Origin: Malacoraja senta
Taxonomy: Eukaryota
Length of the DNA stretch: 64,000 nucleotides
Direction: 5' to 3'
NCBI GenBank assembly: GCA_038087875.1
Contig: CM075991.1
Coordinates: 13,022,001 to 13,086,000, forward strand
Shown one piece after another: positions 1 to 64,000 of this stretch. The translations under genes were made by a program, and so were the position numbers. The notes beneath the pieces were generated by a model. The model saw nothing but the letters and a program-made list of their open reading frames with translations. It searched no databases and had not been told where the DNA came from. Each line of letters starts with the position of its first letter. Within the stretch, counting starts at the first letter, position 1.

Positions 1-1299
1 CACCTCAAAGCCAGCCTCCCCCCCACACTGGACCCCCATCAGTTTGCCTACCGGGCCAACAGGTCTACAGAGGACGCCATATCGGCGGCCCTACACTCTG
101 CCCTGACCCACCTGGACAACAACAACTCCTACATCAGGTTGCTGTTCATTGATTTCAGCTCCGCTTTTAATACTGTCATCCCCGCCAGCTTGATCACCAA
201 ACTCAACGGGCTTGGCATCTCCACCTCCCTCTGCAACTGGACACTGGATTTCCTCACCAACAGACCACAGTCTGTTAGGGTCAACAACCTCACCTCCTCC
301 ACTATAACACTGAACACCGGCGTGCCACAGGGCTGTGTGCTCAGCCCTCTCCTCTACTCCCTCTTCACCCACGACTGCATCCCTAAGTACGGATCCAACG
401 CCATCATTAAGTTTGCTGACGACACCACGGTGGTAGGACTGATCAGTGACAACGATGAGTCAGCCTACAGAGAGGAGGTCCAGCACCTGACAACCTGGTG
501 TGCCAACAATAACCTCGTCCTCAACTCCAAGAAGACGAAGGAAATTATTGTCGACTTCAGGAAGGTCAGTGGGGGCAGACATACCCCCATCCATATAAAC
601 GGGACTGAGGTGGAGCGCGTCTCCAGCTACAAATTCCTCGGGGTTCACATCTCGGAGGATTTGTCCTGGTCCCTCAACACCTCCAAGCTGATCAAAAAGG
701 CACAGCAGCGCCTTTACTTCCTGAGGAGGCTCAAGAAAGCCCACCTGTCCCCCCGGATCCTGACCAACTTCTACCGGTGTACCATTGAGAGTATCCTGAC
801 CACCTGCTTCACGGTATGGTACAGCAGCTGCACTGTTGCGGACAGGAAGGCACTACAACGGGTGGTGAAAACCGCGCAGCACATCATCGGTGCCCCACTC
901 CCTGCCATGGATGCCCTCCACCGAAAACGGTGTCTGAAACGGGCTGGGAAGATCATTAAAGACCCCTCCCACCCCAACCATGGACTGTTTGCCCTCCTCC
1001 CATCAGGGAGGCGGTACAGGAGCCTCAGGTCTCGTACCAGTAGGATGAGGAACAGCTTCTACAATCATACCGTCGCATTGCTGAACTCGGAGTCCCGCCG
1101 ATAGATTCCTCCGGTCCCTCCGTCCCCATTGTTTATTATTCTGTATTTTTTTTATTATTCTGTATCCTCTTTTAAAAAAAAAAAATCTATATTGCTATAC
1201 TACGGACTGACGCAAAACTGCATTTCGTTGTACCCATAATCAGTATTTGTGCAATGACATTAAAGTTGAATTGAATTGAATTGAATTGATTGAATTGAA
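1..1299 (+). mobile_element. Rex1/Babar-type non-LTR retrotransposon, 3' portion (RT ORF, 3' UTR, (TTGAA)n tail)
   Basis: Frame is open from base 1 to the stop at 1104: [76 protein letters not shown] tandem tail at ~1266-1299. Confidence 0.9.
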
Positions 1300-4200
1300 T
1301 AGAATTTATGTCTATATATACACATATATTTGTATACACACACACATACGTACACATAGAAAACAAACAAACAATAATAACAATAAAAGTCTATTTTGTT
1401 TGGAGGTTGTAGTATTCAATACCCTGATGGCTATTGGTAATGGCCAATGGCCATATGGCTTACCCACACAAGAGAGTAGCCGGTTGTAAACCAATCATGT
1501 TATCTTATTAACAAGTTAACCTGTTTGGGTAACTGAGCATAACTCGCATATGACAAGGCAATCTGTACCAGCAATAATATTCACAGTGCCCGTAGCCTGT
1601 GACTTATATGCTACTGCCAACTATCACTAGGTGTACTGCAGTTGGGGGGGGGGGGGGGGGGGGGTAGGGGGGCAAGAATGGGTGACATGATTTCCATCTT
1701 TTCCACCTTGTATCTCTGAACTAAACTAAAAGTATACTCCATTTGATGCTCAGGACAACACTGGTTTTCTCTACAACGGAGAAACCAGATGCAGACTGGG
1801 TTACACTTTGCAAACTCATGGCCACGAGATTTCAGCTGTTTGTCACTTTAACTCTCCTTACATCCCATTCTGATCTCTCTGGGAGAGAGGATCCATTCAA
1901 TTTTAAGAATTAAATTGGATAATTCACTGATGAAAAGTATTCTGCTAAGCTAAACTTCAATTTTTGGGGGCAATATCTTTGGGAGAATAGAGAAAATGTC
2001 TTTGAAACTTGAAAAAAAACTAAAATTGGTTACTTTAAAGTTTTCATTACTCTGGTTACATTTGATGATAGACCCAGCTTGTATCAAGCATAACTGATGC
2101 AAATACGTAACTGGAAAGTAACTGATCAGAAAATAGCAAGTGGATTTATTCTTCACAGAATGCGTAATGTACTTTATTGAGAAAACATTTGAACGGCAAC
2201 ACTGAGATCATGACCTTAATGCTTAGATCATGTGCTTTAACTTTGGTTGTTCAGTTTCTCTAAAAAAGTGAGAGATATTCCTAAATGTCTGTTTTTGACT
2301 GATTATGATCAACCCGTTGGATGGAATCCACTTAAATGTTGTGAACTGGATCCAGAGTTTAAAACATTGAGTAAAGATTTTTAACGAGCCCTTTCTTTCC
2401 ATCCACACAATAAAAAGACATGCATTTACTTAACTTTCCCCTGACAGGATTTGTCAGGGCACATTACTACATTTAACATGGCAGCTTATCAAAAGTCAGT
2501 TGTCAAGAGATGCCATCCTGGGACCAATTAGTGTCACAAAAATAACAGCCCATGGAGAAACTTTAACTGCGTAATTACCAGAGTCTGAACCAGTGTCGAA
2601 ATACATTCCAGAATATGGTTCTCTAACACATATCTGGCAACTCATAGTAAATACCAACCTATCATTGTAATTATTTGGGTCATAACAGAGTATTGGAAGC
2701 ACCATGGCTCAGCCAGTGAGAGAGCATTCAGTGCCAGATGCCAAATGCAGCAGTCTAAGACTGACTGAGATTTAGAAAGTCTATTCTGACCAGAATCCTA
2801 GGATTATAACACTGCAAGCCTCACGATTACATGATTTATTGTTTAAAATTCCCATTGTGTTTTTGATTAACTTTTTTATTAAATAACATTTTACAGATTA
2901 TTCACTTCAATGTTGTTGTTTATTATCTGAATTATCTCTGAATTTCAGCACTACTTTAACGGTATTAAAATCACTGATAACTTCTCCGTTGACCAAAGCC
3001 TCCTGTCAACTCTGCTTGTCGTCTGTCTCTCTGCTGGGGCATCCTCACTGCACTATACACGGCCCTGTCACCACCCATAACATGAGCTGAACTCCGAAAC
3101 GCGCAAGGCCAGCATGATCAGCCTTCACATTGAGCCCAGGTAAGTACAGGTGTGAGCAGATTGCAAGCAGCTTGGCTACACCGGCCAAATCAGTCAGTGA
3201 AATTCAGAGTATTTGTCAACAAGTTTCTCAAAATACTTTCCAAGTCAAAAGTTGGAAGTTCTTCATATTTGTGTTTTTCTCATCCATATTCTAGCATGTG
3301 AATGGCCAGACGTGAGTCCTTGCGGAGATAATGTTGGCTGTCCTCTTTAAACAATCCTGTCTTTGCTTTGAATATAACTTCGAAGAACCTCCCTGAGAAA
3401 GAAATGTCAGTCGATGGATAAAAACATATATTCCCATGGAGTGGGAGAAGTGCAAATAAACGGCCTGTTTGTGTCTTCAGATGGGAAAGGAAAACACACA
3501 AAAGCAGGGATTTTCATGGAAATTACTGGAAATATTTAAAAGGTCAGCAGCCAGCATCTGTGGCTAGAGAAATTGATGAACATTTCAGGTTGAAGCCCCC
3601 CCCCCCCCCCCATTCTGCATTATTAGGATTAACTGTAAAATAATGAATAGCACTTTGATATGTTTCATATAATGCTCTGATAAACTGTAAATTATCACCA
3701 TAAAATTACAAAAGTAATTAAAAAACTCCTGGCCAATGTTTAAACCTTGAAATTTTATTTAATGAATTCATACTTCTGAAATCCACATCAAAACTGTGAG
3801 GGGCTGGGCTGAATAAACGATCTGTAGATATACGGGATATCCAATAAATCTTCATGAAGTTCACAAATGTTGCATTTGATTGATTGATGAGTTTGAAATG
3901 TACTGTCCTTAAAGACATAAGTTTAATAAAGTAAATCTGTCTGAATAATTTAGTTTGTAAAATCACATCTTACAAATTTCCATTCACACTTGGCTCATTT
4001 TTCCAAAACTGTTCTGACTTTTGCTTCAATGGATGGGTAATCGAGATCATTTGTAATCTCCAGTCATTTCTCACTGCGATGTTTTTCTGAAAAGATTTAA
4101 CCGTATCAGCTTGCTACATCTTGAAGAATCAATATGGAACCAAAACTACATACTTTGAAATACTACTTGAAAGTCTGACCATTCTTGGTCGTAGCTAATA

Positions 4201-4697
4201 TCTAACATACTGGAGACAAAGTGTGTCTTTACTCTAGACTTATGAGAATTTGGACATCCTGAATAACAGGCTAGCCTTGGATGAGCAGTTTCCTCAGAGA
4301 AAACTGAATGATATTTTCAGGTAAGATGTTGAACTATAGAGGTTCTTAATTATGTCAAAGGCTTACAAGCCATTCACCAAAGCACAAGGAGATAAGGTGC
4401 CCCAAGAAGTTTCATAAATCCTGATTTATTGAAACCCATCCAGTGCCAATCAGGTCTTATCTGAAGGAACTCGAGTCAGAATCCTTCTTTTGGATGATCA
4501 GCTCATTTTGGATGATCAGCCATGATCATATTGAATGGCAGTGCTGGCTTGAAGGGCCGAACGGCCTACTCCTGCACCTATTTTCTATGTTTCTAGATAC
4601 TGATATTGATCTTGTTCCCACCTTTATCCTGGAACGGAGAGCTCCAGGCTCTGAACAAGCCCATGTGCAAGGATTAGATTTGGATTTTTTCATGTTC

Positions 4698-4815
4698 TTA
4701 AGGGCCTGTCCCACTTTCACGACCTAATTCACGACCTCTGCCGAATTTGCCCTTGACTCATACTCGCAGCATGGTCGTCACGAGGTCGTAGGTAGGTCGT
4801 GATGCTAGTCATAGC
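4698..4815 (+). mobile_element. Possible end of a non-autonomous DNA transposon (TTAA-GGGCCTGTCCCAC terminus), truncated
   Basis: TIR-like terminus followed by internally palindromic CACGACC/GGTCGT motifs. No second end seen. Confidence 0.35.
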
Positions 4816-4819
4816 GGTA

Positions 4820-5062
4820 GTGTTATTGTTTTAAGAGCACCATAGAACCGGGTTTGATCCTGACTACAGGTGCTATCTGTACAGAGATTGCACGTTCTCC
4901 CTGTGACCACAGGGGTATTCTCCCATGTTCCAAAGACGTGCAGGTTTCTAGGTTAATTGGCCTCTGTAAAATTGTCCCTAGTGTTAAGTGTACAAGTGAT
5001 CATTGGTCGGCGCAGACTCAGTGGGCCGAAGGGCCTGTTTCCACGCTATATCTCTGGAATTA
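4820..5062 (+). mobile_element. HE1-like tRNA-derived SINE, degraded
   Basis: B-box-like GGTTTGATCC, V-domain-like GAGATTGCACGTTCTCCCTGTG, CR1-type tail GGGCCGAAGGGCCTGTTTCC. Confidence 0.7.
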
Positions 5063-5794
5063 AATGTCAATTTGTCTCTGTCTACAAGCTTCATTATAGC
5101 CTTTGTACATTCATATGGATACATTTTATAATCGGTCAGAGTCACTGAGGCAGCTAACCCAATATCGCTGACACTGTCTCTTCAATTATCTTTAGCCTCT
5201 GTAAGAATCTGCTGCTGTAATCTGTAGCTGAGCACTATCTTCTCCAGCGAATAACATCACAGTGCGTTGGCTGGTTGTATCTATCAGTGGATGAACCTGT
5301 GTGAGTGTGTATGTGTGTTAGTATAGTTGCAACTGCATGAGTGTATCGGACAGGTGAATGTCAGTAGGTCATGGTGATTTGGTTAATGTTGCAGGTCTGA
5401 TGCATGGAGAGGTGTGTCTGTATTGCTGACAGATGCAACTTATCAATGTGCGCATCAACTTTTACTGCACAAATAAGGTAATTCAACCTTGAGGCTAGAA
5501 GCACCACTCATGTACATCACCCCCCAGCAAGTCTCCTCCAACTGCTGCTTCTTCATAAGTGATAGGAGTAGAATGAGACCATTTGGCCCATTAAGTCTAC
5601 GCCATTCAATCATGGCTGATCTATCTCTTCCCCTAACCCCATTCTTTTTTGACCTGAAAGACTTACTCCATGCAGGATTCCTTCTACAAGGTATTTTGAG
5701 AGCAGTTCTGGAGAATCCTGTTCCCAGTCAGATGTGCAGCTCACAACAGTAGCTCCCGTGCACTGCAATCTTTTTCAGCAAACAGCTTCGGGTC

Positions 5795-5894
5795 CAGTCT
5801 GAAGAAGGGTCTCGACCAGAAATGTCACCTATTCATTCTCTCCAGAGATGCTGCCTGTCCCACTGAGTTACTCCAGCTTTTTGTGTCTATCTTC
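5795..5894 (+). mobile_element. Penelope-derived short repeat with hammerhead-like motif (single arm)
   Basis: CTGAAGAAGGGTCTCGACCAGAAATGTCACC followed by the family body ending GTGTCTATCTTC. Confidence 0.75.
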
Positions 5895-6700
5895 CAGCAA
5901 CAGTGTAGGTAATAAACACAACAGCTTTAAGCAATACAGAGTGTTTCAATCAGCACGGGTTACTTTTAGTCAATGATTGTGACTCTTGAAATAATCACTT
6001 ACTAATGTGAACAAAACACTTAATTGGCACTGCTTCAAAATACAGATCTTTGTAGAAAGCAAGCTGTGTATGCAAACCACACCAGGTCAATTCCATTTCC
6101 CACAACCAGTAAGAAGGCTGATGGTATGTTGACCCTTATTACAAGAGGATTTGAATACAAGAAATGTTGGATTCCGATTAATTTGATGGGACCACATTTA
6201 GAATATTATGCACAGGTCCACGTGTAGTTAAAGCAGTAGGTAAACTTGGCATCATCTTGGATATAATCAGTTGAAAGATACAAAAGGTCAAATGGTCTAC
6301 CTCGGCTTCTTTTTCTGCTCTCTTATTAACTTCACCTGGTTATTCATCGTCTCAGAATAAGGAAACAGTCATTTAGAATTGTTTTTCTCTCAAATGTTTG
6401 TGATCCAAAAAGCCAGTGACTACTTGTTTTCTATACTCAGTATACGGACTGACAAATGCTTGGATAGCCAGGGAAGTAAGGGACTTTAAAAAACGGACTA
6501 AAAGTCTATACTAAGAAGAGAACCTGTAGATTTAAGAAAGATATTAAAGGTCAAATATGGTATATGATCTTGAGAAATGTAGAGCAAACAAGGTAAATGT
6601 ATGCACAATAATTGTCAATGTAGCAGGCTAAAGAAATCTCACAGTATCTGACCAGTTTCCCAAAGGCAGCATTATGGTTAAAAAGCCAATACCTTATTTT

Positions 6701-6935
6701 GTGTAGGAAGGAACTGCAGATGCTGGTTTAAACCGAAGATAGAACTAAAAAGCTGCAGTAACTCAGCGGGTCAGACAACATCTCTGGAGAAAATGAATAG
6801 GTGACGTTTCGGGTCGAGACCCTTCTTCAGAGGTTCAGACTGAAAAAGGGTCTCGACCCGAAACATCACCTATTCCTTTTCTCCAGAGATGCTGTCTGAC
6901 CCACTGCATTACTGCAGCTTTTTGTGTCTATCTTC
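6701..6935. mobile_element. Penelope-derived palindromic repeat, two inverted arms, intact hammerhead-like motif on the minus strand
   Basis: Arms ~6735-6830 and ~6840-6935 are reverse complements. Flanks CAATACCTTATTTT (6687-6700) and CAATACTTTATTTT (6935-6948). Confidence 0.85.
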
Positions 6936-9624
6936 AATACTTTATTTTATCAGCTAAGATAGGATATATTATGTAATTTTGTATAAAACATATGTTGGGA
7001 CACAGCTTAAGTTCGATGGATGGTTCGGATCAACACTTTGCAGGAATTATATCACTGTACTGGAGAGGATACAGTCGAGATTTATGAGGAAGTCGCCAGG
7101 ACATTGAATAGGCTGAGGCTATTTTCTGTGGAATAAAGGAAGCTAAAAGAAGGCTTAAATGGGATATATATAATTATGACAAACCTAGATAGAGTAGAAT
7201 GAATATTTTCGCCAGCACGGACAATAGCCAGAGAGCATTGATGTAAAATATTCAGTATGAGGATTAGAGAGGAACTCACCCAAAGGAAGGAAACCATGTG
7301 GAACTTCCTCTCCAACAGGGCAATAGAAACCAAAAGCTGCAGGACAGTTAAAATGTATTTGGATATTCACATTAAGCTCAGTGACCGACACAGCTGTGGA
7401 CCAAGAATTGGAAATATGGATTAATCTGGATCCTTCTGTCTTTGGCTGACCCAGATATATGGAGGTGAATGGGCTTTAATTCCGTGGTTCTACAAACCAA
7501 TGGCATGTGGGGGTACAAGACCAGCCATGATCTTATTGAATAGAGGACAGGTTGAAAGAGCCGTGACTTACTCCTGGTCCTGTTTTCTTTTGTTTATATG
7601 TTCTAATTCTGTAAGTAGAGCGGGATATATAGTCTGTAAAAGTAGAAAAATGAGGAGAGAATCTGAATTAAGCTCTGACCAAACAATCAGAGGAAGATGT
7701 AAAATAGACTAATTGGAACATTATTTTTATTTTATGTAATTTCCAGGAGGCTGCTTTAGCAGCATGTTTGCTCCACATAAATAGGAAGCAACGGTGCTGA
7801 GGGTTTATTCTTTTCTGCAGCCTTGTTAAGGATTACAAATATGGAGCTCAAAAAGAGGATGCATTATTGTTAAAATTAAAGACATTAGCATTTGCCATTA
7901 GCTCCCCTTAAATGCGCATCTTCTTCACTTTCTTCTTAAAGGGTTTGCCATATACGGCAAATGTAATCCCATAATGGTTCTGTGATCACTGAAGTGCTGC
8001 AGTTTCATTAGACGTAAATCAATTGTGTAACAAAACCTGAGCGGAAACAAATACACTCTGAAGTCAACCTGCTTGAACCATCCATTAACATATGACAGCC
8101 TTTTATTTGCATATTAGAATAGGCCTGGCCTCTCCAGGGACAGGTTAACCCCAGTGATAGCTACACTGCTAATGAGATTTAATTCCTTAATCCAATAAAT
8201 AAATCGGCATGGCTGTATACAGTGGCTGTTTGAAAACCCTGCCAAGAAATGGCCAAAAGGCCATGATTATAAACAGGTTTACATTCTACCACACATCCAC
8301 TGAGAAAGCTTCACTACTGCTCCGGTACAGTTTATCAATCATGACCAGGCGTTAAATTTGGTACTGTCAATAATTTGTTGTTCAATATTGCCCAAACATA
8401 TGTACATTAGGCCAGTGGTTTCATTCTGTGCCTTGTTGAAAAACCTGAACTGACTGCACAGGATTCTTAAATAAGTGCTTCCAGGCTAACCTCCACAATC
8501 AAATATATACACGGTAAAATGCATACAAAGCTAGCAAGGAAAACCAATAATTACTATCTGTTGGTGCTGTCTTAAGTTATGATAAATTGGATGTTCAAAA
8601 TATTTCACATTTACTGACCCATAATCAGATAGTTTCATGTACACCGCATGAAGATTTTTCTTTTACACTTAATAACTGAAAACACATTCCCAAAGATCTA
8701 ATTTAAAATTTGATATTTTTAACACACTATTAGAATTTTGTTGGCAATCTATTTTATCATGCCAACCATGCATTTTGTTTTAAGAATGTAGCTTTCAAAA
8801 TCATATTATGGATGAACATTTAATCGAAACACTTCATAATGACATGACTAAGTAATGCAGGGAAAAGAAAAATCAGCTTATTAAAATCGTGCATGACAAA
8901 CGACAGCTTTGAATGTTTTGATATTATTTATGGCAATTTATCATGGTTGTTACATTTTTGTAATTTTTGTTAAATAAGTAAAAATACCCAATTTTATCAA
9001 ATAATGATAATATTGAAAAAAAAATATCCTCCAAACTGAACTGAAAATAAAAATTCAATTTCTATTCATGTAACAGGAGACATTTTGGTCTTGATTTTAT
9101 TTTCAAGAGTTTGCTGGCAGTAAAGGGTTGGGTGAGGAGATGTAAAATGAAAATAATTCATTTTCCCAGCAGGTGCAACAGTTCCCCAAATATCAGGACA
9201 TCAAGGGCAGCAATTGGACCCGTGGGCAGGGCACCATCCAGAGAAATGTAGCCCAATATTCAGAAGTTGTGGCTCATGATGCGATTGACATGTAACCTTG
9301 ACTCAAGCGGATTCCCAGACTATCTTCAGCTGAATACACAATAGGAACTGCAGAGAAGACTTTTCACTGTACCACAGTACACGTGAAAATAAAATAAACT
9401 GAACTGACTTGAGTATATCTGATAAACCTCCATTTGATTGAACTTCTCATTACTCAGAATGTAAGCATTCTGCCCATACTCCTCAAGGATAGCTAAAAAC
9501 AAACTGCTGGAGGAACTCAGCGGGTCAGGCAGCGTCCGTTGATGTAAATAGACAGATGACATTTCAAGTCGGGTCCTTTCTTCAGAGAAACACATCAGTA
9601 GGTTTAAACCCATTTGCTTCAATA

Positions 9625-9720
9625 AGGTACACAAAAATGCTGGAGAAACTCAGCGGATGCAGCAGCATCTATGGAGCGAAGGAGATAGGCAACGTTTCGG
9701 GCCGAAACCCTTCTTCAGAC
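9625..9720 (-). mobile_element. Second subfamily of the hammerhead-bearing Penelope-derived repeat
   Basis: Minus strand reads GTCTGAAGAAGGGTTTCGGCCCGAAACGTTGCC. The body resembles the other copies. Confidence 0.7.
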
Positions 9721-12700
9721 TTTTTGAATAAGGAGGTGGTGCATGAGTAAAATGACAAGAACATTAATTAACAATTCATAGTTCCTCAGTGAATGTGATA
9801 AGATCATCAAAATAATACAATTTATAAAAGAATGAATGTTTTCTGTGTAGAAATGGTGAAAAATTAAGTTAATAGAACATGAAATAATATGCTGGAGAAA
9901 CGTAGCAGGTTGAGCAGCATCTGTGGGGACAAGAACCAACAATGTTTCAGGTAGAAAGCCTACAAACATACTATGAGTTCCTCCACCAAATTGTTTGTCG
10001 TACCAAATTCGAGCATCTGCAGTCTCTAGTGTCTTCAGTTAATAGAACATATTTGACTATGACCACGTTGTGTGAAGTAGTTAGCATCAGCTGATATCTG
10101 CCGTTATGCAGTGCCTCAATCTCGGCCGTGGTGTTACTGCGACACATGGCAAAGTCACATTTTGATGAGGCTCTATATCTCTCATGAGTATTCTTAATCA
10201 AAGAATCAAGGGCTGTTACAAAGGCTATTCACTTGGAGGAATCAAGTGTATCTAAGCAGTGGAACGCCTATTCAATGGAATGTAGTAAGAAACAATTTGG
10301 TGTTAAATAGACTTCTTAGGCTGTCATTAAAGCAGCAGGTGCTTCCCACTCAGAGGGTAGGTCTTGCACTCACAACTCAGTAACACGTTTAAAAAGCAGT
10401 CTGCTTGGGATTGAGAACAGGTTGCTACTTTACCCATTCTAACTATGATAGGATGTGGCGGAAGAAATGCGAGGAAAGAGGTAAAATGCAAGAAAACAGC
10501 ACACATTGAAAACAAAATGAGTGTAGAAACAAGAAATAAGGAAAAGATTAAGGATAAAGAATTGTTGCAGAATTTGCAACAAAATTGTGTGGAAAGTTAA
10601 CATCCGCTTAAATCAACTGATCTGTATAAATTATTGCCTCTTCCACCTCTGATAGAGAAAGCCCATGGATCTCTATATTTTAATTTCAACCAGTGGTAAC
10701 ATGGAAGTGATTTCCCCAAACCTATTTATTTACAGCAGGAATCACGATAGGAACGTTACATTGGAAAACATTTACTAATTTAGATTTTAGTGAATTAGTT
10801 TTAAGGAATATTTTTGAGCAGCATGATTTTTCATAATTACTGTAAGGTAAACTATTGATGTACCTGTAAAATTATTTTATTTCTTTACCAATCTTAAAAT
10901 GCTGGATATTTGAATCTCTAATTTGTTACATTCCACAAGTAGACCAGCTATAAGAAACAGATCCTCCATAGTCAGTACCTACACTGATGATAGTTATGAA
11001 AAAACACATTTCATCAAATGTAATATTTTCATTATATATTTATTTCACTTGGTCATATAATCCTAGATCACATGACTATCACCAGGTGAGTGGATGGTTT
11101 GGCAGGAGTGAGGTGAGGAGGTGACAATGCCTTTCATAAACGATCTCCATGCTAAGTATGATTCAATTCCTATTGATTACTACCAAATCTGACTTACCAA
11201 ATTGCTCGCCTGCTTGAAACCAAAGCAATGTAAAATGTGAGGCACAGATTTAGAAAATGCGTCGACTCAAGTCAAATTGATGAAGCAAAGCCTACACTAG
11301 GGTGCAGGGAGACTTTTTCTTTGCAAACATGGGCTCATTCATCCAACCTGCATGCGGAATTTTGATTAGGCAACGTTAAATGATTCTTAGTGTTTTATGG
11401 CTTTGCAGTGGATGGGGTTAAAGTCCAAATGAAACAAATTTCACAAGATACAATATCACCCTTCAAGGCATAATGTACAGTAAAAATACTTGCTGCTTTA
11501 TTTAAATTATATTTGGGTGAATGTAATGATGGAGATTATAAAATATGCTTAATTGTTGTATTTAGTACATATTCTATATCTGGTTTAGAAGTAAATGGCA
11601 GCAGTGAGTTTTATTTTAACTGTCAATGTGGAATCAGAACTAGTAACGGCAGCAGCAAGTGTTGCCTGTGATGTTCATGTCCATTGTGTTTCCTTTGTTG
11701 CCATGACTTCATGCTCCAGTTAGATTTCTGCATTTCCCTCTTCTTTTGTCTGGGCGGCCAAACGGTAATGGCTAAAGAGTTATGTTTACATTGTGAATAC
11801 ATTGGGGTGGAGACGGTTAATTTCAATGTTTTTAATACACTCTTATGTGACAAATAAGCACTCGCTGTCTCTTGGTGTGTCCCTTTCAACAATTTCTTTC
11901 GAGAGACAAATACCTAACATTTGAGAACTAACCGCCAGTGCATCACATTATGTAGCAATGCAAAAGTCAACCTCTAATCATTACTGAACATCCTACTGTA
12001 TTAAAAGGTGTCACACATAAATCTATCTGTATTTATTTCTGGACAAAAAAAAAACAAGGCCCATCCTACACCCCTAAAAAATTATGTGATAAAAGATTGG
12101 ACAAGTTCACTTTGGTGGTCGGAAATGTGAACAGAATGATCCATATATACTGAGGTTTTAGGGGGGAAAAAGTACAGAAATCTACAAATAATTTAAATTG
12201 TATAAAACAAAGTTAATTTATCAACATTGTAATTGCACAAAGAGCATTTAAATTTTTTCTCATTGATTGATGTGTGGACAATAATTACTGGAACCTGACT
12301 CCAGCAAAACTTGGGCAGATATTAATTTCTTTACTTAGATCCCCTGACCTCTTGTCCGTCTACCATTTTAAACTAGTCATGCTACCATCAATGGAATATT
12401 TACTGATAATCACTTTAGTTATCTACCTCTTTTCACCCATTACAGAAACTTTGTGTTCAATGATTTTAATTAGTGGGCAAATATGAATAAATATTTATGA
12501 TACAAAAAATCACAACACCACAAACTTTTTGTCCCTGAGTTTCATGGTCCCCGAATAAAAATGGTAAGCATTACAAGAATATTACTGACTCATGCAGAAT
12601 GCTCGGATCTTGCTTGCATCTATCAGAGAACTCTTTCTACTTTGCACTAACCTTTAGCCCCCAAGTACTGGTTTTCTCAGTAACCTATTAATACCACTCT

Positions 12701-14639
12701 GAAAAAATATTTGTGAGGATACTATTTTTTTAAAATAAAACTGCAATTTATATGCTTTCATTTTTTAAAAAAAGTGTCAGTTGTAGAGAGGATAATTTAT
12801 CACCTTGCTGTTGGCAGGTGCAGTGGAATTCTGCAGAGTGGAAACTGTTTTATTCTGTAATAACCCAGAGCCCTGAGTGGAGGCGGAGATGAAGGAATAA
12901 TTGGAAATAAAACTTCATGATGCAGAAAATAAAAAGGAGATTAAACAGATGTGCATGTTTTAAGGATCATTGGTTTTGTCCTTTTGCAAATCACAGTATT
13001 TTAAGCCAAGCCTCCTGTTCATTTACATTAACTTAAAGCTGTACCATTTCAGAGAAGCAATAACCACTAATACAGTGATTATACAGTGCTCATGTGGACG
13101 TTAAACATGGTATACTTGAAAATATACTTATTTTAATTTTGTGTAACATGCAAACATTTTCTCCATGAGGAATAAGTAACAGAGTTCGCACCTAGTACAA
13201 AATAAATCAAATTAGAGTCAAATACAAACCAGATATCTGCACTAGTAAAAATGGAAGGCTTAGTTTGATTTCTGCGGACATTGGCTCTGAAGTGGCGATA
13301 CCATGATACTGACTTACATCGGTTGGAGACAGAGAGAAATGGACTCATCCTGAATGGTACATTTTGATTCCAACTAAAGATGCTGACCATGATGAAATGC
13401 TGCAGAGCCTATAACTCCCCACATGCTCTCAACCAAATTATACGTGTAATCCTTAAAGGTTAATGAAAATATCCGGAAGCAGCTAACTCACCTGTTTTAC
13501 ACGACAGAATCTTTTGGGGGGGAGGAAATCTACGTTATGTGATCTGGTGATTAGTTGGGTTAAGAGAAGGATAAGAACATTCTTTTAAAATAATTTCCTT
13601 GCTTGAAATAATCTCTATTATTAGAAAAAAAGCAACTATTCTTAGCTGTTTAACTGGGGAGATAAAGAGAGGTAATCGGAGTTTGCAATTGCTAACTCTG
13701 ATTCTTCTCAATTTTTTAATTATAATGGTGATGGTTCAGTAAACTGGAAAAGCTCTGGTTGTATATAACGTTTCCTGAATATATGTCAGGAAACTACAAT
13801 AAATAATGTTGCAATTACCAAAGGCAATAATGTCCAATGAACAGGAGGTGGGTACATTTCCAAAACAGGAAATTCTAGTCTTGTATTTTTTTTCTTTGTA
13901 CCAATTCTCATCCACTTCATCGCTCATCAAGGTGCTGAATCATTTTGGTGAATGCTTCTTTGATTGGAAGTTGCCAAAGACAATGAGCATAGACTGGTTA
14001 TTCAACTATCGAGAACTCAGATCCTATTGTCATTCTCCAGCAGAAATCACAATGATTTTGTGATGAGAGGAACAGCTAATTTTCCCCTTTTACATGACTT
14101 TGGGGCACGATCCAATCATGCGTGTTACTGCTACCCTCAATCGACCAATTCACCGCAGCTATGTATCCTTTTAAAGTTTGTTCTCTACTTCATCCATCAG
14201 TTTTACCTTCCCCTTGGCCCTCATCTTCTGCCTTCTAGTGCTGTGCAGTTGCCTAAACCTATTAAAATATTGCGCAGTCACATACCTTGAAAGAATATGT
14301 GGTTGGTTTCAGAGCCTACACCAACCTGAAGGAAATATTGATTGCTCCAGGATTATGCTGGAGATTATAGATAGTCACCAGTTTATTTTTCTCACAAGCA
14401 ACCATATCCTTTAATTACTGAACCTCTCCACAATGATCAGAGGGACTTCGTGCATCTTTCCTCCATAAGAATAAGGACTAATCTAGCTGCTTTCCTGCCT
14501 AGAATCAATTACATACGGTGTGTTTTTCCTACAGCTGCCCAGGTCTTCTCTGAGCTACTTCTCTTGACCACTTGCCACTGAAATGCTCATTGCCCAACCT
14601 TCCTTCCAGGCATCTGTGCTAGCTGACATGATAAATTGT

Positions 14640-14767
14640 TGAAGAAAGGTCTCAACCCGAAACGTCACCCATTCCTTCTCTCAAGAGATGCTGCCCGTCC
14701 CGTTGAGTTACTCCAGCATTTTGCATCTATCTTCGATTTAGCAAGCATCTGTAGTTCTTTCCTATAC
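14640..14767 (+). mobile_element. Penelope-derived short repeat (single arm)
   Basis: TGAAGAAAGGTCTCAACCCGAAACGTCACC followed by the family body ending GCATCTGTAGTTCTTTCCTATAC. Confidence 0.75.
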
Positions 14768-15828
14768 ATGATAGTTTCCTATCCACAGGATACACTTGTC
14801 ATCCACTCATAACTGCCAATCTATGACATTATCCTTTAATGTTACCAACCAATCTCCTTTCCTCCCCAAAGTTCTTGAATTCTGCAAACGATTCTTATCT
14901 TTCCAGCAATTTCACATTTGAACCATTCAATGCAACTTTTAATCCTGATATAGTTGTATTTAATATCATAAATTCTGTACTCTGCATATCAATAGCATTC
15001 CCAACACCATTCCTCCATTACCCTACAAAGTAGGTTTGTCTTCCTGTGGTTTCACTCATAGAGTCATGGATACAGTGTGGAAACAGGCCCTTTGGCCCAA
15101 CTTGCCCACACCGGCCAACTTGTCCCGGCTACACTAGTCCCACCTGCCTCTGGCTGATGCTGTCGCATCTGCAACAATGTCTTCCCTTCCTGCCATTACC
15201 TTTTGGCCCTCTCTTTTTCCACTTCTTGCCAATATAATCTGCAAACATGGAATTAGCTTCTGAATAAAAGAATGACACAGTGTCAAAGTAAGATTGTTTG
15301 TTTTACACAAGTATGCAAAGAGTCGCCAGGTATATGGCTCGACAAGGTTACATAGTCGCCAACGGCCCCCTTGTTCTTGGTGCTCTCCCCACGCCGGGCC
15401 CTTCTATATATAATATATAATGCCATTTGACACCTCTGCTGTCTCTATATCATCAAACTTGTTCTTCATTATTCCTCCAATTAAAGTCAGGGAACACTGG
15501 TTTCATCATTGATACATGAAGCGTAACCCCTGCCGACAGACTGGTGCTGAACCATGCTGCAAAAAGCTGTATTCACCAACACATTGCTGAGCTTCAACTA
15601 CTGTATGGCTGCAAATTCATCACACAACTTCACAAAACTGAGCTGTGGGGCGAGAAATCTGGGCTGATTCCAGAAAAAACATAAATTAACTAGCCTTTCA
15701 TGTAATGAGAAAGAGGGTGAGGTAAGATTTAGTTTGGAATTTCGCTTTCAATCAATTCTGAAAGTCCTCCTGGAAATGGAGCCATGTTTTAACATTTGTT
15801 TAATGTGAGTTCACAGCAACACAAATAA

Positions 15829-15930
15829 CGTGCAGGAAGGAACTGCAGGTGCTGGTTTAAACCGAAGATAGACACAAAAAGCTGGAGTAACTCAGCGGGA
15901 CAGGCAGCATCTCTGGAGAGAAGGAATGGG
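15829..15930 (-). mobile_element. Penelope-derived short repeat, truncated before the ribozyme motif
   Basis: GGAAGGAACTGCAGGTGCTGGTTTAAACCGAAGATAGACAC...GAATGGG, as in the other copies. Confidence 0.75.
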
Positions 15931-15996
15931 CAACACAAATAATGTTTGCTGAGCCTTCCACACCCATTGCCCTGCCCTTAGACCCACTCACCTACC

Positions 15997-16451
15997 CCCA
16001 CACAAATGCACCCACACACACACAAACAAACACACACACAGCCACATACACACACACAACCACATACACACACACACACATACCCACACACATACATACA
16101 CACACACACAAACACAGCCACACACACACATACCCACACACACAAACACACCCACACACAGCCACATACACACACAAACACAGCCACATACACACAAACA
16201 CACCCACACAAACACAGCCACACACACACACAGAAACACACCCACACACACAAACACAGCCACACACACACACACACACACACACAGCCACACACACACA
16301 CACACACACAGCCACACACACACACACACAAACACAGCCACACACACACACACACAAACACACCCACACACACACACACACACAAACACACCCACACACA
16401 CACACAAACACAGCCACACACACACACCCACACACACACACAAACACAAAC

Positions 16452-16484
<33 letters not shown>

Positions 16485-16962
16485 GCCACACACACACACA
16501 CAAACACACCCACACACATACACAAACACAAACACACACACAAACACACACACACAAACACACCCACACACACACAGCCACATACACACACACACAAACC
16601 CACACACACACACACAAACACAAACACACCCACAAACACAGCCACACACACACACACATACACAAACACACCCACACACATACATACACACACACACATA
16701 TACACACACAGCCACATACACACACACACACCCACACACACAGCCACACACACACAAACACACCCACACACATACACAAACACACCCACACACCCACACA
16801 AACACACCCACACACACACAGCCACACACACACATACACACACCCACACACACACAGCCACACACAGCCACACACCCACACACACACACAAACACACCCA
16901 CACACACACAGCCACACACACACACCCACACACACACACCCACACACACACAGCCACATACA
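15997..16962. repeat. Compound (CA)n microsatellite of ~965 bp with CAGC/CAAA/CCCA/CATA interruptions
   Basis: Directly visible. It generates the low-complexity HT/CV ORFs. Confidence 0.97.
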
Positions 16963-17619
16963 CTTTAAGGTCACATATTTTATTCACCAGTTGGAATTCC
17001 TGGTGTGAAGAGACTTTTAGAAAATTAACAAGGAAGCTGAAGTGGGCAGCTGACAGCTTTAGCATGAAGGAGGCAAGTCATTTGTTCTTGAGCAGCCAAC
17101 CAGGAGAAGAATGAGAGTCGGAAGGATCCCCATTTTGTCCAAGCATTGTCAAATCAGTGAAAGTAAATCAATAAAAAGTGCCACACGTTGGGGAAAGTTA
17201 CTTTGCAAAGAATAATCCTCTCTTCTGAACTCTTTCAGCTAAGTGTTCGTTGGAGAGTACATTTACGTTCTAATACTCCTCATTAAAAGGCACGTCATTT
17301 ATGTTCCTTTTAATTGTATTCAAAAAGTAAATGTTTTTTCCTTTTTTCCTTCTATACCTTTAACCTTCAATTTTCTTTCTTTACTTTCCAATTGGAAGTT
17401 GTTTTCCTTCATTCCCAGCTGGCTCTCCCTTTTTGGGGACATCTGCAAATTGACGTTCCTTGACCAAATGTTATCCGGAGAAGTTTTTTGTCACAAGCAG
17501 CATAATTTAAAATGTAGATTTTTTTCATGAACAAGGCATTTTTGACATACACTGATGTAAATGTTTCCATGAACATCAGAGTGTGTCAGTGTTACAAACT
17601 TTGTTCAGTGGTTAGCAGT

Positions 17620-17945
17620 CATATTTTTGAGGCAAAAGTTGTGGGATTTAAATACATCAGAACAAATTCCACGATGATATTAATGTGCTAGGAGACTGGC
17701 GCATATGTTTATGAACTAGATGTTAAATCAAGGCAGTATTTGCCTGTTTAAATGATCAACGAACCTGTGGCTCTAATTGAAGAGGACAACTTTTTCTGTT
17801 CAACAGTCTTTAATCAACCAAGATCACTAAAGGCAGATTAAATAGTCATTCATCTCATTGTGAATCATGGAATTATAGTGTGCAATGTGACTCATGTGTG
17901 GATATTTCAAAATAATCGAATTAAGCACGTGAGCTCGTGGATATA
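17620..17945 (+). mobile_element. Ancient Deu-domain SINE (SacSINE1/AmnSINE1-like), degraded
   Basis: AGATGTTAAATCAAGGC...CCTGTGGCTCTAATTGAAGAG resembles the Deu core as recalled. Similar to the 23300-23690 copy. Confidence 0.45.
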
Positions 17946-19162
17946 ATGAAATGTGTCTTTCCTAGAAAAGCAGGAAAGAAAAATGTTGCTTCACCCAAAG
18001 ATCCTTGTGTGCCCGATGCTGATAACTGCTGAGAGACAGGAGCCAGCCCCTCATGTTGAGAACAGTGAAAAACAATAATGCCTCCATATTCCATAACATC
18101 TGTGGGAAAATAAACTTTTTATTTTGGTGTAAATTGTTATTTTTGGCCTTTTCTTAGCTTCTATTGAAATATCCTGTCACTCACTGATGAATGATTTCAC
18201 AGTGTAACAATATCCTCTGTCTTTCTTGCTAAGTAACTATTCTTACTCCACAAACTTGGACGGTCACAATCCATGCAGGGCCTCACAGTTATATCAATTG
18301 CCCATAAGTTTCTTTAAGCAGAAACCAGAAATGTACTTCCATCAGGGTTCCTGAAATAGTGATCGAGAGTGGAGACTGGGAGATCTCTCTCCTCCCACTG
18401 CATACCCAAATGGTTGTGTGTTTGAATGGATGATTTTTTTTGAGGAATCGTATTTTCCCAAAGCAGAATCAGAGAGGAATTCCACAAAGGTAAGAGCTAG
18501 CAAGATGCTCTTATGGGAAGAGCTGTTGTATTTGCAGACAGTAAATGACTAAACATACAGCTATTCAAGCATGTGATATTACAGAGCACTACTGTGCTTC
18601 TCAGCTCCAATGCCTCTCAGTTTTACATCCGGCCTCTTTTCGTAGACTTGTTTTCAGACAATGGACGTACATTGAGGTAAATTTTCTATTCTTACAATGA
18701 ATGCATCATTTCAGCGTCAGCCAAATAAGCAGGTAAATTCTGCTCACTTGTTTTCCATTTTGTGGTGAGCCATAAAGATCAGCTGAAAAACAATGTTACA
18801 CATCCACTGGCACTGTTAATTTGTGTAAAACGATAGGTCAGTCATGATGAGTAATATTCTATACGTGGTGATATTCAGCATATATTTTAAAGATGTTCAT
18901 ATATCAAGCAGAATAAATAACTGGCACATTTGTCATTGACTGAAACATCTTATCTTCATAATTAAAATGCAAACCTTCACTGTTTCTGCCCAGGCACAGA
19001 ATAGTCTCACTGTTTACTGCCCCTCTGGAATGTTAATGGAAAGCGCAGTCAAATTAATGGAATTAGTTCATTCTTAGTCAGGTTAATGTAGTTTTATAAG
19101 GACTCGTGAATCAGCACCTATTAAATATTAAAATCAGATATCTCAGATATCTTGATGATTTA

Positions 19163-19329
19163 TGTAGGAAGGAACTGCAGATGCTGGTTTAAACCGAAGA
19201 TAGACACAAAAAGCTGGAGTAACTCAGCGGGACAGGCAGCATCTCTGGTGAGAAGGAATGGGTGATGTTTCGGGTCGAGAACCTTCTTGCCTGTCCCGCT
19301 GAGTTACTCCAGATTTTGGTGTCTATCTT
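19163..19329. mobile_element. Penelope-derived palindromic repeat with 15-bp direct flanking repeat
   Basis: One full arm plus a partial inverted arm. TATCTTGATGATTTA at 19148-19162 and 19324-19338. Confidence 0.85.
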
Positions 19330-20110
19330 GATGATTTAGATGATTAAAGAATCAACAACTGCTGGCCTCTGCAGTATTAGCTAACAACATTTGTTTGGGT
19401 TACAAAAGAAGATAGGAGGATAAATATTTAAAGTGATAGATTTTGAACATCTTACAGGAGAACAGATAGATTTAGTGGAGAGGTTTAGTGATAGAAATAA
19501 ACCTTAGTGCCTCAACAGAAACAGGCACAGCTGTTTAGAATGTAATATTAAGGATGTACAAGAGGGCAGAAATGGAGAAATGCAGATATCTGAGAAGATT
19601 GTATTCCTGAAAAACCATAAAGAGATAAGATTGGGTGAAAATGGAACGCTACAATGTAAGTCAGTGTAGTTGGGTTAAAGTTAACGTAGGTATGAAGCAG
19701 TCAGGACACTTAATCCTATTCCTGTTGTTTTTCTTGGAAGTACTAATTTGTTTGAAACTGTGAATCTTAATATTGTAAAGTTATTAATGAAGGAAATGGA
19801 GACCAAACTATGGCAATGGAATTACACCCCAGTAAGAACCTCAACTTTTTCAAATAATGGAGAGGTGTAAAGATACAAAGATCAGAGAACTTCACTGTAT
19901 CTATGATTACTTTCATGTGATAAAACAAGCCATGATTATGTTACTTACCTTGATTGAATCGTGCCAAATGCTGACATTATAAACGTGTGAGAAGTCGTCA
20001 AAATCACAATATTGCCGACTTTTTAACACCTTACATGACATAGATTATATGCACTATACATATATTTACTTCACCTTATAATGCGGTGACGGTATGTCAA
20101 TACGAAAGAT

Positions 20111-20208
20111 GTCTGAAGAAGGGACTCGACCCGAAACATCACCCATTTCTTCTCTCTAGAGATGCTGCCTGTCCCGCTGAGTTACTCCAGCTTTTTGTGT
20201 CTATCTTC
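20111..20208 (+). mobile_element. Penelope-derived short repeat (single arm)
   Basis: GTCTGAAGAAGGGACTCGACCCGAAACATCACC followed by the family body ending GTGTCTATCTTC. Confidence 0.8.
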
Positions 20209-20523
20209 AAAAGAGTAACTGTTGGGTCTGTATTCCTGCGACTAATGTTTATTTTATTAAACAAAATAAAATGAGGCAAATATGTGAAAACATAAAAGCA
20301 CCTGTTTAGAAATTGATTAGCCCCATACCCTTACTTCAATACAAATATCTGCAGGTAATCCCATTCTACAGGGTCAGGTGGTAGCACATGGTGGAAACAC
20401 AAGTGGAGCCATTCAGATGTTAGTATCTATGTGGAGATAAACCCAGGCTGATCAAAAAGTATTATTTATTACCTAGGAAGAGGATAATCTTCTCCAGGGA
20501 CAGCGATGCTGTCAGTAAACTGA

Positions 20524-20876
20524 TGTGACCATGATGCCATGTGACTGAGATGCCATGTGACTGAGATGTCATGTGACTGAGATGCCATGTGCCATGATGC
20601 CATGTGACTGAGATACCATGTGACTGAGATGCCATGTGACTGAGATCCCATGTGACTGAGATCCCATGTGACTGAGATCCCATGTGACTGAGATCCCATG
20701 TGCCATGATGCCATGTGACTGAGATCCCATGTGACTGAGATCCCATGTGACTGAGATCCCATGTGCCATGATGCCATGTGACTGAGATCCCATGTGACTG
20801 AGATCCCATGTGACTGAGATCCCATGTGCCATGATGCCATGTGACTGAGATCCCATGTGACTGAGATGCCATGACT
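20524..20876. repeat. Minisatellite with 16-bp unit TGACTGAGAT(C/G)CCATG and 15-bp variant TGCCATGATGCCATG
   Basis: Directly visible, about 22 units. Confidence 0.95.
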
Positions 20877-23299
20877 GGTGACGGTCAAATAATAGAGACT
20901 CTTGGAATCAACATCATCTATTTTAAATTGGAAATGTTCTGAAAAATCATTTTGAGTGGATAGATATCATTAAGTTTCTGTTCCATAATACGATATCCCA
21001 ATTGGAAATGCCTGATCAAATTTCCAGAGTGGCAAGCAAGAAAGAGGCAATGCCACAACACTCCTGGTTAAACCCATTTTCAGTCACAAGGAGCTGCGTC
21101 TGCGTGCAATCTAATTTTTGGGCCATTACGGATAAATTCCTCTCTAAATTCTGAAGGAAAGAAATGAAAAATCTTGGAAAAAATCTATAGGTTTTAAGCC
21201 TCCCACCTAGCTATTCCAGTTGGGTTCTGAAAGTAATTTCAAACTGCCGCTAACGTTTGTTGACTTGTGAATTCCTCTTTGTTAATTAAGTTAAAAAATC
21301 ATTGTCACTTTTCATTAGCTAAGCTGTGTCGAGTAACATGACAGACCTCCCATGCCTTGTTTTATTTGAAACCTGATTTTTTAATGACATGTGATGCAAT
21401 ATATTGTTCCTCATACCTAATTAGTCTGAAAACACAAAGAACAAACACAGTAATATCAGTGGTGTGTAACATGGCTCAGAGCAATTGCTTAGTGGTCCTT
21501 AGAAAAGGTAACTATTAAAAGGACAGAAAAAAAACTTGTTGTTTAGAATCCTGACTGCCTGTGTGTAGGAGCTGGACAAAGAAATCAATGTGGCATCACC
21601 AACTTGTCTAAATGTTTATGGCATTTGTATAAAACACTGTCTCTGCATCAGCAGAATGTACCCAAACTGCTCCTAATTAGGAATGGGAGTATGCTTTCCA
21701 AGTCTAATGGCCATCCCATTAATCTACAGAATGAGTGTGTATACATCATTATTGGTATATGGCCTTACCAATTATAGACTTACAATAACCAATAAAATAA
21801 TGATTTCTGGGATATAATAATATTGTAAATATATTTAGTCTTCCATTAAGCGTAACCACACATTTGATAATTTCATTGCATTTTTGAAGACTCCTACACC
21901 CATTTTTTAAATGATATTTCTCATTTCATTAAGTCCTTCACAACAATTCAATGAACAAGAGAAGAGACAGATGAATGTTCAGTATTGGTACTCATTACCC
22001 ATGAATAAAGTTTACACACCATTTTGATTGAACTGTCTGACAGGTTTTCTTCTTTCCTTAAAGAGAAATATCCTGAGTTTGTTCACTGGGACTCTTTAAT
22101 GGATCATCCAAAGTAGGGATCATGATATTAAAAAAATCATTAGCATGATGCCATTACTCTTTGTTTTTTTTCATATTTAATACTGGCAGCCCCTTAAACT
22201 ATCAGGTACATCTCAATCAAGTTTAATGGCATTACCTTGTGACCTCTTCCCAACATTTTCTCAGCAATGGGACTATTGGTTGATCTCCACTCTCCCAGCC
22301 ATGAACACTAAAGAAGAATGTGGTTTCCTTTCCACCAATGTGGGCTCAAAGTAAAAACTGGGAATTTGGTGACCTGGATAAATTCAACGATTCACAGGAT
22401 TTTACTAAATAAAATATTACTATCAAAAATGTAGCATCAATGAAAGGCCACCATTCATTTTCCTTGAACTGACTAGCTTGCTGGGACTTTTTGGAGGACA
22501 ATTAAGGGACAAGCATTTGCAATTCCTCTGTGACATTGCACCTTGCAAATCAATTCATAAGCTATTTTACAATTACTTTATGAACTGAAAAAAAGGCACA
22601 ACGTATTACAACACCAGGCAAAATGGAATGGAACTGTGTTTAATCTGCTTTATCAATTTATGGCCAAAAATTATAATCACAAAAATGGGGTAAATCAAGA
22701 GCAAGTAGTTGTGGAGGCTTACACATTGGAAAGCACATGGAATTTGTTATCCTTGATCAAAATGATGAAAAAACAGAAGCTTATCAAAACCTCTGCATAA
22801 ACAGATTATTTTTGCATTGCCCCGAGTAGTTGGTGGTATACTGTAAAGGACACAGGTAACATTTCTATTGTGAAATATTTGTAAAGAAATGACATTGTGT
22901 GATTAGGTTAGACCCTTGAAGAACAAAGAGAGAATGGAAGGGATCAAGGGGTTGCAGGAAACCTGTGAAATGTGTGGACTGTTGAAGATTCTAACACAAA
23001 TAGTTAAAAATGGAATGCAGCCAAAAATGTAATCACAACAAACAGCTGAAGGGGTGGCTTGTAGTGTGACTGGAAAAGGGTAGGACTAATTGGAGAATGC
23101 ATTCACAGAGCCAGCTAAATATGATGAACTGAATAGCCTCCTCTGTGCTGTACCATTCACCAAAGAAGTAGGGAACTAAACTCCAATTAAATGTTCAAAA
23201 TAAAGCTTAGGATTTTTGTTATAAAAGTAGTTCCTAACAAAATATTTTTCAGGCAATTATACCATCAAACCAAAGAACAATAAAGCTTCTCGTAGAGTG

Positions 23300-23690
23300 T
23301 CATCTGTGGGTCAATCCTACCCTGAGTCAGTAGATTACAGCTTTGGCCCACTTGGGAGACTAGACTGTACTCCAATGCAGTACATTGTCAGAGGGGTGCG
23401 TTTTGAATAAGAAACTAAACCAAAGCCCTTTCCGATGATCTCAGAAAATTTCATGGCATCATTTGAAAGTGCGGGATACCTAGTTTGCATACCATGAATA
23501 TTTATCCATCAGTCAACAGATTATTTGGTCATTCTCACACAGCTATACCAACTTGCTGCCATGTTTACTATAAGGCTCATTGTCCTGAAGAGAATGTGAC
23601 ATGTACCATTTGTAAGGTGCTATGTAAAACCGTAAAATTGCTCCCGCATAAACAGAAGTGCGTCCTCTCATTGTGCAGGTGATTAGTAAG
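23300..23690 (+). mobile_element. Ancient Deu-domain SINE, degraded
   Basis: TGCAGTAC...TGTCAGAGGGGTGCG...TAAACCAAAGCCC...CATGGCATCATTTGAA...AATATTTATCCATCA matches the Deu core as recalled. Confidence 0.5.
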
Positions 23691-25740
23691 AGCAATCCCA
23701 GTTAGCTGGTTCCGACACTTTCCCTGTAGGCATGTTATTCTTTTTAAGTACTTACCCAATCCCTATTATAAGCCATGGTTCAATCTGCTTCCACCATTCT
23801 TCAGCAGTACATTTTACTAATTAATAACCTGTCATGAAAATGAAAATACTCACATCTTATTTGACATCTTTGCCAATCACCTTAAATATGTGTGGCCAGG
23901 TTCTAACCCTTCCCCAATGGGAACAGTTTCTTTACCTTGCCTTGAATGTTTCTATCGTATCTTCCCACAGTCTTCTATGATCTAGCTTTTTCATTGAACT
24001 CTCTTGACCTTGTAGCTATCCAGGTACATTTTTATGCACCCATTCCAAGGCTCCAGCATCTTCCTAAAGTACATTCACTCGCTGAACTTTCCAAAAGAGG
24101 AAGAGAACATTGCCAAGCTTAAATAAAAATATAAAACGCTGAAAATATTCAACTGGCTATGCAGCATCTATGAAGAAAGAGTAATGTAGGTCATTTGGTC
24201 ACTGAGCCAGTTGCTATGAATCCTATAATCCTATACACTTGCTTCACGTTCAGTCTTATTCCTACAGTTTAAATTGTTCCCATTCTGATCTCGGGAGGTT
24301 CCCATTTATCACAGTGGTCGTGGGGTTCCATTCTTGGGGTACCAATGAGGAAATATTGTAGCTGTACTAGATACCCTGCATCATGAGATCTCACACCAGT
24401 TTAACCAAACAGCAAAACGTAACAAATATTTCCACGGTCAGTTCCGATATGTTTAGCGGTGATGTTGTATTTCATATTTGGCAGAATTGGCTATTTGTAC
24501 TTGTATTTAGGAAGATTCTATCAGAAATCTTGATGATGCCCAGTCTCCATGGATTCTCCCACGAGGCACTCTGCTTCGTAAGTATCCAATCAAAAGTGAC
24601 AGAAAACAAATGGGGCCTGACCCACACACTCCAGGAGGGCGGTATGTCAGGACATCACGCAGATGAAATGACAACCGTTGTTTTGACACTTACTTTGGGC
24701 TGTCTTTGATCCACATCAGACAACACAGTGTTACACAGGGTCTGAACAAATCAACAATCCTATCCTTCAGTGTCCGCATCAAATATTCTCCCTCGGCCCC
24801 TCAACCTTCTTATTGGACGCCGTGTATTACAGCCAATCCCTGTTTGCTCTCATCACCTGTCAGTTTTTTTCGATATTTTGCACAAATGCTAAATGTGAGG
24901 TCATTTGTCTTTGCTTCCCGCACCGTAGGTAACAATGCACCCTGCAGAAAACATTTGTGTAACATTTATTTTTAATTAAATCACATAGCAAAGATTGGAG
25001 TCTTAACAGGTGAACTATTTTAAATAAACCTTCATGGTAATTTTGAGTTATGCTTATTGATGGTCACGTCTAACCTTGCTTTTCCATTAATGTGTTTAAT
25101 ATAAAAAATATAAAAATTAGAAATATGGATGATGTTGCATTTATCCGTAAAGAGAAGAAGCTCTCAGTCGTGTCAGCTGTAAGACCAAAGTTTAGGAAGT
25201 TGCTACCATATAGAATGGTTAACACAAATAGCAGCGAAATGTTGAAGGGACAGTTAGAACAGCAGAAAATAGTCAAAGCAATAGTAAGATATGGAGATAC
25301 AAGGAACTGCAGATGCTGGTTTACAAAAAACAGGCATGATGCTGGAGTAACTTAGTAAGGAATGGAAGTTGAGTTAGATTATTTTAAGTGGGATCAGGCT
25401 TATGTGAAGACCAACTAGCGACATGGTTGAATCAGATAGATGTTTTCTATTCTGTATGTTCTCTGTAATTCTATAATTTCTTTGTGAATTAATTTAAATT
25501 TATAATTATAATAAATTCCGATTCTTTCCATAGTCAAATAGTGTGTCAAGAGTCAAGAAAGTCTGATAGGAAATAAATGGCTTCACCTCTATCTTAAATG
25601 GGACAACTTTTAAACAATGGTCTAGAATCTAGCACAAGTAGAAACTCTCCACATCCACGGCACCATGACCCTTTGGTATCTTTTATGCTTCAATCAGCTT
25701 TCCTCTAACTCTTCCAAGTTCCAGCAGATAAAAGCCAATC

Positions 25741-25820
25741 CTGTCCAGACCCGCTGAGGTACTCCAGCTTCTTGTATCTATCTTCGGTTTAAACCAGCAT
25801 CTGCAGTTCCTTCATACACA
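25741..25820 (+). mobile_element. Penelope-derived short repeat, 3' fragment
   Basis: GACCCGCTGAGGTACTCCAGC...GGTTTAAACCAGCATCTGCAGTTCCTTC. Confidence 0.7.
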
Positions 25821-26939
25821 TCTCGCCTGCCCAGCCCTTCCACATAAGACTGCCCATGTGTTCTGGGTAGTATTCTAGTAAACTGCTTCCAATGCATTAA
25901 TATTCTTTCCTAAAGAAGGTGGTTCACAGACATGTGGACTCACTAAATTTAACCCATTAACCAAATCCCATTAGAAATGAGGCATGACCTTCTTACTTCT
26001 GAGTTGAATTCATCTTGCATAAACATTCTCAGCTATCCTTGTCATTTACTGTGCCTTAGTACTAGGAATGGGATACCAAGGCCCCTCTGCGTCACAGAGC
26101 TCACCATTTAGATAATATACTCCTTTATACCTTCGGTCAAACTGAACAATTTCACATTTTCCCCTTGTTGGAAATGCTGGAAATATTCTGCAAGATAGGC
26201 GACATCAGTAAAGAGAAAGACAGAATTAACGATTCAGGTTAACGCCAGGTCAGCGAAACTGACTTTTGATTTTCAACTATCTCTCTCTGTTAGCTGTGCA
26301 CCATCAGTCGTCTTTGTAAGTCAGCCAGAGTTTGGGGACTCGGGCATGTTTACACTAGTAAGTTTCACCAGTCCTGTAGCCAAAGTTGCAAAGTCTTTGG
26401 TTACACTCCTTTAAAGAGTGAGACCATGAAGTGTCCTGAAGTATTACAGACCCACGTGACTCAGGCATAACATACTCACTCACCGGGCAGAATGTTTTCC
26501 TAATGATAGTGCAGATCTCGTTGTCTGCATAACTCCAGTGCACTGATTGTTTCATTTTCCACTCCTGTGCTTCCTTAAGAAGGCTCCAAGTGTTATTTTC
26601 CTGTGGGTCAGGAGTACGTACTTGTTAACTCACTTAGCATCTGAAATGAAAGCTATGCTTCTGGTGTTCAGACCAGCTCAACCTTATAAAAACTATCTTC
26701 TTTGAAAATTTCACCTGCATCTTGAACTGACAGGCATGAAAGGGTAAATGTAGCAACTTATATAAACACAAAAATGAAGGGAAAGTTACTTTTTTACATT
26801 GCGAGTAGTCAAAGAGGATTAACTGATCATTCACCTCATTAGGGAAACTCCTGTGATAAATAATACGGCAAATCCCTTTGACAATAAATATATTTCAGAG
26901 ATCAGATCAGATCAAATTTATTTCAGGTTTAAGGTTTAT

Positions 26940-27780
26940 TAGTTTGTTATCAGATATACTAAGGTGCAATTAAATTCATGTGTTGCACACAATAAACAGT
27001 CATACAGTAATGATAAATACATGGGTGTACAGGGGGCAGGGCAAGGGATTGAGCGAACAACCGTGACAGGTGGCTGTGTTGAGGGTCAGGGTGGAGGAAA
27101 CGTTGTGAGCAATTCTAATCAACTGAGGTCTGCCAGTCAGGAAGTTCAGAAGCCAATTGCAGTACATGGATAGGACAAGTTTGCAGGGATATGGACCAAA
27201 CACAGGCAGGTGGGACTAGTATAGCTGGGTCATGTTGGCCGGTGTGGGCAAGTTGGGCCGAAGGGCCTGTTTACACACTGTATCACTCTATGACTCTCTA
27301 TGGAGACCCCCTTTGATTCCACCCAAGGTTCAGAGGTTTAGAGATGAGTTTGTCAGTTATTATGATGTTGAAGGCTGAGCTGAAGTCAATAGACAATAGG
27401 TGCAGGAGTAGGCCATTCGGCCCTTCGAGCCAGCACCGCCATTCAATGTGATCATGGCTGATCATCCCCAATCAGTACCCCGTTCCTGCCTTTTCCCCAT
27501 ATCCCCTCACTCCGCTATCTTTAAGAGCCCTATCCAACTCTCTCTTGAAAGCATCCAGAGAACCTGCCTCCACCACCCTCTGAGGCAGAGAATTCCACAC
27601 TCACAACTCTCTGTGATAAAAAGTGTTTCCTCGTCTCCGTACTAAATGGCTTATTCCTTATTCTTGCTGTCGTGCTGACGTAGGTGTTATTGTTGTCAAG
27701 ATGATCCAGAGCGGAATGTAGGGCAAGAGAGATGGCTTCTCCCATTCCCTATTCTTCCTCCAGGCAAATCACAGGGGAAT
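26940..27780 (-). mobile_element. Degraded Rex1-type RT fragments interrupted by two CR1 3'-end fragments
   Basis: Translated pieces [13 protein letters not shown]...STLTLNT and AISLALHSALDHLDNNNTYV match the element at 1-1104. CR1 tails at ~27165-27300 and ~27390-27665. Confidence 0.7.
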
Positions 27781-28377
27781 TAGACTCTCCGGAACTCTGG
27801 TGTGATGGGATAGCATAGAACTAGTGTTCGATGGTCAACATGAACTCAGTGGGCCGAAGGGCCTGTTTCCACGCTGCATCTCTAAAACTAAACCTAATCC
27901 AAGGTTTCTGATTATTCGACCTTTATTGTCTTTGTTGGAATGTAGTGATCACTGCAGTTCTTGTTGAAACTGGTTACTGGTGAGGTATAGCGTACTCATT
28001 CAGGCTGGGTGAGGTTCTCTTGAACATGTTTCATTCCACCGACTCAAGGCAGTCCCGAAGTGGAGCCTCGTTCTCCTCAGACCACTGAGTTAATACTCTT
28101 TTTTTCCGCAAAGGTATTATTAAATGGTGTATAAATATAAATTTAATGTTTTGCCTGCATGAACTCAAATGGGACAAAAGGCTTCCTCCAAACTGATGTT
28201 TCTTGCAGGTGTTTGTAGACATGAAAATTGTTTGTAAATCACAGCATGGTAGGAGACATTTGGCCCATTGTGTATGCTCCAGCGACTGCAAGACAATCTA
28301 ACGGTCCCATTCCCCCATCCTCCCTTCATAATCTAGCATATTAACAAACCTATTCAAGTACTTAAGTTATTTTTAAT

Positions 28378-28680
28378 TTAGTTTAGTTTAGAGATACAGC
28401 ACGGAACCAGGCCCTTCGGCCCACCGAGTCCGCGCCGACCAGCGATCCCCGCACACTATCAATATCCTACACACACTAGGGACAATTTATACTTTTACCA
28501 AAGCCAATTAACCTACAAACCCACACGTTTTTGAAGTGTGGGAGGATACCGGAACACCCGGAGAAAACCCACGCAGGTCACGGGAGAATGTGCAAACTCC
28601 ACACAGACAGCACCCGTGGTCAGGATTGAACCCAGGTCTCTGGCGCTGTGAGGCAGCAGGTCTACCCGCTGTTGCCGCCA
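28378..28680 (-). mobile_element. HE1-like tRNA-derived SINE
   Basis: Minus strand shows an A-box-like head, GGTTCAATCC B box, V-domain, and a CR1-type tail ending in (CTAAA)n. Confidence 0.85.
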
Positions 28681-28982
28681 AGTTCATGTCAAGTGTTAAT
28701 CTGTCTCATGCTCTTCCTTCCTCTGGTAGTTCATGCCAATTTGTCACCATACAATTTTTTTTTTTATGCCACCACTGGTTCTTTTGACATTTACCTGGTC
28801 CTTGGCTCCTCCACCATACGTTTCTGTCTAGTTGCTCCATCCATGCCCTTCATGATTATAAATATCTCTCACGTGCTTGAAATCTCTGCTCTGGGAAGAA
28901 GAACAACCCTGCATCTCTATTCTGTTCTCAGTCCAGAATTAAAATCCTCCATCCCTGGAATCAACACTATTCATTATTTTCT

Positions 28983-29083
28983 GAAGATAGACACTAAATG
29001 CTGGAGTAACTCAGCAAGACAGGCAGCATCTCTGGAGAGAAGGAATGGGTGGCGTTTCTGGTTGAGACCCTTCTTCAGACTGA
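28983..29083 (-). mobile_element. Penelope-derived short repeat (single arm)
   Basis: GAAGATAGACAC...GAGACCCTTCTTCAGACTGA. Confidence 0.8.
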
Positions 29084-30086
29084 CCTTTTCTGTATCCTTT
29101 TCTTTAGTGTGGTGCCCAGAATTGGACTTGTGTTGTAGCTGAAGCAGTGTTTTATAAAGTTCCTCATTACTTCCTTGATCTTGTCATCTCTATCTTTTGT
29201 AAAGAAGCCAGGATTTCACATACTCATTTTAGCCAGCATATTTTAAGAGCATTTTCTTTGAATAGTTCATGATGACATGGCATTGGTTTGAATGGCTAGT
29301 TCCACATTGTATGATTTATGTGAAACAGTTTGGAGGAAATAATTTAGTTTAGGCTGCAATAATTCCTGGTAGTTCTTAAAAATTATCCAGCTATTGACCA
29401 ATATGCTGTCTGAACTGGAGTCAGTCCCATGTTCATACTTGTATAAGTGCTGCTAGTCCAATCACTTCATTAATAGTTTTCACAGTATGACCAGCCAGCA
29501 TGACTTAAAATCCTGCAAAAAGTGCTGCTGTGTGTATTCGATGGCTTTTAAGTGATTGTTCACTTTATTCACCTAACCATTACTTTGTGCAGTGAGAAAG
29601 AACACGCAAACTGCTGACAAAAGTTCTAAATCCCTTTTTAAGAGTTTCTAGCTGTCTCCTTTTGAGTATCTCTGAAGCTAATCTTTGAATAAGAGAGAGT
29701 GGAGTGGAGCCTGGAGTGTTACTCCTGCCGGGTTAATAGGGGCTAATGAAGTTTGGGTTCCACTGTTTGTTTTCTTAATGAGTCTAACGCAGAAACAAAG
29801 GTTACCGTGAAGCACAGAGCTAAAGTGATGGGCCCCTGTTGTGAATGCATTTTGTATTGCTTTGGTTGATGGTTTTATATCACTAACTGTAATAGATGTT
29901 TTGAATTCGTATATCAGTGAAATGATCTTTAAAATATTGTCTCACTTCCTATTAAAATGTATTGTCCACATGGGGTTTTAATAGTGCTCTGTGATGGTAT
30001 GTGATCTACAGACTTCAAAATATTCCTGATAGACTCATCTTTCTGGCCCTTTTCACCCATTGTTGTCCTGCACAGATTATAAAGAA

Positions 30087-30183
30087 TCTGAAGAAGGGTC
30101 TCGACCAGAAACGTCACCCATTCCTTCTCTCCAGAGATGCTGCCTGTCCTGCTGAGTTACTCCAGCTTTTTGTTTCTATCTTC
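30087..30183 (+). mobile_element. Penelope-derived short repeat (single arm)
   Basis: TCTGAAGAAGGGTCTCGACCAGAAACGTCACCC followed by the family body. Confidence 0.8.
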
Positions 30184-31639
30184 ATTATAAACTATGAGTT
30201 GGGCAACAATTTGGCATGAGAAATGAAGGAGTAGAAAATCTTATCACATTCTGAGCCATCATACATTAAACATAACAGTGGTTTTGCATAGTCATCTAAC
30301 AGTTAATTAGTATTTCCAGGATTTTGATTTAGGGAAGAATGTTTGCCAAGGTCCCAGGAGAAGTTTCATAAAACATGGAGACTTTAACATAAATGAATCT
30401 AATATGGAAAAAGACATGAGATGACTTGAAAATAAAATATGGAGTAAAGGCAGGAAGATTAAAAGGAGCTTAATCCAAGGATTGAATATATAGAATCAAT
30501 GTGTGTATACAAAGTAATAAAGGGCTGATATTGTAAGATTCTCTCGGGGAATAAAGATAAAAGGCAAAAAGTGGTGAAGTGGTGGCTCACTGGAGCAGTT
30601 AATGATGACGGAGATTAAAAGGAAACTCTTAGATCTGATCTAGAGCTACTTACAATCTACATTGATTATTTTATTGAGGGCAATGTTAAATTCACCCATT
30701 CTGATATTGATTTGAAGCTAACCGAGATGTTAAGATGTGAGAAAAATGTAAAGATCTGCAAAGAGTTAAAATTGGTTATCTGGTTGTCCAAGAAAATGCC
30801 AAATGAAGGATAATGTGGGTACGTGTGAAATGATGCTGTGGTATGGAGAATGGAACAGTTGAATAATGTTAGAAGATGCTTGGGCAGGCTTTCAGTATCA
30901 GCAAAGGGTAACCAGGAAATGAATAAGGGGATAGTTATGCATGAGGAGAAATGATCAAAAAATATTAAACCCAATTGCAAAAGACGACACATGTGGAAAG
31001 GAAGAGATTACTGAAAGTAAACTGGGGTCCTATAGATTCTAGTAAGAAGAAAAAGAAACTACAATGAAGATTCAAGAAAGGATAGAGATGTTAAACAAAT
31101 GCCTACTTTCAGAGAACATAAAAACAAAGGAGGAATTGTGGGGGACCAAGTGTACACGAGAGTGAGGAAGTAGTGTACATTAGTTAAAAAAATACTCGAG
31201 CTAAAAGCTGGTAACCGCAGACTTAACGGCCCCTCACTATCGTTTTAAATGAGATTCTGCAGTCAGTGTTGGTAAAGGATTTCATCTTTCTAAACCCTCT
31301 TGATTCTAGAGTGGACCTCATGTATCGAAAGATAGGAAGTGTAACCTTGCTAAATAAGATAAAAGAGAGCGATGGAATATAAGTGAAATAAGTTTCACCA
31401 AAAGGAAGAAAAATGTCAAAATGTTTTATTAAGGACGTAGTAACAGGCCCGGGAAAGGTCAGGTAAGTCAGTATGGTTTTGTGAAAGGAAAATCGTTCAG
31501 GGAAAAATCTAATTGAGATTTTACTGGCTAAAGATTGGAGAGTAATAATAGATAAGTAGGAACTAGTGAATATTGAATATTTGTATTTTTAGAAGGAATC
31601 TGATGAGTAATCATACCAGTATGGAAATTGTAGGATTTT

Positions 31640-32825
31640 ATAGAACAGTACAGCACAAGAACAGGCCCTTCAGCCCACAATGTCTGTGCCGAACATGATG
31701 CCATGACCATCTCTTGTCTATCTGCACATAATCCATATCCCTCTATTCTCTGCATAACCATGTGCCGATCCAAAAGTTTCTTAAATGTCGTTATTGCATC
31801 TGCCTCAACCACCACCCCTGGCAGTGGGGCTCCAGGCAATCCCTTTAAAATTTGCCCCTCTCACCTTAAAGCTATGCCCTCTAGATTTTGATTGCTTCTT
31901 TCCTGGGAAAAAGACTCTGTCTACCTTATCTATGTACACCGCTCATCATTTTATACATTTCTATCGGGTCTTGCCGCTACCTCCGGTGTCCAGAGAAACC
32001 AATCCAAGTCCGTCCAACCTCACCCGATACCTAATACCCCCGAAACCAGGCGTCATTCTGGTAAATATCCTCTGTATTTCCAAATCCTCCTGCAATGTGG
32101 TGATGCAATACTCCAAATGCAGCCTAACCAAAGTCCTATGCTGTATCGTGTCTACCTGACTCTTATACTCAATGCCACAACCTATGAAAGCAAGCATACC
32201 ATATGCCTTCATTACCACTCTAGTAATAGGAATACTTTATTGTCACATGTGACCAGACAATGAGATTCTTTGCTTGCGTACTCAATGTACACAAATAGCA
32301 GCCACCTATGGCGCTGACAGTTACAAAGCACGCCGGCTCCCCCTTTTGTCCCCCCCCCCAACAGTCTCAACGCTGTCGATACCCCACTTCACGCTTCCAT
32401 GGTGCCAACCCGGGCCCAAGCCACGGGCTCCTTCGGCCGCTTCGCCCGCCGCAGGCTTCAACCCGCGAGGCCCCGACCCAGGCTTCTACGCGGCAATCCG
32501 GGAGGCATCTAAACCGCGCCGCCTCGATAAGGGCCTCTGACCGCGTTACCAGTCCTCAGCCACAGCCTCGTCGGGAAGCCTTCTATCTACTAGTGTGGCC
32601 ACTTTCAGGGAATTATGTACCTGGATGCCAAGATCCCTCTGTACACCAATGCTGTAAAGGGTCATGCCATTATTGTATACTTTTCCTTATATTTGACCTC
32701 CCAAATTACAAGACCTCACACTTGCACAGATTAAACTCCATCTGCCATTTATCTACCTGTTTCTGCAGCTGATGTATATCTCACTGGTCCATTCACCCCA
32801 GCAATCTTGGTGTTGTCTGCAAACT
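31640..32825 (-). mobile_element. Degraded CR1 LINE 3' portion, split by a GC-rich insertion at ~32222-32580
   Basis: KAYGMLAFI, LVRLHLEYC, FKKLLDRHM and a CR1 3' UTR at 31640. RT-like sequence resumes at ~32580. Confidence 0.75.
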
Positions 32826-33005
32826 TTCAAAGATTACATATGGAAGTTGTACACAGGTTAGGTCTTATCTAAAAGAAGATATATTATCTTTAGAAGTGTT
32901 GGAAATAGAAGGTTATACTGGATTGAATCCTATGGTGAGAGGGCAATTTGGAAAGAATGAGTCTATATTTTTTTCAGTTTAGAAAAATGAATAATAATCA
33001 TATTG

Positions 33006-33137
33006 TAGACACAAAAAGCTGGAGTAACTCAGCGGGACAGGCAGCATCTCTGGAGAGAAGGAATGGGTGACGTTTCGGGTCACGACCCTTTTTGGCTATC
33101 TTCGGTTTAAACCAGCATCTGCAGCTCCTTCTTACAC
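33006..33137. mobile_element. Penelope-derived palindromic repeat with 13-bp TSD
   Basis: AATAATCATATTG at 32993-33005 and 33138-33150. Confidence 0.85.
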
Positions 33138-34351
33138 AATAATCATATTGAATTATATATTTTTTTTAATCCATTTTGGCAGGGTGGATCATGATACTGA
33201 CTCCCTTGACTGGAAAGTCCAAGAGTAGGAGTTATGATATCAGATTGAAGGTTTGGTCATATAGATTAGAAGTACATAATAGCAGCAACATTATGCTTGA
33301 CCATGAAGTGTTTGATGCATGTATTGAAAACTGGGACTAATAGAGTGTGTGATCACATGATGCAGGAATAGGATGGGAATGTGGAGTTGATGAAGAGTCT
33401 TTCCCATATTGGAATTGTGGAGTAGGATAAGAGATGAATGGTCTTCTATTATTGGGAACCAAGAGAGCGCTCTTGGCAATATCACATCTTCATACTGAAC
33501 CGCAATGCTGGCACACATTTCACCTTCCTAGAGACACAAGAAACTGGAGATACTGGAATCTTGAGCAATACACAAAGTACTTTGGAACTCAGCAGGACAG
33601 GCAGCATCTGTGGAGATAATGAACAGATTCGGTTTGGGACTCTTCTTCAAAATGATTTAATATTGCCAAGTGTTTACTGTGGAGAGAAAAAACAATTGGC
33701 AAGACAGATCTACGGAAATGTTTATGCTTCAATCAAGCTTTCTCCAATCCTTCTTCACCAGCGTTCTCTTTGATCCTCTGCAAAACTGAAAAGGGAAGTG
33801 CAGGGCCATGTAAAATCACCCTTGGCACCACTTCAACCATTTATGTTTTAATTAAAACAGTTAATATTTGCAGCCATGGAACTTGAGTTGTATAAATCCT
33901 CAATGTAGAAAGGCTTTATACTTTTTTAAGTAAGATCCATTATGTCAGGTATACCTACAATACAGGCTGAAGTAGAAATGTTGCCAGGCTATGATTAACC
34001 TTTAAATCAGCAGTTGTCACAATGCCACCCTGCCGTCTGTATTGAATCCCATCATGGCAGAAAGAGAAATAGTGAGATCTTCAAAGACTCAGTTTTAACT
34101 GGTCTCCAATTTCTTTCATGTACAGAAATGTTTTGTGCATAACATAAATTACATTTTAAAATGCAATCACTAAATGGGATTGAATCTTTTGTTACCTAAA
34201 TTAGCTCTGGGCCCTAACATATATGTGTACAGTGATGATAAACAACATGGTTTGAGGCTCTGTACAAAATTCTTCTGTGCATTCGAAGTCTGAATAATTA
34301 TAACTCTTGTTAATTAAGGTTTTAAGCAGACAATTGAGGCTGGCCTTACCT

Positions 34352-34958
34352 TTAGAGTCATAGAATGATACAGTGTGGAAACAGGCCCTTCGGCCCAACT
34401 CGCCCACACTGACCAACAATGTCCCAGCTACACTAGTCCTACTTGCCTGCGCTTGGCCCATATCCCTCCAAACCTGTCCTATCCATGTACCTGTCTAACT
34501 GTTTCTTAAACGATGGGATAGTCCCAGCCTCAACTACCTCCTCTGGCAGCTTGTTCCATACACCCACTACCCTCTGTGTGAAAAAGTGACCCCTCGGATT
34601 CCTATTAAATCTTTTCCCCTTCACCTTAAACCTATGTCCTCTGGTCCTCGATTCCCCTACTCTGGGCAAAATACTCTGTGCATCTACCCGATCTATTCTT
34701 CTCATGATTTTATACACCTCTATAAGATCTCCCCTCATCCTCCTGCGCTCCATGGAATAGAGACCCAGCCTACTCAACCTCTCCCTATAGCTCACACGCT
34801 CTAGTCCTGGCAGCATCCTCGTAAATCTTTTCTGAACCCTTTCAAGCTTGACAATATCTTTCCTATAACACGGTGCCCAGAACTGAACACAATATTCTAA
34901 ACGAGGTCTCACTAACATCTTATACAACTGCAACATGACCTCCCAACTTATTATACTC
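34352..34958 (-). mobile_element. CR1 LINE, 5'-truncated 3' end
   Basis: ORF 34439-34990: LYKMLVRPRLEYCVQFWAP, RRRMRGDLIEVYKIM, RTRGH, FFTQRVVGVWNKLP. CR1 3' UTR follows. Confidence 0.9.
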
Positions 34959-34962
34959 AAAA

Positions 34963-35189
34963 GCCTTGAGTAACCCAGCGGGATAGGCATCTCTGGAGAA
35001 AAGGAATAGGTTGCATTTTGGGTTGAGACCCTTCCTCAGTTCATTCCCCTGACTCTCAGTCTGAGGAAGGGTCTTGACCCAAACGTCACCTATTCCTTTT
35101 CTCCAGAGATGCTGCCTGTCCTGCTGAGTAACTCCAGAACTTTGTGTCTATCTTCGATTTAAACCAGCACCTGCAGTTCCTCCCTACAC
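34963..35189. mobile_element. Penelope-derived palindromic repeat with short spacer
   Basis: Inverted arms meet at ~35040-35057. Plus-strand motif CTGAGGAAGGGTCTTGACCCAAACGTCACC. Confidence 0.8.
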
Positions 35190-36397
35190 TTCCTTTACCT
35201 TCATGTTGCTCTGGAGTCTGAGGCATCCATTGACTTAGGGAGCCCACAGTCATATAGCACCAAAACAGGCCCTTTGGCCCAACTGTTCCATGCTGATTTG
35301 CAGGTGGATTTTCCTTTAACTGTGTTTCTTAATGTTCATCCCACCTCACTCCCACACAGCTGCTCACCACCTTACCCTAACACAGCTGCTCTTTGCATAT
35401 CAAGGATCTTCAAACTAACCAGTTTATTTTGATTGTATTATTTTGGAAAAATGATGTTAGCCACGCAAAGGTTGCATTGTCCAACTGCTTGGCTTGAATT
35501 TAAAGATTTGCAAATAATATACCAGTCATTTATGAAAATGCACAAATGTAGAAATAATTTCAATTTATTTAACAGCTTTAGGCTACAAAAACAGCTTTAA
35601 AAACAATTAATATTATATAGACATCTTGTTAAAGAACTCTCATTATAACACTTTAAGGCTCAATTATTTACTAAAATAGCACACAATTATTTTTCGCTCA
35701 ATTGAAAAAATAGACCTTTTATAGAAATGTTATATCACAGCTCTATGTTCTGTATATTACATAGGGCATTATATATTCAGCATCCCTTGACCTGAGTTGC
35801 AGATATGCACAATAAAACAAGAACATGCTCACATGACAGTGATTTACCGAGTTAACATACACATCAGATTTTCTCTCAGTGCTAGAAATCAGTTTCCAAT
35901 TCTGATGTAAGATCTGCAGATAAATATTCATCGGATTTTTTTAAAAGAGTATACTTCCAGCATTTTCTGTCCCTATTTCAGATTTCTAGGGACATTTGAA
36001 TTTAAGAGTGGCATCATCTGAACAGACTAACAGGCAGAGGCTGCCCCCTGGTGGTTCTGTTAACCAAGGATCGTTTTTGAGATTACTGTATAGTGCCAAT
36101 ATATAGTTATCACTATATAACTGCTTTGATTCATTAGTTCTCGGCGCCAATCTGCAGCTCACCTTACAAATGGACAACATCAAAATCCCCTAATTTCAAA
36201 ATACAATTTGCTCCTTTATTTTCACCATCTTTCTACTAGATAGATAATGGGTTGAGAAAAAAAGTTCAGTTGAATAGTCATTGTTTGACCAAAAACAACC
36301 TCATTAATTGCAGTTAAACCTGTGGAAGTAAACAAGTTGAGACCTGTTAAAAATATTCACCAAAAAATATTGATGACCATCTGTTCACTGCTGCTGC

Positions 36398-36812
36398 CGT
36401 AGGTATCTAGTTACTGTAGGTATCTAGCTCCTGTGGGTATCTAGTTACTGTAGGTATCTAGCTGCTGTAGGTATCTAGCTCCTGTAGGTATCTGGTTACT
36501 GTAGGTATCTAGCTCCTGTAGGTGTCTAGCGGACGTAGGTATCTAGTTACTGTAGGTATCTAGCTCCTGTAGGTATCTAGTTACTGTAGGTATCTAGCTC
36601 CTGTAGGTATCTAGTGGACGTAGGTATCTAGCTCCTGTAGGTATCTAGCTCCTGTAGGTATCTAGTGGACGTAGGTATCTAGCTCCTGTAGGTATCTAGC
36701 TCCTGTAGGTGTCTAGTTACTGTAGGTATCTAGCTCCTGTAGATGTCTAGCGGACGTAGGTATCTAGCTGCTGTAGGTATCTAGCTGCTGTAGGTATCTA
36801 GCTGCTGTAGCT
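36398..36812. repeat. Minisatellite with 17-bp unit GTAGGTATCTAG+(CTCCT/TTACT/CTGCT/TGGAC)
   Basis: Directly visible, about 24 units. Confidence 0.95.
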
Positions 36813-37604
36813 ACTACAGGATGGGTAGCTACAGCACACTGGCCATCGTGTGAAATCATTGTAACTGTGTTTGGGATCGATTGGGTTCATTTGTCAATAT
36901 CAGATTTGGGGCAATATTTGGGTTTTAAAAGGGAAATCTGAGGAACAAAACATTATAACAGGATAAAGTGCCATAATAACAATAAGCTTTCACTGTTTTA
37001 TTATCTGATACTGGCTAAGTGAGGAGAGTTGGATCCATGTTTCTATACAATCAATATATTGGCTTTCATTGCAAGAACATTTGCGTTAATTTGAAGCATC
37101 TTGCTCTAATTAGCTAGAGTCCGAGTGTGGCTAAACCTTGTGTTTAAGTTTGATGTCCTTACTTAAGGAAGGATAAACCTACCAGATTGATGCCTGGGAT
37201 AAGCAGACTGAGCCCCACTGCAACTCTGTGCATTTCATTTAGATTACCTCTCACAGTTGCAGTGGGGCAACAGGGTAGATATGTGGCTGGGATGATCGAG
37301 AACCAGAGGTCACAGTCTAAAGGGATCGCCATTTGGGTCAGAAATGAGAAGAAATTTCTTCATGCAGAGGTGAGTGAATCTTTGGAATTTGCTACCCAAT
37401 GGGCTTGATTTGTTTTCTGTAGCTGTAACACCATATTCTGTACGGTTAATTTTCCCTTTTGCACTACCTATTGTACTCATCATGTATGGCATGAGCTGCC
37501 TGGGCAACATACAAAATAATGTTTTTCACTGTATTTTGGTACATGTGACACAATAAATCAAATAGCAATTCCAATTGTTAGGTATATTCAGGGCAGAGAG
37601 ATGA

Positions 37605-37965
37605 CATTATCATCATCAATGACCCACACCAGCCTAGTCATGCTCTCATTTCACTCCTGCCATTGGGTAGAAGGTACAGGAGTCTGAAAACTGTGAGTTC
37701 CAGGTTCAGGAACAGCTGCTTCCCAACAATCATCTGGCTATTGAACACTACAAACACCAACTAAACTTAAAACTATGAACTGTCTTGGTTGCACTCGGGA
37801 CTTCTGGCCTTTGTTTTGTTTTGCACTGATATTGGGGGTTTTTAAGTTATTGAACATTATTTGCCTGTTTATTGAGTTATCTATTAAATACTGTGTTTAC
37901 AGACCTGTTATGCAGCTGCAAGTAAAAAAATCCATTGTGCTGTTTTGGTACATTTGACAATTAAA
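37605..37965 (+). mobile_element. Rex1-type LINE 3' fragment
   Basis: Degenerate DPHQPSHALISLLPLGRRYRSLK followed by a 3' UTR. Confidence 0.65.
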
Positions 37966-39649
37966 AATTCTTGATTCTCTCTCTCTCACTTTAGGTGGGA
38001 TATGGGCTTTTTTTAGGACAGGCTTTTCCTCATCCTAAAAAATCTTTAAAAGACTTGAAACTGCAGAAATAATTCCAGTTTTGAAATGAAATCCTCTGGT
38101 GCGGTTAAAGCTTGGAGTGATTCAGATATTCACTTTAGCTTTTTATTAATCTTTGTTAGAGTTTGTGGACTGATGTCCAGTAACACACCAATAAAAACCT
38201 GCTAATTTCTGCCCAAACCTATGTGGCAGTAACTACAGTGCATTTCCTGAGAAATTCTGAAATCGATTTCATTTTGCTAACAGTGAATATTTCATAAAAA
38301 TTAATGATAGGATTTGGCTCCAGTGCAAAAGCTTACATTCCATCGTGGGAGTGATACACTCATTGTAATCAGATTACCACACATGTGCAAAAGCTGTCCT
38401 ACTCTCAGTCAGCCTGTCAATGCAAAGTTGATGGAGAAGTTATGATTGGTCTAAAAGTTGGGAACTCACTTTTTTTCTCTCCCATTATGAGTGACCAAAT
38501 TAATCCCCATTGTTACTTTGAATCACCAACTAAATGCCTTAAAAAAATCTCCACACAGCTTCCTTCTGTGTGTACCTAAAGTGTACGTTAGCTCCAATTG
38601 ACAGACTAACAAGGCTTGTCAGAGGCTTATTTGGTACATATGGCCTTATCCACTCAGTAGCTACATCATTTAGACGATGATAACCTCTAGTTTCTGCCTT
38701 AAATATAAAAGGAAAGAAAGTAAAAATGCAGCATGTACAGGGATTGTTTGGATTTTATGCAGTCGTATAAAACAGATGTTGAATTTGCAGCCCATTTTAC
38801 ATCAACTCCCATAATTATTTCCATGGAAGCTGTTGAGTATAAAATGGGCTGTTGACTGTCTATCATTATAGTGCAAAGTTGAGATATCTCTTCTGACCTG
38901 CTTTTGATAAAATGCAAGCATCACAAAGAGTAATTGTAAAATAATGGAGAACTGGACCAAAATCAAAGAAAAAGCACAACCTGCATAAGTAACTTGCTTT
39001 GTTATTACATTGTTCCTTTTCCATTCTATTAATGATCTTTTAAACGGGTGGAGGTCTATGAAAAGGAGCCAATTTATGTCAATATTTCAACTGTAGTCCT
39101 AAGGTGCTCTGCCTTGCAACATCTGCTTGGCTTTTCATAGCTGTTTATTTTAAATTTAGTTTTTCTTCCTCTTTTTTACTCTTTATGCATTCAAATATTC
39201 ACTAGAGTGGAGATCGTAGTTGACAACAGTTGCTCTTCATAATGACTAAATCTTTGGAGGTCTGCAAATATGTCAAAATATGGAGGGTTTACCCAAAGCC
39301 TGTCTATAGATGGAACTTCCAGCACAGAAACAGGCCATTTGCTTCAACTCGTCTGTGATATTTATGCTCAACAGGAATCGTCTTCCATCTCACTTTGTCT
39401 ATCACATATATGACCAGAGCAGACGTGGTCTTTCGTCAATTTCTCATCAAAGTTTTCCACAAAAAAGCATACATTTTCCAGCAGGTTTGTAACCAACAAT
39501 CACCAGCTGAAATCCTTGCTACATTAGTTTTATACTTCCAGTCATTCCATCCAGATCATGATGCACTAGGCAGTGTATCGCTAGACAGTGGTTTCACGCT
39601 AAGCCTCTGCTGAATTATGAAGACGTTTCTTTTGAAGTTTTCTACTTAG

Positions 39650-40082
39650 ATTGTGGACGCAGCCAGATCATCACTTAGACCAACCCCCCCTTCCAATGAC
39701 CATCTACACTTCACGCTGCCTTAGCAAGGCTAAACTCATCATCAAGGACCAATCTCACCTCGGCCACTCACTCTTCTCCTCTCTCCCATCGGGCAAGTGT
39801 GAAAACGCACACCTCCAGATTCAGGAACAGTTTCTTCCCAGCTGTTATCAGCAACTGAACCATCCTATCACCAACTAGAGAGCAGACCTGAGCAACCATA
39901 TACCTCACTGGAGACCCTCGGATTATATTTAATCGGACTTTACCTTGCACTAAATGTTATTCTATTTATCATGTATCTGTACACAATGGATATTGTAATC
40001 ATGTACAGTCTTTCCGCTGACTGGTTAGCACACAACAAAAGCTTTTCACTGTACCTCGGTACACGTGACAATAATAAACTAA
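39650..40082 (+). mobile_element. Rex1-type LINE 3' fragment
   Basis: IYTSRCLSKAKLIIKDQSHLGHSLFSSLPSG, 3' UTR ending ACAATAATAAACTAA. Confidence 0.7.
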
Positions 40083-40347
40083 CACATAACTGAGCCAGGA
40101 GGCTCCAAATGTGGAATGTGCAACATAATAAAATGACCTTTAAAATTCATAAAGAGATTACAAAAATAAAATACCTCCCGCCTCTCCCCCCCACCCCCCC
40201 CCCCCCCCCCCCCACCTCCCCATGTTGGTTCCTACCATTTTACCTCATATTTTCTTGACTATTTTCTTCATGTATTTGCTTACCGGAGTCAGATTTCCAC
40301 AGGTCACTCAATCCTTTTTTAACAATGTATTTTATATACGATTATTT

Positions 40348-40593
40348 TTATATTAATTTTCTATGCCTGCTCGGAATAATTTTCCTGTAGGTCCTTCGCT
40401 CTGATACATTTCTCTTCACCTTGACAACCGGTACCTGTTCTTGGTTGAGAGATGGACTGGAATATGATTTTTTTAAGTTGCATCCTTCTCCTTCCAAGGT
40501 GTTAAACAGCTGTGCTTCCAATTTGTCCAGATCATCAGTGCCTTCGTTCAGCTTAATTTTTAAAAGCTTCACATAAGTTTCAATTCGACACTT
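40348..40593 (-). CDS. PSD4: PSD4-like (EFA6B) terminal coding exon
   Basis: Acceptor tttgcag, then [11 protein letters not shown]...[10 protein letters not shown]...[24 protein letters not shown]. 246 bp, phase 0. Tail resembles mammalian PSD4 as recalled. Confidence 0.85.
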
Positions 40594-41343
40594 CTGCAAA
40601 AAGTAAATGGATTTGAAAATCATCAAGCGTAGTTTGGTGGAAAGGATCAAAGCACATTGTGCATCACAAGAGTAGCCAAAATACCGTGTACAGTTTCATT
40701 TCCACATTGGAGGATGGTTTGATAACGCTGAAGAGGGTGCAGAAAAGATTTGAGGATTCAAAAGCTTCCCGCTATTAGAAACTACCCCTAAAACTGCTCT
40801 TCCATTTTTCCCTATCGTATTCTCTCCATTTCTCTAGTCTTTCCTCTTTTCCTGAAGTTAAACACTCTAATATTAATTTCACAATTAATGCAAGTTGCTG
40901 TTAATCCTTTGCAGATTAACCAGATGAAGTAATTCTGATGTAAAATCCCCCACCTGTTTTTTACTCTCTCCTGATGCCACATGATCTGCTCAGTATTATC
41001 TTTCATTTCATGTTCCACCAATTGCTCGATTTGGCATCTCACAGTCGCCAACTGTTCTCATTCATCTCCCTCTATTTACAGTACTCAGCCCAGATCAGTA
41101 ATGATGAAACATCTCTCTCTCTCTCACGTTGAGAATTCAATGTTCATACTTTTAGTTTGTAAATGCATCTGCCATTTCTCTGCCCATATTTGTAACTGAT
41201 CTATATCCTGCTTATTCTTTGACAGCCTTCTTCAGTGTCCACGTCTCCACCAGGTTTTGTGTTGTCTGCAAGCTTACTACCCAACCAATCCGTCATTGTT
41301 ATGTATCACAAACCCAGCTCATACCCACATTTTAAAACCTTAC

Positions 41344-41487
41344 CTCATATTCAAAATATTCCTGCTTCATTTTGTACTCCTCAAACTCCTTTGCTTTGCT
41401 TTTCTTGTCTGGAACGTTCAGCTGATGATCATCAAGATCATCCAAAATTGACTGCAACATGGAGTCATGAGATTCAAGCTGTGCCTC
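41344..41487 (-). CDS. PSD4: PSD4-like exon (coiled-coil region)
   Basis: AG/GT-bounded 144 bp: EAQLESHDSMLQSILDDLDDHQLNVPDKKSKAKEFEEYKMKQEYFEYE. Confidence 0.88.
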
Positions 41488-41529
41488 CTGAAACAAAGCA
41501 TGAAGTTCATTGATGAGACAAGTGGGTGC

Positions 41530-41845
41530 CTCGGGATACAGGGAGGATGACTAGGGTGGGGGCAGGAGGGGGGAGAGAGGGAATGCAGGGCTTATTTGAA
41601 ATTAGGGAAATCAATGTTCATACTGCTGGGCTGTAAGTAGCCCAAGCGAAATATGAGATGTTCCTCCAATTTGTGTGTGTCCTGACTGTGGCAGTGGAGA
41701 AAGCCCAGGACAGAAAGCTCAGTATGGGAATGTTTGGCAACTGGGAGATTGCTTGGGCCAGGGCGGACTGAGTTGTAAGTGTTCAGCCAATCGATCGCCC
41801 AGTCTAAGCTTGGTCTCTCTGAAATAAAGGAGCCCATTCTACGGG
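41530..41845 (-). mobile_element. Penelope-like element remnant (C-terminus of GIY-YIG endonuclease plus 3' UTR)
   Basis: LPVAKH...LSVLGFLHC...KLEEHLIFRLGYLQPSSMNIDF* resembles the Penelope endonuclease C-terminus. C-rich UTR follows. Confidence 0.7.
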
Positions 41846-41899
41846 CAAGGTAGATGAGGATACTGTCAACTTTCGGAGTGCTTTGTCATCTTTAATTGT

Positions 41900-42282
41900 A
41901 TTAGTTTAGTTTATTTTATTGTCACGTGTACCAAAGTACAGTGAAAAGCTTTTTGTTGCATGCTAAGTAGTCAGTGGACTCTACATGACCACAATTGAGC
42001 CATCTGCAGGGAATAATGCTTAGTGCAAGATAACATCCAGTAAAGTACGATTAAAGATAGTCCAAGGGTCTTCAATGAGGTAGATAACAGCTCAGGACCA
42101 CTCTCTAGTTGGTGAGAGGACAGTTCAGTTGCTTGATAACAGCTGGGAAGAAACTGTCCCTGAATCTGGAGGTGTGCGTTTTCATACTTCTGTACCTCTT
42201 GCCTGAGGGGAGAGGGGAGAAGAGAGCGTGACCAGGGTGAGACTGGTCCTTGATTATGCTGCTGGCCTTGCCAAGGCAGCTT
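41900..42282 (-). mobile_element. Rex1-type LINE 3' fragment
   Basis: CLGKASSIIKDQSHPGHALFSPLPSGKRYRSMKTHTSRFRDSFFP. Same family as 39650-40082, opposite strand. Confidence 0.75.
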
Positions 42283-42337
42283 ATTATAAGTAGTAAAACT
42301 GATGTTGTAGAGATTTCTGACTTCTGTGTGATCCCAG

Positions 42338-42607
42338 TATCGGTAATCCTTGTGTTGTGAGCGTTCAGGTAGCGAAAATTCACCCTTACAGAATTCACTA
42401 ATCCCTACTTAAAATGAGATCTCGAGTAAAACTCAGATTCCTACAGAATTTATTTGATAAAAAGTAAATAAATAAATACCAAATTTATTTTATTCAGCTT
42501 GCATTTCTCGATGCACATGCCGAAGACGTGACTTTGCGTTGTGGAAATTCACGATACAAACCATTTTCTATTAACGTAACCCATCCATAATGCGGGGGTC
42601 ACCTGTA
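42338..42607. mobile_element. Possible degraded pogo/Tigger-type MITE
   Basis: Imperfect inverted termini TATCGGTAATCCTTG and rc TACAGGTGACCCCCG, each starting with TA. Confidence 0.3.
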
Positions 42608-42739
42608 AACGAGCTAACCCGTACAATAGGTTTGCTGAAGATTGCTTCAGCTCCACTCACAAAGCATCAACAAGAATGAAGCAAAATTATGGAAGAAGAA
42701 TTTTGTAAACTAGTGATCCTAACTCAGCAATGTCAGAAG

Positions 42740-42960
42740 CTGAAACATTTTTACTACCTGTGTTTGAAGAATAAATATCGGCCAGAATATTGGGGATATC
42801 TCCCCAAATATTCTCAAAAGTGCTGTTGGATCTTTTAACATCCTCCTGTCGGATTTTAATGTCTCAGTACCATGATGGTCCCCGATAGTGACACTGGGTG
42901 CGTGATCTCCTTCATTTACACAAGCTTATGATTCAGAGTTGAGAGTCTGCCTGGCTCTGG
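42740..42960 (-). mobile_element. Ancient Deu-domain SINE, degraded
   Basis: Reverse complement reads GAGACATTAAA...GATGTTAAAAGATCCAACAGCAC...CTGGCCGATATTTATTCTTCA. Confidence 0.45.
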
Positions 42961-43340
42961 AGCCAGAAACAGGAAGACAACTAAACAAAGAACGGAAGAG
43001 GGCGATCTGTAGTGACCAAGAGCAATGCAATGTGTCAAAAGCATACACATAAAAAATAATCTAACCTAAAGGAAGAAATAATTGAGGGTCAAAGATATAC
43101 CTATTAATAGCAAGCATCTTGTAATGGACGATAAAAAACAGTGGGAACGGTGACATTTTACAGAGAGATATCCTCTAGAAGGGAAAGTTGACATGTTTGT
43201 ACCCGACCAATGTTACCCAATTGACCAGTTATTACCAGATCTCAGTGGATTTCATAGCTACTACTATTGTTTTGGAAGGAGATATTTTGGTAGAAATAAC
43301 ACAGTCGAACTAAAATATGTTAATGCACACAGGATTGTAC

Positions 43341-43485
43341 CTCTTTCTGTTTAGAGACAGTGGCTGGGTATATTGGTCGACTAAACTTCCTCTTTGAACC
43401 AATAGCTGCTGGGAATGGAGGTGAAGAAAACATGGCAGCCACGAGATTGATCCGGGTGATCCATGAGTTCATCTGTTCCGCACTT
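43341..43485 (-). CDS. PSD4: PSD4-like exon (end of PH domain)
   Basis: 145 bp, [52 protein letters not shown]. Confidence 0.92.
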
Positions 43486-46233
43486 CTGTTGGAGTTAAAA
43501 AGCAGCATTATTGATGTACTTTGAGGAACTGAAGTCTGATTACTTTCAAATTATTTTTGCCTTGCTGATTGGTTGGGGAGCAAGCACTAAGTGAGAGGAT
43601 CGAACAAAACGAAAACTGGTGCAATTACTTTATTCAGGAAGTCCACAAAGGGGCAGAGATAAGGTAGCAGGACATGTTATTTTTCTCAGTTTAAGGAAGT
43701 CTGGATTGGCTGGGTTTGTTTTCCTTGGAGAGGAGAAGACCAATGGGGACTGATGAAGAGGTACAAACATGAGGGGCATAGTGGGGTGGACAGTCGTGAA
43801 CTTTTTGCCATATGTGGTGCAACGAGAAAGACACAGATTTAAGGTAAAGAGGAGGTCAAATTAAGCCATTTTTTCACCCGGGGGCATAATTCTTGGCACA
43901 TTTAAAACTGAGATGAAGAGAAAGTTATTATTTCCAGATGAGGTAACTCTCCACCCTAGAGGCCCTTGGAGACCCAGTCGTCGAGCAGATTGAAGGTAGG
44001 TTGTTAAATGTTTTGGGCACGGAATCAGAGGATGTGGAGATGAGGAAGGTGAACCTGATGTAGTGGAACAGTCATGCTCTTCCTGAATGACGGAGACTCA
44101 AGCATTAGATTTGAAGCTTTTGGCATTGTTACAGAGCTCTAGGGGGCATCTGGTGGATGTGTGAATATGGCAACATAGTGCTTAATATACCAGATTAGCA
44201 TCCAGAGTTCTAGACGCTGATTTTGAGACATAGAAATATGAATCTCACCGTGTCATAGAACGTAAAACATTCGTCAGCTGGGAAATTTAAATTCAAGCAA
44301 TTAACTTAGCCAGCAATATAAAAACTAATCCCAATTAAGAACTGTGATTCTGTTTACAGTAGAATATTTTTACTGTCACCAATTTGTCATAAAATCCCAT
44401 CTTGTTCACAAATGTCTGCAGGGTAGGAATTCTGTTGTCCTTACTTGACTGTGACTCCACATTAACAAATATGCTTGCCCTAAACCACCTTCTTAGTGCA
44501 GACTGAAAGAAGGCATTGGGCATTGTTAGTGACATTAACTTCCTGTAAGTGATAAAAATGTTTGTCATGGTACTCTTGTCATGATTCGTGGTTTCTGATA
44601 AAAGATCATTGACATGAAAGGGAGTATTTCCAGCATTCCATATTTTTACTTCAGATTTCCAGGCATTTGCAGGCTTAATGGATTACGTTTCTTTTCTTGC
44701 TAGCAGTTTTTTTGCATGTGTGAGATTCTAGTATCCAAATGAATAATACATTTAGAGGCACAAGGAACTGCAGATGCTGAAATCGTGAGCAAAACATGGG
44801 AGGTACTGGAGGAATCTGCGGGTCAGAATCTGTGATGGGAACAGAGGTGAGGTTTCGAGTTGTCACCCTTCTTCAGTTTTGTTTTTTTGAATACTTACAA
44901 AGTTTCATCATATAGCTTCAGAGGGCATCTTCTTATCGAGTCCACACACAAGCTTAGAAGTTGTTCAGCCAGAGCTGAACACACTTCTCTACATCCGCAT
45001 ACTGTGGTGTCTGTCTTATCGCTTCTTGTGCTTCTTGTGCGTGGTGGTGGAAAGATTGGTGGAAACAGGGCCGCGACGTGAACGTTCTTTCCTTGACCCC
45101 TCAGAGGGCATAATTCAAACTAAAGACACCACACCTTGAAACAGTGACATTCCCATACTTTAATTTTATGTCATTACTTCAAGTGTTGGCAATTATATTG
45201 GGTTTATTTATGGAAAGTTTATAGATTCCAGAAAAAATCATACAACGAAGAACTGACACTGGTGGAAGAAAGATTATCAGTAGTGAAAGCTGGTCGGACA
45301 GCTGGTGCTGCAGAATATGGCCAAGAATGTTCAGTGCCCTTTCCCAGTCCAATAGGGCATTCCCTGTACAGGAAGAACAACAAAGGCATTGTGGCAAGGA
45401 GCCACTTGATTTTACAATGGGGAAAGCTGCTCTGGACACTGACAAGCACCAACACCTACTTTTACTTTGCTATCTTCATATCAGCAAAAGAATAATGACA
45501 CGCATTGCTGCTATTCATGTGCTTAATGTGACTCAAGATTAATGATCTGCTTCATCTATTCAGTGTAACTCATAACAGCAACAATCTCTATTTGCTACTT
45601 CCTTTCTACAGGGATGAACTAAGCATCTCCAAAACAGACATGTTCAGACTGTAGAATAAAGCAAATGACCCACCAATCTATTGAAGCCATTAACCTCTCC
45701 TTGTATTGATATTTAAAAGAAATTTGACAAGCCATGACTAGAAAGCTTCTGAATCACTGTAAATTATATTGTAATTAGAATGACATGAACTAGACAATGG
45801 AATGAAGGTTTCTACATTATGACTGTATGGTGAGGCTGCTGCCATGTTTGTCCTCGTGACAGTGTGGGTTCCCCCAGGCTCCAGTTTCCTCTCACACGTG
45901 GTAGGTTAATCACCTCTAGTCTTTAAGTGAGTGGTATAATCTGGGAAGAGTTAATGGGAATATGGGGAGAATGGGGAACAGGACAGAATAAACCAGGCAA
46001 TAGGATTGCTCTGTGAGCCAGCAAAGATGGGAAAACATCAATTACTGAAAACTTAAATTGCTCAACTATTAATCTGCAATTTAATTCACCTTGTACATTT
46101 AGTCTTGCTGGGGTTCATCCCCCCTGGTAATTAATAACAAATAAGAGGTCAGCAAGGTGTTCTGTAGGAGGAGCACTGTTGGTACTATTTGTCATTCTAA
46201 GTTTTTGTTACAGTAAAGCTTAGATGATACTTA

Positions 46234-46380
<147 letters not shown>

Positions 46381-46444
46381 CTAGGAAGAGTAATGACATA
46401 TTACATTTCATTGCTTCTTGAATGACTAGCTGGTTATTTTGACT

Positions 46445-46730
46445 TTAAAGATACAGCCTGGAAACAGGCCCTTCGGCTCTTTGAGTCCACACCCACCAGC
46501 GTACACTAGCATTTTCCTACACACTGGAGAAAATTTACAATTTACAGAAGCCAAATAACCAACAAACCTGAAAGTCTTTGGAGTGTGGAAGGAAACTGGA
46601 GCACTTGGAGAAAACCCATGCAGTCACAGGGAATACGTAAAACTCTGTACACACAGCACCCGTAGTCAGCATCGACCCCGGTCTCTGACGCTGTAAGGCA
46701 GCAACTCTACTGCTGCGCCACCGTGTGGCC
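46445..46730 (-). mobile_element. HE1-like tRNA-derived SINE
   Basis: Minus strand GGCCACACGGTGGCGCAGCAGTAGAG (A box), GGGTCGATGC (B-box-like), V-domain and CR1 tail. Confidence 0.85.
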
Positions 46731-46819
46731 CTTTCCCTTTGCCAGATGATGGTACTGGGATAGGGATGAGAGCACCTTGTCAACAGAACAAAGTAGATGC
46801 AAATTGTACCTAATGACTC

Positions 46820-47275
46820 AGAGGCATGTTACCTGAACTTATAGGTGTGAGTTATAGCAAGAGGCTGAATAGGCTGGTATCTTTTTGCCAGCTGGTGCAT
46901 AAAAGGCTGAGGGATGACCTTGTTGAGGTGTACAAGATCATAATGGGCATGGATCAAGTAAATGCTCAAGGTCCTTTTCCCACTGCAGAGGATTTTAAGC
47001 ATAGGCTTAAGATGAGAGGGATGAGATTTAAGAGGGACCTCGGGCAACTTTTTCACTCAGTGGGTAGTTCATATCTGGAATGAGCTGCCAGAGAAAGCTA
47101 TAGAAATGGAAACATTTATGACTTTCAAAATACATTTAGACAGCTATATTGAAAGGAAGGGTTTTGAGAAATCAAACCAAATGTGGGCAAATGGGACTAA
47201 CCCAGAATGGCAATTCGACTGGCATGGACAAAGTGTGCTGAAGGGCCTGTTTCCATGTTATATAGCTCTATGACT
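46820..47275 (+). mobile_element. Degraded CR1 3' end
   Basis: KRLRDDLVEVYKIIMG and a CR1 3' UTR. Confidence 0.75.
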
Positions 47276-47410
47276 TTAAACCCCTTGGATCAAGTATGGT
47301 TGAAAATAACATTATTTAGTCTACCGTTTTTAAATGTTCATTCTCATTTATTATTGATTAGTTTAAGTACACTACAAAATGGTGTTAGTGAGTGTGATGC
47401 GTAAGATCTA

Positions 47411-47492
47411 TGTCTGCCGAAACGTCACTGATTCCTTCTCTCCTGAGATGCTGTCTGACCCGCTAAGTTACTCCACCATTTTGTGTCTATCT
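47411..47492 (+). mobile_element. Penelope-derived short repeat (stem II deleted), target of an L1-like insertion
   Basis: GTCTGCCGAAACGTCAC...GTGTCTATCTT. Confidence 0.7.
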
Positions 47493-47494
47493 TT

Positions 47495-50400
47495 TTTTTA
47501 TTTTTTTATTTTTTAATTTTATTTATTAGAAGTAAGTACGTTACATTTTGATGGTACCTTTTTACAGGTTCCCAGAATTATTAAAACATTCTATGTACAA
47601 CTTCCTTTTATTTTTATTTTTTAGAAAGAAATGAGAAAGAAAGAAGTAGTGAAGAGTAAAGAAAAGTCTAGTGAGTGTGAAGTAAAGAAAAGAAATAAGT
47701 AAGAAAGTGAAGCAGAAAGGAGATTCTCCCTCGCCACAAGTCGATGCTTTTTTATGTTCTTAATCATTTTTCGCCCAAACCCAGAATTTTTTAATTTTAC
47801 AATACTATTGCACCACATGAATCCACAAGGTCAATACATAGATACATAGAAAATAGGTGCAGCAGTAGGCCATTCGGCCCTTCGAGCCTGCACCGCCATT
47901 CAATATGATCATGGCTGATCATCCAACTCAGTATCCCGTACCTGCCTTCTCTCCATACCCCCTGATCCCTTTAGCCACAAGGGCCACATCTAACTCCCTC
48001 TTAAATATAGCCAATGAACTGGCCTCAACTACCCTCTGTGGCCGAGAGTTCCAGAGATTCACCACTCCCTGTGTGAAAACATTTTTTCTCATCTCGGTCT
48101 TAAAGGATTTCCCCCTTATCCTTAAGCTGTGACCCCTTGTCCTGGACTTCCCCAACATTGGGAACAATCTTCCTGCATCTAGCCTGTCCAACCCCATAAG
48201 AATTTTGTAAGTTTCTATAAGATCCCCTCTCAATCTCCTAAATTCTAGCGAGTATAAGCCGAGTCTATCCAGTCTTTCTTCATATGAAAGTCCTGATATC
48301 CTAGGAATCAGTCTTGTGAACCTTCTCTGCACTCCCTCTATGGCTATAATGTCCTTCCTCAGATTTGGAGACCAAAACTGTACGCAATACTCCAGGTGTG
48401 GTCTCACCAAGACCCTGTATAACTGCAGTAGAACCTCCCTGCTCCAATACTCAAATCCTTTTGCTATGAAAGCTAACATACCATTCGCTTTCTTCACTGC
48501 CTGCTGCACCTGCATGCCTACTTTCGATGACTGGTGTACCATGACACCCATGTCTCGCTGCATCTCCCCTTTTCCTAATCGGCCACCATTTAGATAATAG
48601 TCTGCTTTCCTGTTTTTGCCACCAAAGTGGATAACCTCACATTTATCCACATTATACTGCTTCTGCCAAACATTTGCCCACTCACCCAGCCTATCCAAGT
48701 CACCTTGCAGTCTCCTAGCATCCTCCTCACAGCTAACACTGCCCCCCAGCTTAGTGTCATCCGCAAACTTGGAGATGTTGCCTTCAATTACCTCATCCAG
48801 TTCATTAATATAAATTGTAAATAGCTGGGGTCCCAGCACTGAGCCTTGCGGTACCCCACTAGTCACTGCCTGCCATTGTGAAAAGGACCCGTTTACTCCT
48901 ACTCTTTGCTTCCTGTTTGCCAGCCAGTTCTCTATCCACATCAATACTGAACCCCCAATACCGTGTGCTTTAAGTTTGTATATTAATCTCTTATGTCGGA
49001 CCCTGTCGAAAGCCTTCTGAAAGTCCAGATACAACACATCCACTGGTTCTCCCCTATCCACTCTACTAGTTACATCCTCGAAAAATTCTATAAGATTCGT
49101 CAGACATGATTTACCTTTCGTAAATCCATGCTGACTTTGTCCAATGATTTCACCACTTTCCAAATGTGCTGCTATCCCATCTTTAATAACTGACTCTAGC
49201 AGTTTCCCCACTACCGATGTTAGACTAACTGGTCTGTAATTCCCCGTTTTCTCTCTCCCTCCCTTCTTAAAAAGTGGGGTTACGTTTGCTACCCTCCAAT
49301 CCTCAGGAACTACTCCAGAATCTAAAGAGTTTTGAAAAATTATCACTAATGCATCCACTATTTCTGGAGCTACTTCCTTAAGTACTCTGGGATGCAGCCT
49401 ATCTGGCCCTGGTGATTTATCGGCCTTTAATCCATTCAATTTACCTAACACCACTTCCCGACTAACCTGGATTTCACTCAGTTCCTCCATCTCCTTTGAC
49501 CCGCAGTCCCCTGCTATTTCCGGCAGATTATTTATGTCTTCCTTAGTGAAGACGGAACCAAAGTAGTTATTCAATTGGTCCGCCATATCCTTGTTCCCCA
49601 TGATCAATTCACCTGTTTCTGACTGCAAGGGACCTACATTTGTTTTAACTAATCTCTTTCTCTTCACATATCTATAAAAACTTTTGCAGTCAGTTTTTAT
49701 GTTCCCTGCCAGTTTTCTTTCATAATCTATTTTCCCTTTCCTAATTAAACCCTTTGTCCTCCTCTGCTGATCTCTGAATTTCTCCCAGTCCTCTGGTATG
49801 CTGCTTTTTCTGGCTAATTTGTACGCATCATCTTTTACTTTGATACTATCCCTGATTTCCCTTGTTATCCACGGATGCACTACCTTCCCTGATTTATTCT
49901 TTTGCCAAACTGGGATGAACAATTTTTGTAGTTCATCCATGCAGTCTTTAAATGCCTTCCATTGCATATCCACCGTCAACCCTTTTAGAACTAATTGCCA
50001 GTCAATCTTGGCCAATTCACGTCTCATACCCTCAAAGTTACCTTTCTTTAAGTTCAGAACCATTGTTTCTGAATTAACAATGTCACTCTCCATCCTAATG
50101 AAGAACTCAACCATATTATGGTCACTCTTGCCCAAGGGGGCACGCAAAACAATACTGCTAACTAACCCTTCCTCATTACTCAATACCCAGTCTAGAATAG
50201 CCTGCTCTCTCGTTGGTTCCTCTACATGTTGGTTTAGATAACTATCCCGCATACATTCCAAGAAATCCTCTTCCTCAGCACCCCTGCCAATTTGATTCAC
50301 CCAATCTCAATGTAGATTGAAGTCACCCATTATAATAAATGGAGACTCGTTAAGAATTGGTCTTGTTTATCTATTAGGAGGAGTCTCATTTCTTCCAAGT

Positions 50401-50792
50401 GGGCAGTTTCCAACATATTACCAATCCACATTTTGAGCGTTGGTATAGTAGCATTTTTCCAAAATTTAAGTATGAGTTTTTTTGCTGTTATTAAACCATA
50501 ATTAAAAAATGAAATTTGGGATATTTTTAATTTGTTTCCATCTCCTATTACTCCGAAGATAATCATTTCCATATTAGGTTCCATTTTTATCTTAAATAAA
50601 CTAGTAAATATATCAAATATATCACACCAAAATCCATGAAGTTTTGTGCAAGAAACGAAAGAATGTGTGATATTGGCATTTTGAGAAAGACATTTATCAC
50701 AGATGGGAGAAATATTTGAATAAAATTTATTCAACCTAACTTTTAAATAATATAATCTATGTAATATTTTAAATTGAATTAAATTATGTCTA
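47495..50792 (-). mobile_element. L1/Tx1-like LINE 3' fragment (zinc-knuckle region, UTR, A-rich tail), split by a CR1
   Basis: 50335-50792 encodes LIQFKILHRLY, CDKC...HSFVSC, AKKLILKFWK. It resumes at ~47833 (IDLVDSCGAIVL*) with AATAAA and an A-rich tail. GTCTATCTTT is duplicated at 47485-47494 and 50793-50802. Confidence 0.75.
47836..50334 (-). mobile_element. CR1 LINE, ~2.5 kb, 5'-truncated in the endonuclease, with a long uninterrupted ORF2 segment
   Basis: 790-aa ORF 47928-50300: GKSDHN, KSPGPD, NYRPVSLTS, LDFQKAFD, GVPQGSVLGP, KFADD. 3' UTR with a CTATGTAT-type tail. Confidence 0.95.
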
Positions 50793-52166
50793 GTCTATCT
50801 TTAATTAACCTTGGGTCAAGTCAGAAAATCATACCGGCCCATATTCAATTCTCAAATATTACCTGTACAATAGAACATTTTTTTAAATAACAATAGTGGT
50901 GAAGTTTATAGATCTGTGAGCTCCTCCTAATGATCGAACTGTAGGTTGAAAGGATTTGCAGTTATAATATAGTTTTTCTTCACTCTTTATCTGTTGGTAC
51001 CTAAAAGACACTAGGTGGTGCTCATCGAACGCTACAATTCTGAGAGCTGTCTATTTCACATCAGGCAGCAAAATGTGGACATGTTTAGTTAAGACCACTG
51101 GAGACCATACAGATTTTGACCATACAGATTACTCCTCCTTTCTCTTTACATCCCTTCAAGGTTTTAGAGTTACTGTGATGTCATCCATTGACTTTAAATC
51201 AGATGCAAACTTTTCTGTCAAGTAGTACTCAGGCCTCAGTTAAAACTGTATCAAAGCCATTATTTGTAGGAGGATCCAAATTAACATAAATCTTCAGGTC
51301 TTATTTCAGGCGGTTGCACCAGCTGTCTACAAAAACCCCGAATAACACTTGAAATGGTCACACTCTGAGCTGGCAAGTAGCTGGCTTGCTTTTAATTGCC
51401 CACCAGCAGCTTGGCAGCGTTAAAGTTAACATTTATAGACAAGTATTTATTTTCATCTTTGCTGTACATGGTCTTATACACAGTGGGATATCGTTATTAG
51501 ATCGCTTCATGAGAATTACAGCCACAACAGTTAACAGTTTGGCTTACCTAGTATCAGAGTTTCTGACGCTCCCAAACTAATTTGTTCCTGTTGATTGGGA
51601 TTTATTTTATTGAATAGATGGAACAAATTACTTTCTTAGATTAAGGTATTTTAGGGGATGATTGATTCTATCCATATAGATTTGTAGAAAGAAAACTAGC
51701 AGAGAGCAGCATTATTTGAGCACCATTACTCCATGTTGATATATTTATTTTTCTCTTGCATGAGATTTGTCATCACAACTGGCCAGAGAATGAACACTAA
51801 ATTTGAATGGCTAGAACCTAGATATGATCAATATGATTTGGATCATTCATATCAAACAATTCAAATATACCAACAACTTGCAATTGAATTTTGTATTTAA
51901 TCTATGTTTTTGGATTGATTTATAAGAGTCGCTTACTCCTTGCAAAAGATAGACACGACTTCTCTTTTCCTTACTTTAAGTGCAGATTTTAACAATTACG
52001 GCAAGAAGGAGCAGGAGAAGATAAAGAGTTTTACGGATGAAACTAAGAAGGAATGTTACGAGCAAATGTGGTGATTTGAACATATTTAAAATACAGAAAA
52101 GCGGAGTATTAATGAAATGCAGAAAGGCTGTTTGGGAGATGCTCAAGGCCAGATTTGTGAGTTTAC

Positions 52167-52237
52167 CTTCAGCAGATAGATGATTGTTCCCTTTAACACA
52201 GCGTAAAAGGTTTTCCAGCTTCTCTTTCCCCATGGTG
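52167..52237 (-). CDS. PSD4: PSD4-like exon (PH domain)
   Basis: 71 bp, AG/GT: (T)[23 protein letters not shown]. Confidence 0.92.
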
Positions 52238-53089
52238 CTATGGAACATAGGAAAGCAAGAATTAGAAATAGCTACTGCACTGGAACAAATGTTACTGCAC
52301 TAGAAATTGCATAGGATCTAAAAAAGGCATGTTAAAATGGTGCTGCTCTCTAGCACACTAGTTTTACAGAGGCCCTGTGGAATACAAGGCAAGGCTCAGC
52401 CTTTGGGCACAGAAAGGCATTACTTCAGCTACCCCTGCCATAGTTGCATTAGTGGCAGAATTCAGTTGGGTGTGGGGATGCATGATCAGGTCATTAGTGA
52501 TGAGACAAAAGACAATAGCTGCTGGAGTAGGCCATTCGGCCCTTCGAGTCAGCACCACCATTCAATGTGATCATGGCTGATCATCCATGAGAATGGGTAA
52601 GGAATTCTAAATATGAAAAGTCCTTTTTAACACCACCTTCATATCTCCATCAGAAAACTGTTCCACAACCCCTCTCATACGCTGCTGTGTCACAATTGCC
52701 TTTGACTAACTTTGTGCAAGCAATCATTCTCTGACTACAAGCTCCCTGAGATCAAGTTGTCACTGTGCATGCAACCACCCATTAACCCACATCCTTCCTC
52801 TATAACTTGTAGACTCTTAATGTTGCCATGGCAAGGTCTTGGAGAACTCAGAGGTAAATTAGTTTGGCCATCTGCAACTATAGTTCCCAAATTGTTATTA
52901 AAAGTAACTGTTGATTGCTAATATTTCTGCAGACAGCACAGTGGCAACTAATTATGTAGGTCCTGGGATGTTTAAATTATGATAGTAATTTGATCCAACT
53001 CAAGAGGTTGATCAAAATAACCCATAAGTGCTGGAATAACCCAGCGGGTCAGGCAGCATCTCTGGAAAAGATTGACAGATGATGTTTTG

Positions 53090-53885
53090 AGTAGGTTGAT
53101 CAGCTAGGTTATTATGCCGAGAAATGGCAAATGGTGTTTAATTGGCATAATTGTGAGTAGTTGTATTTCGGCAAGTCAAAGCTTGGTGCGGGGCTCACAA
53201 CGAACAGAAGGGCCCTAGAGTATGTTGCAGAGCAGAGAACAAATATATAGCTCCTTGAAAGCTACGTCACAGGTAGACAGGGTGGTGAAGAATGCATTTG
53301 GCAGGCTGGCCTTCATCGGTTAGGGCAATGAGCAAAGGAGTTGGGATGTTATGTGGCAGTTGTACAAGATCTTGGTGAGGGAGCATTTGTAGAATTTAGT
53401 TTTGGTTACTCTGCTATAGAAAAGATGGCATTAGATTGGAAAGAGTGCAAAGAATATTTACCGGAATGTTGCTAGGATATGAAGGCCTGAGTAAAAGGGA
53501 AAGTTTTGGCATGGTAGGACTTCATTCCTTGGACTGTAAGGCGATTGAAAGGTGACTTTATATAGAAGGGTATAAAATCATGTGGGTCATAGATAAGGTG
53601 AATCATTTTCTGGAGGGTATATGTGTAAGGTGAGATGGGAACATTTTAAAAGGGACCTGAGTGACAAGTCTTTAACACAGGATATTTGGAATGAGCAGCC
53701 AGAAGAAATGTTTGAGCAGGTACAATTACAACATTTAAAAGACTTTTGGGCGGTACATGGATAAGATAGGTCTAAGGGATATGGGCCAAACGCAGGCAAA
53801 TGGGAATAGCGTAGATGGGGCATCTTGGTGGACGGGTGAATTGGGCTGGTGCCTGTTTCTCTGCTGTAATACTCAATGACTCTAG
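53090..53885 (+). mobile_element. Degraded CR1 3' portion
   Basis: Decayed KWQMVFN, VDRVVKNAFG, LYKILVR and a CR1 3' UTR. Confidence 0.75.
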
Positions 53886-54353
53886 TACATTACACCTGAC
53901 CTACACTATAACAACTGTGTTGTACTCTGGTGCCACTTACAGTAGAGCATGCATCATTCTTTCCTCTCTGGCCCTTATCCCATTTTAATCTCTGTGATTT
54001 GCTTATCTAAGACCTTGCCCCATCATGCACAACGTTTTGTCTCCTTCATAAACCTTGGGATTTATGTGCTTGCTTTCTCTCCCTCACAGCTATCAGGTAC
54101 AGCACACAGATTCCAACTTTATGTTGTAGGTTGAGACGTGAGCACAAAGTACGGACTATCACTTCAGTGCAGTACAGACACACATGTTACCATGTTAACT
54201 GAAGCACCTTTCTTATTTCTCCCTCTGTTCTTTTTCCCTTTCCTTTTATTTTTTCCTTATTCTCCCTCCACTCTGTTCTCTGAAAGAGAGAATGTGGTAG
54301 TGCACAGTCCCAGGATGCCTTCAACTGGAAATGCAGTGGCAGAGATAACTAAC

Positions 54354-54529
54354 TTTTTTTGCCATCAATGTCAGCGTGGAATTTGCGACTAAGAAATCCT
54401 TGCTTGTAGGTGGGGGCTTTGTGATCATGCAGGACCTCCAGGAAAGGGCTGCCTTTGTCCGTGGTGCCTGTTATGTTGATGGTATCTTCAGACATCGGCA
54501 TGATAGATTTCTGCAGCTCTTCATCATCC
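54354..54529 (-). CDS. PSD4: PSD4-like exon (linker and PH start)
   Basis: 176 bp, AG/GT: DDEELQKSIM...SPFLEVLHDHKAPTYKQGFLSRKFHADIDGKK. Confidence 0.9.
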
Positions 54530-55209
54530 CTGGAATAATTAATAGCAAAGAGGATGGATATTAATCTAATTTCTGTATGGTTAGATTTTTAATATTAATT
54601 AGTGTGGCCTGTTATCATTCAGACCCACCAGGATACTGCCATGAAGATATGATATGCATAATTCCAATGGTGATCGGACTGCGCTATGCCTCCTGTCCCC
54701 AACTGAGTTTTGGAAGTTTCTCACTAGATTCTGGATACATTTTTAAACTTTTACTGGATGGATTTTGTATTGACTGGATGTCCCTCACTGCATTCTCTCT
54801 AGACTCATGGCTCAATACTGAGTTCTGCATAAATGTGATGTCCAACACCATGTAGACTGAGCTTGATGGAGACGTAACATTCCAATCTAGGCTCGCTATG
54901 GCCCTGATGCCCAACATCAGATTCTCTGTGAACCTGATCCCCTCTTGGCCCCAGTATGGATCAATTGCCCCTTTGTTCTGTATTGATCTGTTGTCTTTTA
55001 CAAGTGGAGTGACTGTCCAGATCTCATGTCCACATGAACTCCACTATCTGATGTTCCCCATTGGCTCCTGTATACAACTCATGTTTCCCAGTATTTTCTG
55101 ATTGATCTGATGTCCCTCTTTTCACTTTCTCCATGTATCCAGTCAGACAAGGAAGCTTTTATTATGAAATACGTAACACAGTTCCTGGGGTTAAGTGTTA
55201 GGTACTTAC

Positions 55210-55253
55210 ACGGCCCATTCGAGCTTCTTACTTTTTATTGAATGGTAGAGAGC
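55210..55253 (-). CDS. PSD4: PSD4-like exon (Sec7 end)
   Basis: 44 bp, AG/GTAAGT: ALYHSIKSKKLEWA(V). Confidence 0.9.
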
Positions 55254-55691
55254 CTGGAAACCAGAAACAGGGAATGCTTTGAATATTCAATAGAGACAGC
55301 CAGTGAGCAGATAGTTTGGAATGAATACACCATTGACTGTCCAGTTTGCATTAAGTTAGCCAGTACATTTATTTGATATTTACTTTGTTTATGGTTTCAA
55401 TGGAAGATTTACTTCAAGGTCAGGTTAACTTAGATATCAGATATTCAAGATATTATAAATGATTTTTGTTACAGCAGAGTTTTTCTTGGCAAGGATCAAA
55501 TCAGGCGAGGTTTACCATCACTGTCCCGTTACCTTGGCTGGAAAGAACTTTTATTAGATAAGTACTTGCTACTTAAGTTCATATACGCAAAATATTTGCC
55601 AGAAGATGACTGTAATACAAATCTTATCCCAAGAGGGTCAAGATCATCAATTAAAGGGAAGAAAACATTGTTGAAGGGGAAAAGTAATTTA

Positions 55692-55790
<99 letters not shown>

Positions 55791-56383
55791 CTAAAGTGCC
55801 AAAATAAACAACGGTGAAAAAGTACAGTAATAAGGAAATTGGGGTAAGGATGAATTCACATGTTGATTTTTGGATACTAGGTACAATGTGAGCACACATT
55901 TCAAATAAAGCCAAGACTAAACATAGCTGAATATATTATGGCTATGCACACACTTCAGTTTTCCAAGTGCTTAGTGGTCTGTGAATGCCAAGCACAGCAA
56001 ACAGCATCTAATTGAGTTCCTACTATGTCTCAATGCATTGTGGTAGCTAATCCTCACAATAAAACAGCAGAAAGGCTGTAATGATTCCTACTGACCCTGG
56101 ACTTGCGAGAATCAAATAGAGAAAGCTGCCTGGGTCAGATTACTGTCGGGTGTCTTCTGTTTATGCAAATGTCAGGAAAGATCAGGATTGTTCTCTTAAA
56201 AAGTCTGACATTGTCAAAGTAAAAAGCGGAATACTAACAACACGTTGACACGATGACTAGTTAGCTACTTGTATTATTCAAGCTTAAAGGAAGTACACAC
56301 TGTAGTGTATGAATCATCATCACAGGCATCATTGTGTTGTCTTCCACTTTCTGTATAATTTATCCTACTTTTCAATACCACAC

Positions 56384-57705
56384 CTTCTTCTTCTTCTGTC
56401 GTGTGTCTTTTAGACCTGCAGCTCCGTTGAGGCGAGCCAGGCCAACGTGTCATTGTCCAGGTCAATCAGACCTCGTTCACCATTCGGTGGCCGGTGTTTG
56501 GGGCAACTGGTGACTATGTGCTCCACTGTCTGTATTGGGTCCCCACACTCGCAGGAGGCACTCGCTGTCCACGAGGCCCCACCTCTTCATCGCTACTCCA
56601 TAGCGTCCGATGCCTGTCCTCAAGCGGTTGAGGGTTGTCCACTGCTTTCGGGGCAGGTCCTGGCCAGGGACGTCCCTGGGGTCATTGATGTACTGGTGTA
56701 GCCTAGATGGTTCCACTGACTTCCACTGGTCTCTTCATCTCGTCTTGACCCAGGCGGCCTCAGAAGCGTCAGCCGGTGTTGTGCAGAGCAGCTCTTGGGC
56801 TTGCGTGGCAAAGGGGTGCCGTGACTTGAGGCGCACTCGTCGTGGTGTCTCTGTGACGATCTGATGGAGGAGATGGGATTCACTGGTCTGTGCCTTTCGA
56901 GAGAGGGCCAGCGTGGCTGCTTCTCGTCTGATGTTGGCTGGGGAGATGCCAGCGAGGACGGGCAGTTGGTTTACTGGGGTGGCTCGTAGGCATCCGGAGA
57001 CAGTCCGCGGGGCGCTGTTGAGGGCAGCATCCAGCTTCTTGGCGTGAGGGCTACGGCACCAGACCGGGGCGCAGTACTCGGCGGTTGAGAACACCAGGGC
57101 CACTGTGGACATGCGCAGTGTCTTTGTCGTGGCTCCCCATGTGGTGCCGGCTAGGCGGCGTATCAGTGCGGCACGGGCGCTTGTCTTTGCCTTGGCACCT
57201 TCCAGGTGTTGTTTGAATGACAACGTTCTGTCGAGTTTCACACCGAGGTACGTGGGGACGGGCTGGGACCGTAACCGGGCGTTATCCACCATGACGTTCA
57301 TCTCGCGGGTCGCTTCCCTGTTGTTGAGGTGGAACATTGAAGATGTTGTCTTACCCATGCTGAGCTTGAGGCGCCAGTTCCTCAGGTATGAAGACAGGAT
57401 GTTCATGTCTTCAGAGAGGCCCTCTTCTGCTGCTTCCCTGGATGGCTTACTATGTAGGATGGCCAGGTCATCAGCATAGCCATACTTCTTTGACTGGGTT
57501 GCAGGCAGGTCATGGATGTAGATATTGAACAGCATTGGTGCCAACACTGAGCCCTGTGGGACGCCGTTCTTAAGTTTCCTCACCCTGCTGCATTGCCCGT
57601 TGTTGGTGTACAGCCTGAAGCTGCGGTTGCTCAGCATCTCGATGATGAAGCTCACCATGTGCTTGTCTGGGATGGTTTCCAGAAGCTTCATGTGTAGTCC
57701 ACGTC
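56384..57705 (-). mobile_element. Ingi/Vingi-like non-LTR retrotransposon, 5'-truncated, with (GAA)n tail
   Basis: GVPQGSVLAPMLFNIY, YADD, YLGVKLDRTL, WTTLNRLRTGIGR, CECG..QTVEHIVTSC. One in-frame stop at 56735 and one frameshift. CTT repeat at 56384-56396. Confidence 0.75.
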
Positions 57706-58543
57706 TTTGATTAATGTACACATCAATCTAACTCGTTTTGTAATAAGAGTGAATTCTTAAGTCACCCAATGACCTTTTGGCCATGTCAGAAACCCAGCAA
57801 GGGAAAAGTGCTTCTGAAAAGGTTGTGAGTTTGTGTGAGAACAAATGCAACACAGCATGAACAAAATTGATTCTTCATGCAAATGCAAATAGAAAACAGC
57901 TTTGCTTGTACATAGGCAGATTGCTCTAACTTCTGTGGCCTGCTGACAAATCTTCTTTCTCAAAAAAACAATGTTCAGTTTAAACATGATTATTCATTTT
58001 GTGATATCAAGACTTTTCCAATAGGCCAGAATGGACTTCATTCAGAGGTCTCCGATCTGGGTATTTTGACTATCGATAATATGGTTATGTTTAATTGAAT
58101 TATTTAGGATTAACTGTTCATGAATTGATTCTCATCAGATTGCTGATTATTCTGTTCGGTCACTAAACAAAATGGCCAGATTACAACTTGCTTCTCAGTA
58201 GGTGAGCACCATACTACATTTTTGATAAATTTTGATGACTTTGGTTTCCATTATCCACAGGCAGTTTGCAGAACCAGTGGCAGTGGGAAAGATTAAAAAC
58301 CATTTCAACACTTCCTGCAGACTTGGAGCATTGGTCGTGTGAGACTCTTTACAGATATCTGTTTGGTTGGAAACGTCAGATTTTTGAACAATATTGTGCA
58401 CTTTCCGCGAACAGCAGTCTATATTTTAAACTGCCATAGCTATTTTGTACTTATTATCATAAAAGTAGCCAGCCATCATATTTATATATTACACGTTTAA
58501 TTCACCTTGTTTCAAACTTCAGCCAGGGTCCGAAGAAACTTAC

Positions 58544-58602
58544 CTTGCCATGAAGATCTGAATTTAAAAGCATAATTGCACAGGTGAGGGTGTGGACACC
58601 AT
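58544..58602 (-). CDS. PSD4: PSD4-like exon (Sec7 motif 2)
   Basis: 59 bp, AG/GTAAGT: DGVHTLTCAIMLLNSDLHGK. Confidence 0.93.
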
Positions 58603-59598
58603 CTACAGAGAATAAGGAGCAAACGTTATAAGATCAGACAAGCTCTTTTCTTTGTTTTAACTATCATTGTCCTTTTTAATTTCAAGTTAAAATTCGATAT
58701 AATTGGAAACCGAAACAACAATTAACAACTGATCGATTGTTTATATTGCTGGCATTGCCTTGTCACATCTAGAATATACAGGAATTAAATGGAACTATAA
58801 TCTCAGACTGCTGAAACTACTTGGATATGGAGATGGTTTTGCATCATAATGCTCAGTAAAACTAGACATGGAAAGCATTGTGTGCACTTTCACCATCAGG
58901 CTCAATTAATATTGGGTTTTAGGCTGGGTAATAAACTCGAGGTCTCCAGACTTGTATAGTTGTCCATGGACTGACTGCTTGCTCCAGTGCTGGAGAAGCA
59001 GTTGTAAAGGCCCATGGTGTTCCTACTGAAGAAGCAGCTCTATTCCTTCTGACTGCAGATTAAACAATGTTCACTGTTACCTTGTCATTGACACTTTTCA
59101 GTGAGTATATAATGACAAAATTAAATTTGCATAGGTCAAATTACAAAAAGGATATTGAAACTGGCAATTGGGCCTTTTTGTCATTTTGACGGATCTTGTT
59201 TTACTTTATTGATAAAAACACCTGTACAATGCGAACACATGTTCAATGTTTTCCAAGTGGGGCAGGTCCGAGCCCTAAACTGGGCCACTGGCCCTATTTT
59301 CTACCTAGATACCAGTCATAGTTATGTGCTAATTTTACCTTCATGTTTCTTATTGATAGATTAGGTTTAAAAGAATGACTGCTCTTTTTGTCCACAACAA
59401 AGTAAAAAAAAAACAAGATACACTTGCCTGCTGTTTTTAAATTAGATGGGAATAAATTACATATAATAGATGATAACCTTCTGGTTAAGTTATTGGAAAG
59501 CATATTTATTGGACAGACACGTGATCTCAATCTGGGCCCATATGGATAATATAGTAAAGCTGGTGTGCAGTGAGGCTGCTCCAGATAGTTGCTCGTAC

Positions 59599-59711
59599 CT
59601 CGACTGTGAATAATGTCTGGATTACAATGTTGGAAACGATTGGAGAAGCAATGCAACACTCGCTCCCGTTCCTGAGTCTCTCCCGTCAGTGCTAATGCCA
59701 ACAGGAATTTT
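59599..59711 (-). CDS. PSD4: PSD4-like exon (Sec7 catalytic Glu-finger)
   Basis: 113 bp, [41 protein letters not shown]. Confidence 0.93.
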
Positions 59712-59838
59712 CTGTGGACAAAATCAGAAAAGAATCTCACAAAAGATGCACATTAATATTGTCATTAATAGCTTATTAAATATTTGTTTACAAAATAATA
59801 TTCAACCAATAACAAGTTCAAAAGATATCCAAGACTAC

Positions 59839-59919
59839 CTTAGTGCCTGATCAAGGGTCATCTCTCGGAAGTCAAATAGTTGCAGATATTCCTCAGCTAC
59901 CATCTGACTGAATTCATTA
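59839..59919 (-). CDS. PSD4: PSD4-like exon (Sec7)
   Basis: 81 bp, AG/GT: NEFSQMVAEEYLQLFDFREMTLDQAL(R). Confidence 0.92.
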
Positions 59920-60659
59920 CTAAAGGATAAAAAAGGAGAGAAATCTGAGAAGATTGCTTCTGCTTCTTCCGAGTAGGGTTAGTTTGGCAAATAGTCTTAA
60001 CAGTTTTGTTAATTTAGCCAAAGAATATTTGTGCAGACCAACATTGTCAATGATGGTAGAGTAGTGAATATATTTCTGCAATTCCATCAGACATATTAAT
60101 AGAAACATTAGCTGACTTATTTGAAAAATCATCAATTCAATGAAATTCAATGAAACTTGCAGATAAAAAGAGTAAACATGAAAATGTTAAGAATCTGACC
60201 CTAAATGTGGCTTTTTATATGTTTCAATAACTTTGAGTTTAAACTGACACTAGGAATGATTTCCTGCAGGTTGTTAGACTCAGTGCGGGACAGAAACGGG
60301 CATTTGACCCGCCACGTCCATAGATAGATAGATAGATAGATAGATATACCTTTAATAATCCTTTACAGGAAATTACAGTGCCACGACAGCTTCAAGACAG
60401 ACATAACACCACACATTTCCTCAAATAGCTTCCATACTTAACAAGTTAAAATACAAGTTAAAATACAAGTTAAAATACAATTAATGAAACAAAAAGTGCA
60501 GTTATTTATGCGCATTATATAACCTTATAGCAGCTGGTAAACAGGACTTCCTATGTCTCTCAGTTCCATGCCAACCATTTTGCCCATTTACACCAATCCC
60601 ATTTGCCAGCATTATGATGGTGTCTTTCTATGACTTGTCTACTTGTGTATCTGTCTAAA

Positions 60660-61730
60660 TAACAATAACCATAACAGCACGGAAACAGGCCATCTCGGCC
60701 CTTCAAGTCCGTGCCGAACACTTTATTTTTATTTTTTTTAATTTTTATTTTTTTTATTTGTTTTAATTTATTTTATTTACTTCCCCCTAGTCCCATCTAC
60801 CTACACTCAGACCATAACCCTCCATTCCTTTCCCGTCCATATACCCATCCAATCTATTTTTAAAGGATAACATCGAACCTGCCTCCACCACTTCCACTGG
60901 AAGCTCATTCCACACAGCTACCACTCTCTGAGTAAAGAAGTTCCCCCTAATGTTACCCCTAAACTTCTGTCCCTTAATTCTCAAGTCATGTCCCCTTGTT
61001 TGAATCTTCCCTACTCTCAATGGGAAAAGCTTATCCACGTCCACTCTGTCTAACCCGCTCATAATTTTAAAGACCTCTATCAAGTCCCCTCTTAACCTTC
61101 TGCGCTCCAAAGAATAAAGACCTAACTTGTTCAACCTTTCTCTGTAACTTAGTTGCTGAAACCCAGGCAACATTCTAGCAAATCTCCTCTGTACTCTCTC
61201 TATTTTGTTGACATCCTTCCTATAATTAGGCGACCAAAATTGTACTCCATACTCCAGAATTGGCCTCACCAATGCCTTGTACAATTTTAACATTACATCC
61301 CAACTTCTATATTCAATGCTCTGATTTATAAAGGCCAGCACACCAAAAGCTTTCTTTACCACCCTATCTACATGAGATTCCACCTTCAGGGAACTATGCA
61401 CAGTTATTCCTAGATCCCTCTGTTCAACTGCATTCCTCAATTCGCTACCATTTACCATGTACGTCCTATTTTGATTTGTCCTGCCGAGATGTAGCACCTC
61501 ACATTTGTCAGCATTAAACTCCATCTGCCATCTTTCAGCCCACTCTTCCAAATGGCCTAAATCTCTCTGTAGACTTTGAAAATCTACTTCATTATCCACA
61601 ACACCACCTATCTTAGTATCATCTGCATACTTACTAATCCAATTTTCCACACCATCATCCAGATCATTGATGTACATGACAAACAACAGTGGACCCAACA
61701 CAGACCCCTGAGGCACCCCACTAGTCACCG
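60660..61730 (-). mobile_element. CR1 LINE, 5'-truncated in the RT
   Basis: 313-aa ORF 60787-61728: TSGVPQGSVLGP, KYADD, LVRPILEYGVQFWSP. 3' UTR with an internal A-rich tract. Confidence 0.93.
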
Positions 61731-62339
61731 TAAATAATTACAAGTAGTAGGTGAATCTGATTCCATACATCCTCTGGCAGCATGTTCCAGATATCAGCTA
61801 CTTTCTGTTAAAAAAATAACTGCCCCTGCACCCCCCCCCTTTAAATCTCCTACTTTCCACCTTAAAACTATGTTCCCTTGTGTTTAAGTACCCCCACTGT
61901 GGAATAAAGATTTTGACCATCTATTCTCTTTCTGGCACATATAATCGTATGTACTTCTATCAGGTCACCTCTCAGCTTCCTGCACTCCATGGGAAAACAA
62001 ACCCAATCATCCCTGTAACTAAAGTCCCACAGTTTAGGCAACACCCTAATAATTCTCTATACTCTGTCCCAGGGCTGTCAGACTATAGTTCGGCAATTAG
62101 TTGTGATACGTTGTGATTCACGGGACCTTGCTGTGATAAGGCATGGTCTCTGAATTGCAATATTGTACTTGGGAGCATATCACAAGATGACTACACTAAA
62201 TCAGTTTATAATTGTTATCAGTGTAATTGCTAACAGTCTGCATGTTATAATTTTATTTAACCTTTAAATTAGCAGATTTGAGAACTAATTCTTTACCAGA
62301 CTGGCTATAAACCATGTCTTCAGCAGAAGTAATGGCACG

Positions 62340-62635
62340 TCTTGTAAATCTGAAAAATGTGCAATACGGACGAGGTCAGACACGTGGAGTGAGGAGGCCG
62401 CTGCCGAGGGAATGAACAAAGGAGGATCCGGCGTGGGGGGACCAGCATGAGGTAGGGGGAGAACAATGGACAATGGGGACCCGGCGTGGGGGATCGGTGT
62501 GGGTGGGTGGGGGAAGGGGAGAACAAAGAGGGACCTGGCGCAGATACTGTGTATAGTTTGTAACTTTGCCAGCACCCTTATATGGCGACTTTTGCATACC
62601 GTGCGTATGCAAGGAAAGAATTTCACTGACTTCAC
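62340..62635. repeat. Unclassified GC-rich interspersed repeat, related in reverse orientation to ~15270-15400 and ~32222-32580
   Basis: Shared motif order ATTCTTT..TTGC..GTATGCAAA..GTCGCCA..GTTACA..CCC.TTTGT. Confidence 0.55.
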
Positions 62636-62695
62636 TAAAGTATTAATTAATTCATTCAAAACATTATTGTGGAAATTATTGTGTAACGGACGTAC

Positions 62696-62887
62696 TTCTT
62701 TTCTATGTAGGGTGCAATATCCGTCTTCTTAAATCCATCCAGATGGTAGAGTTTGTAAGCCAAGTTAATGGCAACTTCTTGGTCTGGTTTATCCCCATTA
62801 GCCAGTAGAGCTTCAAATTCCATTGTTTCACTTGTGATGCTTGTTTCTGGCAGAATTTGAGGTTGTTGCTTTATCTGAATGACATCA
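62696..62887 (-). CDS. PSD4: PSD4-like exon (Sec7 start)
   Basis: 192 bp, AG/GT: DVIQIKQQ...LLANGDKPDQEVAINLAYKLYHLDGFKKTDIAPYIEK(N). Phase joins the 59919 exon. Confidence 0.9.
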
Positions 62888-63243
62888 CTGTATCAAGGCA
62901 AATAAAATAACAGTCTGTTAAGAATACAAAGCGCTGTAATCACGTGGTATTCTCCTCTTCCACCATCATTTCAGCAGGGGACTGGAATAACCCCACAAAT
63001 CATTTTAGGAATAGGAAACATCTTTTAGGCCTAACAAACCTATCCTTTTGAAACATCAGCTACATATTCTGTAATTCCTTTCTTCCCACAATAAGATCTC
63101 TAAGGTTGCTTTATGCCAGCCCCTTCACTTACCTTCTCATCGGTATCCTTACTTCCAACTTCTTTCAGATTTCTCATCTGCAGATTGGATCTGATGTGAA
63201 TGGATCACAGCTCGTCATTCTCCCACTCAGTATTCATGCAGAA

Positions 63244-63471
63244 AATAGACACAAAAAGCTGGAGTAACTCAGCGGACAGGTAGCATCTCTGGAGATAAGG
63301 AATGGGTGACATTTCAGGTCGAGACTCTTCTTCAGACTGAGTCTGAAAAAGGGCCTCGACCCACAATGTCATCCATTCCTTCTCTCCAGAGATGCTACCT
63401 GTCTCGCTGAGTTACTCCAGCTTTTTGTGTCTAGCATCGGTTTAAACCAGCATCTGCAGTTCCTTCTCACA
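63244..63471. mobile_element. Penelope-derived palindromic repeat with 16-bp TSD
   Basis: Inverted arms centred at ~63339. CAGTATTCATGCAGAA at 63228-63243 and 63472-63487. Confidence 0.88.
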
Positions 63472-63584
63472 CAGTATTCATGCAGAATAACTAGCAGTAA
63501 GTAGCCTTGCATTGGCTCAAATGGGCTAGCATATAAGTAGCTGAGACTATTTGATTATTATTAAGGTTTTGACATGATCCTTAC

Positions 63585-63645
63585 TTTGGTTTCTGACCTC
63601 TGACACGAAGGCTGGCCCTGAAGTGAATTTCCCTTTGGCAGCGTG
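63585..63645 (-). CDS. Probable additional small PSD4-like exon upstream of Sec7
   Basis: gttcttttag/...AAA/gtaagg, 61 bp, open (RCQREIHFRASLRVRGQKP) in the phase needed to join the 62887 exon. No recognisable homology. Confidence 0.45.
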
Positions 63646-64000
63646 CTAAAAGAACAGCTGACCAGAGCAGAGTGAAGCGACTGCTTTAATTACTATTTTT
63701 GTAAGTCGCTGTTGTATTATACTTGTTAAAAGTACCATCTATGACGACTATATTATTGATACAAAATAGCATTGTAATTAGTTCATCAAATATTTTAAGA
63801 TTAAAACCTGAATCACTACACACTGAGTCACGTATCCTTGCTTGACATCTGCCACCGGGTGCCAAATACTATTAACAGGAATACCACAGCTTTGTTTTAA
63901 TCTGAGTAGATGTCAGAGTTGTAGAAGCTTGGACTTTTGCAGCTTTGTGGCTGGCAGCCTATTAATTGCACTAGATGCAGTCAAGCAAATGAATAGGAAA

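Follow-up and report, generated by a model that had tools for sequence, protein, structure and literature searches.

The commonest interspersed repeat in the window, by which we mean the whole 64-kb stretch of Malacoraja senta DNA that was analyzed, consists of the 3'-terminal ~105-135 nt of a Penelope-like element (PLE); the ORF of this element has reverse transcriptase (RT) homology and, at its end, a GIY-YIG endonuclease domain. The motif carried by these ends is likely a PLE minimal type I hammerhead ribozyme, with a predicted cut after GUC that would occur only when the ACGU palindromes of two copies pair or when the element's own protein assists. This type of element is already known; the notable features of the present family are its abundance and the clustering of its 5' ends immediately upstream of the hammerhead core. 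With many independent insertions preserved, the family forms a natural record of PLE integration, in which we found two probable 3' start sites, an asymmetry of the tail in inverted pairs, discrete 5' ends and no copies of cleaved RNA. This record bears on, without answering, the question of what PLE hammerheads are for.

Direct reading of the minus strand from 6830 to 6800 gave the 31 bases CUGAAGA-A-GGGU-CUCG-ACCC-GAAA-CGUC-ACC, in agreement with the hammerhead sequence proposed in an earlier sequence-only reading of this DNA. Both catalytic boxes (CUGANGA and GAAA) are present in the correct order and spacing, helix II (GGGU/ACCC with a tetraloop) is closed by the pair G10.1-C11.1, and helix III has no loop, the palindromic positions 15.2-16.2 (C-G) being followed by U16.1 and H17. 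Helix I is only 1 bp at this locus (U6831-A6802) because the 5' flank is a 9-nt junction filler; in the family it is GU/AC, that is, 2 bp followed by an A-C mismatch, with GGU (3 bp) in some copies. A search with the 25-nt motif pattern at up to 3 mismatches revealed 10 matches in the 64-kb window compared with none in 100 dinucleotide-preserving shuffles. Only 2 of the 24 copies in the window still match a strict minimal-hammerhead descriptor (at 6830 and 9718, minus strand). In an unbiased sample of 264 kb, made up of the window and 20 arbitrary 10-kb stretches, this descriptor gave 11 matches compared with 0 in each of 20 shuffles, all 11 of them from the PLE repeat family, and detected no other minimal-hammerhead family. 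The hammerhead likeness of the repeat is thus not due to chance. Coordinates of all features are collected in Table 1.

Table 1. Features of the repeat and its hammerhead motif in the window. Model positions refer to the repeat profile; TSD, target-site duplication.
Feature	Position	Strand	Details and basis
TSD, copy adjoining the element 3' end	6687..6700	.	14 nt, 13/14 identical to 6935-6948; element on minus strand
TSD, second copy	6935..6948	.	Sequence and alignment reading
~35-nt tail, on sense arm only	6701..6735	-	Inverted-repeat arms end at 6735/6935; sense arm continues to 6701
Sense arm, PLE terminal part with hammerhead and tail	6701..6831	-	Model 187-316; profile E 1.4e-26 and alignment
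Minimal hammerhead motif	6800..6832	-	Letters, pattern and strict descriptor; fits consensus of PMC4209133 supplementary Fig. S3
Core box CUGAAGA	6830-6824	-	Window sequence
Extra A	6823	-	Window sequence
Helix II strands GGGU / ACCC	6822-6819 with 6814-6811	-	4 bp
Loop II CUCG	6818-6815	-	Tetraloop
GAAA box	6810-6807	-	Window sequence
C, G, U, C	6806, 6805, 6804, 6803	-	CG palindrome, then U and H17=C
Predicted cut	between 6803 and 6802	-	ACC at 6802-6800 next
Junction filler between arms	6831..6839	.	9 nt; inverted-repeat analysis
Inverted arm without tail	6840..6934	+	Model 183-288; pattern, inverted-repeat and profile searches
Solo copy, no tail	5795..5901	+	Model 184-290; profile
Copy	9489..9586	-	Model 187-283; profile
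Copy, subfamily B form	9615..9721	-	Model 185-291; helix II GGGU/GCCC, triplet GUU; strict descriptor matched; pattern, profile, descriptor
Copy	9884..9961	-	Model 195-273; profile
Solo copy with tail	14640..14764	+	Model 189-314; 8-nt TSD; profile
Copy without core	15835..15934	-	Model 213-312; profile
Head-to-head pair	19165..19331	.	Minus arm 19288-19165 (model 191-314), plus arm 19288-19331 (model 241-284); profile
Solo copy, no tail	20111..20214	+	Model 186-289; profile
Copy without hammerhead part	25745..25816	+	Model 243-314; profile
Solo copy, no tail	28979..29083	-	Model 183-287; 7-nt TSD (by eye); profile
Solo copy	30085..30202	+	Model 185-302; 8-nt TSD (by eye); profile
Copy	32999..33093	-	Model 191-285; profile
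Copy, older subfamily C	33541..33657	-	Model 181-307; profile
Head-to-head pair	34951..35184	.	Minus arm 35039-34951 (model 188-279), plus arm 35042-35184 (model 170-312); profile
PLE ORF-end remnant	41547..41832	-	GIY-YIG region 41832-41610 and first 123 model positions (41666-41547); profile
Copy	44762..44876	-	Model 188-310; profile
Copy, motif 3' half only	47417..47492	+	Model 206-281; profile
Copy	52995..53092	-	Model 204-302; profile
Head-to-head pair	63232..63468	.	Minus arm 63345-63232 (model 177-292), plus arm 63338-63468 (model 183-313); 10-nt TSD; profile

The position of the repeat within its parent element was established from 20 loci picked solely for protein similarity. In 19 of them the ORF stop is followed by the motif at a distance of ~110 nt (the exception is L051; the L064 motif has lost 12 nt, and two of the loci, L050 and L057, duplicate each other almost exactly), and a further ~75-100 nt separate the motif from the two alternative 3' ends. 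At L033 the motif follows the end of a GIY-YIG ORF (Pfam GIY-YIG 30.5 bits, cut-off 22.6), and L068 aligned by tblastn to residues 165-739 of a 740-aa RT and GIY-YIG ORF; the comparator ORF scored 27.5 bits with Pfam RVT_1, under the 29.6 cut-off (E 3.1e-06), with the RT motif FLDD present. Upstream of the ORF, a hammerhead in a 5' pLTR would be expected as a further copy of the repeat; no profile match was found there in the near-full-length elements L094, L100, L104, L106, L108 and L109, a small sample of possibly solitary, non-tandem insertions, and in L096 a copy on the same strand lies ~640 nt ahead of where the ORF is inferred to start. The attribution to Penelope-type minimal hammerheads with a loopless palindromic stem III was supported by the ORF linkage, the alignment over the RT region and the insertion signatures described below. 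The proposal of a non-coding family was not; the repeats are instead what extreme 5' truncation leaves of a coding PLE, frequently inserted as inverted pairs.

These results bear on the possibility that the motif is a chance look-alike in an ordinary SINE or MITE unrelated to PLEs, which we regard as very improbable. Such a likeness would be eased by the many degrees of freedom in the motif (an extra A is allowed, stem III has no loop and there is almost no stem I), and the flagged locus is a long hairpin resembling a foldback MITE; against this stand the contiguity of the repeat with the GIY-YIG ORF in the protein-selected loci, the empty shuffles, target-site duplications that are long and variable with no fixed length, and a tail dimorphism and head-to-head pairs that are PLE signatures. 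A SINE or MITE reading, raised by the 96-nt foldback, was accordingly dropped given the ORF linkage and the variable target-site duplications. No Rfam hammerhead model matched at the gathering threshold in the window or at E up to 10 in 6650-6990, which would also suit a chance origin; this null is uninformative because the same models miss the three-stem hammerhead of L043, a positive control that remained unmatched at E up to 1. Folding of the monomer was no better than that of shuffles (z = +0.8). The same genome holds another PLE family, unrelated to this one, whose type I hammerhead has all three stems and folds as the minimum-free-energy structure; that hammerhead shares the extra A and has a closing G-C pair, with a different helix II.

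The flagged copy forms one half of an inverted repeat with 96-nt arms (6735-6830 and 6840-6935), and the locus 6701-6934 as a whole is a head-to-head inverted pair of PLE ends. Its one-sided tail resembles the optional PLE tail of 30-40 bp reported in PMC8557442 and PMC11167929. The inverted arm has a decayed hammerhead of its own at 6840-6870, with core G8 and G16.2 both changed to A, and the length and sequence of the junction vary among 29 full copies aligned. The same architecture recurred across the 264 kb, in which the profile identified 116 copies. Head-to-head pairs numbered 20 compared with 1 tail-to-tail pair, and the tail was confined to one arm in 14-15 of the 20 (13 of 17 at a stricter threshold). 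The 3' ends were bimodal, with 61 copies ending at model 271-295 and 46 at 301-320. Exact target-site duplications of at least 8 nt flanked 27 of 107 units, including 19 of 51 pairs, compared with 8 of 531 mismatched controls, and their length varied from 8 to 16 nt. Taken together, the bimodal 3' ends, one-arm tails, head-to-head pairs and target-site duplications agree with the PLE signatures reported by Craig et al. 2021 and Frangieh et al. 2024 (PMC11167929). A palindromic-junction model, in which the arms join at a 9-nt near-palindrome overlapping the CUGA box, was also considered; it explains a subset at most, with both arms starting at 178-192 in 6 of 17 unbiased pairs.

The pairs could alternatively matter as long RNA hairpins that give rise to small RNAs (microRNA-like or siRNA precursors), in which case the hammerhead likeness would be irrelevant. 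We consider this very improbable: the pair at 6701-6934 does fold back over 96 nt and microRNA models gave weak matches (mir-734, 34.9 bits, E 2.4e-05), but every such match is far under its gathering score (100 for mir-734), the pairs are explained as by-products of PLE insertion, and solo copies outnumber them (74 of 116 matches are unpaired).

The family is very high-copy, as had been proposed, and denser than the suggested one copy per 4-5 kb: the profile gave ~1 copy per 2.3-2.7 kb, corresponding to ~5% of the sampled DNA. The profile identified 24 copies in the window, among them all 13 other places listed in the sequence-only reading as the same repeat; its description as the most abundant short repeat held for interspersed repeats, but three local tandem arrays exceed its exact word counts. 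Some window copies contain only part of the motif (the copy at 47417 begins at model 206, those at 19288 and 33093 at 191). Extrapolation from the 264 kb gave an estimated 0.6 million motif-spanning copies genome-wide, with intact descriptors on the order of 80,000. If this estimate holds, the several hundred thousand copies with the motif would rank among the largest single-family stocks of ribozyme motifs in one vertebrate genome; the figure is far above those of PMC4209133 for coelacanth (~4,000) and Xenopus (~9,000), although the descriptors differ and the counts are not strictly comparable. Truncation at the 5' end was strong, with only 9 of 116 copies reaching the ORF. The 5' ends were nevertheless discrete, since 54 of the 116 copies start within model 181-190, just upstream of the ribozyme core, and only 2 at 211-220, the bins around the predicted cut site, a distribution that random truncation would not give. 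Same-strand neighbors less than 400 nt apart accounted for 25 of 258 matches. A possible separate lineage of short copies was considered from a haplotype table, in which T279/G285 types seemed commoner in short copies; the ORF-linked sample was, however, picked by similarity to one copy, and TG-type copies do reach upstream of 178.

Comparison of subfamily consensuses provided modest support for constraint on the hammerhead block. Between subfamilies A and B, model 188-214 contains 1 difference in 27 positions, in loop II, compared with 44 in 227 in the flanks (one-sided Fisher test, P = 0.029). Two further differences, C to U at H17 (U in subfamily B) and A to G at 1.1, both fall at tolerated positions, and every core position and all four helix II pairs are identical in the two consensuses. 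The excess conservation of the hammerhead across subfamilies considered in the sequence-only reading was present against all flanks but not against the downstream positions 217-316 alone (10/99 differences), relative to which the block is not significantly better conserved; all of model 186-316 is conserved between subfamilies, hammerhead included. The stem of helix II is kept across subfamilies, with U-A changed to U-G in some B copies, but its loop differs (CUCG, UUCG, CCCG); the extra nucleotide at model 195 is A in 163 of 175 copies. Apart from CpG sites, decay is uniform among individual copies, which speaks neither for nor against constraint, since decay after insertion is neutral. In the older subfamily C, CA was read at positions 207-208 in 13 copies, CG in 10 and TG in 4; this excess of CA is a hint that copies with A at core G12 may have formed a lineage that went on multiplying.

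The conserved block could descend from a PLE hammerhead and be kept for another role, as an RT binding or entry site, promoter or leader, with no useful cleavage left. We judge this unlikely. Conservation of model 186-316 as a whole, beyond the hammerhead, would fit such a role, as would the CA excess at core G12, the retention of the motif in copies, the rarity of starts at the cut site and the 2-bp helix I; a helix I of 2 bp is, however, also found in published PLE hammerheads of Drosophila virilis, Culex and Oikopleura (PMC4209133). A binding site would need neither the extra nucleotide nor the palindromic 15.2-16.2 positions, and the A and B consensuses share every core position and all four helix II pairs while loop II, H17 and position 1.1 vary. 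Among PLEs, only Poseidon_Ac (PAc) of Anolis carolinensis has been studied in vitro (Frangieh et al. 2024, PMC11167929); by that account its hammerhead mutants insert normally, the hammerhead being dispensable for insertion in vitro, and its RNA-seq data had no ends at the cut site, but the motif cleaves when the PAc protein is present. Naiad PLEs are described as thriving although they lack hammerheads, which, in the authors' suggestion, may be mere parasites of PLEs (Craig et al. 2021).

The reading of the motif as a PLE minimal hammerhead was further examined against the >80% consensus of 56 metazoan PLE hammerheads, NNN CUGANGAH GN..NC GAAA N-palindrome-N U H NNN (Cervera and de la Pena 2014, PMC4209133). 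The flagged motif fits this consensus in all sequence features except its weak helix I. The order of parts is the same, namely helix I, CUGANGA with the extra nucleotide, helix II with G10.1-C11.1, GAAA, the two-base palindrome, U and H, and the motif shares all three signs of a non-random origin named in PMC4209133 (the extra nucleotide, G10.1-C11.1 and palindromic 15.2-16.2). Helix II lies within the published range of 3-8 bp, and helix II (4 bp), the tetraloop and the CGUC layout recur in the Nematostella (2) example. At 2 bp, the helix I of the present family lies at the short end of the range, compared with mostly 3-5 bp in that set. Placement is also alike, with the repeat at the 3' end of an RT/GIY-YIG element and the motifs mostly solitary on truncated elements, with some opposite-strand pairs. 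Metazoan minimal hammerheads are barely active in vitro (PMC4209133). Our results extend the known minimal-hammerhead families to Malacoraja senta; cartilaginous fish are unmentioned in the main text of PMC4209133, and a literature search for Penelope hammerhead ribozymes in this group found no papers.

Another close comparison is with PAc as described in PMC11167929. Both families have two alternative 3' ends ~30-35 nt apart (the "tail"), a hammerhead 75-100 nt upstream of the sites where copies end, and inverted copies consistent with priming on both DNA strands. By analogy with the Anolis work, the two 3' ends probably represent two internal start sites of reverse transcription, and the inverted pairs probably arose by target-primed reverse transcription from both DNA strands. 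We infer that, as for PAc, the RNA that is copied is the uncleaved form, since the motif is retained whole in copies and starts at the cut site are very rare. The two differ in that the PAc hammerhead overlaps the ORF start at the pLTR-ORF junction whereas the present one lies ~110 nt after the stop codon, and protein-assisted cleavage is shown for PAc (PMC11167929) but is a prediction for the present family. Our best guess is that cleavage, a putative activity here, would serve 5' leader removal or the separation of tandem transcripts, and that insertion itself would not depend on it.

The discrete 5' ends also raise the possibility, tentative and rather unlikely, that the multiplying unit is a self-contained mini-Penelope, an RNA of ~105-135 nt that would run from a few bases 5' of the core to the internal entry sites of the RT. 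In Drosophila Penelope, the promoter is internal and TATA-less, and transcription starts within the pLTR. If pLTR transcription started at the 5' cluster in the present family, every template would begin with the hammerhead as its extreme 5' leader, cleavage would take off the 31 nt bearing the cap and thereby determine whether an RNA is copied, and any 3' pLTR would give read-out transcripts that seed new short copies. Such a unit, if real, would explain the rise of the family to roughly 5% of the genome.

Two other groups of short hammerhead repeats offer points of comparison. Non-LTR retrozymes, reportedly the subject of Cervera and de la Pena 2020 (PMC7229834), are tandem, non-autonomous animal hammerhead repeats. 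The present units resemble them in being short and non-coding with a type I hammerhead, and retrozymes are thought to derive from PLE pLTRs; retrozymes, however, form head-to-tail arrays that give circular RNAs (as described in the preprint of Li et al. 2026, 10.64898/2026.07.22.740005), whereas the present units are single or in inverted pairs with their own target-site duplications. Schistosome Sm-alpha and Sj-alpha are likewise high-copy short retroposons with a type I hammerhead and a weak helix III; according to the review PMC6765202 they are pol III-transcribed SINE-like units with canonical helices I and II, whereas the present unit belongs to a protein-coding PLE, whose end it forms, and lacks any helix III loop.

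Reading of the window sequence confirmed the minus-strand sequence that the sequence-only reading had given for 6832-6798 (table). A 25-nt pattern of the motif, allowing up to 3 mismatches, matched 10 times in the window and 0 times in each of 100 shuffles; a profile search of the window revealed 24 copies of the repeat, and all 13 places listed as recurrences fell inside one of them. The flagged motif is not part of a simple monomer, since it lies within inverted arms of 96 nt (6735-6830 and 6840-6935) that are 90% complementary and separated by a 9-nt gap. The minus-strand arm extends 34-35 nt beyond the other arm, to 6701, and the 234-nt unit 6701-6934 lies between the two copies of a target-site duplication of 14 nt (13/14 identical; 6687-6700 and 6935-6948). 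Helix I of the flagged copy consists of one U-A pair, because the copy begins at the core and is preceded by 9-nt junction filler. Head-to-head pairs of this kind, if transcribed, would fold as long hairpins, and weak microRNA-model matches were seen at 6789-6881 (best mir-734, 34.9 bits vs a gathering score of 100).

Coordinates of the features (window positions unless a locus is named)
Feature	Position	Strand	Remark
CUGAAGA core	6830-6824	minus	window sequence
Extra A	6823	minus	window sequence
Helix II, GGGU with ACCC, loop CUCG	6822-6819 with 6814-6811	minus	window sequence
GAAA	6810-6807	minus	window sequence
CG	6806-6805	minus	window sequence
U and C	6804 and 6803	minus	window sequence; predicted cut at the 6803/6802 boundary
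Decayed second motif	6840-6870	plus	in plus-strand arm; core G8 to A, G16.2 to A
PLE ORF-end remnant	41547-41832	minus	one in window
Local tandem arrays	36399-36801, 20538-20865, 16112-16917		periods 17 nt and 16 nt, plus CA-rich array
Three-stem type I hammerhead of second PLE family	L043 3862-3932 (G000:C1804)		~230 nt upstream of first ORF

The repeat forms the 3' terminus of a Penelope-like element (PLE). At one locus fetched from the genome (L033), the end of a GIY-YIG ORF (30.5 bits, cut-off 22.6) is followed by the repeat including the motif. The 203-aa ORF end of this locus, used as a query, gave 107,298 first-look candidates, and the 150 scored all had E <= 6.5e-78. In 19 of 20 fetched loci, selected on protein similarity alone, the same non-coding end was identified with the motif ~110 nt past the stop codon (L051 was the exception; L050 and L057 are near-identical duplicates); the motif at L064 carries a 12-nt internal deletion. 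Longer copies aligned to the 740-aa ORF of a second PLE family of this genome (L068 to residues 165-739, L069 to 385-739). This ORF has a Pfam GIY-YIG match above the cut-off, an RVT_1 match slightly below it (E 3.1e-06, 27.5 bits vs 29.6) and the reverse-transcriptase motif FLDD in its translation. Taken together, the adjoining ORF end and the longer copies place the repeat at the terminus of an ORF-bearing PLE, and its earlier description as a non-coding family was wrong. The Pfam GIY-YIG search of the genome gave 14,023 first-look candidates. One region of about 27 kb (G000:C14:18285551-18312652) has GIY-YIG matches at intervals of ~1,561 bp, and an open frame of 274 aa accompanies each of them; it looks like a satellite-like array of a PLE fragment.

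Cervera and de la Pena 2014 (PMC4209133, supplementary Fig. S3) aligned 56 metazoan PLE examples; the motif was compared with their >80% consensus, NNN CUGANGAH GN..NC GAAA N-palindrome-N U H NNN, and matches it at each position. It also has all three features that those authors' search did not impose, namely an extra nucleotide after A9, a G10.1-C11.1 pair and a palindromic 15.2-16.2. A strict descriptor (core, 0-1 extra nucleotide, helix II of 4-8 bp, GAAA, and a complementary pair followed by U and H) was run on 264 kb, made up of the window plus 20 stretches of 10 kb that were placed arbitrarily against selection bias. This analysis revealed 11 motifs, all in the flagged repeat family, compared with 0 in each of 20 shuffles. 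The weak point of the identification is helix I, which in ORF-linked copies consists of GU/AC (2 bp) followed by an A-C mismatch and in some copies with GGU reaches 3 bp; a helix I of 2 bp is also found in the published PLE hammerheads of Drosophila virilis, Culex and Oikopleura (PMC4209133). Rfam hammerhead models gave no match at gathering scores, and none on 6650-6990 at E up to 10. This negative result carries little weight, since the same models miss a textbook-shaped three-stem hammerhead elsewhere in the genome. By its sequence, the motif is a PLE minimal hammerhead, a well-described kind, and a predicted ribozyme.

We also examined how the copies begin and end, searching the same 264 kb with a profile 317 positions long that spans the ORF end and the non-coding 3' end (core at 188-194, cut at 215|216). 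Random truncation would spread 5' ends evenly; the 116 matches were uneven, with 54 5' ends at model positions 181-190, immediately 5' of the core, 2 in bins 211-220 around the cut site, and only 9 copies reaching the ORF. Window copies starting at 181-190 include those at 5795, 20111, 29083 and 30085. In solo copies, target-site duplications directly adjoin positions 182-189. The 3' ends fell into two classes (61 copies at 271-295 and 46 at 301-320), indicating that copies end with or without a tail of ~30-35 nt. Adjacent opposite-strand pairs accounted for 42 of the 116 matches, and 20 of the 21 pairs were head-to-head; the single tail-to-tail case was judged not to be a genuine pair. A tail was present on one arm only in 14-15 of the 20 head-to-head pairs (13/17 at a stricter threshold). 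In a larger locus set, exact target-site duplications of at least 8 nt were found for 27/107 testable units compared with 8/531 mismatched controls, and bounded 19/51 inverted pairs as whole units, which shows each pair to be one insertion event. The 236-nt foldback form gave 4,593 first-look candidates in the 1.94-Gb genome (40 of these scored, identity 76-100%). When 29 such copies were aligned with their flanks, the outer ends were sharp, the target-site duplications were 12-15 nt and different in each copy, and the inter-arm junction varied in length and sequence.

These signatures are PLE traits as given by Craig et al. 2021 (PMC8557442): copies heavily truncated at the 5' end, a 5'-truncated inverted copy next to that end, a tail of 30-40 bp that is often present at one end only, and hammerheads in the PLE terminal repeat (pLTR). 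Together with the GIY-YIG ORF linkage and the consensus fit, they bear out the original interpretation of a Penelope-type minimal hammerhead. A 9-nt near-palindrome at model positions 183-191 (TCAGTCTGA) shares bases with the CUGA box and coincides exactly with certain head-to-head junctions (window 6831-6839; L009, L012, L014 and L023). Both arms start at 178-192 in just 6 of 17 unbiased pairs, so the near-palindrome could account for at most a subset of junctions. Past the 3' end of the element, at window 6700 and in genome-wide copy flanks, the loose ends of contigs showed an A/T-rich majority of low agreement, which would be consistent with published reports that PLE endonucleases prefer AT-rich targets.

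Copies of this element appear to derive from RNA still carrying the intact motif. For an Anolis PLE, Frangieh et al. 2024 (PMC11167929) describe reverse transcription beginning at two adjacent internal sites, which explains the tail, and a protein that cuts and extends both DNA strands; by analogy, we infer that this mechanism also applies to the Malacoraja senta repeat. There would be two entry sites for reverse transcription, lying ~75 and ~100 nt 3' of the cut, and from either of them synthesis would proceed 5'-ward through the hammerhead. Nearly half of the time it would stop no more than a few bases beyond the core on its 5' side; an inverted second copy would be primed from the second DNA end in roughly one insertion in three. 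The RNA is predicted to self-cleave after GUC, either through two motifs pairing via ACGU or in a fold held by protein. The 5'-end cluster at 181-190 is most simply read as marking a pLTR transcription start; in published accounts of Drosophila Penelope, transcription begins within the pLTR, from an internal promoter that lacks a TATA box (PMC2377424, PMC6765202). Alternatively, reverse transcription may halt at a protein-bound hammerhead.

Support for constraint on the motif was modest. Between the consensus sequences of subfamilies A (159 copies) and B (23 copies), the two best-sampled master lineages, block 188-214 differed at 1/27 positions, a loop II base, compared with 44/227 in the flanks (one-sided Fisher P = 0.029); however, the downstream region 217-316 was likewise well kept (10/99 differ). 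The changes that define the two groups, at H17 (C to U) and 1.1 (A to G), are ones that hammerheads tolerate. Single copies (185) showed even decay except at CpG sites, which is expected and uninformative. In subfamily C, an older lineage with loop CCCG (e.g., window 33541-33657 and L080 9149-9266), 13 copies have CA, 10 have CG and 4 have TG at the CpG dinucleotide containing core G12. This surplus of CA hints at a G12 to A, dead-core lineage that may have kept amplifying. The monomer had no stable fold except helix II (z = +0.8 vs shuffles). Minimal hammerheads of metazoans cleave poorly in vitro, dimers included (PMC4209133), and the Anolis PLE hammerhead requires the protein of the element, is dispensable for in vitro insertion and has a cut site that is not marked by RNA-seq ends (PMC11167929). 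Catalytic activity of the motif is a prediction.

The second, unrelated PLE family exists as ~7.47-kb tandem arrays (L043, also L044), in which a 579-aa ORF lies upstream of the 740-aa RT/GIY-YIG ORF and has a GDSL-lipase-like match that is weak and below cut-off (E 0.0036). The hammerhead of this family has helices I, II and III of 8, 4 and 5 bp, is the fold of lowest free energy for its 71 nt, and shares the extra A with the flagged motif but has a different helix II; Rfam found nothing on it at E up to 1. Thus, PLE lineages of this genome retain hammerheads differing in sequence.

The family is notable for its scale and for discrete 5' ends beside a ribozyme motif. In the arbitrary stretches (200 kb), 92 profile matches covered 5.2% of the sequence, with at least one match in 19/20 stretches; in the window, coverage was 3.9%. 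As rough figures from this small sample of 20 stretches, ~0.9 million copies are extrapolated, ~0.6 million of them spanning the motif. In contigs from three organisms (one run each) aligned to 5601-7200, the summed depth of repeat bins exceeded that of unique bins 10^5- to 10^6-fold in 3/3 runs, a ratio that is not a copy number. Contigs of organisms B and C, ~5% divergent from the window, bridge unique flank into the solo copy 5795-5901 and the pair 6701-6934, so both insertions are likely older than the split of these organisms. In exact 12-mer counts, the three local tandem arrays of the window exceed the PLE repeat.
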